A DNA stretch of 64,000 nt from Scyliorhinus canicula (lineage: Eukaryota). The notes beneath the pieces are model-generated. The model searched no databases, was not told the DNA's origin, and saw nothing but the letters and a program-made list of their open reading frames with translations. This document shows positions 1-64,000 of the stretch, piece by piece. Numbering within the stretch: the stretch's first letter is position 1; every line of letters starts with the position of its first letter. The translations under genes were made by a program, and so were the position numbers. The stretch spans positions 80,889,072 through 80,953,071 of the forward strand of contig NC_052154.1 in NCBI RefSeq assembly GCF_902713615.1. The letters run 5' to 3'.

Positions 1-1610
1 CAGGCTGATCTAGGGTAATCAGGCTTGTCTCCCGCCTGGTAACAGTCATGTTCAAAAATGTGTTGGGTTCGCCTCTAATATCATGTTCGACAGCATCTTT
101 CAAAAAAAATAAAGCATTCGAGTGGTTTATCGTGATTCGAATAGTTCAATAATTTTGACAGGGAGAATCTTCTATATAAATATGTAGATTATGTGCAATA
201 AGACGGATGCTAACCTGAATTTGAGCTGACTGCGTGTCAATACAAGTAATGCGAGGGTGCATTTGCAGCGCATGGTAAATATGGTAAGAAAACTTTTCAA
301 TTTGCTAGAAGCGAAAGCATAGCTCGTAAACTAAAGCACTGTGAATGAAGATCAATCTACAGGCCAAAAAATAGATACCCAGCGCATTTGGAGGCCAAAC
401 TGAAGATCACAGAATGTTCTTAAAGAGAGAAAGAGGAAAAATGAGATGGATAGAAAAGGAAAACGCAAATAGAAACAGTAGTATAGTCTAAAATGCAGCA
501 ATCGTTTGATATTTCCTCCTTGCTTGGTGTGTTAGCAGATACCCTCTCCAATTATTTATTCCTACTTAGGATACCACTAACAGTCAATAAGCCTGGAAAT
601 TGAGATCGACAACTTACATTTTGCTCTCGCTAGTCCAACAGTGGAGAATCAGATTGTAAGATCCACCACATAACCAATTGGTATTTTTCTTACAGGAACC
701 TCGTATTAAATGTACAAGATATAAGTGGCACTGTATAACTCGCCATCTAAACAGAATTACAACAGCCAAAGTGGCTTAAAAGTAAGATAACTTGATGTTC
801 TGCATGGCTGAGTACTGCATCTTGGAGTCGATTTGCTCACTGGGCCACCAGCTACTGAGAGAAATATTTGAATTGTATGTTTTATCGCTTGGCGAAAAAG
901 GATGATCTGGTGCAGATCGTCAGAGTATCAAGAGCTACCGTTCTCCTTCTTTAGGTGAAAACTTTAAAAGTTGAATACAAAAATGTCATAGGGATATAAT
1001 GTGTCCCGGTAATTATCAGGGTGCGTCTGTGTTAAAGTTCCTGGGTTCTTCTGAAATAACGTTCAATTTAACATTTGTCTCCCAAACTGTTAGCAATTTG
1101 TACGAGGTTGCAGGTTTACTTGACTGTAACATAACATAATTCACATGCGTGTGCTTGTATCTAACTCTGCGGTTGCAAGCTCAATGTACAAACTTTTGTT
1201 TTTGTTTGAGCCGACAGGGGAGGTAACATTTTCTCTACTAGAAGTCTCTCTGCATCTCGGCTGCATAGGCAACCATCTTACAACTAGAAATAATGCAATG
1301 TCCATTGCTCCATTGTTTGTAAATTGTAGAACTGAAGTACTGGATAATATGGAACCCAGCCTCTTTGTTCTCAAACTTAGAACTATGTTGAGAAAGGTAC
1401 ATTCGCCCGAACGTCAGAATCATAAGGTAGAAAACTCTCTGAAAGTGATTCGTGTGAAATCACGAGTTTGTGATGGGTTAAGACATAGATCTAGACAGAA
1501 TGTATTATAAAACTTTTGTGTCTTGCAAGACGACACTCCGTTCTCATTGACATGTGTAACATTCTCAGAAAGCATGTATTGTTTTACTGGGCATGCGCCG
1601 TATCGTTACA

Positions 1611-1920
1611 GGCCAGCATTGTAGCACAGTGGGTAGCACTGTTGCTTCACAGCGCCAGGGTGCCAGGTTAAATTCCCAGCTTTCCTCACTGTCTGTGCGG
1701 AGCCCGTTCGTTCTCCACGTGGCTGCATTGGTTTCCTCCTGGTGCTCCGGTCTCCTCCCAGAAGCCCAGAAAGACGTGCTTTTAGGTAATCTGGACATTC
1801 TGAATTCTCCCTTTGTGCACCTGAACAGGCGCCGGAATGTGGCGACGAGTGTCTTTTCACAGTAACTTCATTGCAGTGTTAATGTAAGCCTACTTTTGGC
1901 TATAAAGATTATTATTATTT
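1611..1920 (+). mobile_element. tRNA-derived V-SINE (HE1-like)
   Basis: A-box tagcacagtgg, B-box-like ggttaaattcc, central gtctgtgcggag...ggtttcctcctggtgctccgg domain, (att)n tail. Duplicate at 9861-10170. Confidence 0.85.
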
Positions 1921-2146
1921 GGCGTTATGTCCATTTGTGCAGCCCAGACTTGCAGTAGGTTCACATGTGTGAGTGTTGGGCAATATTTGAGGTTCTGTTC
2001 GTGAGCTCTAACGTTTTTATTGTCTCGAAAATGCAGGGTTTTCTTTAAAGAGAAAGTGCACTCTTCTAACTTATCAATTCCGTCTCAGTGTTATGCAGGC
2101 AAATAGCTTTACATTGACTGCTGTCTTCAATCACCATTTGAAACCA

Positions 2147-2312
2147 GGGGCTGGTTTAGCACACTGGGCTAAGTAGCTGGCTTATAATATAGAACAAAGC
2201 CGCAGCGTAGGTTCAATTCCTGTACCAGCATCCCTGAACAGGTGCCAGACTTGGGGCTTTTCACAGTAACTTCATTAAAGCCTACTTGTGACAATAAGTG
2301 ATTATTATTTAT
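2147..2312 (+). mobile_element. Short tRNA-derived SINE
   Basis: ggggctggtttagcac head, ggttcaattcc B-box, cttttcacagtaacttcatt...(att)n tail. Duplicate at about 10397-10565. Confidence 0.8.
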
Positions 2313-3585
2313 GTATGTTAAACTGTTGCCTATTATTATTCAATAAGTATTTTGTTTTGCATAAAATGCAGTGCTTGGACAGCATTGGAGTTAGCATTAG
2401 AAAAATTGTTGCATCGAAAGTCGATTGAAAACAATTTTTACCATTTGAACCTAAACTTTTGACATTTGAATAATGCACAATTTACAAATTGGTGCAATGA
2501 TATCAATATTAAAACATTGCAGCACCTTACATTAAGGTAACTGCTATGATTATAACCTATGTGTGCTAATATATGCCTGTAGATGAATAAACGAAACACC
2601 CAAAAATGTATTTAAGAAAACACTTCTACACGTGGCGTAATATTGGAAAGTGAAAGATTAGAATCAATTCATGTGCTTTAAGGTGATCCTGCTGAATATT
2701 TCATTGTTAGTGAGAACAGCAAGTTCACAATGGGAAACATGTTGAATATCTGTTTAATTTCAACCTTATCTGTGTCTGCAATTGCATGGAACTATGAGCC
2801 CAATAACTATTGCTACACAACACTAGATACATTTAACTGTTGCAATCATTAACAACTAAATTAAAATGAGCACTTCTACTGCTGCGGTGAGCAACTGAGC
2901 ACGTTCTTTGTTTAGTTGTAGAAACTTGTGTCCTTATTTCACAACACTTGCCAATATTACAAAACATAGGAGGGACTTTCGCTCATCGTTTCCTCATCGT
3001 TTTCACTGCGCTTTGGAACGTGTCATGATTAATTACCTAGAAATATATAGAAACCACAGGTAATATACTTATTGATGTGGCAATGTTAAGTACAGAAATG
3101 TGTGTGCCTGTTATAACTGATATTTCGTTCTGTTGGTATTTACTACAATATACTATCACAGATAGGGTAAAACTCGAAGCAGTTTAAGCACCTTACACGT
3201 GTAATGTCAGCTCACAAAAACAACATTTGGATGTGCTGCATGTAATTTTTACATCCAAGTATTATAGCTGAATGTTGTTCAAGATATCAATGCCACTTTT
3301 CTTCTTTCTTTATGCAGCTTCACCAGCATCTGAACATGTAACAGATGATTATCAAAACAAAATTTGAATGCAGCATTAGAAAGAGAAAAAGACTGTTGTG
3401 AAATAGGTTGTGGTAAACAATTTCCAATTTCATAAGATTTAAATAAAATGGAATCCACTTCTTTGATAAATTGAAAACAAAAGCGTTTATTACTCTTTCG
3501 TACTTAACTGAGTAATGAAAATTAATTCCATTCAATGATTACAATATTGAGTCAGTTTCCTTGCCTGTCCTTTAAAAAATCTACG

Positions 3586-5070
3586 TCAGTGGGAGTCATT
3601 CAAGAATCAAATAGAGAAAGTACAGGGCCAATATGTTCCTGTAAAGGTAAAGGATGGGAACAAAACGGCCGGAGTACCCTGGATGTCAAGGGATATACAG
3701 GATTGCATAAGGAAACAAAAGGGTGGCTTATAGCAGATACAGGGTGATCAAACCAATGGATGCACTGAAGGAGTATGGGAAGTGGAGGGGGAAACTTAAA
3801 GGAATTAGGATAGCAAAGAGCGGGGCATGAAAGAACACTGGCAGACAAAATACAAGAAAATCTCAAGGTGGTTTGTAAGCATTCAATCAAGGCGTTCAAA
3901 AGGCAAACATGTGGACAGGATGGTATAGTGGGATACAGCACAACAAAGAGCTGAGGGTTTTGGCAAAGGTTGGTATCACGGCCGATACAGGCTTGGGGGG
4001 GGGGGGGGGGGGGGGGGTCGAAGAGCCTGTTCCCATGCTGTATTGTTCTTTGTTCTTTGTTTCTTGTTCTATATGAAGGGCAAGCTGGTAACAGGGCAAG
4101 GGAAGGGTTCATTAGGGACCCAAAGTGGCAATATATATGTGTAGCCGAAAGAGGTAGGTGAGGTATTATATAGTATATTGCATCTGTGTTCATTATGGTA
4201 AAGGATGATATTGGTATTAAAAGCATGAGAGGGATTGCGATATAATTGACTAGATTAGCTTTGGAAGGGAGGAGGTGGTAGCGGTTTTAGCGTGCCAAAA
4301 AGTGGACAGATCCCCAGGCCCAGATAAGATGTATCCTAAGCTGCTTTGTGAGGCAAGGGAGGAGATTTCAGGGTCTCTGAGGCTAATTTCCATACGCTCT
4401 CTGGCCTCAAGAGAGGTGCAAGAGGATTGGAGGGCAGCTAATGTGGTTCCATTATTCAAGAAGGGAATTAGGGGAAAAACTAGAGAAATACAGGCCATTA
4501 AGTTGAACTTTAGTGGTAGGGAAAGTAGTGGAAAAATGACAGATAGACAGCATTAATTATCACTTGGAGAGGCAAGGTTTAAAAAAGGTTAGTCGGCATG
4601 GCTTTGCCGGGGAACATGTCTGACACATCTGATGGTTGATGTACTCCATAAGGAGTCAGCAAGGCTTGTAAGATCTGCGGGAGGGGCGTTTTTTTTTGGG
4701 GGGTGGGGGCGGTGGACTGATCAAGAAAGTAAGAGCTGATGGGATCCAGAGAAATTATGAAGACTGGATCCAAAATTGGCTTTGTGGCCGGAGCCTGATA
4801 GCGATGGTCGAAGTTTGCTTTTGTGATTGGAAGCCTGTGTCTCGTGGCACACAGCAGATATTGGTGTTGGGTCCCTTGCTCTTTGTGGTGAACAGTAATA
4901 ATCTAGATGTGAACTTGGGAGGTATGACCAATAACTGCATGGATGACACGAACATTGGCGGTGCAATAAACAGCGATGAGAAAAGCTTTGGATTACAGCA
5001 CGAGAGAAATGGGCTGGCCAGATGGATAGAGAACTGGCAAATGGAATTTAAACCCGAAAAGTGCGAGGAA
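3586..5070 (+). mobile_element. Degraded CR1 LINE ORF2 fragment
   Basis: Frameshifted CR1 RT motifs DRSPGPDKMYPKLL...DWRAANVVPLFKKG and LGPLLFVV...DDT. Duplicate at about 11839-13312. Confidence 0.85.
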
Positions 5071-5326
5071 TGGGTGGTAGGTGGGGGAGACCCATACAGC
5101 TGGTGACACTCTGCAGAACCAGGACAGAAGGCGAAGCCTGACACAACCAAAGAGAGTGTGTTAGTCTGTTACTCTAGCTTAGTCTGGTATTGTCCCTTGT
5201 TGTCCCTGAAGACTTTGCGGAAGTTATACCTAGATTTCCTACATAGGTCAGGGTCACCTATCTTGAACGCCTCAGACCTGATCTTCAGTAGGGAGTGAAT
5301 CTTCCAGTCAAATCATGGTTTCCAGT

Positions 5327-6050
5327 TAGGGAACACATGTACTTCCGTCTTTGGCACGCAATCTTCTACACACTTACTGATCAGGTCTGTTGCGGTGGTG
5401 ACGTACTCATTTAGGTTGGCCTCCGAGTTCTTGAATATACACCAGTTCACTGACTCCAAGCAGTCAGATAAGATAACTTCCCATACAATAAGTTTCCTAA
5501 TGACTTATTTTAGTTTGCATGTAGTCACAGATGCTATTTGATAATTCACATCGCTGATTGTTTTTAGTAATGCGGTTGTGAGCTGTATTCACCAACCACT
5601 TAAATGTGTGCCCAGCAGCTATTCACATTCTGCTGTTAGTTACCACGTTCCAAAATTCTGACCCAGTAACGACCATGGAAGGGTGGTATTTTTCCAAGTC
5701 AGGATGATGTGTGACTTCAAGAAGAAACTTGAAGCGTTGCTTTTCCCATGGACCTGTTCTCATTGCCTATTTAAGTCGAATGAGTTGTGTCAATTTCTTG
5801 CAGACTTTCATTCTTCAAAACTGCAATAGTAAAGGACTAACCTTCTTAACCTCTACGTGCAAACTAAAACAAGTCATTAGGACACTTATTGTATGGGAAG
5901 TTAACTTATGTGACTGCTTGGAGTCAGTGAAATGATGTATATTCAAGAGCTCGGAGGCCAAGCTAAATGAGTATGTCACCACCACAACAGACCTCATCAG
6001 TAAGTGTGCAGAAGATTGCGTGCCAAAGACGGTAGTACATGCATTCCCTA
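5327..6050. repeat. 198-bp inverted repeat (arms 5327-5524 and 5853-6050) containing a Rex1/Babar-type LINE fragment
   Basis: The right arm is the reverse complement of the left at roughly 85-90% identity. Also present in copy B (13569-13766 / 14094-14291). Confidence 0.85.
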
Positions 6051-6139
6051 CTTAAACTCTCCTGATAAGAAAACCCTTCCATTCTGGGATCAACCGAGAG
6101 AACCTTCTATGGACTGCCTCCAGTGCCAGTGCCAGTGAG

Positions 6140-7291
6140 GTTTGCCGAAGAGCAGTGGGAGAGAGGCCATTTCTGGAGTGAGGCCACAGGGAGAGTGAGT
6201 TTTAAATGTGGGAATTTGAAGCAGAGCGGGGATTTGGTGATCAGGAAGAGATGCTCCTTGCTTTCTCTCCTTGATTTGTAACTTTTAAATCTTCAGGCAG
6301 TGGTCTTGCCCTGCTGCAGCAGGGACTGCAAGGTAATGGGCGAGATCGGTAAGTCTTTACAACTTTCATCAATTATAGTTTGAAATAGGTTTTGTGGTTG
6401 ATAATCTGTAATGGCTATAATTGCTACTGACGAAAACCAGCAAAGACGGGTCATAGATAATTGGATTTAATCTGATATCAAACATCTTCCAAAGCGTTCA
6501 TTTAAAAGGGTAAGTCACGGCAGGGGGACTCAACACCTTTGTTTGCTCCATGAGGGAGACTGAGAACATTTACAGTGCCCGGGGCCAGCGTGTGTGCAGG
6601 AAGTGTCTCCAGCTATAACTGCTGGAAGCCTGAGTTGCGGAGCTGAAGCGGCGGCTGGAGACACCGTGGAGCACCCGTGAGGTGGAGAGTATCGCGGATA
6701 ACACCTACAGAGAGGTGGTCACACCACAGGCTCAGACTCCACAGGCAGTAAAGGAATGGATTATCACCAGGCAGTGCAGGAGAGCTAGGCAGTCAGTGCC
6801 GGAATCTCCTATCGCAATTCCCCTGGAAGAGAAATATATTGTTTTGGATACTGTTGAGGGGAATGAGCTCCCAAGTGAAAGCAACAACTTCTAAATTCGT
6901 TGCACCACGTTTGGGTCTGCTGCAGAGAGAAGGAGTAAAAAGTGTGGTAATGCAATAGTTATAGGGGATTTGATTGGAAGGGGAACAGATAGTGGGTTTC
7001 TATGGCCGCAAATGACACCCCAGAAGGTATGGTGCCTCCCTGGTGGTCGGGTTAAAGATATCTTGGAGCGGTTACAGGACAGTCTGGATGGGGAGGGTGG
7101 ACAGCCAGCGGTCATGGTCGCATCGACACCAACAACATAGGTAAAAAAAATGAATGAGGTCCTGAAAACAGAATACAGGGTGTGAGGAAGAAAATTGAGA
7201 AGTCAGACCTTCAAAGTAGTAATCCCAGGATTACTACCAGTGCCAGGTGCTAGTCAGCGTTGAAATAGTAGGATATTTCAGATGAATATGT
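6140..7291 (+). mobile_element. CR1 5' part (ORF1 with zinc finger and SGNH-esterase remnant), truncated by the duplication junction
   Basis: CRKCLQL-like and AIVIGD motifs. In copy B (from about 14385) it continues into the ORF2 endonuclease up to about 17245. Confidence 0.75.
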
Positions 7292-7381
7292 TGCAAATGT
7301 CACCGTGATCTAAAGGTTAAAAGCGCATTACAAAGCATTTCACTGTACAGATATCGATCCATCATTGCTTAGTACTTGAGG

Positions 7382-7684
7382 TAATAATCTTTATTATTGT
7401 CACAAGTAGGTTTACATTAACACTGCAATGAAGGTACTGTGAATATCCCTAATCGCCACACTATGGCGCCTGTTCGGGTACACTGAGGGAGAATTCAGAA
7501 AGTCAAATTCACCTAACAAGTACGTCTTTTGGGACTTTTGGGAGGAAACTGGAGCACCCGGAGGAACCCAATGTAGGCACGACGAGAAGGTGCAGACTCC
7601 GCACGGACAGAACCCCAAGCGGGATCCAAGCGCAGGACGCTGGCACTGTGAAGCAACAGTGCTAAGCATTGTGCTACCATGCAT
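7382..7684 (-). mobile_element. V-SINE
   Basis: Reverse complement of the 1611-type SINE (tail at 7382, tRNA head at 7684). Confidence 0.85.
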
Positions 7685-7899
7685 CGAAGTGGAGTCAAAA
7701 TTCTGAAATCATTCAAGAGACAGTTAGAACCTGTAAGTGCAAATCATGTTTGTATACTGCAGAATAAGGATGGACAATGTGACCTTGCAGGTAAAGTTGC
7801 ATGTTGAAAAAGTTTAGCTTGATGTCTGTGTCCTAATTTTACTTCTGTTGTATAAAAAAAGCCTTACACAACAATAAAAGTAAAAGTTATTTAATTTTA

Positions 7900-8178
7900 T
7901 ACCATTCAGCCCATCTAATCTGCACCGCCCTCCAAAAGAGAACTGCCTCGCTCTATCCCCTTAAACCGCGCATTGATCATGGCCAAACCACATAACCTGC
8001 ACGTCCTCGGACACTAAGGGGCAATTTTAGCATAGCCAATACACCAAAACCTGCATATATTTGGGCTGTGAGAGGAAACCGGAGCTTATCGACACGGAGA
8101 GAACGTGATACTTCCACACAGCCAATTACCAATGCCGGCTCCCTGGCGCTATGAGTGCTGTGCTAACGATTGTGCCCA
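7900..8178 (-). mobile_element. Degraded V-SINE with CR1-derived tail
   Basis: aacctgcacgtcctcggac...gaggaaaccggagc core on the minus strand. Confidence 0.7.
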
Positions 8179-11100
8179 TAACTTGAACAATTTGTGTTAG
8201 AAAGCAGTTGTACGAGAACTTCAGATCTTAAGTCCTGGCTACGTCTACGTCAGGCTGATCTAGGGTAATCAGGCTTGTCTCCCGCCTGGTAACAGTCATG
8301 TTCAAAAATGTGTTGGGTTCGCCTCTAATAGCATGTTCGACAGCATCTTTCAAAAAAAATAAAGCATTCGAGTGGTTTATCGTGATTCGAATAGTTCAAT
8401 AATTTTGACAGGGAGAATCTCCTATATAAATATGTAGATTATGTGCAATAAGACGGATGCTAACCTGAATTTGAGCTGACTGCGTGTCAATACAAGTAAT
8501 GCGAGGGTGCATTTGCAGCGCATGGTAAATATGGTAAGAAAACTTTTCAATTTGCTAGAAGCGAAAGCATAGCTCGTAAACTAAAGCACTGTGAATGAAG
8601 ATCAATCTACAGGCCAAAAAATAGATACCCAGCGCATTTGGAGGCCAAACTGAAGATCACAGAATGTTCTTAAAGAGAGAAAGAGGAAAAATGAGATGGA
8701 TAGAAAAGGAAAACGCAAATAGAAACAGTAGTATAGTCTAAAATGCAGCAATCGTTTGATATTTCCTCCTTGCTTGGTGTGTTAGCAGATACCCTCTCCA
8801 ATTATTTATTCCTACTTAGGATACCACTAACAGTCAATAAGCCTGGAAATTGAGATCGACAACTTACATTTTGCTCTCGCTAGTTCAACAGTGGAGAATC
8901 AGATTGTAAGATCCACAACATAACCAATTGGTATTTTTCTTACAGGAACCTCGTATTAAATGTACAAGATATAAGTGGCACTGTATAACTCGCCATCTAA
9001 ACAGAATTACAACAGCCAAAGTGGCTTAAAAGTAAGATAACTTGATGTTCTGCATGGCTGAGTACTGCATCTTGGAGTCGATTTGCTCACTGGGCCACCA
9101 GCTACTGAGAGAAATATTTGAATTGTATGTTTTATCGCTTGGCTAAAAAGGATGATCTGGTGCAGATCGTCAGAGTATCAAGAGCTACCGTTCTCCTTCT
9201 TTAGGTGAAAACTTTAAAAGTTGAATACAAAAATGTCATAGGGATATAATGTGTCCCGGTAATTATCAGGGTGCGTCTGTGTTAAAGTTCCTGGGTTCTT
9301 CTGAAATAACGTTCAATTTAACATTTGTCTCCCAAACTGTTAGCAATTTGTACGAGGTTGCAGGTTTACTTGACTGTAACATAACATAATTCACATGCGT
9401 GTGCTTGTATCTAACTCTGCGGTTGCAAGCTCAATGTACAAACTTTTGTTTTTGTTTGAGCCGACAGGGGAGGTAACATTTTCTCTACTAGAAGTCTCTC
9501 TGCATCTCGGCTGCATAGGCAACCATCTTACAACTAGAAATAATGCAATGTCCATTGCTCCATTGTTTGTAAATTGTAGAACTGAAGTACTGGATAATAT
9601 GGAACCCAGCCTCTTTGTTCTCAAACTTAGAACTATGTTGAGAAAGGTACATTCGCCCGAACGTCAGAATCATAAGGTAGAAAACTCTCTGAAAGTGATT
9701 CGTGTGAAATCACGAGTTTGTGATGGGTTAAGACATAGATCTAGACAGAATGTATTATAAAACTTTTGTGTCTTACAAGACGACACTCCGTTCTCATTGA
9801 CATGTGTAACATTCTCAGAAAGCATGTATTGTTTTACTGGGCATGCGCCGTATCGTTACAGGCCAGCATTGTAGCACAGTGGGTAGCACTGTTGCTTCAC
9901 AGCGCCAGGGTGCCAGGTTAAATTCCCAGCTTTCCTCACTGTCTGTGCGGAGCCCGTTCGTTCTCCACGTGGCTGCATTGGTTTCCTCCTGGTGCTCCGG
10001 TCTCCTCCCAGAAGCCCAGAAAGACGTGCTTTTAGGTAATCTGGACATTCTGAATTCTCCCTTTGTGCACCTGAACAGGCGCCGGAATGTGGCGACGAGT
10101 GTCTTTTCACAGTAGCTTCATTGCAGTGTTAATGTAAGCCTACTTTTGGCTATAAAGATTATTATTATTTGGCGTTATGTCCATTTGTGCAGCCCAGACT
10201 TGCAGTAGGTTCTCATGTGTGAGTGTTGGGCAATATTTGAGGTTCTGTTCGTGAGCTCTAACGTTTTTATTGTCTCGAAAATGCAGGGTTTTCTTTAAAG
10301 AGAAAGTGCACTCTTCTAACTTATCAATTCCGTCTCAGTGTTATGCAGGCAAATAGCTTTACATTGACTGCTGCCTTCAATCACCATTTGAAACCAGGGG
10401 CTGGTTTAGCACACTGGGCTAAGTAGCTGGCTTATAATATAGAACAAAGCCGCAGCGTAGGTTCAATTCCTGTACCAGCATCCCTGAACAGGTGCCAGAC
10501 TTGGGGCTTTTCACAGTAACTTCATTAAAGCCTACTTGTGACAATAAGTGATTATTATTTATGTATGTTAAACTGTTGCCTATTATTATTATTCAATAAG
10601 TATTTTGTTTTGCATAAAATGCAGTGCTTGGACAGCATTGGAGTTAGCATTAGAAAAATTGTTGCATCGAAAGTCGATTGAAAACAATTTTTACCATTTG
10701 AACCTAAACTTTTGACATTTGAATAATGCACAATTTACAAATTGGTGCAATTATATCAATATTAAAACATTGCAGCACCTTACATTAAGGTAACTGCTAT
10801 GATTATAACCTATGTGTGCTAATATATGCCTGTAGATGAATAAACGAAACACCCGAAAATGTATTTAAGAAAACACTTCTGCACGTGGCGTAATATTGGA
10901 AAGTGAAAGATTAGAATCAATTCATGTGCTTTAAGGTGATCCTGCTGAATATTTCATTGTTAGTGAGAACAGCAAGTTCACAATGGGAAACATGTCGAAT
11001 ATCTGTTTAATTTCAACCTTATCTGTGTCTGCAATTGCATGGAACCATGAGCCCAATAACTATTGCTACACAACACTAGATACATTTAACTGTTGCAATC

Positions 11101-14100
11101 ATTAACAACTAAATTAAAATGAGCACTTCTACTGCTGCGGTGAGCAACTGAGCACGTTCTTTGTTTAGTTGTAGAAACTTGTGTCCTTATTTCACAACAC
11201 TTGCCAATATTACAAAACATAGGAGGGACTTTCGCTCATCGTTTCCTCATCGTTTTCACTGCGCTTTGGAACGTGTCATGATTAATTACCTAGAAATATA
11301 TAGAAACCACAGGTAATATACTTATTGATGTGGCAATGTTAAGTACAGAAATGTGTGTGCCTGTTATAACTGATATTTCGTTCTGTTGGTATTTACTACA
11401 ATACACTATCACAGATAGGGTAAAACTCGAGGCAGTTTAAGCACCTTACACGTGTAATGTCAGCTCACAAAAACAACATTTGGATGTGCTGCATGTAATT
11501 TTTACATCCAAGTATTATAGCTGAATGTTGTTCAAGATATCAATGCCACTTTTCTTCTTTCTTTATGCAGCTTCACCAGCATCTGAACATGTAACAGATG
11601 ATTATCAAAACAAAATTTGAATGCAGCATTAGAAAGAGAAAAAGACTGTTGTGAAATAGGTTGTGGTAAACAATTTCCAATTTCATAAGATTTAAATAAA
11701 ATGGAATCCACTTCTTTGATAAATTGAAAACAAAAGCGTTTATTACTCTTTTGTACTTAACTGAGTAATGAAAATTAATTCCATTGGATGATTACAATAT
11801 TGAGTCAGTTTCCATGCCTGTCCTTTAAAAAATCTACGTCAGTGGGAGTCATTCAAGAATCAAATAGAGAAAGTACAGGGCCAATATGTTCCTGTAAAGG
11901 TAAAGGATGGGAACAAAACGGCCGGAGTACCCTGGATGTCAAGGGATATACAGGATTGCATAAGGAAACAAAAGGGTGGCTTATAACAGATACAGGGTGA
12001 TCAAACCAATGGATGCACTGAAGGAGTATGGGAAGTGGAGGGGGAAACTTAAAGGAATTAGGATAGCAAAGAGCGGGGCATGAAAGAACACTGGCAGACA
12101 AAATACAAGAAAATCTCAAGGTGGTTTGTAAGCATTCAATCAAGGCGTTCAAAAGGCAAACATGTGGACAGGATTGTATAGTGGGATACAGCACAACAAA
12201 GAGCTGAGGGTTTTGGCAAAGGTTGGTATCACGGCCGATACAGGCTTGGGGGGGGGGGGGGGGGGCGGGTGTCGAAGAGCCTGTTCCCATGCTGTATTGT
12301 TCTTTGTTCTTTGTTTCTTGTTCTATATGAAGGGCAAGCTGGTAACAGGGCAAGGGAAGGGTTCATTAGGGACCCAAAGTGGCAATATATATGTGTAGCC
12401 GAAAGAGGTAGGTGAGGTATTATATAGTATATTGCATCTGTGTTCATTATGGTAAAGGATGATATTGGTATTAAAAGCATGAGAGGGATTGCGATATAAT
12501 TGACTAGATTAGCTTTGGAAGGGAGGAGGTGGTAGTGGTTTTAGCGTGCCAAAAAGTGGACAGATCCCCAGGCCCAGATAAGATGTATCCTAAGCTGCTT
12601 TGTGAGGCAAGGGAGGAGATTTCAGGGTCTCTGAGGCTAATTTCCATATGCTCTCTGGCCTCAAGAGAGGTGCAAGAGGATTGGAGGGCAGCTAATGTGG
12701 TACCATTATTCAAGAAGGGAATTAGGGGAAAAACTAGAGAAATACAGGCCATTAAGTTGAACTTTAGTGGTAGGGAAAGTAGTGGAAAAATGACAGATAG
12801 ACAGCATTAATTATCACTTGGAGAGGCAAGGTTTAAAAAAGGTTAGTCGGCATGGCTTTGCCGGGGAACATGTCTGACACATCTGATGGTTGATGTACTC
12901 CATAAGGAGTCAGCAAGGCTTGTAAGATCTGCGGGAGGGGCGTTTTTTTTTGGGGGGAGGGCGGTGGACTGATCAAGAAAGTAAGAGCTGATGGGATCCA
13001 GAGAAATTATGAAGACTGGATCCAAAATTGGCTTTGTGGCCGGAGCCTGATAGCGATGGTCGAAGTGATTGGAAGCCTGTGTCTAGTGGCGCACAGCAGA
13101 TATTGGTGTTGGGTCCCTTGCTCTTTGTGGTGTACAGTAATAATCTAGATGTGAACTTGGGAGGTATGACCAATAACTGCATGGATGACACGAACATTGG
13201 CGGTGCAATAAACAGCGATGAGAAAAGCTTTGGATTACAACACGAGAGAAATGGGCTGGCCAGATGGATAGAGAACTGGCAAATGGAATTTAAACCCGAA
13301 AAGTGTGAGGAATGGGTGGTAGGTGGGGGAGACCCATACAGCTGGTGACACTCTGCAGAACCAGGACAGAAGGCGAAGCCTGACACAACCAAAGAGAGTG
13401 TGTTAGTCTGTTACTCTAGCTTAGTCTGGTATTGTCCCTTGTTGTCCCTGAAGACTTTGCGGAAGTTATACCTAGATTTCCTACATAGGTCAGGGTCACC
13501 TATCTTGAACACCTCAGACCTGATCTTCAGTAGGGAGTGAATCTTCCAGTCAAATCATGGTTTCCAGTTAGGGAATACATGTACTTCCATCTTTGACACG
13601 CAATCTTCTACACACTTACTGATCAGGTCTGTTGCGGTGGTGACGTACTCATTTAGGTTGGCCTCCGAGTTCTTGAATATACACCAGTTCACTGACTCCA
13701 AGCAGTCACATAAGATAACTTCCCATACAATAAGTTTCCTAATGACTTATTTTAGTTTGCATGTAGTCACAGATGCTATTTAATATTCACATCGCTGATT
13801 GTTTTTAATAATGTGGTTGTGAGCTGTATTCACCAACCACTTAAATGTGTGCCCAGCAGCTATTCACATTCTGCTGCTAGTTACCACGTTCCAAAATTTT
13901 GACCCAGTAACGGCCATGGAAGGGTGGTATTTTTCCAAGTCAGGATGATGTGTGACTTCAAGAAGAAACTTGAAGCGTTGATTTTCCCATGGACCTGTTC
14001 TCGTTGCCTATTTAAGTCGAATGAGTTGTGTCAATTTCTTGCAGACTTTCATTCTTCAAAACTGCAATAGTAAAGGACTAACCTTCTTAACCTCTACGTG

Positions 14101-16819
14101 CAAACTAAAACAAGTCATTAGGACACTTACTGTATGGGAAGTTAACTTATGTGACTGCTTGGAGTCAGTGAAATGATGTATATTCAAGAGCTCGGAGGCC
14201 AAGCTAAATGAGTATGTCACCACCACAACAGACCTCATCAGTAAGTGTGCAGAAGATTGCGTGCCAAAGACGGTAGTACATGCATTCCCTACTTAAACTC
14301 TCCTGATAAGAAAACCCTTCCATTCTGGGATCAACCGAGAGAACCTTCTATGGACTGCCTCCAGTGCCAGTGCCAGTGAGGTTTGCCGAAGAGCAGTGGG
14401 AGAGAGGCCATCTCTGGAGTGAGGCCACAGGGAGAGTGAGTTTTAAATGTGGGAATTTGAAGCAGAGTGGGGATTTGGTGATCAGGAAGAGATGCTCCTT
14501 GCTTTCTCTCCTTGATTTGTAACTTTTAAATCTTCAGGCAGTGGTCTTGCCCTGCTGCAGCAGGGACTGCAAGGTAATGGGCGAGATCGGTAAGTCTTTA
14601 CAACTTTCATCAATTATAGTTTGAAATAGGTTTTGTGGTTGGTAATCTGTAATGGCTATAATTGCTACTGACGAAAACCAGCAAAGACGGGTCATAGATA
14701 ATTGGATTTAATCTGATATCAAACATCTTCCAAAGCGTTCATTTAAAAGGGTAAGTCACGGCAGGGGGACTCAACACCTTTGTTTGCTCCATGAGGGAGA
14801 CTGAGAACATTTACAGTGCCTGGGGCCAGCGTGTGTGCAGGAAGTGTCTCCAGCTATAACTGCTGGAAGCCTGAGTTGCGGAGCTGAAGCGGCGGCTGGA
14901 GACACCGTGGAGCACCCGTGAGGTGGAGAGTATCGCGGATAACACCTACAGAGAGGTGGTCACACCACAGGCTCAGACTCCACAGGCAGGAAAGGAATGG
15001 ATTATCACCAGGCAGTGCAGGAGAGCTAGGCAGTCAGTGCCGGAATCTCCTATCGCAATTCCCCTGGAAGAGAAATATATTGTTTTGGATACTGTTGAGG
15101 GGAATGAGCTCCCAAGTGAAAGCAACAACTTCTAAATTCGTTGCACCACGGTTGGGTCTGCTGCAGAGAGAAGGAGTAAAAAGTGTGGTAATGCAATAGT
15201 TATAGGGGATTTGATTGGAAGGGGAACAGATAGTGGGTTTCTATGGCCGCAAATGACACTCCAGAAGGTATGGTGCCTCCCTGGTGGTCGGGTTAAAGAT
15301 ATCTTGGAGCGGTTACAGGACAGTCTGGATGGGGAGAGTGGACAGCCAGCGGTCATGGTCGCATCGACACCAACAACATAGGGAAAAAAAATGAATGAGG
15401 TCCTGAAAACAGAATACAGGGTGTGAGGAAGAAAATTGAGAAGTCAGACCTTCAAAGTAGTAATCCCAGGATTACTACCAGTGCTAGGTGCTAGTCAGCG
15501 TTGAAATAGTAGGATATTTCAGATGAATATGTGGTTGAAGAAATGGTGTGTGTGTGGGGGTGGGGGGGTGGGGGGAGATTTCAGATTCCTGGGTCTTTGG
15601 AACTGGTTCTGGGGAAGGTGGGACCTCCTCTGCAAACTGGGCAGGACCGGGACTTATACCCTTGGGGACAGGGCGTGGGCTGGTACTTGCTGGAGCGATT
15701 GAAGAGTATTAAATGAACATGGCAGGGGAAGATAACTTCTGTAATGATTTAGAGCAGGGACAATCAAGAACAAAAGAAAAGACAGAAATGAGAATAAGAA
15801 AAGTGATTGGCAGAGAAGTCAAAGGCCTGTATCAGATAATGACACTGTAAAAGAATTGGAGGGACGGTACAAGGAATTGTAAAATTACTAGCCTTAAGGT
15901 TTTGTACCTGAACGCATGGAGTATTCAAAATAAAATGGATGAGTTACTTGTGCAGATCAATTTCAAGGGATATCATATCGTTAGAATAACGGAGAGATCT
16001 CTCGTGACCAAGGATGGGAAGATTGAGGACTACAGTTTTTAGGAGATCAGGCAGAAAAGAAAAGCTGGAGGAGGAGTTACATTGTTGATTAAAGAAGATA
16101 TGGATACAATATTGAGGGAAGATATTGTGATGTTCTCTGTTGGGTCTATCAGGATGCTTTGAGAACGTAGTGCTAACAAAGAACGTCAATCTGAGTTATT
16201 GAACAAAGCTGATTTATTTACATCACTAAATTAAAGATTCTAGCTCGTCAACAAGCAATAAGTTCGGAAATAAAACAATACAAAATCTCTTCCAACAGAA
16301 CTCGATGCTATGCACCTAATCTCTCTACCGCCTTACAACCTTCTCCCAGCATCCCGGGAGTCACATGATATTGATACGGTTGCTCCTTTTCTACATCTGG
16401 TGGTGAGAAGTATTATTATCTTATTGTTAACACTTTGCATTCCTTACAATACACATTTTATTACAATATTTGTAGAGATGATGTGGAATCTGTCTGGATC
16501 GAGTTAAGAAACATCAAGTGGCAAACAACATTCGCAGGGGTGGTGTACCAACCACGAGAACGCAGTGGTAATGTTGGGAAAAGCATAGATAGGAAATCAG
16601 AAATGCATGTGATAACAGAACATCTGTGAATATGGGTGACTTCATTCTGCATATAGATTGGGTGACTCAAATTAATCACAGTACAATAAAGGAGGAATTT
16701 CTGCACTGTATACGGGATTTACTGGACCAGTATGTTGAGGAACCAAAAAGGGAACAGGCCATCTTGGACTGTGTGTTGTGCAATCAGAACGGATTAGTTA
16801 GCAACCTATTTCTGAAAGA

Positions 16820-17145
16820 AACATAGAATATAGAACATACTGTGTAGAAGGAGGCCATTTGGCACGTCGAGTCTGAACCGATCCACTTAAGCCCTCACTT
16901 CCACCCTATCTCTGTAACCCAATAACCCCTCCTAACATTTTTTTGATCACTAAGGGATATTTATCATGGCCAATCCACCTAACCTGCACGTATTTGGACT
17001 GTGGGAGGAAGCCGGAGCACCCAGAGGAAACCCACGCAGACACGGGGAGAATGTACAGGCTCCGCACAGACAGTGACCTAGCAGGGAATCGAACCTGTGA
17101 CCTTGTGAAGCCACAGTGCTATCCACTTGTGCTGCCATGCTGCTC
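16820..17145 (-). mobile_element. V-SINE with CR1-type tail, inserted into a CR1 endonuclease remnant
   Basis: tagaacatac tail, gaggccatttggc, core domain and tRNA head. The CR1 frame resumes after 17145. Confidence 0.8.
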
Positions 17146-17384
17146 GAAACCTTGGGTATGAGTGACGATTGTATGGTAGAATTCGTTATCAAGGTGAAAA
17201 GTGAGGTTGTTGATTCTGAGACTAGGGTCCCGAACCTCAATAAATACATAGAAACATTGATAACAGGTGCAGGAGAAGGCCATTAAGCCCTTGGAGCCTT
17301 CACCACCATTCAATATGATCATGGTTGATCATGCAAATTCAGTATTCCACTCCCGCTTGCTTTTCATACCCATTGATAGCATTG

Positions 17385-17995
17385 TCAGAGACCCCTCACC
17401 CCGCTTTGCCCTCTTCCAGACCCTTCCATCAGGCAGAAGATGCAGAGGTCTGGAGACCCGCACATCCAGACATAGGAACAGCTTCTTCCCCACCTCGCTA
17501 CGAGACTCCGCAATGACTCTCCCTCGGACTGATCTGTTTCCTGTAAGAACACTATTCACGGCACCCTATGCTGCTCTTGCTCATGTATTTGCTTTGTTTG
17601 GCCCTTGTTCTGCACTGTAACCAATCATTGTTTTAAAAAAAAATACATTTAGGGTACCAAATTCATTTTTTCCAATTAAGGGGCACTTTAGCATCGCCAA
17701 TCCACCTACCCTGCACATTTTCTGGTTGTGGTGGCGAACCCCAAGCAGACACAGGGAGAATGTGCAAACTCCACACGGACAGTGACCCAGAGCCAGGATC
17801 GAACCTGGGACTTCGGTGCCGTGAGGCAGCAATGCTAACCACTGCACCACCATGCTGTCCTCGATCACTATTTGTTGATATACCATTTGTCAATGTACTC
17901 TGTCGATTATTCTTTTATCTACTCTGTACGTACTGTGTACGTTTCCTTGGCTGCAGAAAAATACTTTTCACTGTACTTAGGTACATGTGACAATA
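17385..17995 (+). mobile_element. Rex1/Babar-type LINE 3' end interrupted by a minus-strand V-SINE (about 17636-17860)
   Basis: PSPRFALFQTLPSGRRCRGLETRTSRHRNSFFP C-terminus and 3'UTR aatacttttcactgtac...gtgacaata. Homologous ends at 46890-47420 and 55930-56435. Confidence 0.7.
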
Positions 17996-18452
17996 ATGTC
18001 AATTAACCCATCAATTGGTTGAGCCGCAAGGGCCACATCCGGCTCCCTCTTGAACAACAAACTGGCCCCAACAGCTTTCTGTGGCAGAGAATTCCACAAG
18101 TTCACAAGTTTTTGAGAAACGATGTTCTTCCTCATCTCAGCCCTGAATGTCTCACCTCTTATTCTAAGGCTGTGACCCCCTAGTTCTTTTCCATCATCGG
18201 GGATCTTCTTGCAGCATCTGGCCTATCCAGTTCCACCAGGATCTTATATGTTAACATGAGATCCCCTCTCATTCTTTTAAACTCCAATGAATACAAGCCC
18301 AGTCGCTCGGGTTTTTCTCTATATGTCAGTCCTGCATTCCTGGCAATTAGTCTGGTGAACTGGTGGACTGATAGAAATGAGGCTATGACAGGTGAGGACC
18401 TTGAGAGGATTGTTATAACTAAGGAGGTAGTGATGGGCAAGCTAATGGGGCT

Positions 18453-19404
18453 TGTAGCCATGCTGGCCACGCAAAATGGACACTGAGCCAAACTAAAATG
18501 GAAGGCTGCTGGGAAACAGACAGTTCAGCCAGAACAGCAGTCTGCAAAGAGCAGTTTGCATTCTGCAGCAGCAGAAACCAGTTTGGGCTCAGGTAAAGAG
18601 ACCTTAGCTAGGTGCAAATGGCAAAACGCTTTGCATGCTAATGAGGCCATCAGACTTGAACACCCACACAATAGATACATTTGGTTCTGAATGGACACAT
18701 TCCAATCAAGACCCAGACATCGAGGCACCAGAAACCTCCGAACAAAAGGACATAAGAAACGCCCCCTCCATCACGGAGACCCCCTCGCATTGGGGAATTA
18801 ATCCAGTATCGATAAGAAATTGATCCAATAGGTAGAGCCCGCCCGAGAAGAGGGAAGGACAACGGAACCCCTATAAAAGATAGGGACCTCGTGTTGTCCG
18901 GTCTGTTAAACCTGTGCTCCGGCCTCGACTGACACCTGGTATCCTGACTCCAGCCGTTGAGCACCAGCCGCCGAAACCGTAAGTTCAACGCTCGCTACGC
19001 GATCCAAGCCCGCTAGACTCCCAAGTGCCAGAACGCTTGCTGAAGGCTGCAGACAAAACCAGGACGAAGGCCTCGTTCTCTGACCTTGCCTGTTCCTGTT
19101 AGATAAGTATTCTGTTTGCTTATGTTTAGTTGTAGCTTAGTCTCTTAGTGTGTGTGCATGAGTATTTATTATTAACTGTATAATAAATATTGATCGTTTG
19201 AACTTGACTAATCGGTGTATCGTCTTTATTACTTTGAATTTGACCTTGGAATACTTGTGACGTTGCCTATACGGCAGCTGGCGACTCCAGAGCTTAAATA
19301 ATTACATAGAACAGAGCCTAGCAGTGTTAAGCACACGTCGAACTCGGAGGCGTGTTAATACACTCCAATAAACGCGTTTTACGCCCATAGTAAAACGTGC
19401 AACA
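18453..19404 (+). repeat. 5' LTR (952 bp)
   Basis: tgtagcca...gtgcaaca. TATAAAA at 18872-18878, AATAAA at 19182 and 19367. Constant 8,856-bp offset to the 3' LTR; no difference seen by eye. Confidence 0.97.
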
Positions 19405-19409
19405 TTTAG

Positions 19410-19427
19410 TGGCGACTCTGATGGGAT
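19410..19427 (+). promoter_or_regulatory. Primer-binding site, tRNA-Ser(GCU)-like
   Basis: TGGCGACTCTGATGGGAT, 5 nt after the LTR. It matches 15/18 to the complement of the vertebrate tRNA-Ser(GCU) 3' end as I recall it (TGGCGACGAGGATGGGAT). Confidence 0.7.
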
Positions 19428-19723
19428 CCTGTTGTAAGTGGAAACACCACAGTGTTCAGGACCCTGAAATTTGAATTAGAACTCCAAATTGCAGAGAAAG
19501 AAAGAGATCACAAGTATTCAAGGTGTTCAAAATAATAAGCGAAATTCGGAAGTGTGTTTTAGTGCATGCGTACTAACAGGGCTGTAAGGTAAAACTGAAA
19601 GCTTTTTGTTGCGACAAACTTTCGGTAGTTTTGTAATCGGAAAATAGCGTAAGCCGTACCCTTTTCACGAAACACCACCCCAGCAACCCCCTGTTCCAAA
19701 TTATAAAAAGAGAGTCAGAGGAA

Positions 19724-21471
19724 ATGGCCATGCAGGCAATGGAACGTCTGATGGATCCAGCAAAGTTTGTGGTCGCAGCGACCAGCAGCAGTAGCAGAGT
19801 AGGCCAGTGTCCCACGTGGGAGCTGGAACTCCGCAAATATCTGCAGGGAAAGGGATGGCCCCTTTGGAAAGAGTTTTGTGCAAATGAGGAGACAGGTCCC
19901 GGAAGTATAGGTCATACTTGGTGGGAGAACCTCTCTCAGATACACAAAAAGAGTTTAAGTAAAGCACGCAAGCCGATGGCGATTGTGTCCTGCTTGGCAC
20001 AGTTGCGAGGCGCAGAGGAGGTCATCAGGACGCTCCGGGCAGATTTAGAGGAAAGGAACCGAATGAGTAAGGTCGATGTCAGGGACATCGAGAAAGAAAA
20101 CCTGGATCTTAAAGGGAAGTTGGCAGAGAAGGGTAGAGAGGTGGATGATGCCCAGAGGGCTCACCAGTCTTGTCTAGCTCATCTGAACAGTTCCCAGACC
20201 CAGTATGAGAAAGCCTATCAGGACGTGCAACGTGCCGTTCTGATAAGACAGGAATCGGAGAAGCAGGTGGAGGCATTGCAGAGGCAATGCTCCGATCTCA
20301 AAGCAGCTTTGAGAGCACTCCACGCTGCAACGACCGAACAAAGACAAAGCACAGTTGACCACGCGAAATGCAGAAAACAGATTGCGGAACTGCAATCTCT
20401 GCTTTCGGTGCAGAATGGCTTCCAAAGCACCTTTGGAGCTCAGTTAGATGGGGAAAACGCCCCAGATTGGCAGGAATTAAGCGAGACAGCGCAGCGTTAT
20501 GTTCAGGGAACATGTGCGCCCGCAGCTCAGCAGAAACGACAGGCACCCCAACCCCCCACAGCTCAGATCATAACCGCACCCATGAATCCCGTAACCACAC
20601 AGAGGAAAGCCGAATCAGAAGGCGCCCAGACATAACTTACACCACCCCTTTAACAGTAACCCAGCTAAGGGACGCTTGTGAAAAGATCACTCCGTTCCTC
20701 CCCACCGCAGACCCCCACCAGTTCTTTGCTAAGGTAAAGCAGCAGGCTACCATGTACGGCCTGGATGAGAGAGAGCAGGTTAAGCTCACCGTGTTGAGCT
20801 TAGACCAGAGTGTAGTGGCAGCCCTCCCCGACCCACAGAACGTGGCAGGAGGCAGCCTAGAGGAGATGCACACTGCTATTTTAGATGCCATCGGGTACAA
20901 TAGAGGTGACCCCGTAGAAGGCTTGAATAAGTGCAGGCAGAAGAGATCTGAACACCCCACAGCATTCGCCGGAAGGCTGTGGATTCACTTCAGCGCAGTT
21001 TTCGGACAGCTAGATAGAGCGCATTTAACCCGCGAAAACATGGTTAAGTGGACGCGCACAATTATCTCACACGCAACAGAAGCAGGACAGAGCGCTTGCA
21101 ATAATTACGACCCCTCAGAAGAGGCCCATAACGAAAAATGGGTCCTCAAAAGATTGTCCCGCGCTTGGGAGCAATCGCTTCAGGCAAAAGCAAAGGTTAG
21201 ATCCCCAGAAGAGGCTCAGGCTGCTGCAGATATCCAAGCAGTCAGAGAGCACCAGAAGCCCGCATGGGTAAATGAAGGCAAGAGCAGCCCTCAACAGAAA
21301 GGACAGGAATGCTATAACTGTGGACAGTTAGGGCATTGGGCAAAAGAGTGTAATGCACCCCAGCGATCTCAGAGAGGCCAGCAGACAGGCACTCTGAACC
21401 GCAACAAAGCAAAACCCATCCACAATGTAGTAGTACAGTCAGGACCCACCAATGTGGACGAGACGAACTGA
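19724..21471 (+). CDS. gag: Gag (about 582 aa if one C is restored at 20625-20627): N-terminal domain, long coiled coil, capsid, one CCHC knuckle
   Basis: ORFs 19724-20635 and 20368-21471 join as ...ESEGA(P)DITYTT... CYNCGQLGHWAKEC at 21310-21351. Confidence 0.88.
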
Positions 21472-24400
21472 CGGTGTTCGGGCTCCCCCACTTGGGTCTG
21501 TGACACACTATGGGACTCATCAGGGAGGCCCGTAGTCACGGCAAAAGTCAAAGGGAAGCCCATAGAGTTATTGTGGGACACAGGAGGATCCCGCACCACC
21601 ATTAACTCCACAACCACGGCACACGCAGACACGTGGCCGACCACCTCCACCATCACACTTAGCGGGTTCACCGGACACTCGCAGCAGGGACATATCACAG
21701 CACCCGTAGCGATCCAGCTAGGGAACATTAGCACAAGGCACCCCGTAGTTTTAGTAAATCTTCCCCGGACAGCAGAGCACATCCTGGGGATAGATTTTAT
21801 GAACACACACAGCTTGTCGTTCGACCCAGTGAACCAGTGTGTCTGGCGAATGGCGAGATCAGACAGAGCACCAGCCACCCTCACAGTAGGAGACTACGCT
21901 AATCGGATTAGCGCAGTGGGAGAGTACTCATTCGACCTGACTACACTCCACACCGACAGACAAATTAAGGCCCTACTAAACAAACACAGGACAGCATTTG
22001 CAAGTCACCGTCATGACTGTGGCAGAATGACTGGACAAGTTCATGTTACCGGACAGGACCCCCGACCGCAAAAGCAGTATAGATTTCCCCTCGAGGCAGA
22101 GGTGGAAATAGAAAAGGTTATAGGCAGCTTGTTGGACCAAGGTGTACTGAGAACGGTAGCCTCCACCAACAATGCCCCTATTTGGCCAGTGAGGAAGCCC
22201 GATGGATCATGGCGTCTGACCATCGATTATCGGGAACTCAACAAAGTAACCCCCGCAGTAGCCCCAACGGTAGCTACTAGTCCCGAGACCATGCTCAAGC
22301 AGGGTCTCAACGCCAAGTACTTCACGGTATTGGACATCAGTAATGGATTCTGGTCAATACCATTGGCAAAAGCGTGCCAATACAAATTCGCATTCACTTT
22401 TAAAACGCAGCAGTACACGTGGACATGCCTCCCACAAGGATTCCACAATTCACCCTCCATTTTCCACCGACAGCTGGCAAGTGGATTAGAAAAATTTTCC
22501 CGACCCGATTGTCTGGTACAGTATGTAGACGACCTACTACTGCAGACAGACACAAAGGCAGAGCACATTTCGCTTCTGGCCGAACTCCTGGAACTCTTAA
22601 CTGAAATTGGCTGTAAAGTTAACCCGAAAAAGGCCCAAATATTGGAAAGTAAAGTGATGTATTTGGGATCAGTCATCACGCACGGCAAACGCGAGATCGA
22701 ATTCAAAAGAATTGATTCGATTGTCAAATTGCCCCTTCCCCAGAATGTATCAGCCCTCCGGTCGTTTTTAGGACTGGTTGGCTATTGTCGGAACCACATC
22801 GACGGATTCGCGACAAAAGCCGCCCCACTTTCAGACCTCCTTAAGAAAGGAGCCCCCTGGGAATGGCTTCCGCAGCATACAGGCGCTGTGGAAGAGTTGA
22901 AACGAGCCCTTAGTGCAGCACCCGCGCTGCTAGTCCCCGACCAACTTTCACCGTACGCAATAGAGGTAGCGAGCACCGATCTGACCCTCTCGGCCGTGTT
23001 GCTTCAGGAACGGCACGAGCAGCTAAGACCAGTGGCTTATGCCTCCCGACTGTTAGACCCAGTAGAACAAGGATTTTCGGCCTGTGAGAGGCACCTCCTT
23101 GCTGTCTTCTGGGCAGTACAGTACTTTTCCTACATAACCGGACTAAACCCCATCACCATTCTAACCGAACACACACCCACACAGCTACTACTAGACGGTC
23201 GACTGAAGGACGGTTCAGTTAGCCAGATTAGGGCAGCTAGGTGGACCCTACTTTTACAAGGACGGGACATTACAGTAAAACGGACACGCACCCACACATA
23301 CTTAGCAGACAACCTCCAATACCCCGGACAGCCCCATGACTGTGAAATTGTAGCTCCCCTGCATAACACAGGACCCTTTTTAGCCAAAACACCCCCCAGG
23401 AAGATAGGGAACCCGAAACAAAGCCCCCAGCCCACAGACACGTGTGGACCCTTGAGGATTTATGTAGACGGTTCCTCCACAGTTTTAAATGGTGAGCGTA
23501 TCACAGGATGCGGCATCTATGTAGAGGACGCGCAGGGGCGCGCTCTCGAAGAAATCGCTCTTAAGTTACCAGGTCACTTAGGCGCGCAGGCAGCAGAGCT
23601 AGCAGCCATAGCGTACATAGTGGACCACCCCGATTCTTTCCCCAGCCCAGCAGACATATATTCAGACAGCTTATATGTCTGTAACAGTTTAACAGATTTC
23701 CTGCCCCTGTGGAGGACACGAGGTTTTGTCTCCGCAGACGGAAAACCCCTTCCATCAGCCCCCTTACTCCAGCATATTTTAGCGAAAGCGAAGGACAGGA
23801 CCTTCGGCATAATAAAAGTAAGAAGCCACCATAGGTCATCACCCCCTGGGAATGTAAAGGCCGACGCGTTGGCTAAGGCAGGTTCCAGGAGAGGACACTT
23901 ATGGACCCCCCCAGCTAGCGCACCAGCTAGCGCCCCTGTGAGCGCAGTCCAAGTCTCACAGACTGATATTAAAGATCTCGTGGCAGCACAAAAACAGGAC
24001 GGAGACCTCAGGGAGGTTTTCAAGGGAAACTTTGTGCCTGCTTACGAGCACTTTAAACACGCACTGACCACACATGAGGGTGTGATCATTAAGGACCGAC
24101 TTTATGTGGTCCCACAGCAGGACAGGAACCAGATGATTGCCTTGTTCCATGACGGACACGGGCATCAGGGAATTGATGCAACAACGAGGCACCTCAGGCA
24201 ACTCTGTTGGTGGCCTAATCTCAGGAATGATGTAACGCACTACATAGAGAATTGCCTGATTTGTGCTCAGAATAACCCGGACAGGTATTCTAAGAAGGCA
24301 CAACTTCGGCATACTCGCCCAGTTGACGGCCCTTGGACAAACCTCCAGATCGACTTTATAGGTCCATTGCCCCCTTGTCGGAATGGCTATAAATACGTTC

Positions 24401-25697
24401 TGGTGGTGATAGATACCTTTACCAAGTGGGTAGAGGCATTTCCCTCACGAACAAATACAGCAAAGACAGCTGCAAAGATCCTGACCCACCACATCTTCAC
24501 GAGATGGGGTTACCCCGAAGTATCGATTCGGACCAGGGATCTCACTTTACAGGACGGGTCATGAGGAACGTCCTGACAATATTCGGAATCAAACAGAACT
24601 TCCACATTGCGTATCATCCACAGTCCAGCGGGATTGTGGAGCGCATGAATCGGACCCTAAAAACTACCCTTAGGAAAATGGTTCAAGAGAACAATTCCAC
24701 ATGGGATTCAGTGCTCCCCTTTGCACTTATGTTCATAAGGAACACTGTCTCCACATCGACAGGATACACACCACACACACTCATGACCGGACGCCCTATG
24801 AAAGGTACAGAATTCCTTTTAGGACTGGACATGACAAGCCCCGAAGTGACGGCCCTCACACATGAAAAGGCAGTTAAAGAACTAGTTGAGACTGTGAGGT
24901 CTGCACAGCTCGCAGCCGCAGTCCAGCTAGGGAAACGCCGACAGCAACGTACTGCCTGTTTCAATAAGACCGTCCACACCACAGAATTCCAGGTTGGGCA
25001 ACAGGTAATGTTATCTGTTTATAACCCCAGCAGTTTTTTGGCTCCAAAATATTCCGGTCCCTACTCAATTTCGGACAAAATTAGCCCCTCCGTGTACAGA
25101 ATAAAGTATCCTAATGGAAAGACCGCGTGGTTCCATATAAACCAGTTAAAGGCATATGGAACACAGGCCAACCATGCTCACCATGTCCTGCTGGATGCAG
25201 CAGAACACTTCACCCCGCCCACCAGAGACACTTTTCCACCATCCCCCTCACAGACCAGTTCATCCACGGACTCGCCCACGACTCCGCCCACAGACCACTA
25301 CAGACCACACCCCGAGACGCCCACAAGCTGCCACAGCAGAGACAGTAGGACAGACACTGACTCTGAAGACAGCGACACCACACAGCCATACAGCCCACAC
25401 TGCACCAACTACGACCCCGACTCCAGTGACCCCATGGAACTCACTTACCTCAAAAACCCCGAACCACCACCCGACCCCGACTACCCCGACAACACACTCG
25501 ACGCTACACAATGGCACAGGGACAATTCCTACAGACTTGTCCGCAATGACGAAAGTGACCCCCGGTCACACAACTCCAAAATAGCATGCCTGATCCACAC
25601 AAGGGTGTGGGATCCGGGAGAGCAGGACGACGCAATGTCTGACTCCCGACACGGCAACCCCTTTGTGACCCTGTTCACAGAGGCAGAATCAAAGTGA
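21472..25697 (+). CDS. pol: Pol (about 1,408 aa if one G is restored at 24506-24509): protease, RT, tether, RNase H, integrase with a long C-terminal extension
   Basis: DTG at 21577, YVDD at 22522, degenerate RNase H at about 22950-23300, second RNase H YVDGS...AAELAA...YSDS...GNVKAD at about 23450-23890, HHCC, D-D-E, GPY motif. In frame with gag after a single TGA. Confidence 0.93.
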
Positions 25698-26632
25698 GGT
25701 GTCCAGATGATGTAAGATAGGAATCGTTTGAGGGAAACGATGTCCTTTCTGATGGAACCTGCACGTATGTTTGTCTTCGTTTTATGTTTGTTTGTTTCAG
25801 GAATGTACATTGTTCAGCTGGAGGATGGACATCTTCTTTTCAGCTGACAAGATTGTGACCACCTCACATACACGTTAGTTTGTCCGCAGATACTTCTGAG
25901 AACTTCGGTTTGATTGGAGATCTTTTCCAAAGTTGTAAGGCCACACGCCAAATAGCTTGTCCGCAGATATCTCTGAGAACTTCAGGGATGTCCTCAGTTG
26001 GAGCATCTTGGCTCCCTTGGTTTTTTAGGTGCCCCTCTATTCGGCGAAATAGAGGCTGCAGGTCATGGTAAACACATTCGTACCCGTTTCTTTCCAGGTT
26101 ACTCAGGCAGTGGACAAACGGCACTGAGGACCCGCCCTGTCTGAGAACCAACCCTTGGTCAGCCAAGCTCGGGTATGGCACAGCACGCCCTACCCGGGGA
26201 TCCCATCCAACTCATACCCGTAGCGGCCCATACGCAACTCATTCGGACGTTTCTTTCCAAATTTTGTTTTCATTTTACGTTAGGTAGCCCTTCGGCCGCC
26301 ATCCCACATGCTATTTACATCCGGGAACATTCGGATGGTAAATCAGCAAAGCCTGCGAGACGGCTCGCAGAAGGAAGGATTGTTAGGTGTATGCTGGTCT
26401 TTAAATTCGCTTTTTGAAAAAAAATGAGGGGAGTCACAGGGTGTGACTTAGCCAGTCATTTTTAAGGGTCAATTGGGTTTTGAAAGACAGATGCACTAAC
26501 AAGTAAAGGTCTTAAACTGTGTATTGACAGATACTGTGCTTGATCCCAAAGGTTTCAAAGGACGAGACAGAGGTCGAAGCCAGGATTGTCAATACCGGAG
26601 GAAGAAGGAAGAGAAAGAAGAAGAACAGCAAA

Positions 26633-26986
26633 ATGATGGAAGCCCACTTATTACTATTTAATGTCATATGTATATGTGTGGAAACAAGACACGTTTCCCC
26701 CACAACCCCCACCGTAAATGTTAGTACAACAAACCCCCAGTGCTCAGCTCTGATCAGCGAGGTTCAGACCTGGTGTACTAAATTCATGACGTGGTACTCC
26801 ATGTCCTACATAATCGAATCACTGTTGGTGATTGCGATCCTCACCATCCTAGTGCAGACCCTCAGGTTGAGGAAATGGAAGAGGAGAGCCTCTCGTTCCA
26901 GCACCTCACCCATCTATAGAGTGCAATCCCCCATCTTCGGATTCCACCAAACCCCTCAACCCCTCACTGATTACAACACTCTGTAA
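26633..26986 (+). CDS. Small type-I transmembrane protein (117 aa) in the env position; FAST-fusogen-like architecture
   Basis: ATG with A at -3. Signal-like MMEAHLLLFNVICICVET, T/P-rich stalk with NVS sequon, C-x10-C, TM YIIESLLVIAILTILVQTL, RLRKWKRR, C-terminal YNTL. Confidence 0.75.
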   Translation: MMEAHLLLFNVICICVETRHVSPTTPTVNVSTTNPQCSALISEVQTWCTKFMTWYSMSYIIESLLVIAILTILVQTLRLRKWKRRASRSSTSPIYRVQSPIFGFHQTPQPLTDYNTL

Positions 26987-27298
26987 ATAAAATTCAGCCA
27001 TGTATTATATTGTTCCATACTCGACTGCCGAGTTGGGAAGTGTTATGTTGTGGTGTGAATGGTTAAGATTTTAGAGTGATTAAATGTTTAAGTTAAGGTT
27101 AATAGTGATAGGTAGAGGTTCCCAATTGTAGTAATGCATGTCCCTTTGACATAGGGCCAAGTAGAAATGTTAGTTAAATTTTTTTTCTCTTCTTCCCATA
27201 GTTTAGAACAGAGTAGAACAGGAACTGGCAAGAGGTCAGAACACAAGGAGGCAAAGTACATAGGTGATCCTTCACAATAGTATGATTGTGAGGATCAC

Positions 27299-27308
27299 AA
27301 GGAGGGAA
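27299..27308 (+). promoter_or_regulatory. Polypurine tract
   Basis: aaggagggaa directly before the 3' LTR TG. Confidence 0.85.
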
Positions 27309-28260
27309 TGTAGCCATGCTGGCCACGCAAAATGGACACTGAGCCAAACTAAAATGGAAGGCTGCTGGGAAACAGACAGTTCAGCCAGAACAGCAGTCTG
27401 CAAAGAGCAGTTTGCATTCTGCAGCAGCAGAAACCAGTTTGGGCTCAGGTAAAGAGACCTTAGCTAGGTGCAAATGGCAAAACGCTTTGCATGCTAATGA
27501 GGCCATCAGACTTGAACACCCACACAATAGATACATTTGGTTCTGAATGGACACATTCCAATCAAGACCCAGACATCGAGGCACCAGAAACCTCCGAACA
27601 AAAGGACATAAGAAACGCCCCCTCCATCACGGAGACCCCCTCGCATTGGGGAATTAATCCAGTATCGATAAGAAATTGATCCAATAGGTAGAGCCCGCCC
27701 GAGAAGAGGGAAGGACAACGGAACCCCTATAAAAGATAGGGACCTCGTGTTGTCCGGTCTGTTAAACCTGTGCTCCGGCCTCGACTGACACCTGGTATCC
27801 TGACTCCAGCCGTTGAGCACCAGCCGCCGAAACCGTAAGTTCAACGCTCGCTACGCGATCCAAGCCCGCTAGACTCCCAAGTGCCAGAACGCTTGCTGAA
27901 GGCTGCAGACAAAACCAGGACGAAGGCCTCGTTCTCTGACCTTGCCTGTTCCTGTTAGATAAGTATTCTGTTTGCTTATGTTTAGTTGTAGCTTAGTCTC
28001 TTAGTGTGTGTGCATGAGTATTTATTATTAACTGTATAATAAATATTGATCGTTTGAACTTGACTAATCGGTGTATCGTCTTTATTACTTTGAATTTGAC
28101 CTTGGAATACTTGTGACGTTGCCTATACGGCAGCTGGCGACTCCAGAGCTTAAATAATTACATAGAACAGAGCCTAGCAGTGTTAAGCACACGTCGAACT
28201 CGGAGGCGTGTTAATACACTCCAATAAACGCGTTTTACGCCCATAGTAAAACGTGCAACA
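27309..28260 (+). repeat. 3' LTR (952 bp)
   Basis: Same sequence as the 5' LTR, followed by TSD ggct. Confidence 0.97.
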
Positions 28261-28344
28261 GGCTAAAGGTAGACAAGACTCCTACCCTGATGGAATGCAT
28301 CCCAGAGTGCTAAAAGAGATGGCAAGGAAATTGCAGATGCACTA

Positions 28345-29712
28345 GTGATGATTTACCAAAGTTCACTAGACTCTGGGGTGGTCCCGGTGGATTGGAAATT
28401 AGCAAACGTGACACCACTGTTTAAAAAAGGAGGTAGGCGCAGAGCAGGAAATTATAGGCCAGTGAGCTTAACTTCGGTAGTAGGGAAGATGCTGGAATCT
28501 ACCATCAAGGAAGAAATAGCGAGGCATCTGGATGGAAATTGTCCCATTGGGCAGACGCAGCATGGGTTCATAAAGGGCAGGTCGTGCCGAACAAATTTAG
28601 TCGGATTTTTTGAGGACATTACCAGTGCAGTAGATAACGGAGAGCGAATAGATGTGGTATATCTGGATTTCCAGAAAGCCTTTGACAAAGTGCCACACAA
28701 AAGGTTGCTGAATGAGATAAAGATGCATGGCATTAAGGGTAAAGTAGTAGCATGGATAGAGGATTGGTTAATTAATAGAAAGCAAAGAGTGGGGATTAAT
28801 GGGTGTTTCTCTGGTTGGCAATCAGTAGCTAGTGGTGTCCCTCAGGGATCCGTGTTGGGCCCACAATTGTTCACAATTTACATAGATGATTTGGAGTTGG
28901 GGACCAAGGGCAATGTGTCCAAGTTTGCAGATGACACTAAGATGAGTGGTAAAGCGAAAAGTGCAGAGGATACTGGAAGTCTGCAGAGGGATTTGGATAG
29001 GTTAAGTGAATGGGCTAGGGTCTGGCAGATGGAATGCAATGTTGACAAATGTGAGGTTATCCATTTTGGTAGGAATAACAGCAAACTGGATTATTATTCA
29101 AACGACGAAATATTAAAGCATGTTGCTGTGCAGAGAGACCTGGGTGTGCTAGTGCATGAGTCACAGAAAGTTGGTTTCCAGGTGCAACAGGTGATTAAGA
29201 AGGCAAATGGAATTTTGTCCTTCATTGCTAGAGGGATAGAGTTTAAGACTAGGGAGGTTATGCTGCAATTGTATAAGGTGTTGGTGAGGCCACACCTAGA
29301 GTATTGTGTTCAGTTTTGGTCTTCTTACTTGAGAAAGGACGTACTGGCACTGGAAGGTGTGCAGAATAGATTCACTAGGTTAATCCCAGAGCTGAAGTGG
29401 TTGGATTACGAGGGGAGGTTGAGTACACTGGGACTGTACTCTTTCGAATTTAGAAGGTTGAGGGGGGATCTTATAGAAACATTTAAAATTATGAAGGGAA
29501 TAGATAGGATAGATGCAGGCAGGTTCTTTCCACTGGCGGGTGAAAGCAGAACTCGGGGACATTGCCTCAAAATAAGGGGAAGTAGATTTAGGACTGAGTA
29601 TAGGAGGAACATCTTCACCCAAAGGGTTGTGAATCTATGGAATTCCTTGCCCAGTGAAGCAGTTGAGGCTCCTTCATTAAATGTTTTTAAGGTAAAGATA
29701 GATAGTTTTTGA
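28345..29712 (+). CDS. CR1 ORF2 reverse-transcriptase/C-terminal part (455 aa open)
   Basis: NYRPVSLTSVVGK, YLDFQKAFDKVPH, GVPQGSVLGP, FADDT motifs. Confidence 0.9.
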   Translation: MMIYQSSLDSGVVPVDWKLANVTPLFKKGGRRRAGNYRPVSLTSVVGKMLESTIKEEIARHLDGNCPIGQTQHGFIKGRSCRTNLVGFFEDITSAVDNGERIDVVYLDFQKAFDKVPHKRLLNEIKMHGIKGKVVAWIEDWLINRKQRVGINGCFSGWQSVASGVPQGSVLGPQLFTIYIDDLELGTKGNVSKFADDTKMSGKAKSAEDTGSLQRDLDRLSEWARVWQMECNVDKCEVIHFGRNNSKLDYYSNDEILKHVAVQRDLGVLVHESQKVGFQVQQVIKKANGILSFIARGIEFKTREVMLQLYKVLVRPHLEYCVQFWSSYLRKDVLALEGVQNRFTRLIPELKWLDYEGRLSTLGLYSFEFRRLRGDLIETFKIMKGIDRIDAGRFFPLAGESRTRGHCLKIRGSRFRTEYRRNIFTQRVVNLWNSLPSEAVEAPSLNVFKVKIDSF

Positions 29713-32700
29713 AGAATAAAGGGATTAAGGGTTATGGTGTTCGGGCCGGAAAGTGGAGCTGAGTCCACAAAAGATCAGCCATGATCTCATTGAATGGCGG
29801 AGCAGGCTCGAGTGGCCAGATGGCCTACTCCTGCTCCTAGTTCTTATGTTCTTATGAACGGACCTTCGCTGGACAACCTCAATAGCAAGAATGCCCTTCC
29901 TCAAGCTGGAAGACCCAATACTCAAGGTGTGGTCCCATCAAGGCCCTGTATAACTGCAGCAAGGCACCCCTATGCCTGTATTCAGATCCTCTCACTATGA
30001 AGGCCAGATTGCTATTAGCTTTCCTGACGGCCTGCTGTACCTGCATGCCAAACATCAGCGACTGTTCCACCAGGACACCCTGGTGTTGTCACACTTCCCC
30101 TTTTCATAAACTGTCACAATTCAGATAATAATCTCCCTTCCGTTTTAGTCACCAAAGTGGAAAACCTCTGATTTAACCACATAATGTTGTATTTGCCAAG
30201 TATTTGCCCACTCAGCCAGTCAGTCCAAGTCACCCTGCAGCCTCTTGGCATCCTCCTCACAGGACACATTGCCACCCAGCTTAGTGTCATCTGTAAATTT
30301 GGAGATATTGCATGCAATTCCTTTGTCCAAATCATTAATGTTTATTATGAACAGCTGGGGTCCAAGTATTGAAACCTACGATACCCTACTAGTCGCTGCC
30401 TGGCGCTCTGAAAGGGGCCCATTTATTCCCACTCTCTGCTTTCTGTCTGCCAACCGTGTCTCTATCCACGACAATACATTACCCCAATGTCATGAGCTTC
30501 AATTCTGCTCATTAAGCTCTTGTGTGGGACCTTGTCCAAAGTTTTCTGAAAGTCCAGGTACACAACATCCACTGGTTCAGCCTTGTACACTATGCTGGTC
30601 ACATTCTCAAACAATTCCAGAAATTGTAGCAAGCATGGTTTCTCTTTAGTGAATCCATGCTGACTTGGAGTGATCATGCCCCCGCTTTTCAAATGCTCAG
30701 TTATTTCATCCTTACTAATTGACTCCATCATTTCCCCCACATACCGATGTCAGCCTAACTGGTCGATAATTCCCTGTGTTCTCTCTCCCTCGTTTTTTTA
30801 AGTGCGTGGTTACCCTTTAATCCATTGGAACACTTCCAGAGTCTATAGAATGCTGGAAAATGATCAGCAATGCGTCCGCTGTATCTCGGGCCACGTCTTT
30901 AAGTAATCTGGATGTAGAGCATCAAGCCCTGGGGAAGTATCGGGTTTTAATCCCATCAATTTCAACAATACATTTTACTGACTAATATGGATTTCCTCCA
31001 GTTCCGCCTTCAAGCTAGACCCTCTGTCTCCTAGTATTTTTGGAAGGTTATTTGTGTCTTCCTTGATGAAGACAAATCCAAAGTATTTTTCAACTGGTCT
31101 GCGATCTCTTTGTTGTCCATTATGAGTTCACCTGATTCTAACTTTAAGGGACCTACATTTGGCTTCACCAGTCATTTCCCCTTCACATATCTATAGAAGA
31201 TTTTGAAGTCAGTTTTTATGTTTTATGCAAGTCTATTCTCGTATTCTGTTTTCCCCTTCTGAAATAACACTTTTTCCTCCTCTGCTGAATTTAAATTTCT
31301 CCCGGTCCTCAGGCTAGCTGCTTTTTCTGGACAATTTATATGCCTCCTCTTTTGCTTTGGCACTATCCCTGATTTCCCTTGTTATCCATGGTTGAGCCAC
31401 TTTCCCCATTTTACTGGTGCGCCAGGGATGTACAATTTTTGAAGTTCTTCCATGTGTTCTTTAATTGTGTGCCATTGTTTATCCCCTGTCAACCCCTTAA
31501 GTATCCATTGCCAGCTTATCCTAGCCAACGCACGTCTCATACCATTAAATTTAGCTTTCTTTAATTTCAGGACCATTTTCTCAGACGTAACTGTGTCACT
31601 CTCCATCGTACTGAAGAATTCTACCATATTATGGTCACTCTTCCCCAAAGGATCTCGCACCACAACATTGCTAATTAATCCTCTCTCATTGCACAATGAG
31701 TTGTGCCCTCCAGTTGGCCCCTCGACAAATTGGACGAGAAAACCATCAATTATACATTCCAAGAAACCATTCTCCATTCCATTGCTACCAGTTTTATTAG
31801 CCCAATCAATGTACATATTGAAGTCACCCACAATAACTGTTGTACCCTTAATGCACACATCTCTAATTTTCTGTTGGATCCATCCCAAACCTCACAACTA
31901 CTGTTTGGTGGTCTGTACACAACTCCTACGAAGGCGTTTTGCCCTTTGGTGTTCTACAACTCCTGCATTCAGATTCCACATCATCCAGGCTAAAGCTGTT
32001 CCTTACTATTACATTTATCTCATCTTTAATCTGCAACGCTACAAATCTCTCTTTCCTTTCCTTCTATCTTTCCTGTATATTGAATACCCGTGGATGTTGA
32101 GTTCTGATTATTAGTTACCCTGGAGCCAGGTTTTCATGATCCCAATTACACCATATCCGTTAATGATTGCCAGCGTAGTTCATTCAACAACCCTATTACA
32201 AATACTCCTCGAATTGAGACAGAGAACGTTCAGGCTTTAAAAAAACCCCAAAACATTTATTGCCCTTGTAGAATTATGTTGTAATGTGACCCTTTTTGAT
32301 TTTTTTCTTTGGCTTCTCTGCCTTTCACTGTTCCATATACTGCCTTTTGTTTCTGTCCCCACTTTCTTTCCCACCGACTTCCTGCATCAGTTCCCATCTC
32401 CCTGTCATATTGCTTTAAACCCTCCCCAATAGCACAAAGAAAGACTCCCCCTCAGAAATTGGTTCTAGTTCTGGTCCCACGTTCTGCAGAACTGGTTCCA
32501 ATGTTGCAGGAATTTGAATCCCTCCCTCTTGCACCATCCTTCAAGCCATGCATTCATCTTAGCTATCCTACCATTCTTACTCTGACTAGCCCGTGGCACT
32601 GGTAGCAATCCTGATATTACTATCTTGGAGGTCCTGCTTTTTATTTTAACTCTGAAGTCCACAAATTCAGCTTGTCGGACCTCATCTCGTTTTTTTAAAC

Positions 32701-33079
32701 CTATATCGCTGGTGCCTGCACGCACCACAGCAGCTGGCTGTTCATCCGCCCCCTCCAGAATGCCCTGAAGCTGCTTCTAAATATCCTTGACCCTTGCACC
32801 AGGGATGCAACACACCATCCAGAGTCACGTTGCGACCACAGAAACGCCCAACTATTCCCCTTACAGTTGAATCCCCTATCAATATAGTCCACGCTTTTTC
32901 CAGCCCTCTCATGCAGCAGAGCCTCCCACGGTGCCATGAGTGTGGCTGCTGCCGCCCTCCCCTGGTGAGCCACCTCCCCCAACAGTATCCAAAAGTGTAT
33001 ATATGTTTTGGAGAGTGATTACCGCAGGGGAGCCCTGCCAGGTCTTCCTGTTCTCCCTCTGTCATGTGGTCATCTATTC

Positions 33080-34230
33080 CCTATCTCACATAGCAGATTA
33101 ATGTGTAAGGTTAATATGTGGGGGATTAATGGTAGTGTCTTGAGATGGTCTTCCTGGTTAGCAGACAAGAAGCAAAAAATTGGAATAAATAGTTTTTTTC
33201 TGATTGCCAGGCAATGATTAGTGACTAGGGATTTGTGCTAGGACCCGAACTGTTCATATTATTTATTAATGATTTAGACGACGGGAATAAATGTCTTCTC
33301 TCCAAATTTGCAGATGATACAAATTTGGGTGGGCGGGTGAGCTGTCAGGAGGATGCAAAGATGGTTCAGTGGCATTTGGACAGGCTGATCGAAGAGACAC
33401 ATGCATGGAAGATGTAATATAAAGTGGATAAATTTGAGGTTATCCACTTTGGGAGCAAAAATAGGAAGGCAGATAATTATTTGAAAGGGTGTTAATTGAG
33501 AGAGGTGGGTACTCAATGAGACTTTGGTGTCCTTGTGTATCAGTCACTGAAAGGATGTTTGCAGGTACATCAGGCAGTAATGAAGGCAAATTGTATTTTG
33601 GCCTTCATAGAGAGAGGAGTTGAGTATAGGAATAGAGATGTTTTACTGCAATTGTATGGGGCATTAGTGAGGACACACCTGGAGTATTGTGTGCAGTTTT
33701 GGTGTCCTTATCTGAGGATGGAATTTCTTGCTGTGGAGAGTGTGCTGTGAAGATTTACCAGGCTTATTCCTGGGATGACGGGACTGTTATATGAGGAGAG
33801 ATTAAGTCAGTAAGGATTATATTCAATGGTGTTTAGAAGAGTGAGAGGGGATCTCATAGAAACCTACAAAATTCTAACAGGATTAGACATGGTAGATTGA
33901 GAAATAATGTTCCCGATGGTGGGTTATCCAGAACTAGTGGTCATAGTTTGAGGATGAAGGGTCAACCTTTTAGAACTAAGGTGAGGAGAAATGTCTTCAC
34001 CCAGAGAGTGGTGAAACTGTGGAATGCGCTACCACAGAAAGTAGTTGAGGTTAAAACACTGTGTAATTTCAAGAAGGAATTAGATATAGCTTTGGGGGCT
34101 AAAGGGATCAAGGGATATGGGGGAGGTGGTTTCAGAGAATTCAACTTGATGTTCAGCCATGACCTTAATGAATGTCGGAGCAGGCGCAAAGAGTTAAATG
34201 CGCTCCTCCTGCTTCCATTTTCTATGTTTC
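33080..34230 (+). mobile_element. Degraded CR1 RT to 3' end
   Basis: LGPELFILFINDLD...SKFADDT, LVRTHLEYCVQFW and CR1 3'UTR, with stops and frameshifts. Confidence 0.85.
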
Positions 34231-34327
34231 TATTGTTCCGTCAATATGGGGACCAAAGGAGTTCACAGTATTCCAGGTGTGGACTAAATAGTGCCTTGTA
34301 TACTTTTAACAGGACTTCCCCATTTAG

Positions 34328-34700
34328 GAGGAGGGAAAAGACAGGGAACAATAGAGGACAACCAGGGAGGCGGGGGTGGGGGGGGGGGGGGGGGGCGGGA
34401 GACAGGAAAACGTTAACCAACCTGACATCCACAGGAACAGAGAAAAAGGAGAACACAGGCAGAGGACGGGAGGGCCGGATGAAGTGGCAGCATGACGAGA
34501 AGACAACGGCGGTGAAATCCGACTGGGAGAAGCGACGGGCAACACAGGTACAAGACCCACTTGAGGATTACCCTCCAGACGTGCCTCGCTGGCATGAACG
34601 GCTGCCTACTTACGTATATATAGATATATCATATCCTGTGTAAATAATGGCAAAATATACTCTGCAAAAATCCAGTAAAATACTTAATATATATATACGC
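34328..34700 (+). mobile_element. L1 3'UTR remnant inserted in a minus-strand CR1 fragment
   Basis: Resembles the reverse complement of the L1 3'UTR at 43500-43900; ends in an A-rich tail. Confidence 0.55.
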
Positions 34701-35759
34701 AATTCCCTTTGAAATAAGGCCAACTTTCCATTTGCCTTCCCAATTTCCTGCTGAACTCACATACTAGATTTTCGTGATTTAAGCACGAGGACCGCCAAAT
34801 ATCTCTGTGCTGTAGTTATCATAGAATCATTGAATCGTAGAATTTACAGTGCAGAAGGAGGCCATTCGGCCCATAGAATCTGCAGTAGCTCTTGGAAAGA
34901 GCACCATACCGAAGCCCACACCCACATCCTATCCCTGTAACCCCGTATCCCCACCTGCAGTCTTTCTCCATTTAAATAATATTCAACTCCTTTATTCTTC
35001 CTACCACGGTGCATAACTTCACATTTTCTGACATTGTATTCCATCTGCCAAATCTTTGGCCACTGGTCTATAGTTAGTTGTTTTTTTGTCTCCCTCCCTT
35101 TTTAAATAAAGATGCTACATTGGCAGTTTTCCAAACCTCTGGGATATTTTCAGCATTTAAGAATCCCTAGAATCTCTGGTTCAGTGCTATGTGCTCAAGT
35201 GCATACCTGGATCTGCACCACGCGCGTTTACAAACGGAAATACCAATCTAGTTAAAGTGTGAAGGTGTACATGCGAAACAGTGGGAACAACAAGTTACAG
35301 ACAGGGTTATGCAATCTCAGAGGCAGCCGATTGGAGACAATGCTCGTGCCTGCCACATCCTCGAGTGAAGGTGCTGGACAATCGACAAGTAATTGGAAGA
35401 GAATGCTGCATGGATATTCCCACCCTCGTTCTTCAAACTCTTCATAATCTTCACTGCATGAATGGCCCAGAAACAGGGCCTTCTTTTAATTTGAATCACT
35501 TCCCGTGACCTAGAAAATAGTTGAATGCATTGTAAAGTACAACAGAAGTTCATTTTCCCCAGCGTCTCATTCAGGTCGCACCCCAATGATGGCGAATCCC
35601 TTTAGGAAGTTCCGTTAGAGAAGTGCTACCTTCTTCTGTGCAATTGTGCTGAGGGGAAAAAAGCGATTTAAAGCTTCAACTTTGGGTTCTGACAGTTTTA
35701 GCCTAATAATTACTCGGGAAGACGTAGAGAAAAAAATGATAATTGGCCCATAAATTCCA

Positions 35760-35950
35760 GCTAGGGGCGGAAAGCCACGGGCCTCTGATATTTCTTTTTA
35801 CTTACCTCGTTGAAAAATCGCGATGGGGCGGAACAGAATGCGTAGGCCACAGTGCTGCAGGAGGAGTGCACCCTTTTGACGGTGCCAGATTTGGAACGCC
35901 CATGCAGGGCGTGCTGTAAAACAGTAGTTTTAAAGTGAAGCCAGGGAAAA
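35760..35950 (-). promoter_or_regulatory. Candidate CpG-rich promoter/first exon with a consensus minus-strand splice donor
   Basis: GGGGCGGAA motifs at about 35764 and 35826, non-repeat CpG-rich patch, CGAG|GTAAGT on the minus strand (donor 35805-35800). Confidence 0.3.
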
Positions 35951-38371
35951 GGATTTCCTGTTTTTATTCGGGAACTTGAATATTATTTTATCGTTCGTTT
36001 GGTATGTAAATTAAAAAGTTAATGCTTTGTTACTGGTTCCGTTAAATTGTAATTTTTAGTTTGATTATTCATGATTAATGTGTAATATTTATAAATGAAC
36101 ATACGTTTTGTTATTTGTTTCAAATCTATGAAACTACTCTGTAAATCGGCCATATTTTGTTCTCTAACTTTAACTGTGGCATGCTTAAAAGTTTTTGTAT
36201 GTTTTAATTTAAAATTTGGCAACTCCAAATGTTATCGTGAAGCGAAGGCAGAATGGCATGGGTAATGAGTTGAATACAGTATGTGTATTAACTAATTGTG
36301 AAAACAAAAATCCTGCTCTCTGACTATAAACTTTAAGAAATGGCATAATAGTGGTTCTGCCTGCGCAGTATTTGATGCGTCAGATGCAATCTAGACAGCA
36401 CCCTTTTTTTAAAACTCTTTTAAAAATCTCTTTTAAACTCTTTTTTAAAAGAGTTTATCAATTTCGAGACAGTTACATTTATTTTGTCTGTGGAAGTGAG
36501 AGGTGAATGATGTACGAAAGCCTTGAATTATTTTAAATCATGTTTTCTTTTTCTTTAAAAAATATAGCAAGTCCGTTGAATTGGGGACTTGAGAAGCCTC
36601 TGGATAGGTTAGGAGAGGATACTGCCGGTGGCACGAGCCAGAATATGGACCGATAAATATTACCAATATTTGTTTAAAGTCTGCTAATTTTCTGAGGTGT
36701 CATAAAATGCTGTCACCTTTTTAAATTGTTCTGTGCTGCTGGCCACTGACTTGATGCAAAATGTGTTTATAAACATCTGATTTTTTGATGGTGTTTGTCA
36801 TTAGTATTTTTCTGTCCTGTTTACATGAAATATGCCACTCAATTATAATCTAATATTTCAATGTGTCTTGATGTTTGATTAAAAAACTTGCAGCACTTTA
36901 TATAGTTTAATCGGAAACAGTAATTAGCAAATCTACGGTTATAAATACAAAACTTTGATACCATGTTAATCTATCAGCTGCAGTATGACATTCTGTTTAA
37001 CAACTGCCCAAAATGTTTCCAAATTTCTTGCAATAAAACATTTTTTTCACTTTGACAAAATAATCGATAAATATATATATTTACTTAACACAACGCTTCC
37101 TTTTTTGCTTAATAAGGAAGGGACGGAAGGGCAGGAGGGGGGGGGGGGAGGGTGGATGAAGGGTTCAATGTCCAAAAGCATCTGCTGTCAAATGACCTGG
37201 AACACGACAAATCAAAGTTTAAAAATAGCTTGCTCCTGCTGGTGGTTGCAGATGCCTGGAGGCTGCTGTTTCAGTTTCCTTCCTTCCTAGAAAGAATGAC
37301 AATTATTTCTAAGATACCTGGGCCATGGAACACGGGACTCAGGGGACCTATGAGTCCAGAAGCAACAGGACGTGTGGGACCTGGTGCGCAATAGTGTTCC
37401 ACATTGGCCATCTGCTAACTCCGTGGAAAAAATGTTTAAAAACATATTTCTTTCTTTCACTTCATATGCATTTTAAACACCTTTATAAACACTGTTATAA
37501 AACGTTAACACACCATAAATATGTTCTCCGATACCTTCTGTCTCTCCATGATGACTGTAAATGGGAAAATCAGACTTTTTGTAACATTACTGTTATGTTT
37601 GACTTGTAGGTGATATTCTGAACATATATTTGCAAAGTCAACAAATCTGCTAATTTCCATTGCAAACTCCTCGCTAATCTTATCTCTTCTGTCCCTGCAA
37701 TCCTCACCCATTTCCTTGTTACATCCAGGCTTGACTACTCCTATCTAATCCGTCCCCTCTGCAACCCTAATGTTATCGAACAATTTGCTGCAAATTCTCA
37801 GATTCTCATCAAAATCTCTTATCGATCACCTCTGTGTTCGCTGATCTACCTCTGTTCCCAATCAAGCAATCACATTTAACATGCTTATTTTAGCTGCCCC
37901 CTCCTTACCTCCGTGATCTTCTCCAGCCATGTGGCTGTCGGAGGCCCCAATTTCGATTACTCCGAAATTGGCATCCGGCCCCCTGCTTGCAAAGCACCCA
38001 GCTCTCTAATTCCCTGCGTAAACCTTTCCGCCTCTCCACTTCATTTGATGAAATTTAATCACCCATGATATCTTCTTATGCGATTCTATAATGGTTCAAT
38101 GCCTTTGTACATGTTATTGCTTCAAACGCGCCATACAAATCAAGCTGTTGTTGTAAATGATCCAAATGAAAGTCAGGTTTTAACCATTACTGTTTTTGTT
38201 GGTCGGGCAACAGCTACCGAAGAGAACAAATGACAACTATTTCTGAGCCAATGGGTACAGGATGTCAAACGTCATTGCGGCAGGCTGATGTGAAATGCCC
38301 AGCAGACAATTCACACAGGCAAACACACGGTCCGTGCAGCCAGTTATCAGTTATTGAGCCTTTATCTTGCA

Positions 38372-38432
38372 ATGTCGTCGAATTCGATCTTTCTCTTCAT
38401 GTTGCTGACTCTCCCGATGATCATTTCAACAG
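38372..38432 (+). CDS. VJ-C1 Ig-superfamily receptor, exon 1 (signal peptide)
   Basis: MSSNSIFLFMLLTLPMIIST(G), phase-1 donor G|gtatcg. Confidence 0.85.
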
Positions 38433-38629
38433 GTATCGGAATGTCCTCTATCCCAGAGGTCATATTTAATAAAACGTTTTTCACCGTTCGCCCATCAGTT
38501 TTATTAGATGTAATCCGTCCGTCTGTTATCGTTTTTCTCCTTTGCGTTTCCCTGCAAATATGTGAAAAGTCTCTGGTTTCTTTTTCAATAAAATTAATTA
38601 ACACAAACCTCAAATATATTTGATAGCAG

Positions 38630-38950
38630 GTGCTCCAGCAACTTCGATCAGCGTGTCTCAAAGTCCCAAACAGGTATCTATATTAAGGGGGACAAACATC
38701 ACCTTCTACTGCATAATACCACTTTCTCATGGCAATGTCGGGGTCGAAGTGCGTTGGTGGAAACAAGGTGAGAATAAATATCTCGCAAATGGAGTCGATG
38801 GCAGAAAACGATTTGATCTCAAAAGCAAAGGAGGTGGTTTATTTGAGCTGCGAAACGCGACTCTCCAGGACTCGGGAATCTATCACTGCGGAGTGATCCG
38901 TGACGGAAAATATAGTGGAAATGGGACAGGATCCAGTTTAACTGTTTGGG
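38630..38950 (+). CDS. VJ-C1 receptor, exon 2: germline-joined VJ-type domain (NKp30-like)
   Basis: SVSQSP...FYC...VRWWKQ...DSGIYHC...GNGTGSSLTV. cag| acceptor, G|gtaagt donor, 321 bp, phase 1-1. Confidence 0.95.
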
Positions 38951-39444
38951 GTAAGTGAGCGGAATGGCGGGGAACATCAGATTTGTCGTTGTTCTTTTGT
39001 ACCACCTTTGATGTTATGAAATATGGTGCACAATGTATAGTTATGCAGCAGAACATGATATTTAATTCGGTGTGTTATTCCAAACTGCTGGAAGTACCCA
39101 GCAATTCAGGGAATATCTGTGGAGAGGGAGACAATGTTAAACCTCAGGTCTATAACTTTTTCAAGAGGAATGTTACCGGATTCATTCATAATACAATTTT
39201 TACACCAGGTTTAGCCTGAGGGTGGTCCACCGCACTCTAGATACCCCAACCAGAGGAACCAACCTCGCCTTGTCTACCCTGGCAACCACTTTAAGAATCT
39301 TGTATATTCTAAAGAAAACACCTCTGATTCTTCTTAAACCCGCACTCTGCCTGTGCGAGCCTCCAGAAATTACGAGAACTTCACTGTTCTTATCAGTGTC
39401 GACAGGTTGTTTGTTTCTCTCTGGGGGGCACGGCTGGCGGACCT

Positions 39445-39611
39445 TTTGTTACTGGGCTAAATAGCTGACTTGGAATGCAGAACAAGACAGCAGGGCGGGT
39501 TCAATTCGCCTACCGGCCTCCCCGAACAGGCGCCGGAACGTGGCGACTACGGGATTTTCACGGTAACTTCATTGAAGCCAACTTGAGACAATAAGCGATT
39601 ATTATTATTAA
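39445..39611 (+). mobile_element. Short tRNA-derived SINE (intron 2)
   Basis: Same family as 2147-2312. Confidence 0.8.
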
Positions 39612-39704
39612 CATAATGGGAAGAGAATGCGATACCATTTTCCTCTCAATCCTGATGGGTAACGTCTCTCCACTGACCTGATTTTCCTCATTTTCTGTTC
39701 GCAG

Positions 39705-40016
39705 CTGCACCAACTCCGTTAAAGATTCTCCTGAAGCCTCTCGCAAGTAAGCCATCTACGTCTCTGACTCTTGTGTGTCAAACGGCTGCGTTTTACCCGG
39801 ATGATTTGACCCTCCTTTGGTATAAAGATGGCACCAATATCACAGCTGAGATGAACCCAATTAAACAGCGGAACTCTGAAGGACTCTACGAAGTTTCCAG
39901 TTTTTTGGAGGAGCCGCAGCCTGTGCGGGACAAGGCTGTTTACATCTGTTTGGTCACTCACATCTCCCTCCCGACTCCCGCCATTGCCATCCACACTGTT
40001 ACCAACTCCTGCCCAG
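39705..40016 (+). CDS. VJ-C1 receptor, exon 3: C1-set domain
   Basis: LTLVCQTAAFYPDDLTLLWYKDG...NSEGLYEVSSFL...YICLVTH. ttttctgttcgcag| acceptor, G|gtatga donor, 312 bp, phase 1-1. Confidence 0.95.
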
Positions 40017-41238
40017 GTATGAGGCCAGCAGGTCAAGAAGCAATCTGCAAATTCTGAAAGGACCATTTATTGGAACTTATTGACATTAATAATAATAGAT
40101 ATAATTATAAAATACACTCCGCAAAATATAATATCTAAGGAAATCTTAACGGTTCCATGAAAACATTTGTTTAAATTTTTTTTTATAAAGGGAATGAGCA
40201 GGCGGATTTCCTCATCCATTCAATCATTTTACATGTTGTACATATAACTAAATTTGGGGCCACTTCTTAAACTGATATTATTGATCCCCAGTTTTACTAT
40301 TCCTCACACGAGTTTACAGAACATGAAGTGTCGATTTGCATCAGCGGCCTCACTGCGAACGGGTCAGAAGTCTGCTTTGTGGATAGTCCCTAATCTGACC
40401 ACTTTCTGCAGAACGGTCGTTTGGACCCGCAGCATTAACTCTGTTTCTCTCTGCCAGACTGTCTGAATTTATCCAGCATTTTCTGTTTTTATTTCTCTCC
40501 ATTCTTCAGCAGTTTGGAGCTGGGAAGAATTTCATATATTTCATTTCGGATTTGCTACCATTAAAAGCGGTTGAACATGTCTGATTACCGTCTAATTAAC
40601 AGGCAACCGAAATTAAATTTTAGGAAGATTTGTAAGCATTGCTTTTGAAGGGGATTTCCTTCCCTTTTTGGCGGGGTCTTCAGTTAATAAGCTGCCGATA
40701 ATTGATTAAAATTAAAAGAATAATTTGTTAAAATTAAATGAAAAACTATTCCGCTCAACCATGTCTGATTTGGCCCGATTAATCACCAAAACGTGGAAGA
40801 GCGGAAGAAAATTTAAGTACAAGGAAAGGCCTTTTTGACAATCGGAATGTTAACCCACGCCAATATTTAGGACATCCGAAACTGGTACTCTTCCTCGGAG
40901 ATTATTCTGACATTGTGCTATCCTTTCTGAAAACATATTACTTTTACGTGCAAATTATGATTGTAAATGTCATTATCCCTGGACTTCTGTAGATGAGTGT
41001 TTAATAAGAAGTACAATGCGAAACATAAATGTGTGAAATTTGATCCGGCTGCTTTTATTTGTTGACATAGAATCTGGAAAAATGAATTAATATTACCTTT
41101 AAATTATGCTTTCCCCAGACTGCCCTGCATAGTCGCTGCATAGATGAGCACTGGTTTACCTAATTCATTATCGCGAGAGCCAGGATAGGTAATGGCCGAA
41201 ACAAATTAACACTGAGCACCCACCATTTGCAATTGCAG

Positions 41239-41349
41239 ATTCTGCTGGTAAATATCGTTACCTCTGGGCTATTAGATGTACCGTGGGTGGATTGGTGTTT
41301 CTGGTGCTTATAATCATCATTGGAGCGGAATTCTGTTTGAAGAATAAGG
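41239..41349 (+). CDS. VJ-C1 receptor, exon 4: transmembrane exon with Arg
   Basis: DSAGKYRYLWAIRCTVGGLVFLVLIIIIGAEFCLKNK. ttgcag| acceptor, G|gtaagc donor, phase 1-1. Confidence 0.88.
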
Positions 41350-41904
41350 GTAAGCATTGGTTTGATTGTTTGATTTTGAGATAAATCTTCAAAATGAAGA
41401 TAAGGGCGTCCTCATAGCTTCACAAGGCCGTTAGAATGCAGAAGGATGATGCTATTCGGCCCATGGATTCTGCACTGGGTCCCTGAAAGTACATTCTCCT
41501 AATCCCACACTCTTCCGTTAGCCCCGTCACATTGCACGTCATTTCATTTCAGAAAACAATGTAATTCCCTTTTGAATACCCCGATTGAACCTGCCTCAAT
41601 CAACCTTTAAGGATGTTCGTTCCAGACATCAAAAATAATCCTCAGGTCACTTCTACTACTTTTCCCCATTATTTTGCATCTGTGCCCTCTTGTTCTTGTT
41701 ATACACCTCGAGGAAAACATTTCTCTCTATTTACCATGCTATTTACCACCCTCAGGACTTTGAATGACTTTCCGAACATACCTCTCAGCCTCCTTTTTCC
41801 AACGCAAACAGACCCAATCTCTTTCATCTATATTCAAAGCTCCAACTGTGTATCTCTGGAATTATTCTTGAGAATGGCCCGAGCAGATTGACACTTAAAG
41901 GGTA

Positions 41905-42258
41905 CTGCGAGGCCCGGATAGAGTGGACGTGGAGAGGATGTTTCCTCTTGCACGAAAAACTGGAACCAGAGGACTCCATCTCAGACTAAAGGGGCGATCC
42001 TTTAGAACAGAGATGAAGAGGGATTTCTTCAGCCAGAGGGTGGTGAATCTGTGGAACTCTTTGTCACAGAAGGTGGTGGAGGTTAAATCACTGAGTGTCT
42101 TTAAGACAGAGATAGATATGTTCTTGATTAATAAGGGGATGAGGGGTTATGAAGAGAAGACAGGAGAATCGAGATGGGAAAATATCAGCCATGACTGAAT
42201 GGCGGAGCAGACGCGATGAACTGAGTGGCCTAATTCTGCTCCTATGTCTTATGGTCTA
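41905..42258 (+). mobile_element. CR1 3' end
   Basis: DVERMFPLARKTGTRG...FFSQRVVNLWNSL and a cctatgtcttatgg tail. Confidence 0.85.
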
Positions 42259-42670
42259 ACAGCCTTCTGTATATGAGAATTGCTCGAATACATATTTGAA
42301 GCAAACACAAACATAATTCGCTGAAACTCCCGCCGAGTTTAGCATGTTATTATGAAAGAATTGTTACACCGTCAGATTATAACGATTCAGAATATCTGAC
42401 AACACCAACGACAATTTTCACTTTCTGTAAAATGACGTGTGAAATTTGATTAATTGTTTCATGTTCTTTGGGTGCCTGTGGAGCTTTTAAGTTAAATACT
42501 GTCAATGTCCATTCGTGAGTCGATTTGCATGACTGCTGATGGCCTCACCGACTTGGATTCCTAATAAAGCCTGGAAAGGATAACACCTCAAACTTACTGC
42601 TGATACTAATGTTACTTTCTCCGCCCATAAATGTGGAATTCACTCTTTAATGTAGAATCCAAGTTTTACT

Positions 42671-42980
42671 GGGCAGCACGGTAGCACAGTGGTTAACACC
42701 GTTGCTTCACAGCGCCAGAGACCCCGCTTCGATTCCCGCTTGGGTCATTGTCTGTGCGGAGTCTGCACTTTCTCCCGTGTCTGCCTGGGTTTCCTCCGGG
42801 TGCTCTGGCTTCCTCTCACTCGTCCTGAAAGTCGTGCTTGTCAGGTGAATTGGACATTCTAAATTTTCCCTCCGTTTACCCGACAGGCGTGTAGTGTGGC
42901 AGCGAAGGGATTTTCACAGTAACTTCATTGCAGTGTTAATAACTGCCTATTTGTCACACTATTAAAGATTATTATTATTT
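42671..42980 (+). mobile_element. V-SINE
   Basis: gggcagcacggtagcacagtgg head, core domain, (att)n tail. Confidence 0.88.
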
Positions 42981-43242
42981 GTTATGGGATCTGAGAAAGT
43001 TCCACACACTTGATCTGCTTGGCAGTTTTTTCAACATATTGTTCTCTGCGAGAAAAACAGCCACCGGGCATTGTTAGTAAAATTAAAGTTTTTGGTTTGT
43101 TTTACCAATGTCCCTAGCCTCTCACTCACAGTTACGCATGTGGTACTATATATGTAGGACAATGTGGTGTTATTACAGCAGTAATTCAAGGTGTGGATTT
43201 GTAATACTGCGCTAATGGGCGTGCACCATGCAATGGAATTTT

Positions 43243-45418
43243 TAAAAATAAATGTTTTTTATTGGGTTTTTGAACAAAGTATATTTATGTACACAGATTA
43301 AGAAATATAGAAGAGAAGGGCACATTTAAACATACCAGAAAAAAGCAATAATAAAAAAAATAAAAAAAAAAATAGAATAACTGGTAGGGTATTGTGCACC
43401 CGCTCAACAAGTGGCAAAATTATTTACAATACATAAGTAGGCGACTGTTTGGGGGGGGGGGGGGGGGGGGGGGGGTGGAGACTGGGGAGTGGTTATACAT
43501 TTGGGTGCCGGAGAAACAATTAAAGTGGGCAATACTCGAATGGGTTTGGTGTTTCTTCTCCCGGACAGATCTCACTGCCATTGTCATCCTGCACTCACCT
43601 CCACTTCAGCCGTTCCTCCTGTCTTTTGCCTGTATTCTCCTTGTTCTCTGTTCCTGTAGATGCCAAGTTTGTTATTGTATCCCGTGCCCTCCTTCCAGCT
43701 ATCATTTCTCTGCCTCCCCCCCCCCCACTCCCTGCTTCTCCACTCTTGTTCCCTGTCCCTTCCCTCCCCCCCCCCCCCCCCCCCGCGCTTCCCCCCCCCC
43801 CCCCCACCCCTCCTGTGGTTCGACTTTCTTTCCACTTAGGTTTAGCTGTGTGTCCCCTCTCCCGGGCTATCTACCCCTCTCATGGTTTGGCTACTTTCCC
43901 CTGATTCTTGGCTACCTGGCTATCCTTCTGCTTGTTCGTTGGCCACAAACAGGTCCCAGAACAATTGAGTGAATGGCTCCCACATTCTGTGGAAGTCGTC
44001 GTCTGACCCTCGGATGGTGAATTTGATTTTCTCCATTTGGATAGATTCCGAGAGGTCGGAGAGCCAGTCTGCAGCTTTGGGTGGGGCTGCTGACCGCCAG
44101 CCAAACAGGATTCTACGGTGGGCGATCAGGGAGGAAAAGGCAAGGGCGTCCGCCCTCCTCCCCAGGAATAGATCTGGCTGGTCTGAAACCCCAAAGACCG
44201 CCACTTTCGGGCATGGCTCCACCCTCATCCCCATCACTTTGGACATTGCCTCAAAGAAGGCTGTCCAGTACCCCACATGTCTGGGGCAAGACCAGAACAT
44301 GTAGGCGTGGTTGGCCGGGCATCCTTGGCACCGTTCACATCTATCCTCCACCTCCAGGAAGAACCTACTCATACGGGGTCTTGTTAACGGGCTGCATGTC
44401 CCACTTTTAGCTGCGTCAGGCTGAGCCTTGTGCACGTGGAGGTGGTGTTGACCCTGCGCCGTGCTTCGCTCCAGAGTCCCCACCTATTTTAATCCCCAGG
44501 TCCTCCTCCCATTTCTTTCTTGTTGCGTCCAGTATGGTGTTGGCCCTTTCTACTAGTCGGTCACACATGTCACTACAGTTTCCTTTACCTAATATGCTTG
44601 CATCCAGTAACTCTTCCAGTAATTTCTGGCATGGCGGTTGTGGATACGTCCTTGTCTACTTTCGTAGGAAGTTTTTGAGTTGTAGATAACTTAGCTCATT
44701 CCCCCTGGCTAGCTGTAATTTCTCTATCAGTTTGTCCAGTGATGCGATCGTGCCATCTGTGTATAGGTCACTGACTGGCAAGTGTCCCTCCATCCTGTCC
44801 CCACCTTTTGAAGGTGGCGTCAGTCATCGCTGGTGTGAACCTATGGTTGTTGCAGATGGGAGCTTTGTCCAACATTTTGGTCAGGGCAAATTGCTGCCGT
44901 AGTTTGTTCCAGAATTGGAGAGTGGCTATCACCACCGGGCTGCTGGAATGTTTTTTGGGTGGGGATGGGAGTGCTGCCGTGGCGAGGGCCCGGAGGGAGG
45001 TCCCCATGCGGGAGGCGTCTTCTGCGCACACCCGCTCGGCTTTTGGCTCCTTGATTCATGACCTTATTCGCTTGGCCGTCGCTGCCCAGTGGTATAATTG
45101 TAGGTTATACAATTGTAGGCTAGCCCTCCCCCGGATTTTGTTTTTGTAGGACCTTCTTTGGGATCCTAGCATTCTTCTCCCACCCCGATACGAACGCCAT
45201 GATTAGTTTGTCTAGTGCTTTGAAAAAGGCCTTGGGGACGTAGATCGGAATGTGGTTCCGATCTACGAAGTAGGAAGAGGGACCTGGGCTGTACATTCAT
45301 CTTGATCATCTGGACTCTCCCCGCGAGGGAGAGTCAGAGTGTGTTCCATCTTTGCAGGTCCTTTTTTACTTCCTCCATCAGACTGCTGAGGTTCCATTTG
45401 TAGATCCCTTTCCAGTAC
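43243..45418 (-). mobile_element. 5'-truncated L1 (ORF2 3' part + 3'UTR + A-rich tail) with a 13-bp TSD
   Basis: GCAATGGAATTTT at 43230-43242 and 45419-45431. The translation matches the L1 ORF2 at 62940-64000. Confidence 0.92.
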
Positions 45419-45443
45419 GCAATGGAATTTTGAGAGTTTTTTT

Positions 45444-45770
45444 GAGAATTTACGGTGCAGAAGGAGGCCATTCGGCCCATCGAGTCTGCACTGGCTCTTG
45501 GAAAGAGCACCCTACCCAAGCCCATACCTCCACCCTATCCCCATAACCCAGTTACCCCACCTAATACTAAGGTCAATTTTTAGCCTGGCCAATCTACCTA
45601 ACCTGCACATCTTTGGACTGTGGGAGGAAACCAGAGCACCTGGAGGAAACACAGGCAGACATAGTGAGAACGGGCAGACTCCGCACAGACAGTGACCCAA
45701 GCTGGGATTCGAACCTGGGACCCTGGAGCTGTGAAGCATTTGTGCTAACCACAATGCTACCTTGCTGCCC
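45444..45770 (-). mobile_element. V-SINE with CR1-type tail
   Basis: Reverse complement of gggcagcaaggtagcattgtgg head, core and tail. Confidence 0.88.
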
Positions 45771-46147
45771 TGGACTCAGTTAAAAATTATATTCCGCATA
45801 TTATAAATAAAAGAGCATTCATTTGAGGGATTGGCAACAATGGTAAGTATCTGTTCAATGTCCTACGGAGCCACAAACTCGGTTTAACGTGATCCTGCTA
45901 ACGTCTATGTGTCTCCAATCCTAGAGCAGTATGGCTAATTATTAATAGGCTTCTGAAGTAGCCGTGCAAACTGTTTCCTTTTCTCGAACTGAGGGAATGA
46001 AAGATGGAAAATAAATACCTGCGCCAGCTTTAACCACATCCAAAGAATGAATAATGCAAAACTCAATGTTTTTTGTTGTTGAATTTTTAGTATTCTCATG
46101 CATTTCCACAAAAGCCGCCTCCTTTGTTGTTTATAGTATCAAATATA

Positions 46148-46320
46148 GGAGCTGTTTAGCACACAGCTAAATCGCTGGCTTTGAAAGCAGACCAAGCAGG
46201 CCAGCAGCACGGTTCGATTCCCGTAACAGCCTCCCTGAACAGGTGCTGGAATGTGGCGACTAGGGGCTTTTCACAGTAACTTCATTTGAAGCCTACTCGT
46301 GACAATAAGCGATTTTCATA
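46148..46320 (+). mobile_element. Short tRNA-derived SINE
   Basis: ggttcgattcc B-box and the shared cttttcacagtaacttcatt tail. Confidence 0.8.
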
Positions 46321-46672
46321 TATTCACGGTATCTGTATAGCTGGATAACCTGACAATAGGAATACATTTTTGTGCCTTTCTGAAGTGACTTTAGCAAGTG
46401 TGACCAAAACTGGTCACAATATCTGTGGTCTACTTCACAATTTGGTTCTCCCCTTGTTGAACCTATACCAAACTGTATTGCCTTTGTATTTTAATACCCT
46501 CTGGCCTTTCTATTTGCTGTGCATTAACTAGGCATGTTTTGCGCCCTGAATCATGTGTCTCTTTGAATTCTATCCTTAGATGTTTTAAACATCATCAATT
46601 AAGTTTGCATTCTTTATGGTTGGAGAACTCTACTGTTCTCTGCGTTGAATTTCCCTGTCTTGTCTTCCAAAG

Positions 46673-46701
46673 CTCACGACTGGAAACTGACTAATTATTA
46701 A
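46673..46701 (+). CDS. Candidate short cytoplasmic/terminal exon of the VJ-C1 gene (AHDWKLTNY*)
   Basis: Strong pyrimidine tract plus ag at 46671-46672, phase compatible, ATTAAA about 135 nt downstream. An alternative at about 47734 would give GNEA*. Confidence 0.3.
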
Positions 46702-46889
46702 GCATTGAAGTGTAACAATACTGAAACGTGAGCTGAATCGTGATGCGATCGTGCCATCCATGTATCGGTTCGGATTATTTACCCAAGAAGAGGATTCCAC
46801 TTTATATATTTTTTGTGGAAATATAAATACTTTATTAAAACCCGTTTCACATTCTCTTTCATGTTTACATTGACTCTTACCAATTTTTA

Positions 46890-47420
46890 GATGCACCATA
46901 GAATGCATCCTATCTGGCTGCATCACAGCCGAGTATGGCAAACGCTTGGTCCAAGACCGGAAGAAACTACAGAGAGTCGTGAACACAGCCGAGCCCATCA
47001 CGAGAAAGTCCCTCCCATCTATTGACTGTGTCTTCATCTCCCGCTGCCTTGGGAAAGCGAGCCGCATAATCAAAGTCCCCTCTCACCCGGGTTATTCCCT
47101 CTTCCAATCTCTTCCATCAGGCAGGAGATACAAAAGTCTGAGAACACGCACTAACAGGTTCAAAAACAGCCTCTTCCCCGTTGTTACCAGACTCCTGAAC
47201 GAACCCTAATATGGACTGAACTGATCCCTTCACACATCTTCTCTCATGAGCAGTACTACACTCCGTATGCTTCACCCTGTGTCTATGTATTTTCTTTGTG
47301 TATTTAAATATGTCCTATGTTTTTTCATGTATGGAACGATCTGTCTAGACTGTATGCAGAACAATACTTTTCACTGTACCTCGGTGCATGGGATGGTAAA
47401 TCAAATCCAATCCAATATAT
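46890..47420 (+). mobile_element. Rex1/Babar-type LINE 3' end
   Basis: DRKKLQRVVNTAE...HPGYSLFQSLPSGRRYKSLRTRTNRFKNSLFP and a (ccaat)n tail. Confidence 0.8.
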
Positions 47421-49518
47421 CCATTCAAAACTTGTTTTGATAATCATTTGATATTTGCTGAGACGTTGGTGCCGGTGGTTAAAGAAAGAGTGCAAATCAC
47501 ATGGGTAGTTTCTTCAACACATGCAAAATAAAGATATGTCCAATCATCGGAAGGATATTCTTGCGATGACATTACACGTCCACGATGCTGAATCTGCCTC
47601 CAGTTTTATCCTATCTGTAGCGTTTTACTATAATTCTATGGAATTAAGTGTCAGTTACAATAGGCGCACGAATTTCAGGACTCAACATTGACCATCAGTA
47701 TGTATATTAACTGTAGTGTATGCATTTTTCTAGGGAATGAAGCGTGACACGTTCCTGAGAACACTGAAAAGATTAACATGTGGAACCCATATGTCGCCTG
47801 TGCTTTTGCGAGATTAACAAGTGTTGCGAAATATGGAGTGGCTGGGCAGGTTTAGAAAACTAGGTAAAGAACATATTCAGTGGCTCATCTCGCTGCAGTA
47901 GTACTCGTTTAAATTTAGCTGTTATTGATTTAAATATCAAAATGTACCTCGTGTTCCGCACCTATATTTATTCGACACACGGTTCACTGTAATTACAGAA
48001 ACAGAGAATCCTCATATTAAACGGACATTTTACATGTTTTCCATTGTGAACTTTTCTTACTCACTGACAACTGGAAACCGCAGCCGGATCGCCTGAAGGC
48101 GCATGAATTGTTCCTAATATTTCACATTCCAATATTATGCCACGTGTGTTCTTAAATACATTTTCGGGTAGTTTGTTAATTTATCTACACACGACTATTA
48201 GCGCATCTCCGCTATACACATGCCACTTTCCTTAATGCAAGTACTGCAATGTTGTAATAATGATCAAATTATGGATAACTAGGATTGTAGATACCTGGGA
48301 ACACCACCACCTGGATGTTCCTCTCTTAGTCATCCACCATCCTGACTTGGAAATATATCGCCGTTCATTCACTGTGGCAGGGCCAAATTCCTGGGAGTCC
48401 CTCCCTAACAGCACTGTGTGTATCTACACCGCAGGAACGGCAGTGATTTAAGAAGGTAGTTCACCACCATCTTCTCAAGGCAATTCCAGATAATAAATCC
48501 GGGACTCGACAGCAACACACGTAAATTATTCTTTTTTAAAACAATCAATTTGTAAATTGTGCAGACGTTTCTCAAATATCAAGACTATATATCCTGAGTT
48601 GTGCAAGTTTTATTCAAACGTCTTTCGATTGCAACAATTTTTATTAGTACCAACTAATCCTGTCCTGGCACAGTATTGTATGGAAGAAATGTGATGGGAT
48701 GTGTTGCTGATCAGTTTCATCCGCAGCATGAACCTGGCACAAGGTGGAAGGTCGTCGTGATGTCACATTAAGGTAACATCCATGAATATATTGGTTGTTC
48801 CGGAATCCCTTTAAGCAACAGCATAGCTTTTTAAGTAGCGAGACAAAACAGCAGCCTGTGTATCGATAATCCCCTGTTTAACACTGAGGAGTCTGGTATC
48901 ATTTAGAACACTGTGCTTTCCCTTTAAGTACTGGCTACATTTTGTTACGATTGCGACAATAGAGGTTAGTATTGTTATTATAATGCTCACAAAGAGGCGC
49001 CCGAATCCCGCCCAACGCTCAGGCATGAGAACAAAGCCGCAGCATCGAGTGCAAATACACACAAACACCAAATGCGATGACATGACGCTGTGAATGCCCA
49101 GTGTAAAGATATTTATCACAGAGCACTAAAACGCGTACACTATGCAAAGGGTAAACATATAAATGAAAATGGATAGTGGTCTTGGAAAACACAAATATAG
49201 CAAAATTAACTATTTAATTCTGTCTTAATTGGTCACGTTGTCCTTTTAATTTCTCACCGATCACTATCAGAAGGCTACTTACTTAATGATTTTGACGTCA
49301 TGGCGAGTTGTGCATTTCACAACAGTTATACGGTTGGGAGCGATGAGGCCGGATTTTGTTTAGCCAGTTGATTATTTTTAGACCTTTACATCAGCACGTT
49401 GGTAAAATGGTTCTCAGATTTACAAATAAATGTTTGTTTCAGGCTTATATCACAAATATTCAAATTAGGCACGCATGATACAAACAAACGCTGGAACTTT
49501 TCTGAACATTTATATTTC

Positions 49519-49828
49519 GGGCGGCAGGGCGGCGTACTGGTTAGCACTGCTGACTCACAGAGCCAGGGACCTGAGTCGATTCCAAACTCGGGCAACTGTC
49601 TGTGGAGTTTTCACATTCTGCCCTTGTCTGCGCGGATTTCCTCCTATTCTTCCAGTTTCCTCCTATAGTTCACTGATATACTAGTTGGGTGGATTAGACG
49701 GGCTAATTTGTCCCTGGGTGGGGCTATGAGGATAAAGTCGGGGATTACGCCTAGGTTAGGGTGCTCTTTCAGAGGGTCAGTGCTGACTCGATGGGCTGAA
49801 TGGCCTCCTTCTGCACGAGAGGGATTCG
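49519..49828 (+). mobile_element. Degraded V-SINE
   Basis: tRNA head, core domain, CR1-type tail gatgggctgaatggcctccttctgca. Confidence 0.75.
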
Positions 49829-50689
49829 CTGATTTCTTACGACCTTTTGATTATTTCACTTTTTGCGATTTAACCTAAATAATAAGAACAGGACTGTAAA
49901 ATTCTAGGCGAGCGATCGCACCAAAGCGATGACTGTTAGAAAACTCAATATTTATTTAACCTACTAGGTACAACTCTTATTCCGAAGGGTCTCCCTGCGA
50001 CACAGTTGGGCCAGGGTATTTATGTCCCATGGAATCCTTGCTTAAGTGTGAAGCTCCACGCCCTCATCTGGGGGTGATCATGGGGATTCTGATGTTGCAT
50101 ACCCCGTGGCCTCCGGCTACAGTTCTTACACCCCTAACCCCCTTCCAAACTCAGAGACCTCGTCCATTTCGACACCTAGAGGGAAAATATCCTTCATCCT
50201 CTTTGCTCGGGCTGGTTTCCAATAACCTGCTGTGCTGGGCCTGGTGGGGTGTAACTGACTGGGTGAACGACATAAGACCATAAGACTATAAGACATAGGA
50301 GCAGAATTAGACCACTCGGTCCGTCGAGTCTGCTGCTCCATTCAATCATGGCTGATATTTTTCTCATCCCCATTCTCCTGCCTTCTCCTCTTGCGACTTT
50401 TCAATGAAGGTTCCCTCCTCCATGACCAAATTGTGTTTGGGATAAAAAAATAAATACTTCATGAATGTTTACATACTCAGCATAATTTATTATTAGACGA
50501 TGCAATAAGTGTATGTTGAGCGAGTGAGCTAGCATAGTGTGCTGACATACAGTCCCAGGAAAAAGGCACGAAAGCAGACAACTTGGCTGACGCCATTAAT
50601 GCTGTGGCACAGTTAAAAAAAGTCACCCTGCAGCTGGTGGCCATTTTGAAAATTACGTAACCAGCGTGGTGACGTATGCACGTTGTGGC

Positions 50690-53130
50690 CACGTGCACTG
50701 AGGAAAAAATGGCGAACTGTGGCAAATTTCATCATTATGCTTCACAGTGTAATTTAAGTACAACAAAGTCTCAAAGTAATACAAAAAGTTTTTTTTAACA
50801 AGGCATGGATTGTTAAAATGGATCAAATGGAGAAACTATTTCTCATTCCGATATTCATGCACAACAATGTGATTTGGAGTACACATTCTTTGTTGACTAA
50901 GTCAACAAGATTGTTATTGTTGACAAGCAACATTTAAATCAGATATCATCAGTTCATTTAAAGACAGATTGGGACATATTAGTAAAGGTAAATGGGTCAA
51001 AACTGTTTTTCAAGTTGCATACTGGAGCTTATGCAAATCTGATCACTGAATCAGACTTCTCGAAAATACTGTGTCCTCCTTCAAGTAAAGCTACTAAATG
51101 TCAATTGAGAGACTACAATGGCAACATCTTTAGCACATCTTTAGCAAAAGATGATTGTGTTGTCTAACAGTAAGCAACAATGAAATCCACCTGTCGGTGC
51201 AATTTGAAACAGTTGATGCCAATGAATTCTCTCTGGTGAATCTTCTGAAACAGATTCACAGCGCCAATCGATATGTTGGTTCTCAGCAAGATGACATAAA
51301 GCACATTCTTGGTAGGTTTCCAAATATATTCACTGGAATCAGTATGGTACCATTTACCTATAAAATACAGATTCAAGAAAATGTTACACCAATTATACAT
51401 CCTCCAAGAAGTGTACCAGCCCCTTTCAAAGAACGTCTCACACAGGAACTGGATCGAATATATAAACTGAACATAATATCCATGATAACTGAACCTATGG
51501 GTTGGGTTAGTTCGATGGTATGTGTACGGAGGCCTAATGGAGATCTTCGAATATGTATGGACCCAAAGTATATTAACAAGAATATCAGAAGATTGCATTA
51601 TCCAATCCTTAACCATGAAGAGATTACAGGAGAGATGACACACGCATTTGTTTTTCTTTGTTAGATGCCTCAAAAAGATTTTGGCAGCTACAACTTGATA
51701 AGTCCAGTACAAAGCTCTGTCCTTTTAACACGCTGTATGGAAGATATTGTTTTAATCGCATGCCTTTTGGAATTATCGCTGCCTCAGAAATGCTCCATAG
51801 AGCAATGGAAACCATAACAGAAGGTATTGATGGTGTACGGGTGTACGTCAATGATATTATTATCTGGTCTGTAACACCAGAAGAGCATATTTCTAAACTA
51901 CTACAAGCGCTATGACGCATTGATTCATGTGGATTGAAGCTCAACAAATCCATGTGTCAATTTGCGATTTCCAAGCTGAAGATTTTGGAAGATCTCATAT
52001 CTGAGAATGGTTACAACTGTACAGTGATAAAGTAAAAGGAAAGCACAAAATGCCTCTTCCGACAAACAAAAAAGCAGCATTGAGAATGCTTGGAGTTGTC
52101 AACTTTCTTGGAAAACGTATATCGAATCTTTCATCAAGCATGACGGCTCTTCGACAATTGATCAAGAAAAAGTTTCTTTTTCTTGGACTTCACAATATGA
52201 AAAGGAATGGTCCAACCTAAAATCCGCACTGACCACAGCTCCAGATCTCACACTTTCTGATCTGACAAAACAGACAAAGATCTCGACGGATGCAAGTCAG
52301 GACTGGCTGTTCTTCAACAGAACATGTCAGATAATCTGTGGGGACTGGTAGCATATACTTCTCGAGTCATGACACCCACAGAACAGCGCTGTACACAGAT
52401 TGAAAAGGAATGCATTGGCCTGGTGACGGGTATGGAAAAAAATCACTATTATGTTTGTGGTCTTCCTACATTTGTGATCGAGACTGATCATAGGCCACTT
52501 GTGCATATAAGTCGCAAGAGTCTAAATGACATGTCACCCAGATTGTAAAGAATGTGGATGAGAATAAGAAGATATGATTTCTGTTAAGTATATACTCCAG
52601 GAAAAGATGTGATCCTTGCAGATACCTTATAACGTGTTACTGAACAGGAAGATGAGATACCACATCTTGCGCAGGTAATCGAACCTCAAGCTGACATGCT
52701 AGCTGCCACACTACCTGTTTCTGATGTCAAATTACGACTCATTAAAGAAGAAACTGTAAAGGATGAAGTTTCGCAGCGAGTGATTCGTCACATGATTTAT
52801 GGTTGGTCAAATGCACTCTCTGTGCTGAATGGAATTTTACTCAAACTAGATAGAATAGTAATTCCTGAAAAGTTGAGAAGACAGATTCTTACCCAGATCC
52901 ATGAAGGACACCAGGGTATTGAGAAACGTAAGTGAGGCACAAGCAAATCCATGAATTGGCCTGGCACAAATTCTGTCAATGAAAATTATGTTTCTGAATG
53001 TGCCATTTGTCAAAGAAACCAGTCTTCTCAACAGAAAGGGAACTTCACAAATCTTGATGACAAACCAATCCTAAACAAGATGAGACAGAAACAGTTAACT
53101 CAAAGCTGGTACTACAACAAGGCTGCCAAA
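50690..53130 (+). pseudogene. Decayed Ty3/gypsy gag-pol remnant (single RNase H; integrase core deleted)
   Basis: CANCGKFHHYASQC knuckle, RT (CVRRPNGDLRICMDP, LDASKRFWQL, RMPFGI, YVND), RNase H (LVAYTSRVMTPTEQR...EKE), HEGHQG...CAIC. Many stops and frameshifts. Confidence 0.85.
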
Positions 53131-53135
53131 TTAGC

Positions 53136-53325
53136 AGGGGTTGTTTTAGCACAGTGGGCTAAACAGCTGGCATGTAATGCAGACTAATGCCAGCAGCGCA
53201 GGTTCAATTGCTGTACTGGCCTCCCAGAACAGGCGATGGAATGTGGCGACTAGGGGCTTTTCACAGTAACTTGATTGAAGCCTACTTGTGACAATAAGCA
53301 ATTATTCTAATAATTATTATTATAA
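53136..53325 (+). mobile_element. Short tRNA-derived SINE
   Basis: Same family as 2147-2312. Confidence 0.8.
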
Positions 53326-53529
53326 ACAGCTGATTCCGCTAGTTCCAGGAGATTGTGTACATATCCAGGATCCAAACAGTGGATGGTCCTGCACTGCTCG
53401 TATTTTAAGTCAGGCAGCTCCACGTTAATATCTTGTAAAAAAATCTGAAGTTTCGATATTCAGGAGAAATTGTCATGCATTGCTGAAGGCGATGTAGCCT
53501 CGAACTCTGATTCAACCTCTGAACGGCAA

Positions 53530-54491
53530 TAGGACATCATGAACTGGAAGGGTGAACAGCCAGAGGTTGTAGTACACATAAGTACTTACGACATAGGCAG
53601 GAAAAGTGATGAGGTCTTGCAGAAGGAGTTCAGGGAGTTAGACAGTAAGCTAAAAAGCAGGACATCTAGGGTTGTAATCTCAGGATGACTCCCTGTGCCA
53701 CATGCCAGTGAGGCTAGAAATAGGAATATAGTGCAACTAAATACATGACTAAATTGGTTGTGTAGGAGGGAGGGATTCAGATTTCTGTAGCACTTGGATC
53801 TCTTCCAGGGCAGGTGGGACCTTTGCAAAAAGGAAGAGTTGCGTCTAAACTAGAGGGGCATCAATATCCCGCATGGAGGTTTGCTGGAGTCACTCGGGTG
53901 GATTTAATCTAGTATCACAGGGGGGTGCGAACCAGAGCACTAGATTAGAAGGTGTAAAACTGAAGGAGAAATAGAGAACAAAAATAGGAAAACAACATAA
54001 CTCTGCTCAAATGCAGTGGTTTGAAATCTATTTGTTTCAACGCCAGACGTATAGCAGGTAAGGTAGATTAACTTAGAGAACTTATTCGTACTTGGAATTA
54101 TGATGTTGTAGCTATCACAGAAATGCAGTTAAAGGAAGGGCAGGATAGGCAGCTGATTGTTGGAAGGTATAGATGCTTCTGGACAGATAGAGGGGGATGT
54201 AAAAGGGGTGAGGGAGTAGGAATACTGGTTAAGGAGAATATTACAGCCGTACTGCGGGAGGTCACCTCGGAGGGCGCATACCATGAGGCAATCTGGGGAG
54301 AGCTTAGGAATAGGAAGGGGGCATTCACAATATTGGGCGTTTATTACATGCCCCCAATTACCAGAGAGAGATAGAGGAGCAGATAGGTAGAGAGATTTTG
54401 GATAGGTGCAAAAGTAACTGCGTTGTTGTCGTAGGGGAATTTAATTTCCCCAATATCGATTTGGACTCACTTAGTGCTCGGGGCTTGGATG
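53530..54491 (+). mobile_element. Degraded CR1 ORF1-esterase/ORF2-endonuclease fragment ending at the solo LTR
   Basis: VVVHIST.DIGRK, SICFNAR, YDVVAITE, VVGEFNFPNID remnants. Confidence 0.75.
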
Positions 54492-55361
54492 TGTAGCCAT
54501 CTGGGATGGCCACTTTCAGCATATAAAATGGACATTGCAGAGCATACAGGAAAAATGGACAATGCAAAGTGACAAGCAGGCACAGAGCCTGAATGTGTAT
54601 TTAGATGATCGACTGCAGACAGAACCGAAACACTTGGCCAATTTGCACATTGATGGCCCATCTCCAATAAACAAAGACTAGTGCTCGGGTAGCCGATACC
54701 ATCCCAGACATTCCGGCGCCACAACCCCAGCAAGAACGTACAAACAAAGCAAGGCCAATGGCCACTTAGGACACGCCCAGCCATCAAGACACCCGCCCAT
54801 TTATTGCCTCAGATCGATGGCAGTGATCGAGAAGATGCCCAATTGATTGGGCCCAAGTTTAAGGCCCGCCTAAAAGCGCGCAAAGCCCGCAAGTATAAGA
54901 AGGAACCCTGCCATGTGTTTGCTCTCTTGGAATCGGCTCTGAACTGGAGAGACCCGTCCACCCGCACCACCAGAAGCCAGTAAGTTCAAGTTCAACGGTC
55001 GCTACCAGACGGACGACCATAGCTATACTCCTGCTATCTCTTCGAACCCAACAGCCTCAGATCCGAACAATGGCTACTATTCCTCTGACCTAAGTGGGTA
55101 CCCAAAGTTAAGTATAGGTGTTAGTGATAGACATAGTTTAGCCTGTAGTGTTATTTTGCATGAGTAAGCCATACTGTGTGTAAATAAAGTACCATTGACT
55201 TTGAACTAACTAACTGGTGTATTGGCTCTTTGATCTATATTCAATTGACCTTGTGGCAGTATCAAGAGATACCTCGCGACTCTGAAAGCATATTCATAAT
55301 TAAGATAAAGAAAGGTAACCTTATTAACCACCATATTTATAGCCACTAAAAGATAGCAACA
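54492..55361 (+). mobile_element. Solo LTR (870 bp) of a family related to the 18453-28260 element
   Basis: tgtagccat...gcaaca termini. Shared blocks aaaatggaca, gtaagttcaa...cgctac, gcatgagta...aataaa, ttgaccttg, gcgactc. No PBS or PPT. Confidence 0.85.
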
Positions 55362-55929
55362 CCCCTTAATTGGATTGATCAGAAATGTCTGAAATCTTGT
55401 TCTCCCATTCTGCTATGAAATGAACTATTGACCAGAAATCTATGCCATCATTACCACCATCTATTTCTAATTTGTAATATTGCCGGTAGATTCAGTGGCT
55501 GCTCCAACTGATGTGCTTCCCAATCCTCATCCACGTCTTTGTTACCTCTGGTAAAGGGCAATTTAATGCTTAGTTTTTGTTTACTTTGCTCACAATCGAA
55601 GTATGCCAACCCAACGAGGTTAATGCTGAATTCTGCGACACAGGCTGATCACATGATTTGGTCTCAGTGTCACACTCAAAGTAAAAAAAAAGGCAAAGGA
55701 CAATGATGTCAGACGCCAAGGTTGAACAATCACTGGTAGGAACTATACACGTCCTTAGCAAATGAAGTTATCAGCTTGGTTCTGTAAAATCAATTACCTG
55801 TTCTGCAAGAACAGCAAGCACTAAAACATTCAGGCTTGTGCATTAAATTAGTGCAGTTTACCTTCTAATGTTTAGGGGGAAGTAGCTTCATTTCACGCTT
55901 GATAACTATATTTGATTTGCTCCGTATAG

Positions 55930-64000: not shown

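Follow-up and report, generated by a model that had tools for sequence, protein, structure and literature searches.

An endogenous retrovirus (ERV) lies at 18453..28260 of the window, the 64,000-nucleotide stretch of Scyliorhinus canicula DNA that was analysed. We read this catshark element, with a probability of about 85%, as a young provirus of a deep-branching canonical lineage outside classes I and II, whose family has long been env-less and has kept a small gene, ORF3. The group of deep-branching ERVs is already known, and the unusual feature is a conserved small membrane gene in the env position. An earlier note, made from the DNA alone, had allowed that such a shark ERV group might already be described, and this is largely so, SnRV-related and clade III ERVs having been reported in chondrichthyans. 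The shark host that it proposed was borne out.

The provirus, all features of which are on the plus strand, is bounded by two LTRs of 952 bp with TG...CA ends (18453..19404 and 27309..28260) and is flanked by the 4-bp target site duplication (TSD) GGCT at 18449..18452 and 28261..28264. A 4-bp TSD was also found in 10/10 other family copies, with a mismatch in one of the ten. The insertion has cut one LINE ORF2 into two halves, as translations of the flanks show; the half at 28265..29712 (RVT_1, E 2.5e-33) continues that of the left flank, and we take this LINE to be CR1-like. The 5' LTR has the motifs TATAAA (18872) and AATAAA (19182 and 19367), whose roles are presumed, and a GT at 18979 that is a candidate splice donor. 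A polypurine tract (27299..27308) precedes the 3' LTR. The gene order LTR-PBS-gag-pro-pol-PPT-LTR, the Pol order PR-RT-tether-RH-IN and the TSD match the canonical Retroviridae layout. The earlier note had described identical LTRs, an intact TSD and a young insertion, and all three hold: the two LTRs agree at 952/952 bp and GGCT is present on both sides. The identity of the LTRs gives only an upper bound for the age, of <0.7 Myr with a mammalian rate or <7 Myr with the shark rate of Han 2015.

This provirus is one young copy of a very abundant catshark family and not a lone insertion. A genome-wide count, which the earlier note had suggested, gave 1,585 exact LTR-PBS junctions and 2,421 LTR starts, and the best 12 genome loci obtained with the RT of SnRV as query were all members of the family. 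In a systematic sample of 20 LTR-PBS junctions, an LTR pair was present at 15/20 (pair identity 98.5-100%), pol was open throughout its 1,408 codons at 6/20, ORF3 was present at 16/20 and an ORF of at least 300 codons 3' of pol at 0/20. The provirus in the window has two private frame breaks, in gag at ~20.63 kb and in the integrase part of pol at ~24.52 kb, so that this copy is non-autonomous. Programmed frameshifts in gag and IN were ruled out, since neither break occurs in 10/10 other copies, and each break is either a mutation or an assembly error.

The gag gene (19724..21471) encodes a coiled-coil-like N-terminal half, a helical capsid-like region and one CCHC knuckle (21310). The N-terminus of Gag has no Gly and no myristoylation signal. 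Its predicted model has a pLDDT of 38, a Gag profile matched only zinc knuckles in the PDB, and every match in the ESM Atlas was <0.9. Between gag and pol there is an in-frame UGA with a conserved downstream context (21469..21486). This codon is TGA in 11/11 young copies and at 7/8 older-subfamily loci, where the following 15 nt are invariant (8/8), and the pol frame has no Met upstream of the protease active site. Pol would be reached by UGA readthrough, with LTR-driven RNA giving Gag and, through this readthrough, Gag-Pol.

The primer binding site (19410..19427), located 5 nt past the LTR, is complementary at 18/18 positions to the 3' end of a host gene (L017) for tRNA-Arg(UCU) with CCA added. 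A second box, at 19470..19485, is complementary to the anticodon arm of the spliced tRNA-Arg with a 12-nt exact match, which was reached by 0/2000 shuffles; the box is present in 16/20 sampled copies. The complementarity at the two sites identifies the primer as mature spliced tRNA-Arg(UCU). A search for a tRNA gene fitting the common extra-base variants of the PBS gave two matches, neither of them such a tRNA. Further downstream, a conserved block at 26075..26420 (82% mean column identity over 14 rows) has no codon periodicity, has predicted hairpins and shows weak covariation (4/62 pairs), and it is probably a cis-acting RNA element.

The pol gene starts with a protease (21523..21807, DTG at 21577; Pfam RVP / gag-asp_proteas), which is followed by the reverse transcriptase (22069..22857) with the motif QYVDD. 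The tether, at 22864..23259 (Pol residues 465-596), in which Pfam recognizes a gypsy-type RNase H-like domain, is degenerate and lacks two catalytic Asp residues; the VDASA or TDASD of gypsy rows is replaced in it by IEVAS (22960), and TDH by TEH. The second RNase H, at 23455..23886 (Pol residues 662-805; Pfam RNase_H E 6.5e-16), is complete, with the catalytic D, E, D and D in YVDGS (23461), AAELA (23590), YSDSL (23659) and KADAL (23857). RNase H activity would come from this second domain. Pfam and motifs thus agree with the earlier note on a tether without its first catalytic motif followed by a complete second RNase H. The integrase (24049..25157) has HHCC, DDE and GPY/SH3 parts, and the low-complexity C-terminal extension of Pol (25158..25697) is under weaker purifying selection (dN/dS 0.19-0.52). 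In the cycle that we propose, tRNA-Arg(UCU) would prime reverse transcription, the second RNase H domain would act and integration would give the 4-bp TSD.

The RT of the catshark element is 55-58% identical to frog and coelacanth sequences, 48% to SnRV (P0020, which agrees with the SnRV row of the published alignment), 39% to the lokiretrovirus row P0121 and 30-35% to gypsy rows. P0121 came from a Pol search among longer proteins (27 matches), and its cluster carries an F-like Env. In trees that took in this one lokiretrovirus row and no foamy, Odin or class II rows, the RT of the catshark element falls inside the canonical retrovirus clade (100/99), apart from the loki row, and RT plus tether separates loki and gypsy from the canonical side at 100/98. 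The RT has the motifs PQGFHNSP and QYVDD, as do SnRV and gammaretroviruses, and in the PDB it matches foamy and MLV RTs best, ahead of Ty3. Ty3/gypsy elements (Metaviridae) are ruled out by the RT position and the complete second RNase H, which confirms the retrovirus-type arrangement that the earlier note had recognized. In both trees the class I clade excludes the element, which branches in a grade together with SnRV and an ERV-L-like row. Its own clade is unstarred (92/80 and 83/94), and the SnRV clade in the narrow sense is not its place in these trees, SnRV joining class I rows (95/93; 100/99) and not the catshark element. As judged from these sequences, the element belongs to clade Huo, or class III broadly understood, and its nearest relatives are unnamed frog and coelacanth ERVs.

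The earlier note had also suggested, as a question, a lokiretrovirus-like element, with which it found the gypsy-like RT/IN and coiled-coil Gag to fit. The dual RNase H is common to all Retroviridae and Odin, and therefore does not point to loki. The catshark element would on that suggestion be a lokiretrovirus without env, or an Odin-like element, and the first such case in cartilaginous fish, which we consider very improbable. The RT motifs differ from the Loki signature, which has PFG(Y/L), found in 24/24 Loki rows of the RT alignment of Wang & Han, and an [IVT]YVDD-type motif; the starred RT and RT+tether trees exclude loki, and a joint clade of the catshark element and loki is rejected by the AU test (p-AU 0.022, a moderate rejection). 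The second RNase H scores 63 bits to SnRV vs 41 bits to loki, Gag has no match to lokiretrovirus Gag, there is no F-like env, and loki was found in 0/6 chondrichthyan genomes. The loki-like character proposed for the domains does stand for the tether (101 bits loki vs 51 bits SnRV; 41.5% identity to P0121) and for the integrase (124+151 vs 63+69 bits; 39-45%), but not for the canonical RT or for Gag. The IN trees put the catshark lineage and loki in one group outside the starred SnRV+ERV-L+class I clade, with no finer split, and the best Pol matches are named NYNRIN-like, loki IN having been reported as close to CGIN1. Odin membership is unlikely because the element is excluded from the loki side.

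The opposite ranking of loki and SnRV by RT and second RNase H vs tether and IN could be explained by a mosaic, in which a canonical RT and RNase H recombined with a loki-type integrase and tether that were not ancestrally retained; Wang & Han 2021 (PMC7947760) argue for domain swaps of retroviral IN and RH. We regard a mosaic as improbable. Canonical monophyly is not rejected in the IN tree (p-AU 0.47; CGIN1 was not among the rows), every relative from frog, coelacanth and turtle shows the pattern, as slowly evolving domains kept from an ancestor would, and the tether sits between two canonical-leaning domains.

Comparison with described elements agrees with placement in a known group. The nearest sequences are 'NYNRIN-like' Pol proteins of frog, coelacanth and turtle (P0002-P0008), with 35-45% identity over whole Pol and 50-58% in RT, and with a tether motif change identical to that of the catshark element. 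SnRV and other clade Huo (class III) ERVs, and CmiERV lineage I, share with it a canonical RT outside classes I/II and the RT motifs; the dual RNase H and the occurrence in cartilaginous fish are likewise shared with SnRV / clade Huo ERVs (PMC4422223; PMC6001957). However, SnRV is not its sister in the trees and differs in IN (29-34% identity), and the catshark family, unlike SnRV-like ERVs, has no env and carries ORF3. CmiERV I of the elephant shark, compared by description, was defined with env and is dated to ~75 Myr (Han 2015 PMC4422223; Xu 2018 PMC6001957). Lokiretroviruses (PMC7947760) resemble the element in dual RNase H, tether and integrase, but differ in RT motifs, tree position and a paramyxovirus-F-like Env, with no detectable similarity in Gag. 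Odin retrotransposons (PMC9040795), known from sea anemones, sister to loki and also compared by description, have a dual RNase H and no env. ERV3/ERVL and ERV4 (PMC4299795) are neither class I nor class II, and env is lost in some ERV3 lines, but they have a 5-bp TSD and lack the Gag zinc knuckle and GPY/F; the 4-bp TSD, single CCHC knuckle and GPY of the catshark element rule out both. ERV-Spuma.0-Sca (PMC10699275), from the small-spotted catshark, probably has the same host and a similar LTR length; identity with it was ruled out, since the LTR start, ORF layout and annotated env differ (first 400 bases and annotation). An IMG/VR scan gave a single, uninformative match of 17 residues.

No env was found in any family copy examined, as the earlier note had stated for this one. 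Pfam gave no match at E<=0.05 for the five small 3' ORFs, and tblastn of loki or fish Env pieces against the 3' regions of 25 copies was negative. Pfam Fusion_gly, which detects the loki protein P0165, detects no ORF of the catshark element. Secondary loss of env is frequent among ERVs, and the family would have lost env long ago, spreading as a retrotransposon.

In the env position there is ORF3 (26633..26986), missed by the earlier note, which encodes a predicted type I membrane glycoprotein of 117 residues. Its predicted parts are a signal peptide, an N-glycan sequon, an aromatic juxtamembrane stretch, a single TM (residues 57-75, hydropathy peak 2.06), the polybasic patch RLRKWKRR and a conserved tail. 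If the signal peptide is cleaved, the ectodomain has ~40 residues, and the hydrophobic moment is <=0.42. The motif MGxxxS/T for myristoylation was in none of the ORF3 starts examined. Pfam gave for ORF3 alone a single sub-threshold match, to TMEM156 (E 0.025). Homologues of ORF3 were found only in Scyliorhinus, the frog, coelacanth and turtle relatives being known from Pol alone.

ORF3 dN/dS is 0.14-0.34 in 14/14 cross-subfamily pairs, all of which include the row of the catshark element and have synonymous sites near saturation. The ratio is 0.06-0.28 for the core (12 pairs computable), 0.03-0.22 for the tail (11 pairs computable) and 0.24-0.85 for the N-terminal part, where the outer ectodomain is under the weakest constraint. 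In an alignment made from DNA only, mismatches by codon position were 218/919, 93/919 and 405/914, with non-coding controls flat. These comparisons demonstrate purifying selection, across subfamilies, on the membrane-proximal part and the cytoplasmic tail. One young sampled copy has ORF3 deleted, so the gene is dispensable in cis. A branch-point-like motif and a splice acceptor (26525..26551, AG at 26550-26551) are located ahead of ORF3; the homologous AG is an exon boundary of the NCBI model P0148 at another locus (L031), and the motif is present at 7/14 older loci. ORF3 is probably made from spliced RNA. Four presumed RNA runs covered 30/30 bins, but these runs are contigs, and no splice joint was seen.

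The predicted protein is most likely either a membrane anchor of the capsid or a trimmed Env. As a membrane partner of the capsid, a role to which we give a little less than even odds, its tail would bring the myristoylation-less Gag to a cell membrane, where capsids could assemble, bud or be handed over to an adjacent cell. A trimmed Env, in which loss of the fusion ectodomain joined the signal peptide directly to the membrane-proximal stretch, the TM and the tail, leaving a residual job, is possible, if on the unlikely side; the env position, the gene's own splice acceptor, the aromatic stretch ahead of the TM and a small-residue cleavage motif in the signal peptide of older subfamilies would fit. 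However, searches against 1.84 billion representatives gave five matches and an ORF3 profile, in a weak word-based search, eight longer ones, none of them Env, and no relative of the family that carries env turned up for comparison.

The short single-TM proteins of reoviruses (FAST) and of Drosophila MDG1-group elements (sORF2) offer another analogy (10.1101/2025.03.14.642691). ORF3 has the size, the single TM and the juxtamembrane polybasic patch that are among the hallmarks of Voichek et al., and its short ectodomain has a conserved aromatic, weakly amphipathic stretch, the hallmark ectodomain being of ~30 residues with an amphipathic motif (10.1101/2025.03.14.642691). The MDG1-group elements are env-less LTR elements like the catshark family, which is highly successful, but they are Metaviridae and not Retroviridae, so that the likeness is an analogy only. 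A small fusogen that gives direct passage between cells, such as from somatic cells into the germ line, seems doubtful for ORF3: it has no N-myristoylation motif (absent also in 2/6 fly sORF2s; Voichek 2025, 10.1101/2025.03.14.642691), its cleavable-looking signal peptide and conserved N-glycan sequon are outside the listed hallmarks, its outer ectodomain is its least constrained part, and its ESM Atlas matches were all <0.9. By the same analogy, it is a rather unlikely proposal that Env was replaced by a 117-residue protein through which capsids reach the germ line by direct cell-to-cell transfer, in a lineage that would still be multiplying in a catshark genome; this would be a first in Retroviridae.

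We also weighed, and think unlikely, an accessory protein that targets surface or trafficking proteins of the host and has no part in particle assembly, which we would liken to Vpu or adenovirus E3. The TM and the tail, which contains Tyr and Pro, are the best conserved parts of ORF3, and SnRV and other fish retroviruses have accessory ORFs. However, ORF3 matches none of the known accessory proteins in sequence, and the need for one is less clear in a purely intracellular germ-line element.

A dual RNase H and the loss of env are ordinary among ERVs. The scale and youth of the catshark family are notable, with >1,500 junctions and LTR pairs 98.5-100% identical, and a survey that required env had found no invading ERV order in the host group of the catshark. 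The pairing of a canonical RT with a tether and integrase of loki-like character is relevant to whether the loki integrase was replaced or is ancestral. Env-less ERVs are assumed to need gag and pol only, yet the catshark family keeps a selected membrane gene, retained through subfamilies with near-saturated silent sites. If ORF3 fuses cells or anchors capsids, it would represent a new retroviral strategy, one that could be assayed through a single short gene.

The provirus occupies positions 18453-28260 and is bounded by LTRs of 952 bp (18453-19404 and 27309-28260) with TG...CA ends, which align without a single difference. GGCT flanks the element on both sides, and the insertion splits the ORF2 of a LINE, whose reading resumes from the left flank into the right flank. 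Pfam recognises in pol a protease, a reverse transcriptase (RT), an RNase H-like domain of gypsy type, another RNase H, and an integrase made up of HHCC, core and SH3. The former of the two RNase H regions, the degenerate tether, carries IEVAS and TEH in place of the (V/T)DAS and TDH of gypsy rows, and the second RNase H keeps all four acidic residues. Sequence and Pfam thus bear out the LTRs, target site duplication (TSD) and double RNase H described in the earlier note, which had also recorded a gypsy remnant at 50690-53130; read by eye, this remnant is decayed and retains a single RNase H with TDAS. A 117-codon frame, ORF3 (26633-26986), follows pol and precedes the 3' LTR. One frame break in gag (~20.63 kb) and one in pol (~24.52 kb) are present in none of ten other copies. 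Given these breaks, a full Gag or integrase would be beyond the capacity of the window copy, and its mobilisation, past or present, would have depended on proteins supplied in trans, provided that the breaks are neither later mutations nor errors of assembly. An open frame of 129-147 codons at 25150-25584, shared by most young copies and overlapping the end of Pol, has no Pfam match and is probably a by-product of base composition.

Elsewhere in the window, segments 1-7291 and 8251-15532 are tandem duplicates (7.3 kb at 99.0% identity), from either a recent segmental duplication or an assembly artefact. Segment 57900-64000 holds a non-LTR element that has tandem 5' repeats and two frames, one ORF1-like and one for endonuclease and RT; an inverted, 84-91% identical copy of its 3' part is found at 44389-45416.

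A genome-wide copy count had been proposed earlier. Exact patterns in the 4.22 Gb catshark genome gave 1,585 LTR-PBS junctions and 2,421 LTR starts, covering several subfamilies, and controls gave 0. Of ten copies picked for LTR similarity, all are full length and have 4-bp TSDs, ORF3 and LTR pairs without differences, and pol is uninterrupted in eight. The LTRs of these copies, selected for near-identity, are 99.8-99.9% identical to those of the window and their interiors differ by 1.4-1.8%, which, with the bias of that selection, hints at recombination among several source elements. An unbiased sample (20 junctions, every fifth of the first 100 in the list) has internal identities to the window of 81-98%. 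An LTR pair was visible in 15 of the 20 fetched stretches (98.5-100% identical, two pairs identical); the 1,408-codon pol was found in 6/20, ORF3 in 16/20 (split in two of those) and a long ORF after pol in 0/20. Among 14 older loci picked by ORF3, this frame is equally distant from the 3' end, gag or pol is kept in 13, and env was found in none. Some copies on one contig lie in tandem arrays with a common LTR, as seen around 102.28-102.30 Mb and 48.30-48.39 Mb. From zero LTR differences, the window insertion is younger than 0.7 Myr at a mammalian rate or 7 Myr at the shark rate of Han. The insertion is young; identical LTRs cannot prove current activity.

The primer binding site (PBS, 19410-19427) is fully complementary to the end of a host tRNA-Arg(UCU) gene plus CCA. 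A second tRNA box at 19470 matches 12 nt of the anticodon arm of the spliced tRNA exactly; it was matched by 0 of 2000 shuffles and is present in 16/20 copies. Rare copies (L011, L013, L015, L016 and L078) carry after the LTR ~44 nt of continuous spliced tRNA-Arg(UCU), its whole 3' half, and four of six loci fetched by tRNA pattern are elements with such a copy. The second box, which fits the spliced tRNA, and the rare copies, which hold its 3' half, identify tRNA-Arg(UCU) as the primer. In the rare copies, plus-strand synthesis would have passed the T arm and reached the anticodon loop, with strand transfer at the second box. In young copies the PBS often has an extra base (6/10 of L001-L010; also L057-L076), and no tRNA gene matching this form was found; copying of the tRNA has not removed the extra base. 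The gag gene ends in a UGA in frame with pol in 11/11 young copies and 7/8 older loci, the 15 nt after the UGA are invariant in 8/8 older loci, and pol has no Met upstream of the protease site. We infer readthrough of the UGA from gag into pol; gamma- and epsilonretroviruses read through UAG.

The closest relatives of Pol come from frogs, coelacanth and turtle; these proteins, at 35-45% identity, are named NYNRIN-like. Since this host list suggested lokiretroviruses, as the earlier note had proposed, membership was put to the test. In the RT alignment available from Wang & Han 2021 (PMC7947760), PFG(Y/L) occurs in 24/24 Loki rows and PQG in SnRV, foamy and gamma rows; the window RT has PQG. 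As references we used P0020, matching the SnRV row of that alignment, and P0121, which has the Loki RT motif and shares its cluster with a protein that matches Fusion_gly. The window RT is 48% identical to SnRV, 39% to loki and 30-35% to gypsy rows, and among PDB matches foamy and MLV RT rank over Ty3. In a 54-row RT tree, the window is placed in a canonical clade of 38 rows (100/99), with P0121 outside it, and in a group of 11 rows (92/80) together with elements from frog and coelacanth; SnRV groups with class I rows, not with the window. A window-loki constraint was rejected (p-AU 0.022). In a 32-row RT plus tether tree (22 near-redundant, short or long-branch rows excluded), loki plus gypsy separate from all others at 100/98. 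The RT phylogeny with loki, SnRV and gypsy rows therefore gave a canonical placement and not a loki one, in trees that contain one loki row and are without foamy, class II and Odin rows. Lokiretrovirus identity is not supported: the PQG motif, the tree placement and the p-AU value speak against it.

The other domains complicate this picture. Tether scores are 101 bits for loki against 51 for SnRV, and integrase scores 124 and 151 against 63 and 69, whereas the second RNase H reverses the order (41 against 63). These opposite ranks would fit a mosaic origin, with RT and the second RNase H from one source and tether and integrase from another, which is possible. In integrase trees of 48 rows (six without a full match excluded) and 33 rows, SnRV is united with class I and an ERV-L-like row (91/92 and 99/97), and the window lineage and loki both lie outside this clade, their mutual order not settled; canonical monophyly was not rejected (p-AU 0.47). 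Most simply, this is read as a deep branch of the canonical retroviruses that retained slow, ancestral tether and integrase domains.

In the portions of the literature available, the elephant shark harbours SnRV-related ERVs (Han 2015, PMC4422223), their clade, named Huo, belongs to class III and occurs in all major vertebrate lineages (Xu 2018, PMC6001957), and clade III makes up the majority of chondrichthyan ERV RTs (PMC11089739). Lokiretroviruses are reported there from 0/6 chondrichthyan genomes (PMC7947760). ERV3 and ERV4 have 5-bp TSDs and no zinc knuckle, and SnRV-related ERVs, some with a knuckle or GPY/F, were left unclassified (Chong 2014, PMC4299795); the catshark element fits this remainder. 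It is a variant of already known class III-type ERVs. The catshark ERV in the available text of Song 2023 (PMC10699275) has a different LTR and an env, unlike the env-less window element, and the accessible part of a survey that counted only ERVs with env names no shark order (PMC10435555). Literature searches, with Repbase, Dfam and most subscription papers outside reach, found no description of the family or ORF3; the family may already be named as a repeat.

The N-terminus of ORF3 is hydrophobic and, in older subfamilies, includes a cleavage motif of small residues. Conserved elements are an N-x-S sequon, the stretch WC..F..WYS.SY and the tail; the protein also has a single predicted transmembrane (TM) segment (hydropathy 2.06) and a polybasic patch. 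Between the window and 14 older loci, dN/dS is 0.14-0.34 at dS 0.9-2.6, and bootstrap upper limits of pN/pS are 0.38-0.62 (7 pairs tested). Because the window row recurs in every dN/dS pair and the alignments were made at protein level, a DNA-only check was added: mismatches by codon position are 0.24, 0.10 and 0.44, against 0.16, 0.18, 0.19 and 0.27, 0.21, 0.17 in two non-coding controls. Constraint is strongest in the core and tail and weakest in the outer N-part. A branch-point-like motif and splice acceptor lie ~80 nt upstream, and the homologous AG is an exon boundary in an NCBI gene model (P0148). Several S. torazame host-gene isoform models (P0151, P0172-P0176) end with an ORF3-type exon, which suggests that intronic copies may trap host splicing and add a TM tail to host proteins. 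Five matches were found among 1.84 billion representatives (four from Scyliorhinus and one low-complexity false match); a longer-protein search gave eight, all Scyliorhinus gene models with no Env among them, and the catshark genome holds about 5,000 candidates. Together, selection, DNA-only codon pattern, splice acceptor and homologues mark ORF3 as a genuine gene that belongs to the replicating element. One young sampled copy lost it by deletion, which counts against essentiality in cis. A non-coding block at 26075-26420, conserved beyond silent sites of the neighbouring genes, is a candidate RNA export or packaging element.

Since Gag has no Gly at position 2 and selection centres on the membrane and cytoplasmic side, we favour ORF3 as a putative capsid-to-membrane anchor, with a probability of about 0.4. 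That it is a trimmed env, a reading that overlaps with the anchor, is a tentative possibility. Env-less fly elements enter the oocyte by a short TM protein (Voichek 2025, 10.1101/2025.03.14.642691; the part available names Metaviridae, nackednaviruses and picornaviruses, not Retroviridae). By analogy, ORF3 could be a small fusogen, similar in size, TM segment and polybasic patch, but it lacks the myristoylation motif and looks glycosylated, and this role is unlikely. A host-directed accessory protein is likewise improbable. The interest of the family rests on ORF3, on its size and youth, and on its deep phylogenetic position.

Follow-up and report, generated by a model that had tools for sequence, protein, structure and literature searches.

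FAST fusogens typically enter the membrane by type III insertion without a cleaved signal peptide, and their ectodomain is not known to be glycosylated. The reovirus members (p10, p13, p14 and p15) are described as proteins of ~100-200 aa with a tiny ectodomain, one transmembrane (TM) helix, a polybasic motif and a hydrophobic tail patch, features that recur in the catshark protein analyzed here, with the small ectodomain as a prediction; the FAST-like open reading frames (ORFs) of pistolviruses, nackednaviruses and megriviruses show the same resemblances (PMC12945298, PMC7830690). A preliminary description of the catshark locus had mentioned FAST-like small ORFs in env-less LTR elements of insects, and this precedent is real: according to Voichek et al., sORF2 serves soma-to-oocyte transfer of such elements, and of 22 lepidopteran elements 7 have it downstream of pol (bioRxiv 10.1101/2025.03.14.642691). 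Their screen covered arthropod Metaviridae and selected ORFs of 60-210 aa with a single TM segment, at least 3 K/R within 15 residues after it and an ectodomain of 10-50 aa in N-out/C-in orientation; FAST-like ORFs are also reported from nackednaviruses and bird picornaviruses, and the available portion of the text names none from vertebrate endogenous retroviruses (ERVs) (bioRxiv 10.1101/2025.03.14.642691).

The retroviruses closest to the catshark element among those known are snakehead retrovirus (SnRV) and ERVs of the SnRV clade: CmiERV lineage I, OVEX1 and elements of frogs and coelacanth. In SnRV, Gag is described as non-myristoylated, with a coiled coil and a single zinc knuckle, and pol as following in frame past a suppressed gag stop (PMC2717909). 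The Gag traits and the in-frame pol are common to the catshark element; in contrast, SnRV has env and four accessory ORFs (PMC12193657), and the catshark element has no env. The 873-aa ORF3 of OVEX1 (PMC2717909) is unlike the small ORF described below. An env-less SnRV-like frog transcript is also on record, with no small ORF described in the available part of that source (PMC4131045).

The locus under study lies in a 64-kb stretch of the Scyliorhinus canicula genome (hereafter, the window), and its features are collected in Table 1. It is a 9808-nt (9.8-kb) LTR element whose two 952-nt LTRs are 100% identical, inserted into what we take, from its motifs, to be a CR1-like LINE. The pro-pol region encodes protease, reverse transcriptase (RT), tether, RNase H, integrase and an SH3-like domain. 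In this reference copy gag is broken across two frames (19724-20635 and 20368-21471), and so is the integrase. Gag is a single 582-aa frame in three of three other copies looked at, and many other copies have an open pol of 1408-1411 aa. The primer-binding site is presumably tRNA-Arg-like, and SnRV reportedly uses tRNA-Arg as primer; the complement of the primer-binding pattern has 7 genomic matches, and tRNA-Arg was called in none of the three looked at. A start resembling that of the primer-binding site recurs within the U5 region of the LTR (19277-19290) in most copies looked at. Elsewhere in the window, positions 1-16500 form a tandem duplication of ~8.25 kb with 97-99% identity, which is either recent or an assembly artefact, and a LINE that looks L1/Tx1-like by eye occupies 57532-62903 (ORF1, 58832-59836; endonuclease/RT ORF2, 60468-62903), its ORFs being preceded by GC-rich tandem arrays at 57600-58530.

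Table 1. Features of the reference element and of its small-ORF protein. Nucleotide positions are those of the window; residues are those of the protein.
Feature	Position	Strand	Remarks
Left target-site duplication copy	18449..18452	+	4 nt
5' LTR	18453..19404	+	952 nt, TG...CA
TATA-like site	18872	+	in 5' LTR
Donor-like splice sites	18977 and 19433	+	in 5' LTR and after primer-binding site, respectively
Primer-binding site	19410..19427	+	
gag	19724..21471	+	no MG start, coiled-coil-like N-terminal region, one CCHC knuckle
pro-pol	21472..25697	+	in frame past gag stop
Conserved non-coding block	26074..26450	+	candidate cis-acting RNA element
Candidate splice acceptor	26500..26551	+	AG ends at 26551
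GA-rich leader ahead of ATG	26590..26632	+	in all subfamilies
Small ORF	26633..26986	+	117 aa
Polypurine tract	27299..27308	+	
3' LTR	27309..28260	+	same sequence as 5' LTR
Right target-site duplication copy	28261..28264	+	
Signal-like N-terminus	residues 1-19		small-ORF protein
S/T/P stalk with N29 sequon	includes residue 29		small-ORF protein
Aromatic segment (W-C-x-x-F-x-x-W)	W47-Y59		contains invariant C48
TM helix	residues ~60-77		contains invariant E62
Polybasic run	residues 78-88		
Hydrophobic tail patch	residues 94-106		

The preliminary description had pointed to an intact ORF exactly where env should be, and translation of 26633-26986 confirmed it, with a product of 117 aa. The ORF starts 935 nt past the pol stop (25697) and ends 322 nt short of the 3' LTR (27309). 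No env-length ORF is present between pol and the LTR: the longest other ATG ORF, upstream of the small ORF at 26175, has 80 aa and is not retained across subfamilies. When the post-pol region was shuffled 2000 times, an ATG ORF of at least 100 aa arose in 111 shuffles, and in none of the 2000 did such an ORF contain a TM stretch followed by at least 3 K/R. Ahead of the small ORF, the block at 26074-26450 is 76-86% identical to older groups, above the small ORF's own conservation between subfamilies. The block keeps no ORF across subfamilies, Rfam gave no match anywhere in the element, and folding z-scores of the post-pol region are weak (the best of 16 folding windows, -2.56, lies at 26300-26449). 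We consider it a candidate for an element acting in export or packaging.

Among the 56 rows of an RT tree, the element falls inside a retroviral clade of 41 rows (support 100/98). Classification as a Gypsy element was rejected, as gypsy rows lie outside that clade. The RT is 48% identical to the SnRV-matching row (P0025) and 38-41% to gamma/epsilon, ERV-L-like and loki-type rows, with some unnamed fish rows reaching 43-48%. By eye, its motifs match the SnRV row in the available supplement of PMC7947760. The best matches of P0025 in the genome belong to the element's own family (14 of 14 fetched, RT 94-97% identical to that of the element). Pol itself comes closest to NYNRIN-like models from frogs and coelacanth (45-51%), with further relatives in turtle and other sharks, and the best solved-structure matches are foamy virus Pol and MLV RT. 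Judged by these comparisons, the element classifies as a SnRV-related member of Retroviridae; the wording is 'SnRV-related' because no tree node joins it to SnRV itself. In the frog model P0003 (Pyxicephalus), the C-terminal 140 aa past the integrase contain a signal-like stretch and then, by eye, an Ig-V-like sequence; a captured gene with an Ig domain may lie downstream of pol in this relative.

A lokiretroviral identity was also considered. The lokiretroviruses of Wang and Han have in common with the element a tether plus RNase H, an LTR-gag-pol layout and a NYNRIN-like label (PMC7947760); tether and RNase H are present in the element's pol and are, however, common to all retroviruses. The identity was rejected, as loki RT motifs differ in the supplement of that paper and loki-type rows, whose RT is placed as sister to Retroviridae, fall outside the element's clade. 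In addition, the lokiretroviral env is described as paramyxovirus-F-like and is absent from the catshark element, and the accessible text reports no lokiretroviruses in 6 chondrichthyan genomes (PMC7947760). A genome-wide search with PF00523 came back blank and is uninformative on an F-like env. ERV-Spuma.0-Sca, present in the small-spotted catshark, shares the host genus and an undetected env domain with our element, but is another family: it is described as 9220 nt long, with an 866-nt LTR that has another start, a 2259-nt gag and a 1326-nt 'env' CDS, and it groups with fish foamy-like ERVs (PMC10699275). No published description of the family or of the small ORF was found, in a search that left most subscription journals and Repbase outside.

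Other copies of the family were then compared. One set of 34 loci was selected by pol (20 of the 35 matches of a pol search and 14 of the 34 scored in the P0025 search) and is biased to young copies. The small ORF follows pol in 32 of them and is open from ATG to stop in 27; its absence from the other two is due to truncation or deletion. None of the 34 contains env, and no ATG ORF above 142 aa is found within 1.9 kb past pol. Among 20 loci selected by the small ORF, pol lies upstream in 16, gag without pol is present between paired LTRs in two, and two are fragments. Identity between paired LTRs is 99.9-100% in the youngest subfamily and 93-98% in older ones. The same order persists in one far older copy (integrase end 56%, small ORF 44%), and the copies covered extend to the divergence of L148. 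At least 150 genomic matches at 98-100% to the 117-aa protein were listed (from 5337 first-look candidates), a figure that is a floor and not a copy number; the youngest subfamily is nearly invariant. Homologues occupy the same position across related subfamilies, and none of the copies sampled points to env having been deleted recently. The proposed replacement holds for the family as a whole: the small ORF has replaced env in this large, recently active, SnRV-related catshark ERV family. Absence of env is treated here as a secondary loss.

Derivative arrangements were also seen. Two pol-less elements with LTR pairs at 96% (L074:40-5878 and L076:9-6151) retain gag and the small ORF, and probably represent non-autonomous subfamilies. 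L140:1-9814 is an LTR-sharing tandem whose second unit is gag-less and mostly pol-less, and retains the small ORF.

Selection was examined in 43 distinct intact natural copies from five subfamilies, 44-100% identical to the 117-aa protein, broken copies having been excluded beforehand. Nei-Gojobori dN/dS of the small ORF is 0.20-0.46 in all 15 subfamily pairings, compared with 0.65-4.65 in other frames, and bootstrap upper bounds are 0.34-0.62 in eight of eight pairs. Differences among copies are biased to third positions. Purifying selection, which the preliminary description had proposed to look for, is therefore found across subfamilies. It is tightest in the W47-L77 block (0.06-0.20) and loose in the signal and stalk (0.15-0.91); for RT, the eight comparable pairs give 0.05-0.23. 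Start, topology and length (109-118 aa) are stable across subfamilies, and no other ORF between pol and the LTR is retained across them. Because of its position in 32 of 34 loci, the lack of env, the dN/dS values and the conserved splice acceptor described below, we regard the small ORF as a gene and not debris, and are close to certain that it is a real, functional one. Between the reference and older subfamilies dS is 1.15-1.33 in the small ORF and 0.48-0.76 in RT, about a twofold gap, hinting at recombination in the 3' region or at constrained synonymous sites in pol.

In 38 of 43 copies, a candidate acceptor motif precedes the ATG by no more than 130 nt (66-81 nt in six examples). At this candidate acceptor, two chimeric RefSeq models pass into the frame of the genomic ORF. 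On this layout, the small ORF would be read from a spliced subgenomic RNA, as env is, and the GA-rich leader may be splice-enhancer-like. No donor-acceptor joint of the element was present in contigs from four runs guessed to be RNA; all 30 bins were covered, and level and strand are not shown by contigs. Host gene models P0064 (XP_072365112.1) and P0061-P0063 splice into the small-ORF exon of the ERV. One isoform in S. torazame, HEPACAM2-like, has the TM and basic tail of the small ORF as its C-terminus, which may reflect exaptation or a prediction artefact.

Hydropathy bears out much of the protein architecture first proposed: a signal-like N-terminus (a short hydrophobic stretch, 9-residue peak 2.8), a single TM segment (one 19-residue stretch of TM strength, peak 2.2 near residue 59), the N29 sequon and a basic run directly after the TM. 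The N-terminus is signal-like in all subfamilies, with clear A-x-A-type cleavage sites in the older ones, and from both features we infer a signal peptide; the ectodomain would be ~40 aa if it is cleaved, and 59 aa if not. The sequon and the positive-inside rule point to an N-out/C-in topology. We are thus fairly confident that the product is a surface type I glycoprotein. The AlphaFold model of one natural copy (pTM 0.30) shows helices without a fold; the aromatic segment, TM and basic run form one continuous helix, with disorder elsewhere. A homodimer prediction (score 0.01) gave no answer on dimerization.

Residues invariant in 43 of 43 copies are M1, N29, W47, C48, F51, W54, S56, Y59, E62, L65, A68, R78, K81, W82 and R85, so that constraint concentrates on the membrane-proximal, TM and juxtamembrane residues. 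The sequon is kept in 42 of 43 copies, all 43 have at least 5 K/R after the TM, and nine positions of the tail patch Y95-P110 are conserved in 41-42. S/T/P residues make up 48-61% of the stalk. For comparison with the amphipathic or hydrophobic motifs in the ecto- and endodomains of FAST and sORF2 proteins, hydrophobic moments are 0.29-0.47 in the aromatic segment of the ectodomain, which is moderately amphipathic, and 0.19-0.43 in the tail. Given an S/T/P-rich stalk and an aromatic segment of only moderate amphipathicity, there is no clear fusion-peptide motif.

Other elements of the first description proved specific to subfamilies. A candidate cystine loop (C37/C48) like that of p10, in which a conserved cysteine pair surrounds a hydrophobic patch, is present in this copy; however, the C-x10-C pattern is found in only 20 of 43 copies, and is absent from three older subfamilies. 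Likewise, the tail of this copy does end in YNTL, but a YxxL terminus occurs in 9 of 43. A myristoylation start (MGxxxS/T) is found in 0 of 43. These counts, together with a predicted glycosylated stalk unlike FAST ectodomains, tell against the earlier label of FAST-like protein. FAST proteins are described as combining N-myristoylation or a cystine-noose fusion peptide with palmitoylated cysteines (PMC12945298, PMC7830690), whereas the catshark protein has no conserved loop or myristate site; at least p14 is a type III protein (PMC12945298), in contrast with the signal-like N-terminus and glycosylated S/T/P stalk proposed here. The sORF2 of the Drosophila MDG1 group (412, Mdg1, Stalker) is likewise a single-pass protein with a short ectodomain and a polybasic run, encoded by an env-less element. 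However, sORF2 proteins belong to insect Metaviridae, are mostly N-myristoylated, have 63-107 aa, are usually encoded upstream of gag, and have no signal peptide mentioned in the available text, whereas the catshark protein belongs to vertebrate Retroviridae, has a putative signal peptide, an N-glycan site and its own candidate splice acceptor, and shows no sequence similarity to them. The small ORF fits the size, single-TM and polybasic features of the insect screen, would fit its ectodomain length if the signal peptide is cleaved, and fails on myristoylation, and for this reason was not filed as FAST or sORF2; a TM followed by a polybasic run is generic for single-pass proteins. Taken at sequence level, the product is not a member of either family, and appears to be a new, env-replacing type I mini-glycoprotein. 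It may nonetheless work like FAST or sORF2.

Searches for relatives led back to the same genus. A single-sequence word search with the small-ORF protein found none, and a profile search of proteins of 62-251 aa gave nothing beyond Scyliorhinus. The full HMMER search yielded five matches, namely four true Scyliorhinus gene models, which end in diverged versions of the small ORF and led to the older subfamilies, and one repetitive false match (P0065). S. canicula and S. torazame were the only species in which relatives turned up, a range to be read knowing that small ORFs are rarely annotated and that other vertebrate genomes lay outside the search. Viral contigs contained no Pol relative, and the two loci that came up in a metagenome scan each matched a short motif by chance. 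The small-ORF profile had 0 matches in a PDB sequence search, nothing reached E<=0.001 when viral models were searched by fold, and neither sequence nor fold connected the protein with FAST proteins or Env. The nearest feature look-alikes (TMIE, TMEM213, glycophorin and influenza M2; scores 0.82-0.88) are ordinary single-pass proteins, and leads only. An origin from TMEM156 (PF15106) was considered and is not supported: 11 of 15 members match the juxtamembrane/TM block only (best E 8.7e-4), no TMEM156 host gene was found in the genome, and the single genomic match, under the cut-off, is another copy of the small ORF.

What the protein does admits more than one explanation. Contact-dependent transfer is, in our estimate, the likeliest single function, with a probability of roughly 0.4. 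It is ranked first because of the ORF's occupation of env's place with env's splicing logic, the constraint on membrane residues and the insect precedent of soma-to-oocyte transfer; the two pol-less derivatives that keep gag and the small ORF also speak for it. Against it stand the FAST motifs that are absent or unconserved, a glycosylated stalk that does not look like a fusion peptide, the ordinary single-pass look-alikes and a Gag without late motifs in three of three copies. According to this proposal, the small ORF would yield a type I glycoprotein that loses its signal peptide by cleavage; once mature, it would have an ectodomain of ~40 residues made of a glycosylated S/T/P stalk and an aromatic membrane-proximal helix, one TM, and a tail that is basic and then hydrophobic. 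At the membrane, the tail would collect capsids of the non-myristoylated Gag; local membrane merger or protrusions would be the work of the aromatic segment together with the TM and polybasic run; and capsids would move to an adjoining cell, for instance from somatic gonad to germ cells. The least certain step is that the protein acts at cell contacts as a minimal Env substitute. Any likeness to reovirus FAST and Drosophila sORF2 would be convergent, not homologous. A stronger version, in which a member of Retroviridae swapped Env for an independently evolved mini-fusogen with a novel architecture (cleaved signal peptide, glycosylated stalk, aromatic membrane-proximal helix) and re-invaded the catshark germ line repeatedly by cell-to-cell transfer, the first case in a vertebrate retrovirus, is rather unlikely. 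Copy number does not inform on transfer, since env-less ERVs are reported to multiply readily without a transfer protein (bioRxiv 10.1101/2021.11.23.469661, PMC4131045).

An unlikely reading, second in rank, is that the element retrotransposes within the cell and the protein is an accessory glycoprotein that modulates the host, comparable to Vpu, adenovirus E3 or the small glycoproteins of herpesviruses. Its TM, with the invariant Glu and an invariant Cys available for dimerization, would bind a host membrane protein, and thereby blunt immune recognition or restriction, or favor survival of cells that carry the element. A predicted cleaved signal, a predicted glycosylated mucin-like stalk and a polar TM residue speak for such a protein, and the weak Pfam likenesses, all under cut-off, are to adenovirus E3A, K1, glycoprotein J and TMEM156. 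Furthermore, SnRV is described as having 3' ORFs of 52, 94, 76 and 205 residues expressed from spliced RNAs (PMC12193657), so the small ORF may be of the accessory kind and have persisted after env was lost. However, the protein libraries revealed no homology between it and the accessory proteins of SnRV, there is no conserved ITAM, ITIM or YxxPhi motif (YxxPhi is present in 10 of 43 copies, nine of them with the YNTL of the window), and an element confined to germ cells would presumably gain little from immune evasion.

Less probable still is a role within the producer cell, as an anchor or viroporin-like oligomer that recruits Gag to ER/Golgi or vesicles and is needed for retrotransposition or vesicle export, without being a fusogen. 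IAP, which buds into the ER, and rhabdovirus viroporins with an aromatic ectodomain and a basic tail offer comparisons. None of 15 copies has a Gag with an MG start, and the late motifs PPxY, PT/SAP and YPxL were absent from Gag in the three copies in which they were sought; the structure model of the Gag capsid was unusable (pLDDT 45). Binding of Gag could fall to the conserved basic run and to the hydrophobic patch in the tail, and retention of the small ORF in gag-only derivatives, together with the weak feature likeness to influenza M2, fits this role as well. Against it, many env-less ERVs do without such a membrane anchor, and the conservation of a stalk predicted to be glycosylated points to a task in the lumen or at the surface. 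Moreover, env-bearing SnRV is reported to have a non-myristoylated Gag too (PMC2717909).

The protein might also be a collapsed env, in which a large internal deletion fused the signal peptide to the membrane-proximal, TM and tail part, leaving a residual task such as Gag anchoring. This explanation concerns origin and is compatible with the other functions. Position, splicing logic and topology are those of env, and the aromatic stretch next to the membrane looks like the last part of a TM subunit. Nevertheless, we hold it improbable, as the protein has no furin site, heptad repeat or CX6CC and no Pfam match to TLV_coat or fusion proteins, and no longer ORF exists among the 34 loci. The same genome does contain env-bearing ERVs (78 TLV_coat matches), but they belong to other RT lineages, with RT 32-43% identical to that of the reference element (12 loci with RT in range, of 20 fetched), and the 43-copy profile found no match in six-frame translations of the 20 loci (best E 0.58). 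Several epsilon-like lineages with open env frames of 563-570 aa are seen among these ERVs (L108-L126).

Finally, a neutral or incidental ORF, carried along by a burst of young copies or overlapping a cis-acting RNA element, is very improbable and already largely refuted by dN/dS (~0.2-0.4 at dS >1, with third-position bias and no such signal in other frames) and by retention of start, length and topology while neighboring ORFs come and go, even if the dN/dS set is made up of intact copies, the near-invariance of the youngest subfamily proves nothing alone, and an SnRV 3' ORF product is described as largely dispensable while its RNA mattered (PMC12193657).

ERVs without env are usually taken as cell-bound retrotransposons, and a selected surface-type protein in env's place breaks that rule whatever its function. 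If transfer of capsids is true, the strategy of insect sORF2 would extend to vertebrate Retroviridae with a new architecture of small fusogen; if the product is instead an accessory or assembly factor, it would represent an undescribed family of retroviral proteins. The existence of such genes suggests that screens requiring env or N-myristoylation are likely to miss them in the ERVs of fish and amphibians. As a young, abundant family of a laboratory shark, it lends itself to direct tests of expression site and activity.

What the first reader, a model, noticed from the sequence alone, without database searches (positions are those of the whole stretch)
38372..41349. Non-rearranging VJ-C1-TM antigen-receptor-like gene
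Seen: four phase-1 exons assemble without stops into leader, a V domain with a built-in J-like G strand (GTGSSLTV, GxGTxLxV type), a C1 domain and TM. No RSS flanks the V exon. Established: C1-set domains are largely restricted to Ig/TCR/MHC/tapasin/SIRP, and germline-joined VJ plus C1 is the proposed pre-RAG receptor architecture (VJC1/PRARP-type genes). Mammalian NKp30 has the VJ domain but no C1. Inference: this is a shark NKp30-related or PRARP-related receptor, informative about antigen-receptor origins, and probably one of a cluster.
Basis: partly seen in the sequence, partly recalled or inferred. Interest (0 to 1): 0.75.

Follow-up and report, generated by a model that had tools for sequence, protein, structure and literature searches.

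The report
Catshark activating V-C1 paired receptor gene
This is a real, intact small-spotted catshark gene, already predicted in RefSeq as "SIRP beta-1-like", for a surface receptor with one antibody-like V domain and one C1 domain. It looks like the activating partner of an almost identical inhibitory receptor, in a large, apparently unstudied gene family of sharks, rays and chimaeras.

Summary
Four phase-1 exons (leader, V with a built-in J-like strand, C1, stalk/TM) splice into an open frame, and no RSS flanks the V exon. I found a fifth exon (47734-47747) that adds four residues and the stop.

The spliced product is 100% identical to Scyliorhinus canicula XP_038662972.1 ("signal-regulatory protein beta-1-like"), and the CDS span matches that model exactly (9349 bp). 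So the gene is already annotated, though I found no study of it.

It has an Arg in the TM segment and a roughly seven-residue tail, which marks it as an activating type. The same chromosome carries a near-identical activating copy and an inhibitory twin (XP_038662970.1), which lacks the TM Arg and has two ITIM/ITSM-type tyrosine motifs. Within a species the ectodomains are 97-98% identical but the stalk/TM only 50-62%. Across species, TM segments of the same signalling type are more alike than those of opposite types. This points to an old activating/inhibitory split with later ectodomain homogenisation.

Every homologue whose source I could identify is chondrichthyan. Nothing linked the gene specifically to NKp30, SIRP or UrIg, and PRARP could not be tested.

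The scan has already found this family at other loci of this genome. It is a useful member of a little-studied family, not a new kind of gene.

The parts
38372..38432 (+). Exon 1: start codon and most of the signal peptide (MSSNSIFLFMLLTLPMIIST, then the first base of Gly). An alternative in-frame start at 38399 is the one used by the RefSeq model. The donor is cag|gt and the boundary is phase 1.
38630..38950 (+). Exon 2: end of the leader plus a V-set domain with a built-in J-like G strand (GNGTGSSLTVW). It carries three N-glycosylation sequons. A tandem NAGNAG acceptor also allows a start at 38627, adding one Ala, as in XP_038662972.1.
   Evidence: AF2 model strands
39705..40016 (+). Exon 3: C1-set domain (FYPDDLTLLW ... 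YICLVTH), followed by a membrane-proximal Cys (NSCP).
41239..41349 (+). Exon 4: short stalk and the transmembrane segment, with an Arg near its outer end (LWAIRCTVGGLVFLVLIIIIGAEFCL), then KNK. The phase-1 donor is g|gtaag.
   Evidence: TM helix in the AF2 model
47734..47747 (+). Exon 5, coding part: completes Gly, then Asn-Glu-Ala-stop. The acceptor is tttttctag|gg. The end of the 3'UTR is not determined; the first poly(A)-signal-like hexamers are at 48016 and 48492.

Best explanation
The locus is the small-spotted catshark gene for XP_038662972.1. It encodes a type I membrane glycoprotein of about 272 residues: signal peptide, one non-rearranging V domain with a germline J-like strand, one C1 domain, a short stalk with a Cys, a TM helix with an Arg near the outer leaflet, and a cytoplasmic tail of about seven residues (KNKGNEA).

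I read it as the activating half of a paired-receptor set. The V domain binds an unknown ligand. The TM Arg recruits an acidic-TM, ITAM-bearing adaptor (FcR-gamma, CD3-zeta or DAP12 type), which triggers the cell. The near-identical inhibitory twin (XP_038662970.1) would bind the same ligand and signal through ITIM/ITSM-type tyrosines and SHP-type phosphatases.

Shown here: gene structure, domain types, identity to the RefSeq model, the existence of the twin, the discordance between ectodomain and TM similarity, and the spread of the family across chondrichthyans. Inferred: adaptor pairing, signalling direction, ligand binding through the V domain, and gene conversion as the cause of ectodomain homogenisation.
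For: Exons and frame.

Domain types: V-set and C1-set.

Identity to the model: 100% identity to P0196 (XP_038662972.1), including the GNEA end. The CDS span of 9349 bp equals the gene model's span.

Paralogues on the same 198.79 Mb chromosome: P0169/P0194, activating, about 97% identical, and P0195, 328 aa, with no TM Arg and a tail carrying VTYAAV and TAYAQI.

Ectodomain versus TM identity: within a species, activating versus inhibitory ectodomains are 97-98% identical but stalk/TM only 50-62%. Across Scyliorhinus and Mustelus, inhibitory-inhibitory TM is 78%, activating-activating 64%, cross-type 56-57%, and ectodomains 76-78% whatever the type.

Tree: the three catshark genes form one clade (SH-aLRT 99). 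The Mustelus activating/inhibitory pair is its sister. The activating/inhibitory label changes at least 10 times across the family.

Family size and range: 78 representatives at E<1e-10 in an exhaustive HMMER search. Every hit I could attribute by source name or contig, about 95, is chondrichthyan.

AF2 model: pLDDT 86, with V, C1 and a TM helix.
Against: No expression data could be examined, so transcription rests on the RefSeq model alone. No ligand, adaptor or cell type is known. I did not check whether catshark has FcR-gamma, CD3-zeta or DAP12 genes.

The TM also holds a Glu near its inner end, which is unusual and unexplained.

The short tail could reflect an incomplete model, although the paralogue and the Mustelus activating form also end a few residues after the TM.

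Gene conversion is inferred from protein identities only. No paralogue DNA could be fetched.
Confidence: 0.75

Rival explanations
1. It is a shark NKp30 (NCR3) family member. On this view the family is the cartilaginous-fish expansion of NCR3, and the C1 domain is an ancestral feature lost in tetrapods.
For: It shares with NKp30 a germline VJ-type V domain with an N-glycosylation sequon in the G strand (GNGT), a TM Arg and a very short tail (the NKp30 features come from my own knowledge). Some family members have predicted V-only isoforms that skip C1. A published paper on shark 'NCR3 family genes' (Kinlein et al. 2021, cited) could not be read, so overlap with that family is not excluded.
Against: NCR3 is not among the top 30 Swiss-Prot structural neighbours of the V domain. 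CD79b, TCR V, Ig kappa/lambda V, CD8-beta and PD-1 come first, all at about 1e-6. No NKp30 chain is in the top 60 PDB sequence matches. No protein named NCR3 was retrieved by three profile searches. The C1 exon is part of the RefSeq model. Unchecked earlier notes place the catshark PSMB8/class I region on another sequence piece.
Confidence: 0.1
2. It is a true SIRP-beta orthologue, as the RefSeq name implies.
For: The V domain has a J-like strand followed by a C1-set domain. The family has activating and inhibitory forms with similar ectodomains. SIRP-gamma and SIRP-alpha are among the best solved C1 matches, and SIRP-alpha appears among Foldseek hits.
Against: SIRPs have three Ig domains (V-C1-C1) and SIRP-beta uses a TM Lys with DAP12 (own knowledge). 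Here there is one C1 and an Arg near the outer leaflet. Per-domain scores of the C1 exon are about equal for an Ig lambda constant domain (28.3 bits), UrIg2 C1 (26.7) and SIRP-gamma D2 (26.1). Foldseek ranks butyrophilins/B7, SIRP-alpha and TCR-beta alike at about 20% identity. RefSeq names for family members are inconsistent: SIRP-alpha-like, tapasin-related-like, Ig lambda-like, CD276, NCR3LG1-like, MHC II-like.
Confidence: 0.08
3. It is the cartilaginous-fish counterpart of the PRARP family or another relic of the pre-RAG VJ-C1 receptor. It would then bear directly on antigen-receptor origins.
For: The architecture is the same as I recall for PRARP in non-avian vertebrates: non-rearranging VJ, C1, TM and an ITIM tail in the inhibitory members (own knowledge of Fu et al. 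2019; the paper is cited). The closest V neighbours are antigen-receptor V domains. The C1 exon is about as close to Ig lambda C and UrIg2 C1 as to anything else.
Against: No PRARP sequence could be obtained, so nothing was tested. No non-chondrichthyan V-C1 homologue was identified among the hits I could attribute. The similarity to antigen-receptor domains is generic, at about 20% identity.
Confidence: 0.12
4. It is a non-functional or unexpressed copy, a recent duplicate drifting toward pseudogene status.
For: It sits among transposable-element sequences: LINE and retrovirus-like ORFs on both sides and a 6.4 kb fourth intron that appears rich in repeats. It differs from its activating paralogue only by amino-acid changes, 8 in 206 ectodomain positions.
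Against: All five exons are open with canonical splice sites. The conserved Cys/Trp framework, the J-like motif and the C1 hallmarks are intact. A RefSeq model exists with exactly this product.
Confidence: 0.05

Closest known systems
SIRP family (SIRP-alpha, -beta, -gamma) of tetrapods
   Same: A non-rearranging V domain with a J-like strand, followed by C1-set domain(s). Paired inhibitory (ITIM) and activating (charged TM, short tail) members have near-identical ectodomains. The RefSeq automatic name points here.
   Different: One C1 domain, not two. A TM Arg near the outer leaflet, not a mid-membrane Lys. No sequence affinity for SIRP beyond that for Ig light-chain C or UrIg2 C1.
NKp30 (NCR3)
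   Same: A germline VJ-type V domain, an N-glycan sequon in the G strand, a TM Arg and a minimal tail.
   Different: This gene has a C1 domain. No specific V-domain similarity was detected. It belongs to a large family with inhibitory members. It is apparently not in the MHC (unchecked notes).
[quoted passage not shown] 2019)
   Same: VJ-C1-TM architecture with ITIM-bearing members, and no rearrangement.
   Different: The relationship is untested. PRARP was described from bony vertebrates (own recollection), whereas this family was found here only in chondrichthyans and includes activating forms.
UrIg / UrIg2 of elasmobranchs (PMC12227049)
   Same: A non-rearranging VJ exon with a split leader, followed by C1-type domains. 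UrIg2 is the second-best solved match to the C1 exon.
   Different: UrIg has three C domains and is secreted. UrIg2 has nine to eleven. This gene has one C1, a TM Arg, and belongs to a multigene activating/inhibitory family.
Ig light chains and TCR chains
   Same: The same V-C1 two-domain layout. Antibody light chains are the best PDB structural matches to the whole model.
   Different: V and J are already joined in the germline with no RSS. About 20% identity.

Membership tests
NKp30 / NCR3 | Ectodomain made of a single VJ-type Ig domain, with no C domain | tested here: not met
   A C1-set exon (Pfam 3.2e-11) is spliced in, both in frame and in the RefSeq product.
NKp30 / NCR3 | Specific sequence or structure similarity of the V domain to NCR3 | tested here: inconclusive
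   NCR3 is absent from the top 30 Swiss-Prot Foldseek hits and NKp30 chains from the top 60 PDB phmmer hits. No NCR3 sequence was available for a direct tree.
NKp30 / NCR3 | TM Arg and short tail, signalling through CD3-zeta or FcR-gamma | tested here: inconclusive
   The Arg in the TM and the roughly 7-residue tail are present. Adaptor pairing is not testable in silico.
NKp30 / NCR3 | MHC linkage | not testable with these tools
   The chromosome DNA could not be fetched. Unchecked earlier notes put PSMB8/class I on another piece.
SIRP | V-C1-C1 three-domain ectodomain | tested here: not met
   There is only one C1 exon between the V and TM exons.
SIRP | Closer in sequence to SIRP domains than to other C1 or V domains | tested here: not met
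   C1 per-domain bit scores: Ig lambda C 28.3, UrIg2 C1 26.7, SIRP-gamma D2 26.1. No SIRP V chain is in the top 60 for the V exon.
SIRP | Paired inhibitory and activating members with near-identical ectodomains | tested here: met
   Ectodomains 97-98% identical against stalk/TM 50-62%. The twin P0195 carries ITIM/ITSM-type motifs.
PRARP | Non-rearranging VJ plus C1 plus TM, with ITIM in the tail | tested here: inconclusive
   The architecture is met for the family's inhibitory members. This gene is the activating form. The definition is recalled from memory because the paper is not held.
PRARP | Sequence homology to PRARP genes of bony vertebrates | not testable with these tools
   No PRARP sequence was retrievable. 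The searches returned only chondrichthyan proteins among attributable hits.
UrIg / UrIg2 | VJ followed by three or more C1-type domains | tested here: not met
   A single C1 exon, against 3 or 9-11 C domains in UrIg and UrIg2.
Rearranging antigen receptors (IgL, TCR) | RSS-flanked V segment separate from J | tested here: not met
   The J-like strand lies within the V exon and no RSS adjoins it.

The most novel reading that the evidence does not exclude
The family is the cartilaginous-fish descendant of the ancestral non-rearranging VJ-C1 receptor lineage, homologous to PRARP and/or close to the stock from which antigen-receptor chains arose. Its members would pair through the V domains and the stalk Cys into TCR-like dimers. 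The activating/inhibitory pairs would co-evolve with a polymorphic self or pathogen ligand.
Probability: 0.1. Interest if true: 0.75.

Novelty: new member of a known kind. Interest (0 to 1): 0.42.

Why it matters
Paired activating/inhibitory receptors with homogenised ectodomains are typical of host-pathogen arms races in mammals (SIRP, KIR, PILR, CEACAM). Finding the same pattern in a V(J)-C1 family shared by sharks, rays and chimaeras suggests this regulatory logic, built on an antigen-receptor-like chain, is as old as jawed vertebrates.

The family is hidden under at least seven inconsistent automatic names, so it is easy to overlook in comparative work on the origin of Ig and TCR. For this particular gene the practical gain is modest. 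It confirms the RefSeq model, assigns the gene to the activating type, and identifies its inhibitory twin.

Tried and rejected
1. Looked for further copies in the window with tblastn of the three exons. Only chance-level hits.

2. RSS scan. Nothing next to the V exon; the hits look like SINE tails.

3. PDB profile searches with family V and C1 alignments. Rankings were dominated by multi-domain chains (titin, Robo, whole antibodies) and did not discriminate.

4. Foldseek of the full model and of the V-only model. Only generic V-C1 and V matches at about 20% identity, so no family assignment.

5. ESM Atlas look-alikes. Only automatically named V+C1 clusters.

6. Profile searches for non-chondrichthyan relatives or proteins named NCR3. 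None found, but the word prefilter limits reach.

7. Key papers could not be read: Kinlein 2021 on the shark NCR3 family, Flajnik 2012, Ohta 2019, Ohta and Flajnik 2015, and UrIg 2023.

8. DNA of the catshark paralogues could not be fetched, so there is no dN/dS or conversion-tract analysis.

9. Synteny. Heptranchias loci showed no neighbouring genes within 10 kb.

10. A possible conserved soluble isoform from read-through of the C1 donor. The predicted peptide resembles the C-terminus of a Chiloscyllium model, but in Heptranchias only the first few intron bases are conserved. I rejected it as weak.

11. Considered and rejected the idea that V-only proteins form a separate NKp30-like subfamily. 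They are predicted isoforms of V-C1 genes.
Full report
**Observation.** The sequence at 38372-41349 contains four exons with canonical AG/GT boundaries, all in phase 1.
- E1, 38372-38432, encodes a hydrophobic leader.
- E2, 38630-38950, encodes 106 residues with the V-domain hallmarks (Cys, Trp, the DSGIYHC motif) and ends in GNGTGSSLTVW.
- E3, 39705-40016, encodes a domain with FYPDDLTLLW and YICLVTH.
- E4, 41239-41349, encodes a short stalk and a hydrophobic segment that holds an Arg.

Joined, they give 268 codons without a stop. Pfam scores E2 as V-set (2.9e-9, end to end) and E3 as C1-set (3.2e-11). A scan for heptamer-spacer-nonamer signals found nothing beside the V exon. The only weak match in the region is most likely a SINE tail, because near-identical matches recur elsewhere in the window.

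**Identity of the gene.** An exhaustive HMMER search of 1.84 billion representative proteins with the V exon returned a family of 78 representatives at E<1e-10. Profile searches and cluster look-ups gave names and species.
- One cluster member, P0196 (XP_038662972.1), is named "signal-regulatory protein beta-1-like" from Scyliorhinus canicula. It is identical to the spliced window product over its whole length and adds four C-terminal residues, GNEA.
- Those residues are encoded at 47734-47747, behind a good acceptor (tttttctag|gg), 6.4 kb downstream of E4.
- The distance from the second in-frame ATG (38399, the model's start) to the stop (47747) is 9349 bp. That is exactly the span recorded for that gene in GCA_902713615.2.
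- The model uses a tandem acceptor 3 nt upstream of 38630, which inserts one Ala. The paralogue's two RefSeq isoforms show both acceptor choices.

So the window is catshark DNA and the gene is already a RefSeq prediction. The accessible literature held no study of it.

**What kind of receptor.** The TM segment carries an Arg near its outer end, and only about seven residues (KNKGNEA) follow the membrane. The same 90% cluster holds two more catshark genes on the same chromosome.
- XP_038662022/023 is a second activating copy, about 97% identical, with an identical TM.
- XP_038662970.1 has 328 residues. Its ectodomain is 97% identical, but its TM lacks the Arg and its 68-residue tail carries VTYAAV and TAYAQI, which are ITIM/ITSM-type motifs.
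- Mustelus asterias has the same pair (P0170 and P0197).

Identity counts give the following.

| Comparison | Ectodomain | Stalk/TM |
|---|---|---|
| Activating vs inhibitory, same species | 97-98% | 50-62% |
| Inhibitory vs inhibitory, across the two genera | 76-78% | 78% |
| Activating vs activating, across the two genera | 76-78% | 64% |
| Activating vs inhibitory, across the two genera | 76-78% | 56-57% |

In an ectodomain tree the three catshark genes form one clade (SH-aLRT 99). The Mustelus pair is its sister (99). Across the family the activating/inhibitory label changes at least ten times.

The simplest reading is that the two signalling modules are older than the Scyliorhinus-Mustelus split. 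The ligand-binding exons would then have been homogenised within each species, as in mammalian paired receptors. This is inferred from proteins only, because paralogue DNA could not be fetched.

**The family.**
- Members have V-C1-TM, with either long tails carrying one to five ITIM/ITSM-type motifs or short tails with a TM Arg.
- V-only proteins are predicted isoforms of V-C1 genes.
- Every hit I could attribute by source name or contig, about 95, comes from a chondrichthyan. The genera are Callorhinchus, Heptranchias, Heterodontus, Chiloscyllium, Hemiscyllium, Mustelus, Scyliorhinus, Hypanus, Hemitrygon, Mobula, Narcine, Pristis, Leucoraja and Amblyraja.
- Three divergent unnamed hits lie on contigs whose lengths match chromosomes of Heterodontus, Chiloscyllium punctatum and Heptranchias.
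- Within a species, most members share one chromosome-scale contig.
- In Heptranchias they lie at 5.8, 14.6, 15.5 and 19.0 Mb of CM068652.1, so the family is dispersed and not a tight cluster.
- Automatic names are inconsistent: SIRP-alpha-like, SIRP-beta-like, tapasin-related-like, Ig lambda-like, CD276, NCR3LG1-like, PD-L1-like, MHC class II-like.

**Relation to known families.**
- The C1 exon's best per-domain matches among solved structures are an Ig lambda constant domain (28.3 bits), UrIg2 C1 (26.7) and SIRP-gamma D2 (26.1). These are effectively equal.
- The V exon's best solved matches are VH, TCR V-alpha, the amphioxus IgVJ-C2 protein and shark NAR, all weak at about 1e-4. No NKp30 or SIRP chain is among the top 60.
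- An AF2 model of the full protein (pLDDT 86) matches butyrophilin/B7 proteins, SIRP-alpha and TCR-beta in Swiss-Prot and antibody light chains in the PDB. All are near 1e-15 and about 20% identity.
- The V-only model (pLDDT 86) matches CD79b, TCR and Ig V regions, CD8-beta, PD-1 and CD7. NCR3 is not in the top 30.

The protein is therefore a generic antigen-receptor-like VJ-C1 chain with no demonstrable membership in NKp30, SIRP or UrIg. PRARP could not be tested. UrIg and UrIg2 differ by having three or nine to eleven C domains.

One caveat remains. The paper on shark NCR3 family genes (Kinlein et al. 2021) is not held, so I cannot exclude that part of this family has been described there.

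**Context.**
- The rest of the window holds transposable-element sequence: a retrovirus-like element with protease, RT, two RNase H domains and integrase, LINE reverse transcriptases, what look like SINE copies, and a 99%-identical tandem duplication of about 8.25 kb.
- Earlier notes of this scan report the same family at other loci of this genome, including a head-to-head inhibitory/activating pair 187 kb downstream and several genes about 11 Mb downstream.
- They also place the PSMB8/class I region on another sequence piece and B7H6 78 Mb away on this chromosome. I did not verify those notes.

**Verdict.** It is already in RefSeq under a misleading name and is best understood as the activating member of a paired V(J)-C1 receptor set. 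It belongs to a chondrichthyan-wide family for which I found no published study. It is interesting as a family, but this locus is one more member and not a new kind of gene.

Noticed in passing
window 1-7291 and 8251-15532: A tandem duplication with a period of about 8.25 kb. The copies are 99% identical over 7.3 kb. They contain repeat-like ORFs and no recognisable gene.
   Followed up: partly
window 21472-25694 (+): A long pol-type ORF with aspartyl protease, reverse transcriptase, two kinds of RNase H domain and integrase (Pfam). It belongs to the retrovirus-like element that another reader already noted at 18453-28260.
   Followed up: partly
window 60336-62900 (+) and 28291-29709 (+): LINE-type ORFs. 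One has an endonuclease/exonuclease/phosphatase domain plus reverse transcriptase (855 aa open). The other is a reverse-transcriptase fragment (473 aa).
   Followed up: partly
window 38625-38630: A tandem NAGNAG acceptor (tagcag) at the start of the V exon. RefSeq models of this gene and its paralogue use both sites, so products differ by one Ala just before the mature N-terminus.
   Followed up: yes
window 40017-40057: Read-through of the C1 exon donor would add GMRPAGQEAICKF and a stop, giving a soluble form. A Chiloscyllium plagiosum model (XP_043563364.1) ends in a similar peptide (GMRP...ICKI). In Heptranchias only the first intron bases are conserved. This may just be donor-site conservation.
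   Followed up: partly
window 43441-43480 and 43720-43810: Long homopolymer tracts of G and C inside the 6.4 kb fourth intron of the receptor gene.
   Followed up: no
window 57349-58747: A GC-rich simple-repeat block that is open in all six frames (Gly/Arg/Glu-rich repeats). It is probably a minisatellite and not coding sequence.
   Followed up: no
L002 6523-6666 (Heptranchias perlo CM068652.1): A partial V-exon remnant (52% identity over 48 residues to the window V exon) lies 3.7 kb upstream of the V exon of the gene for XP_067853517.1.
   Followed up: no
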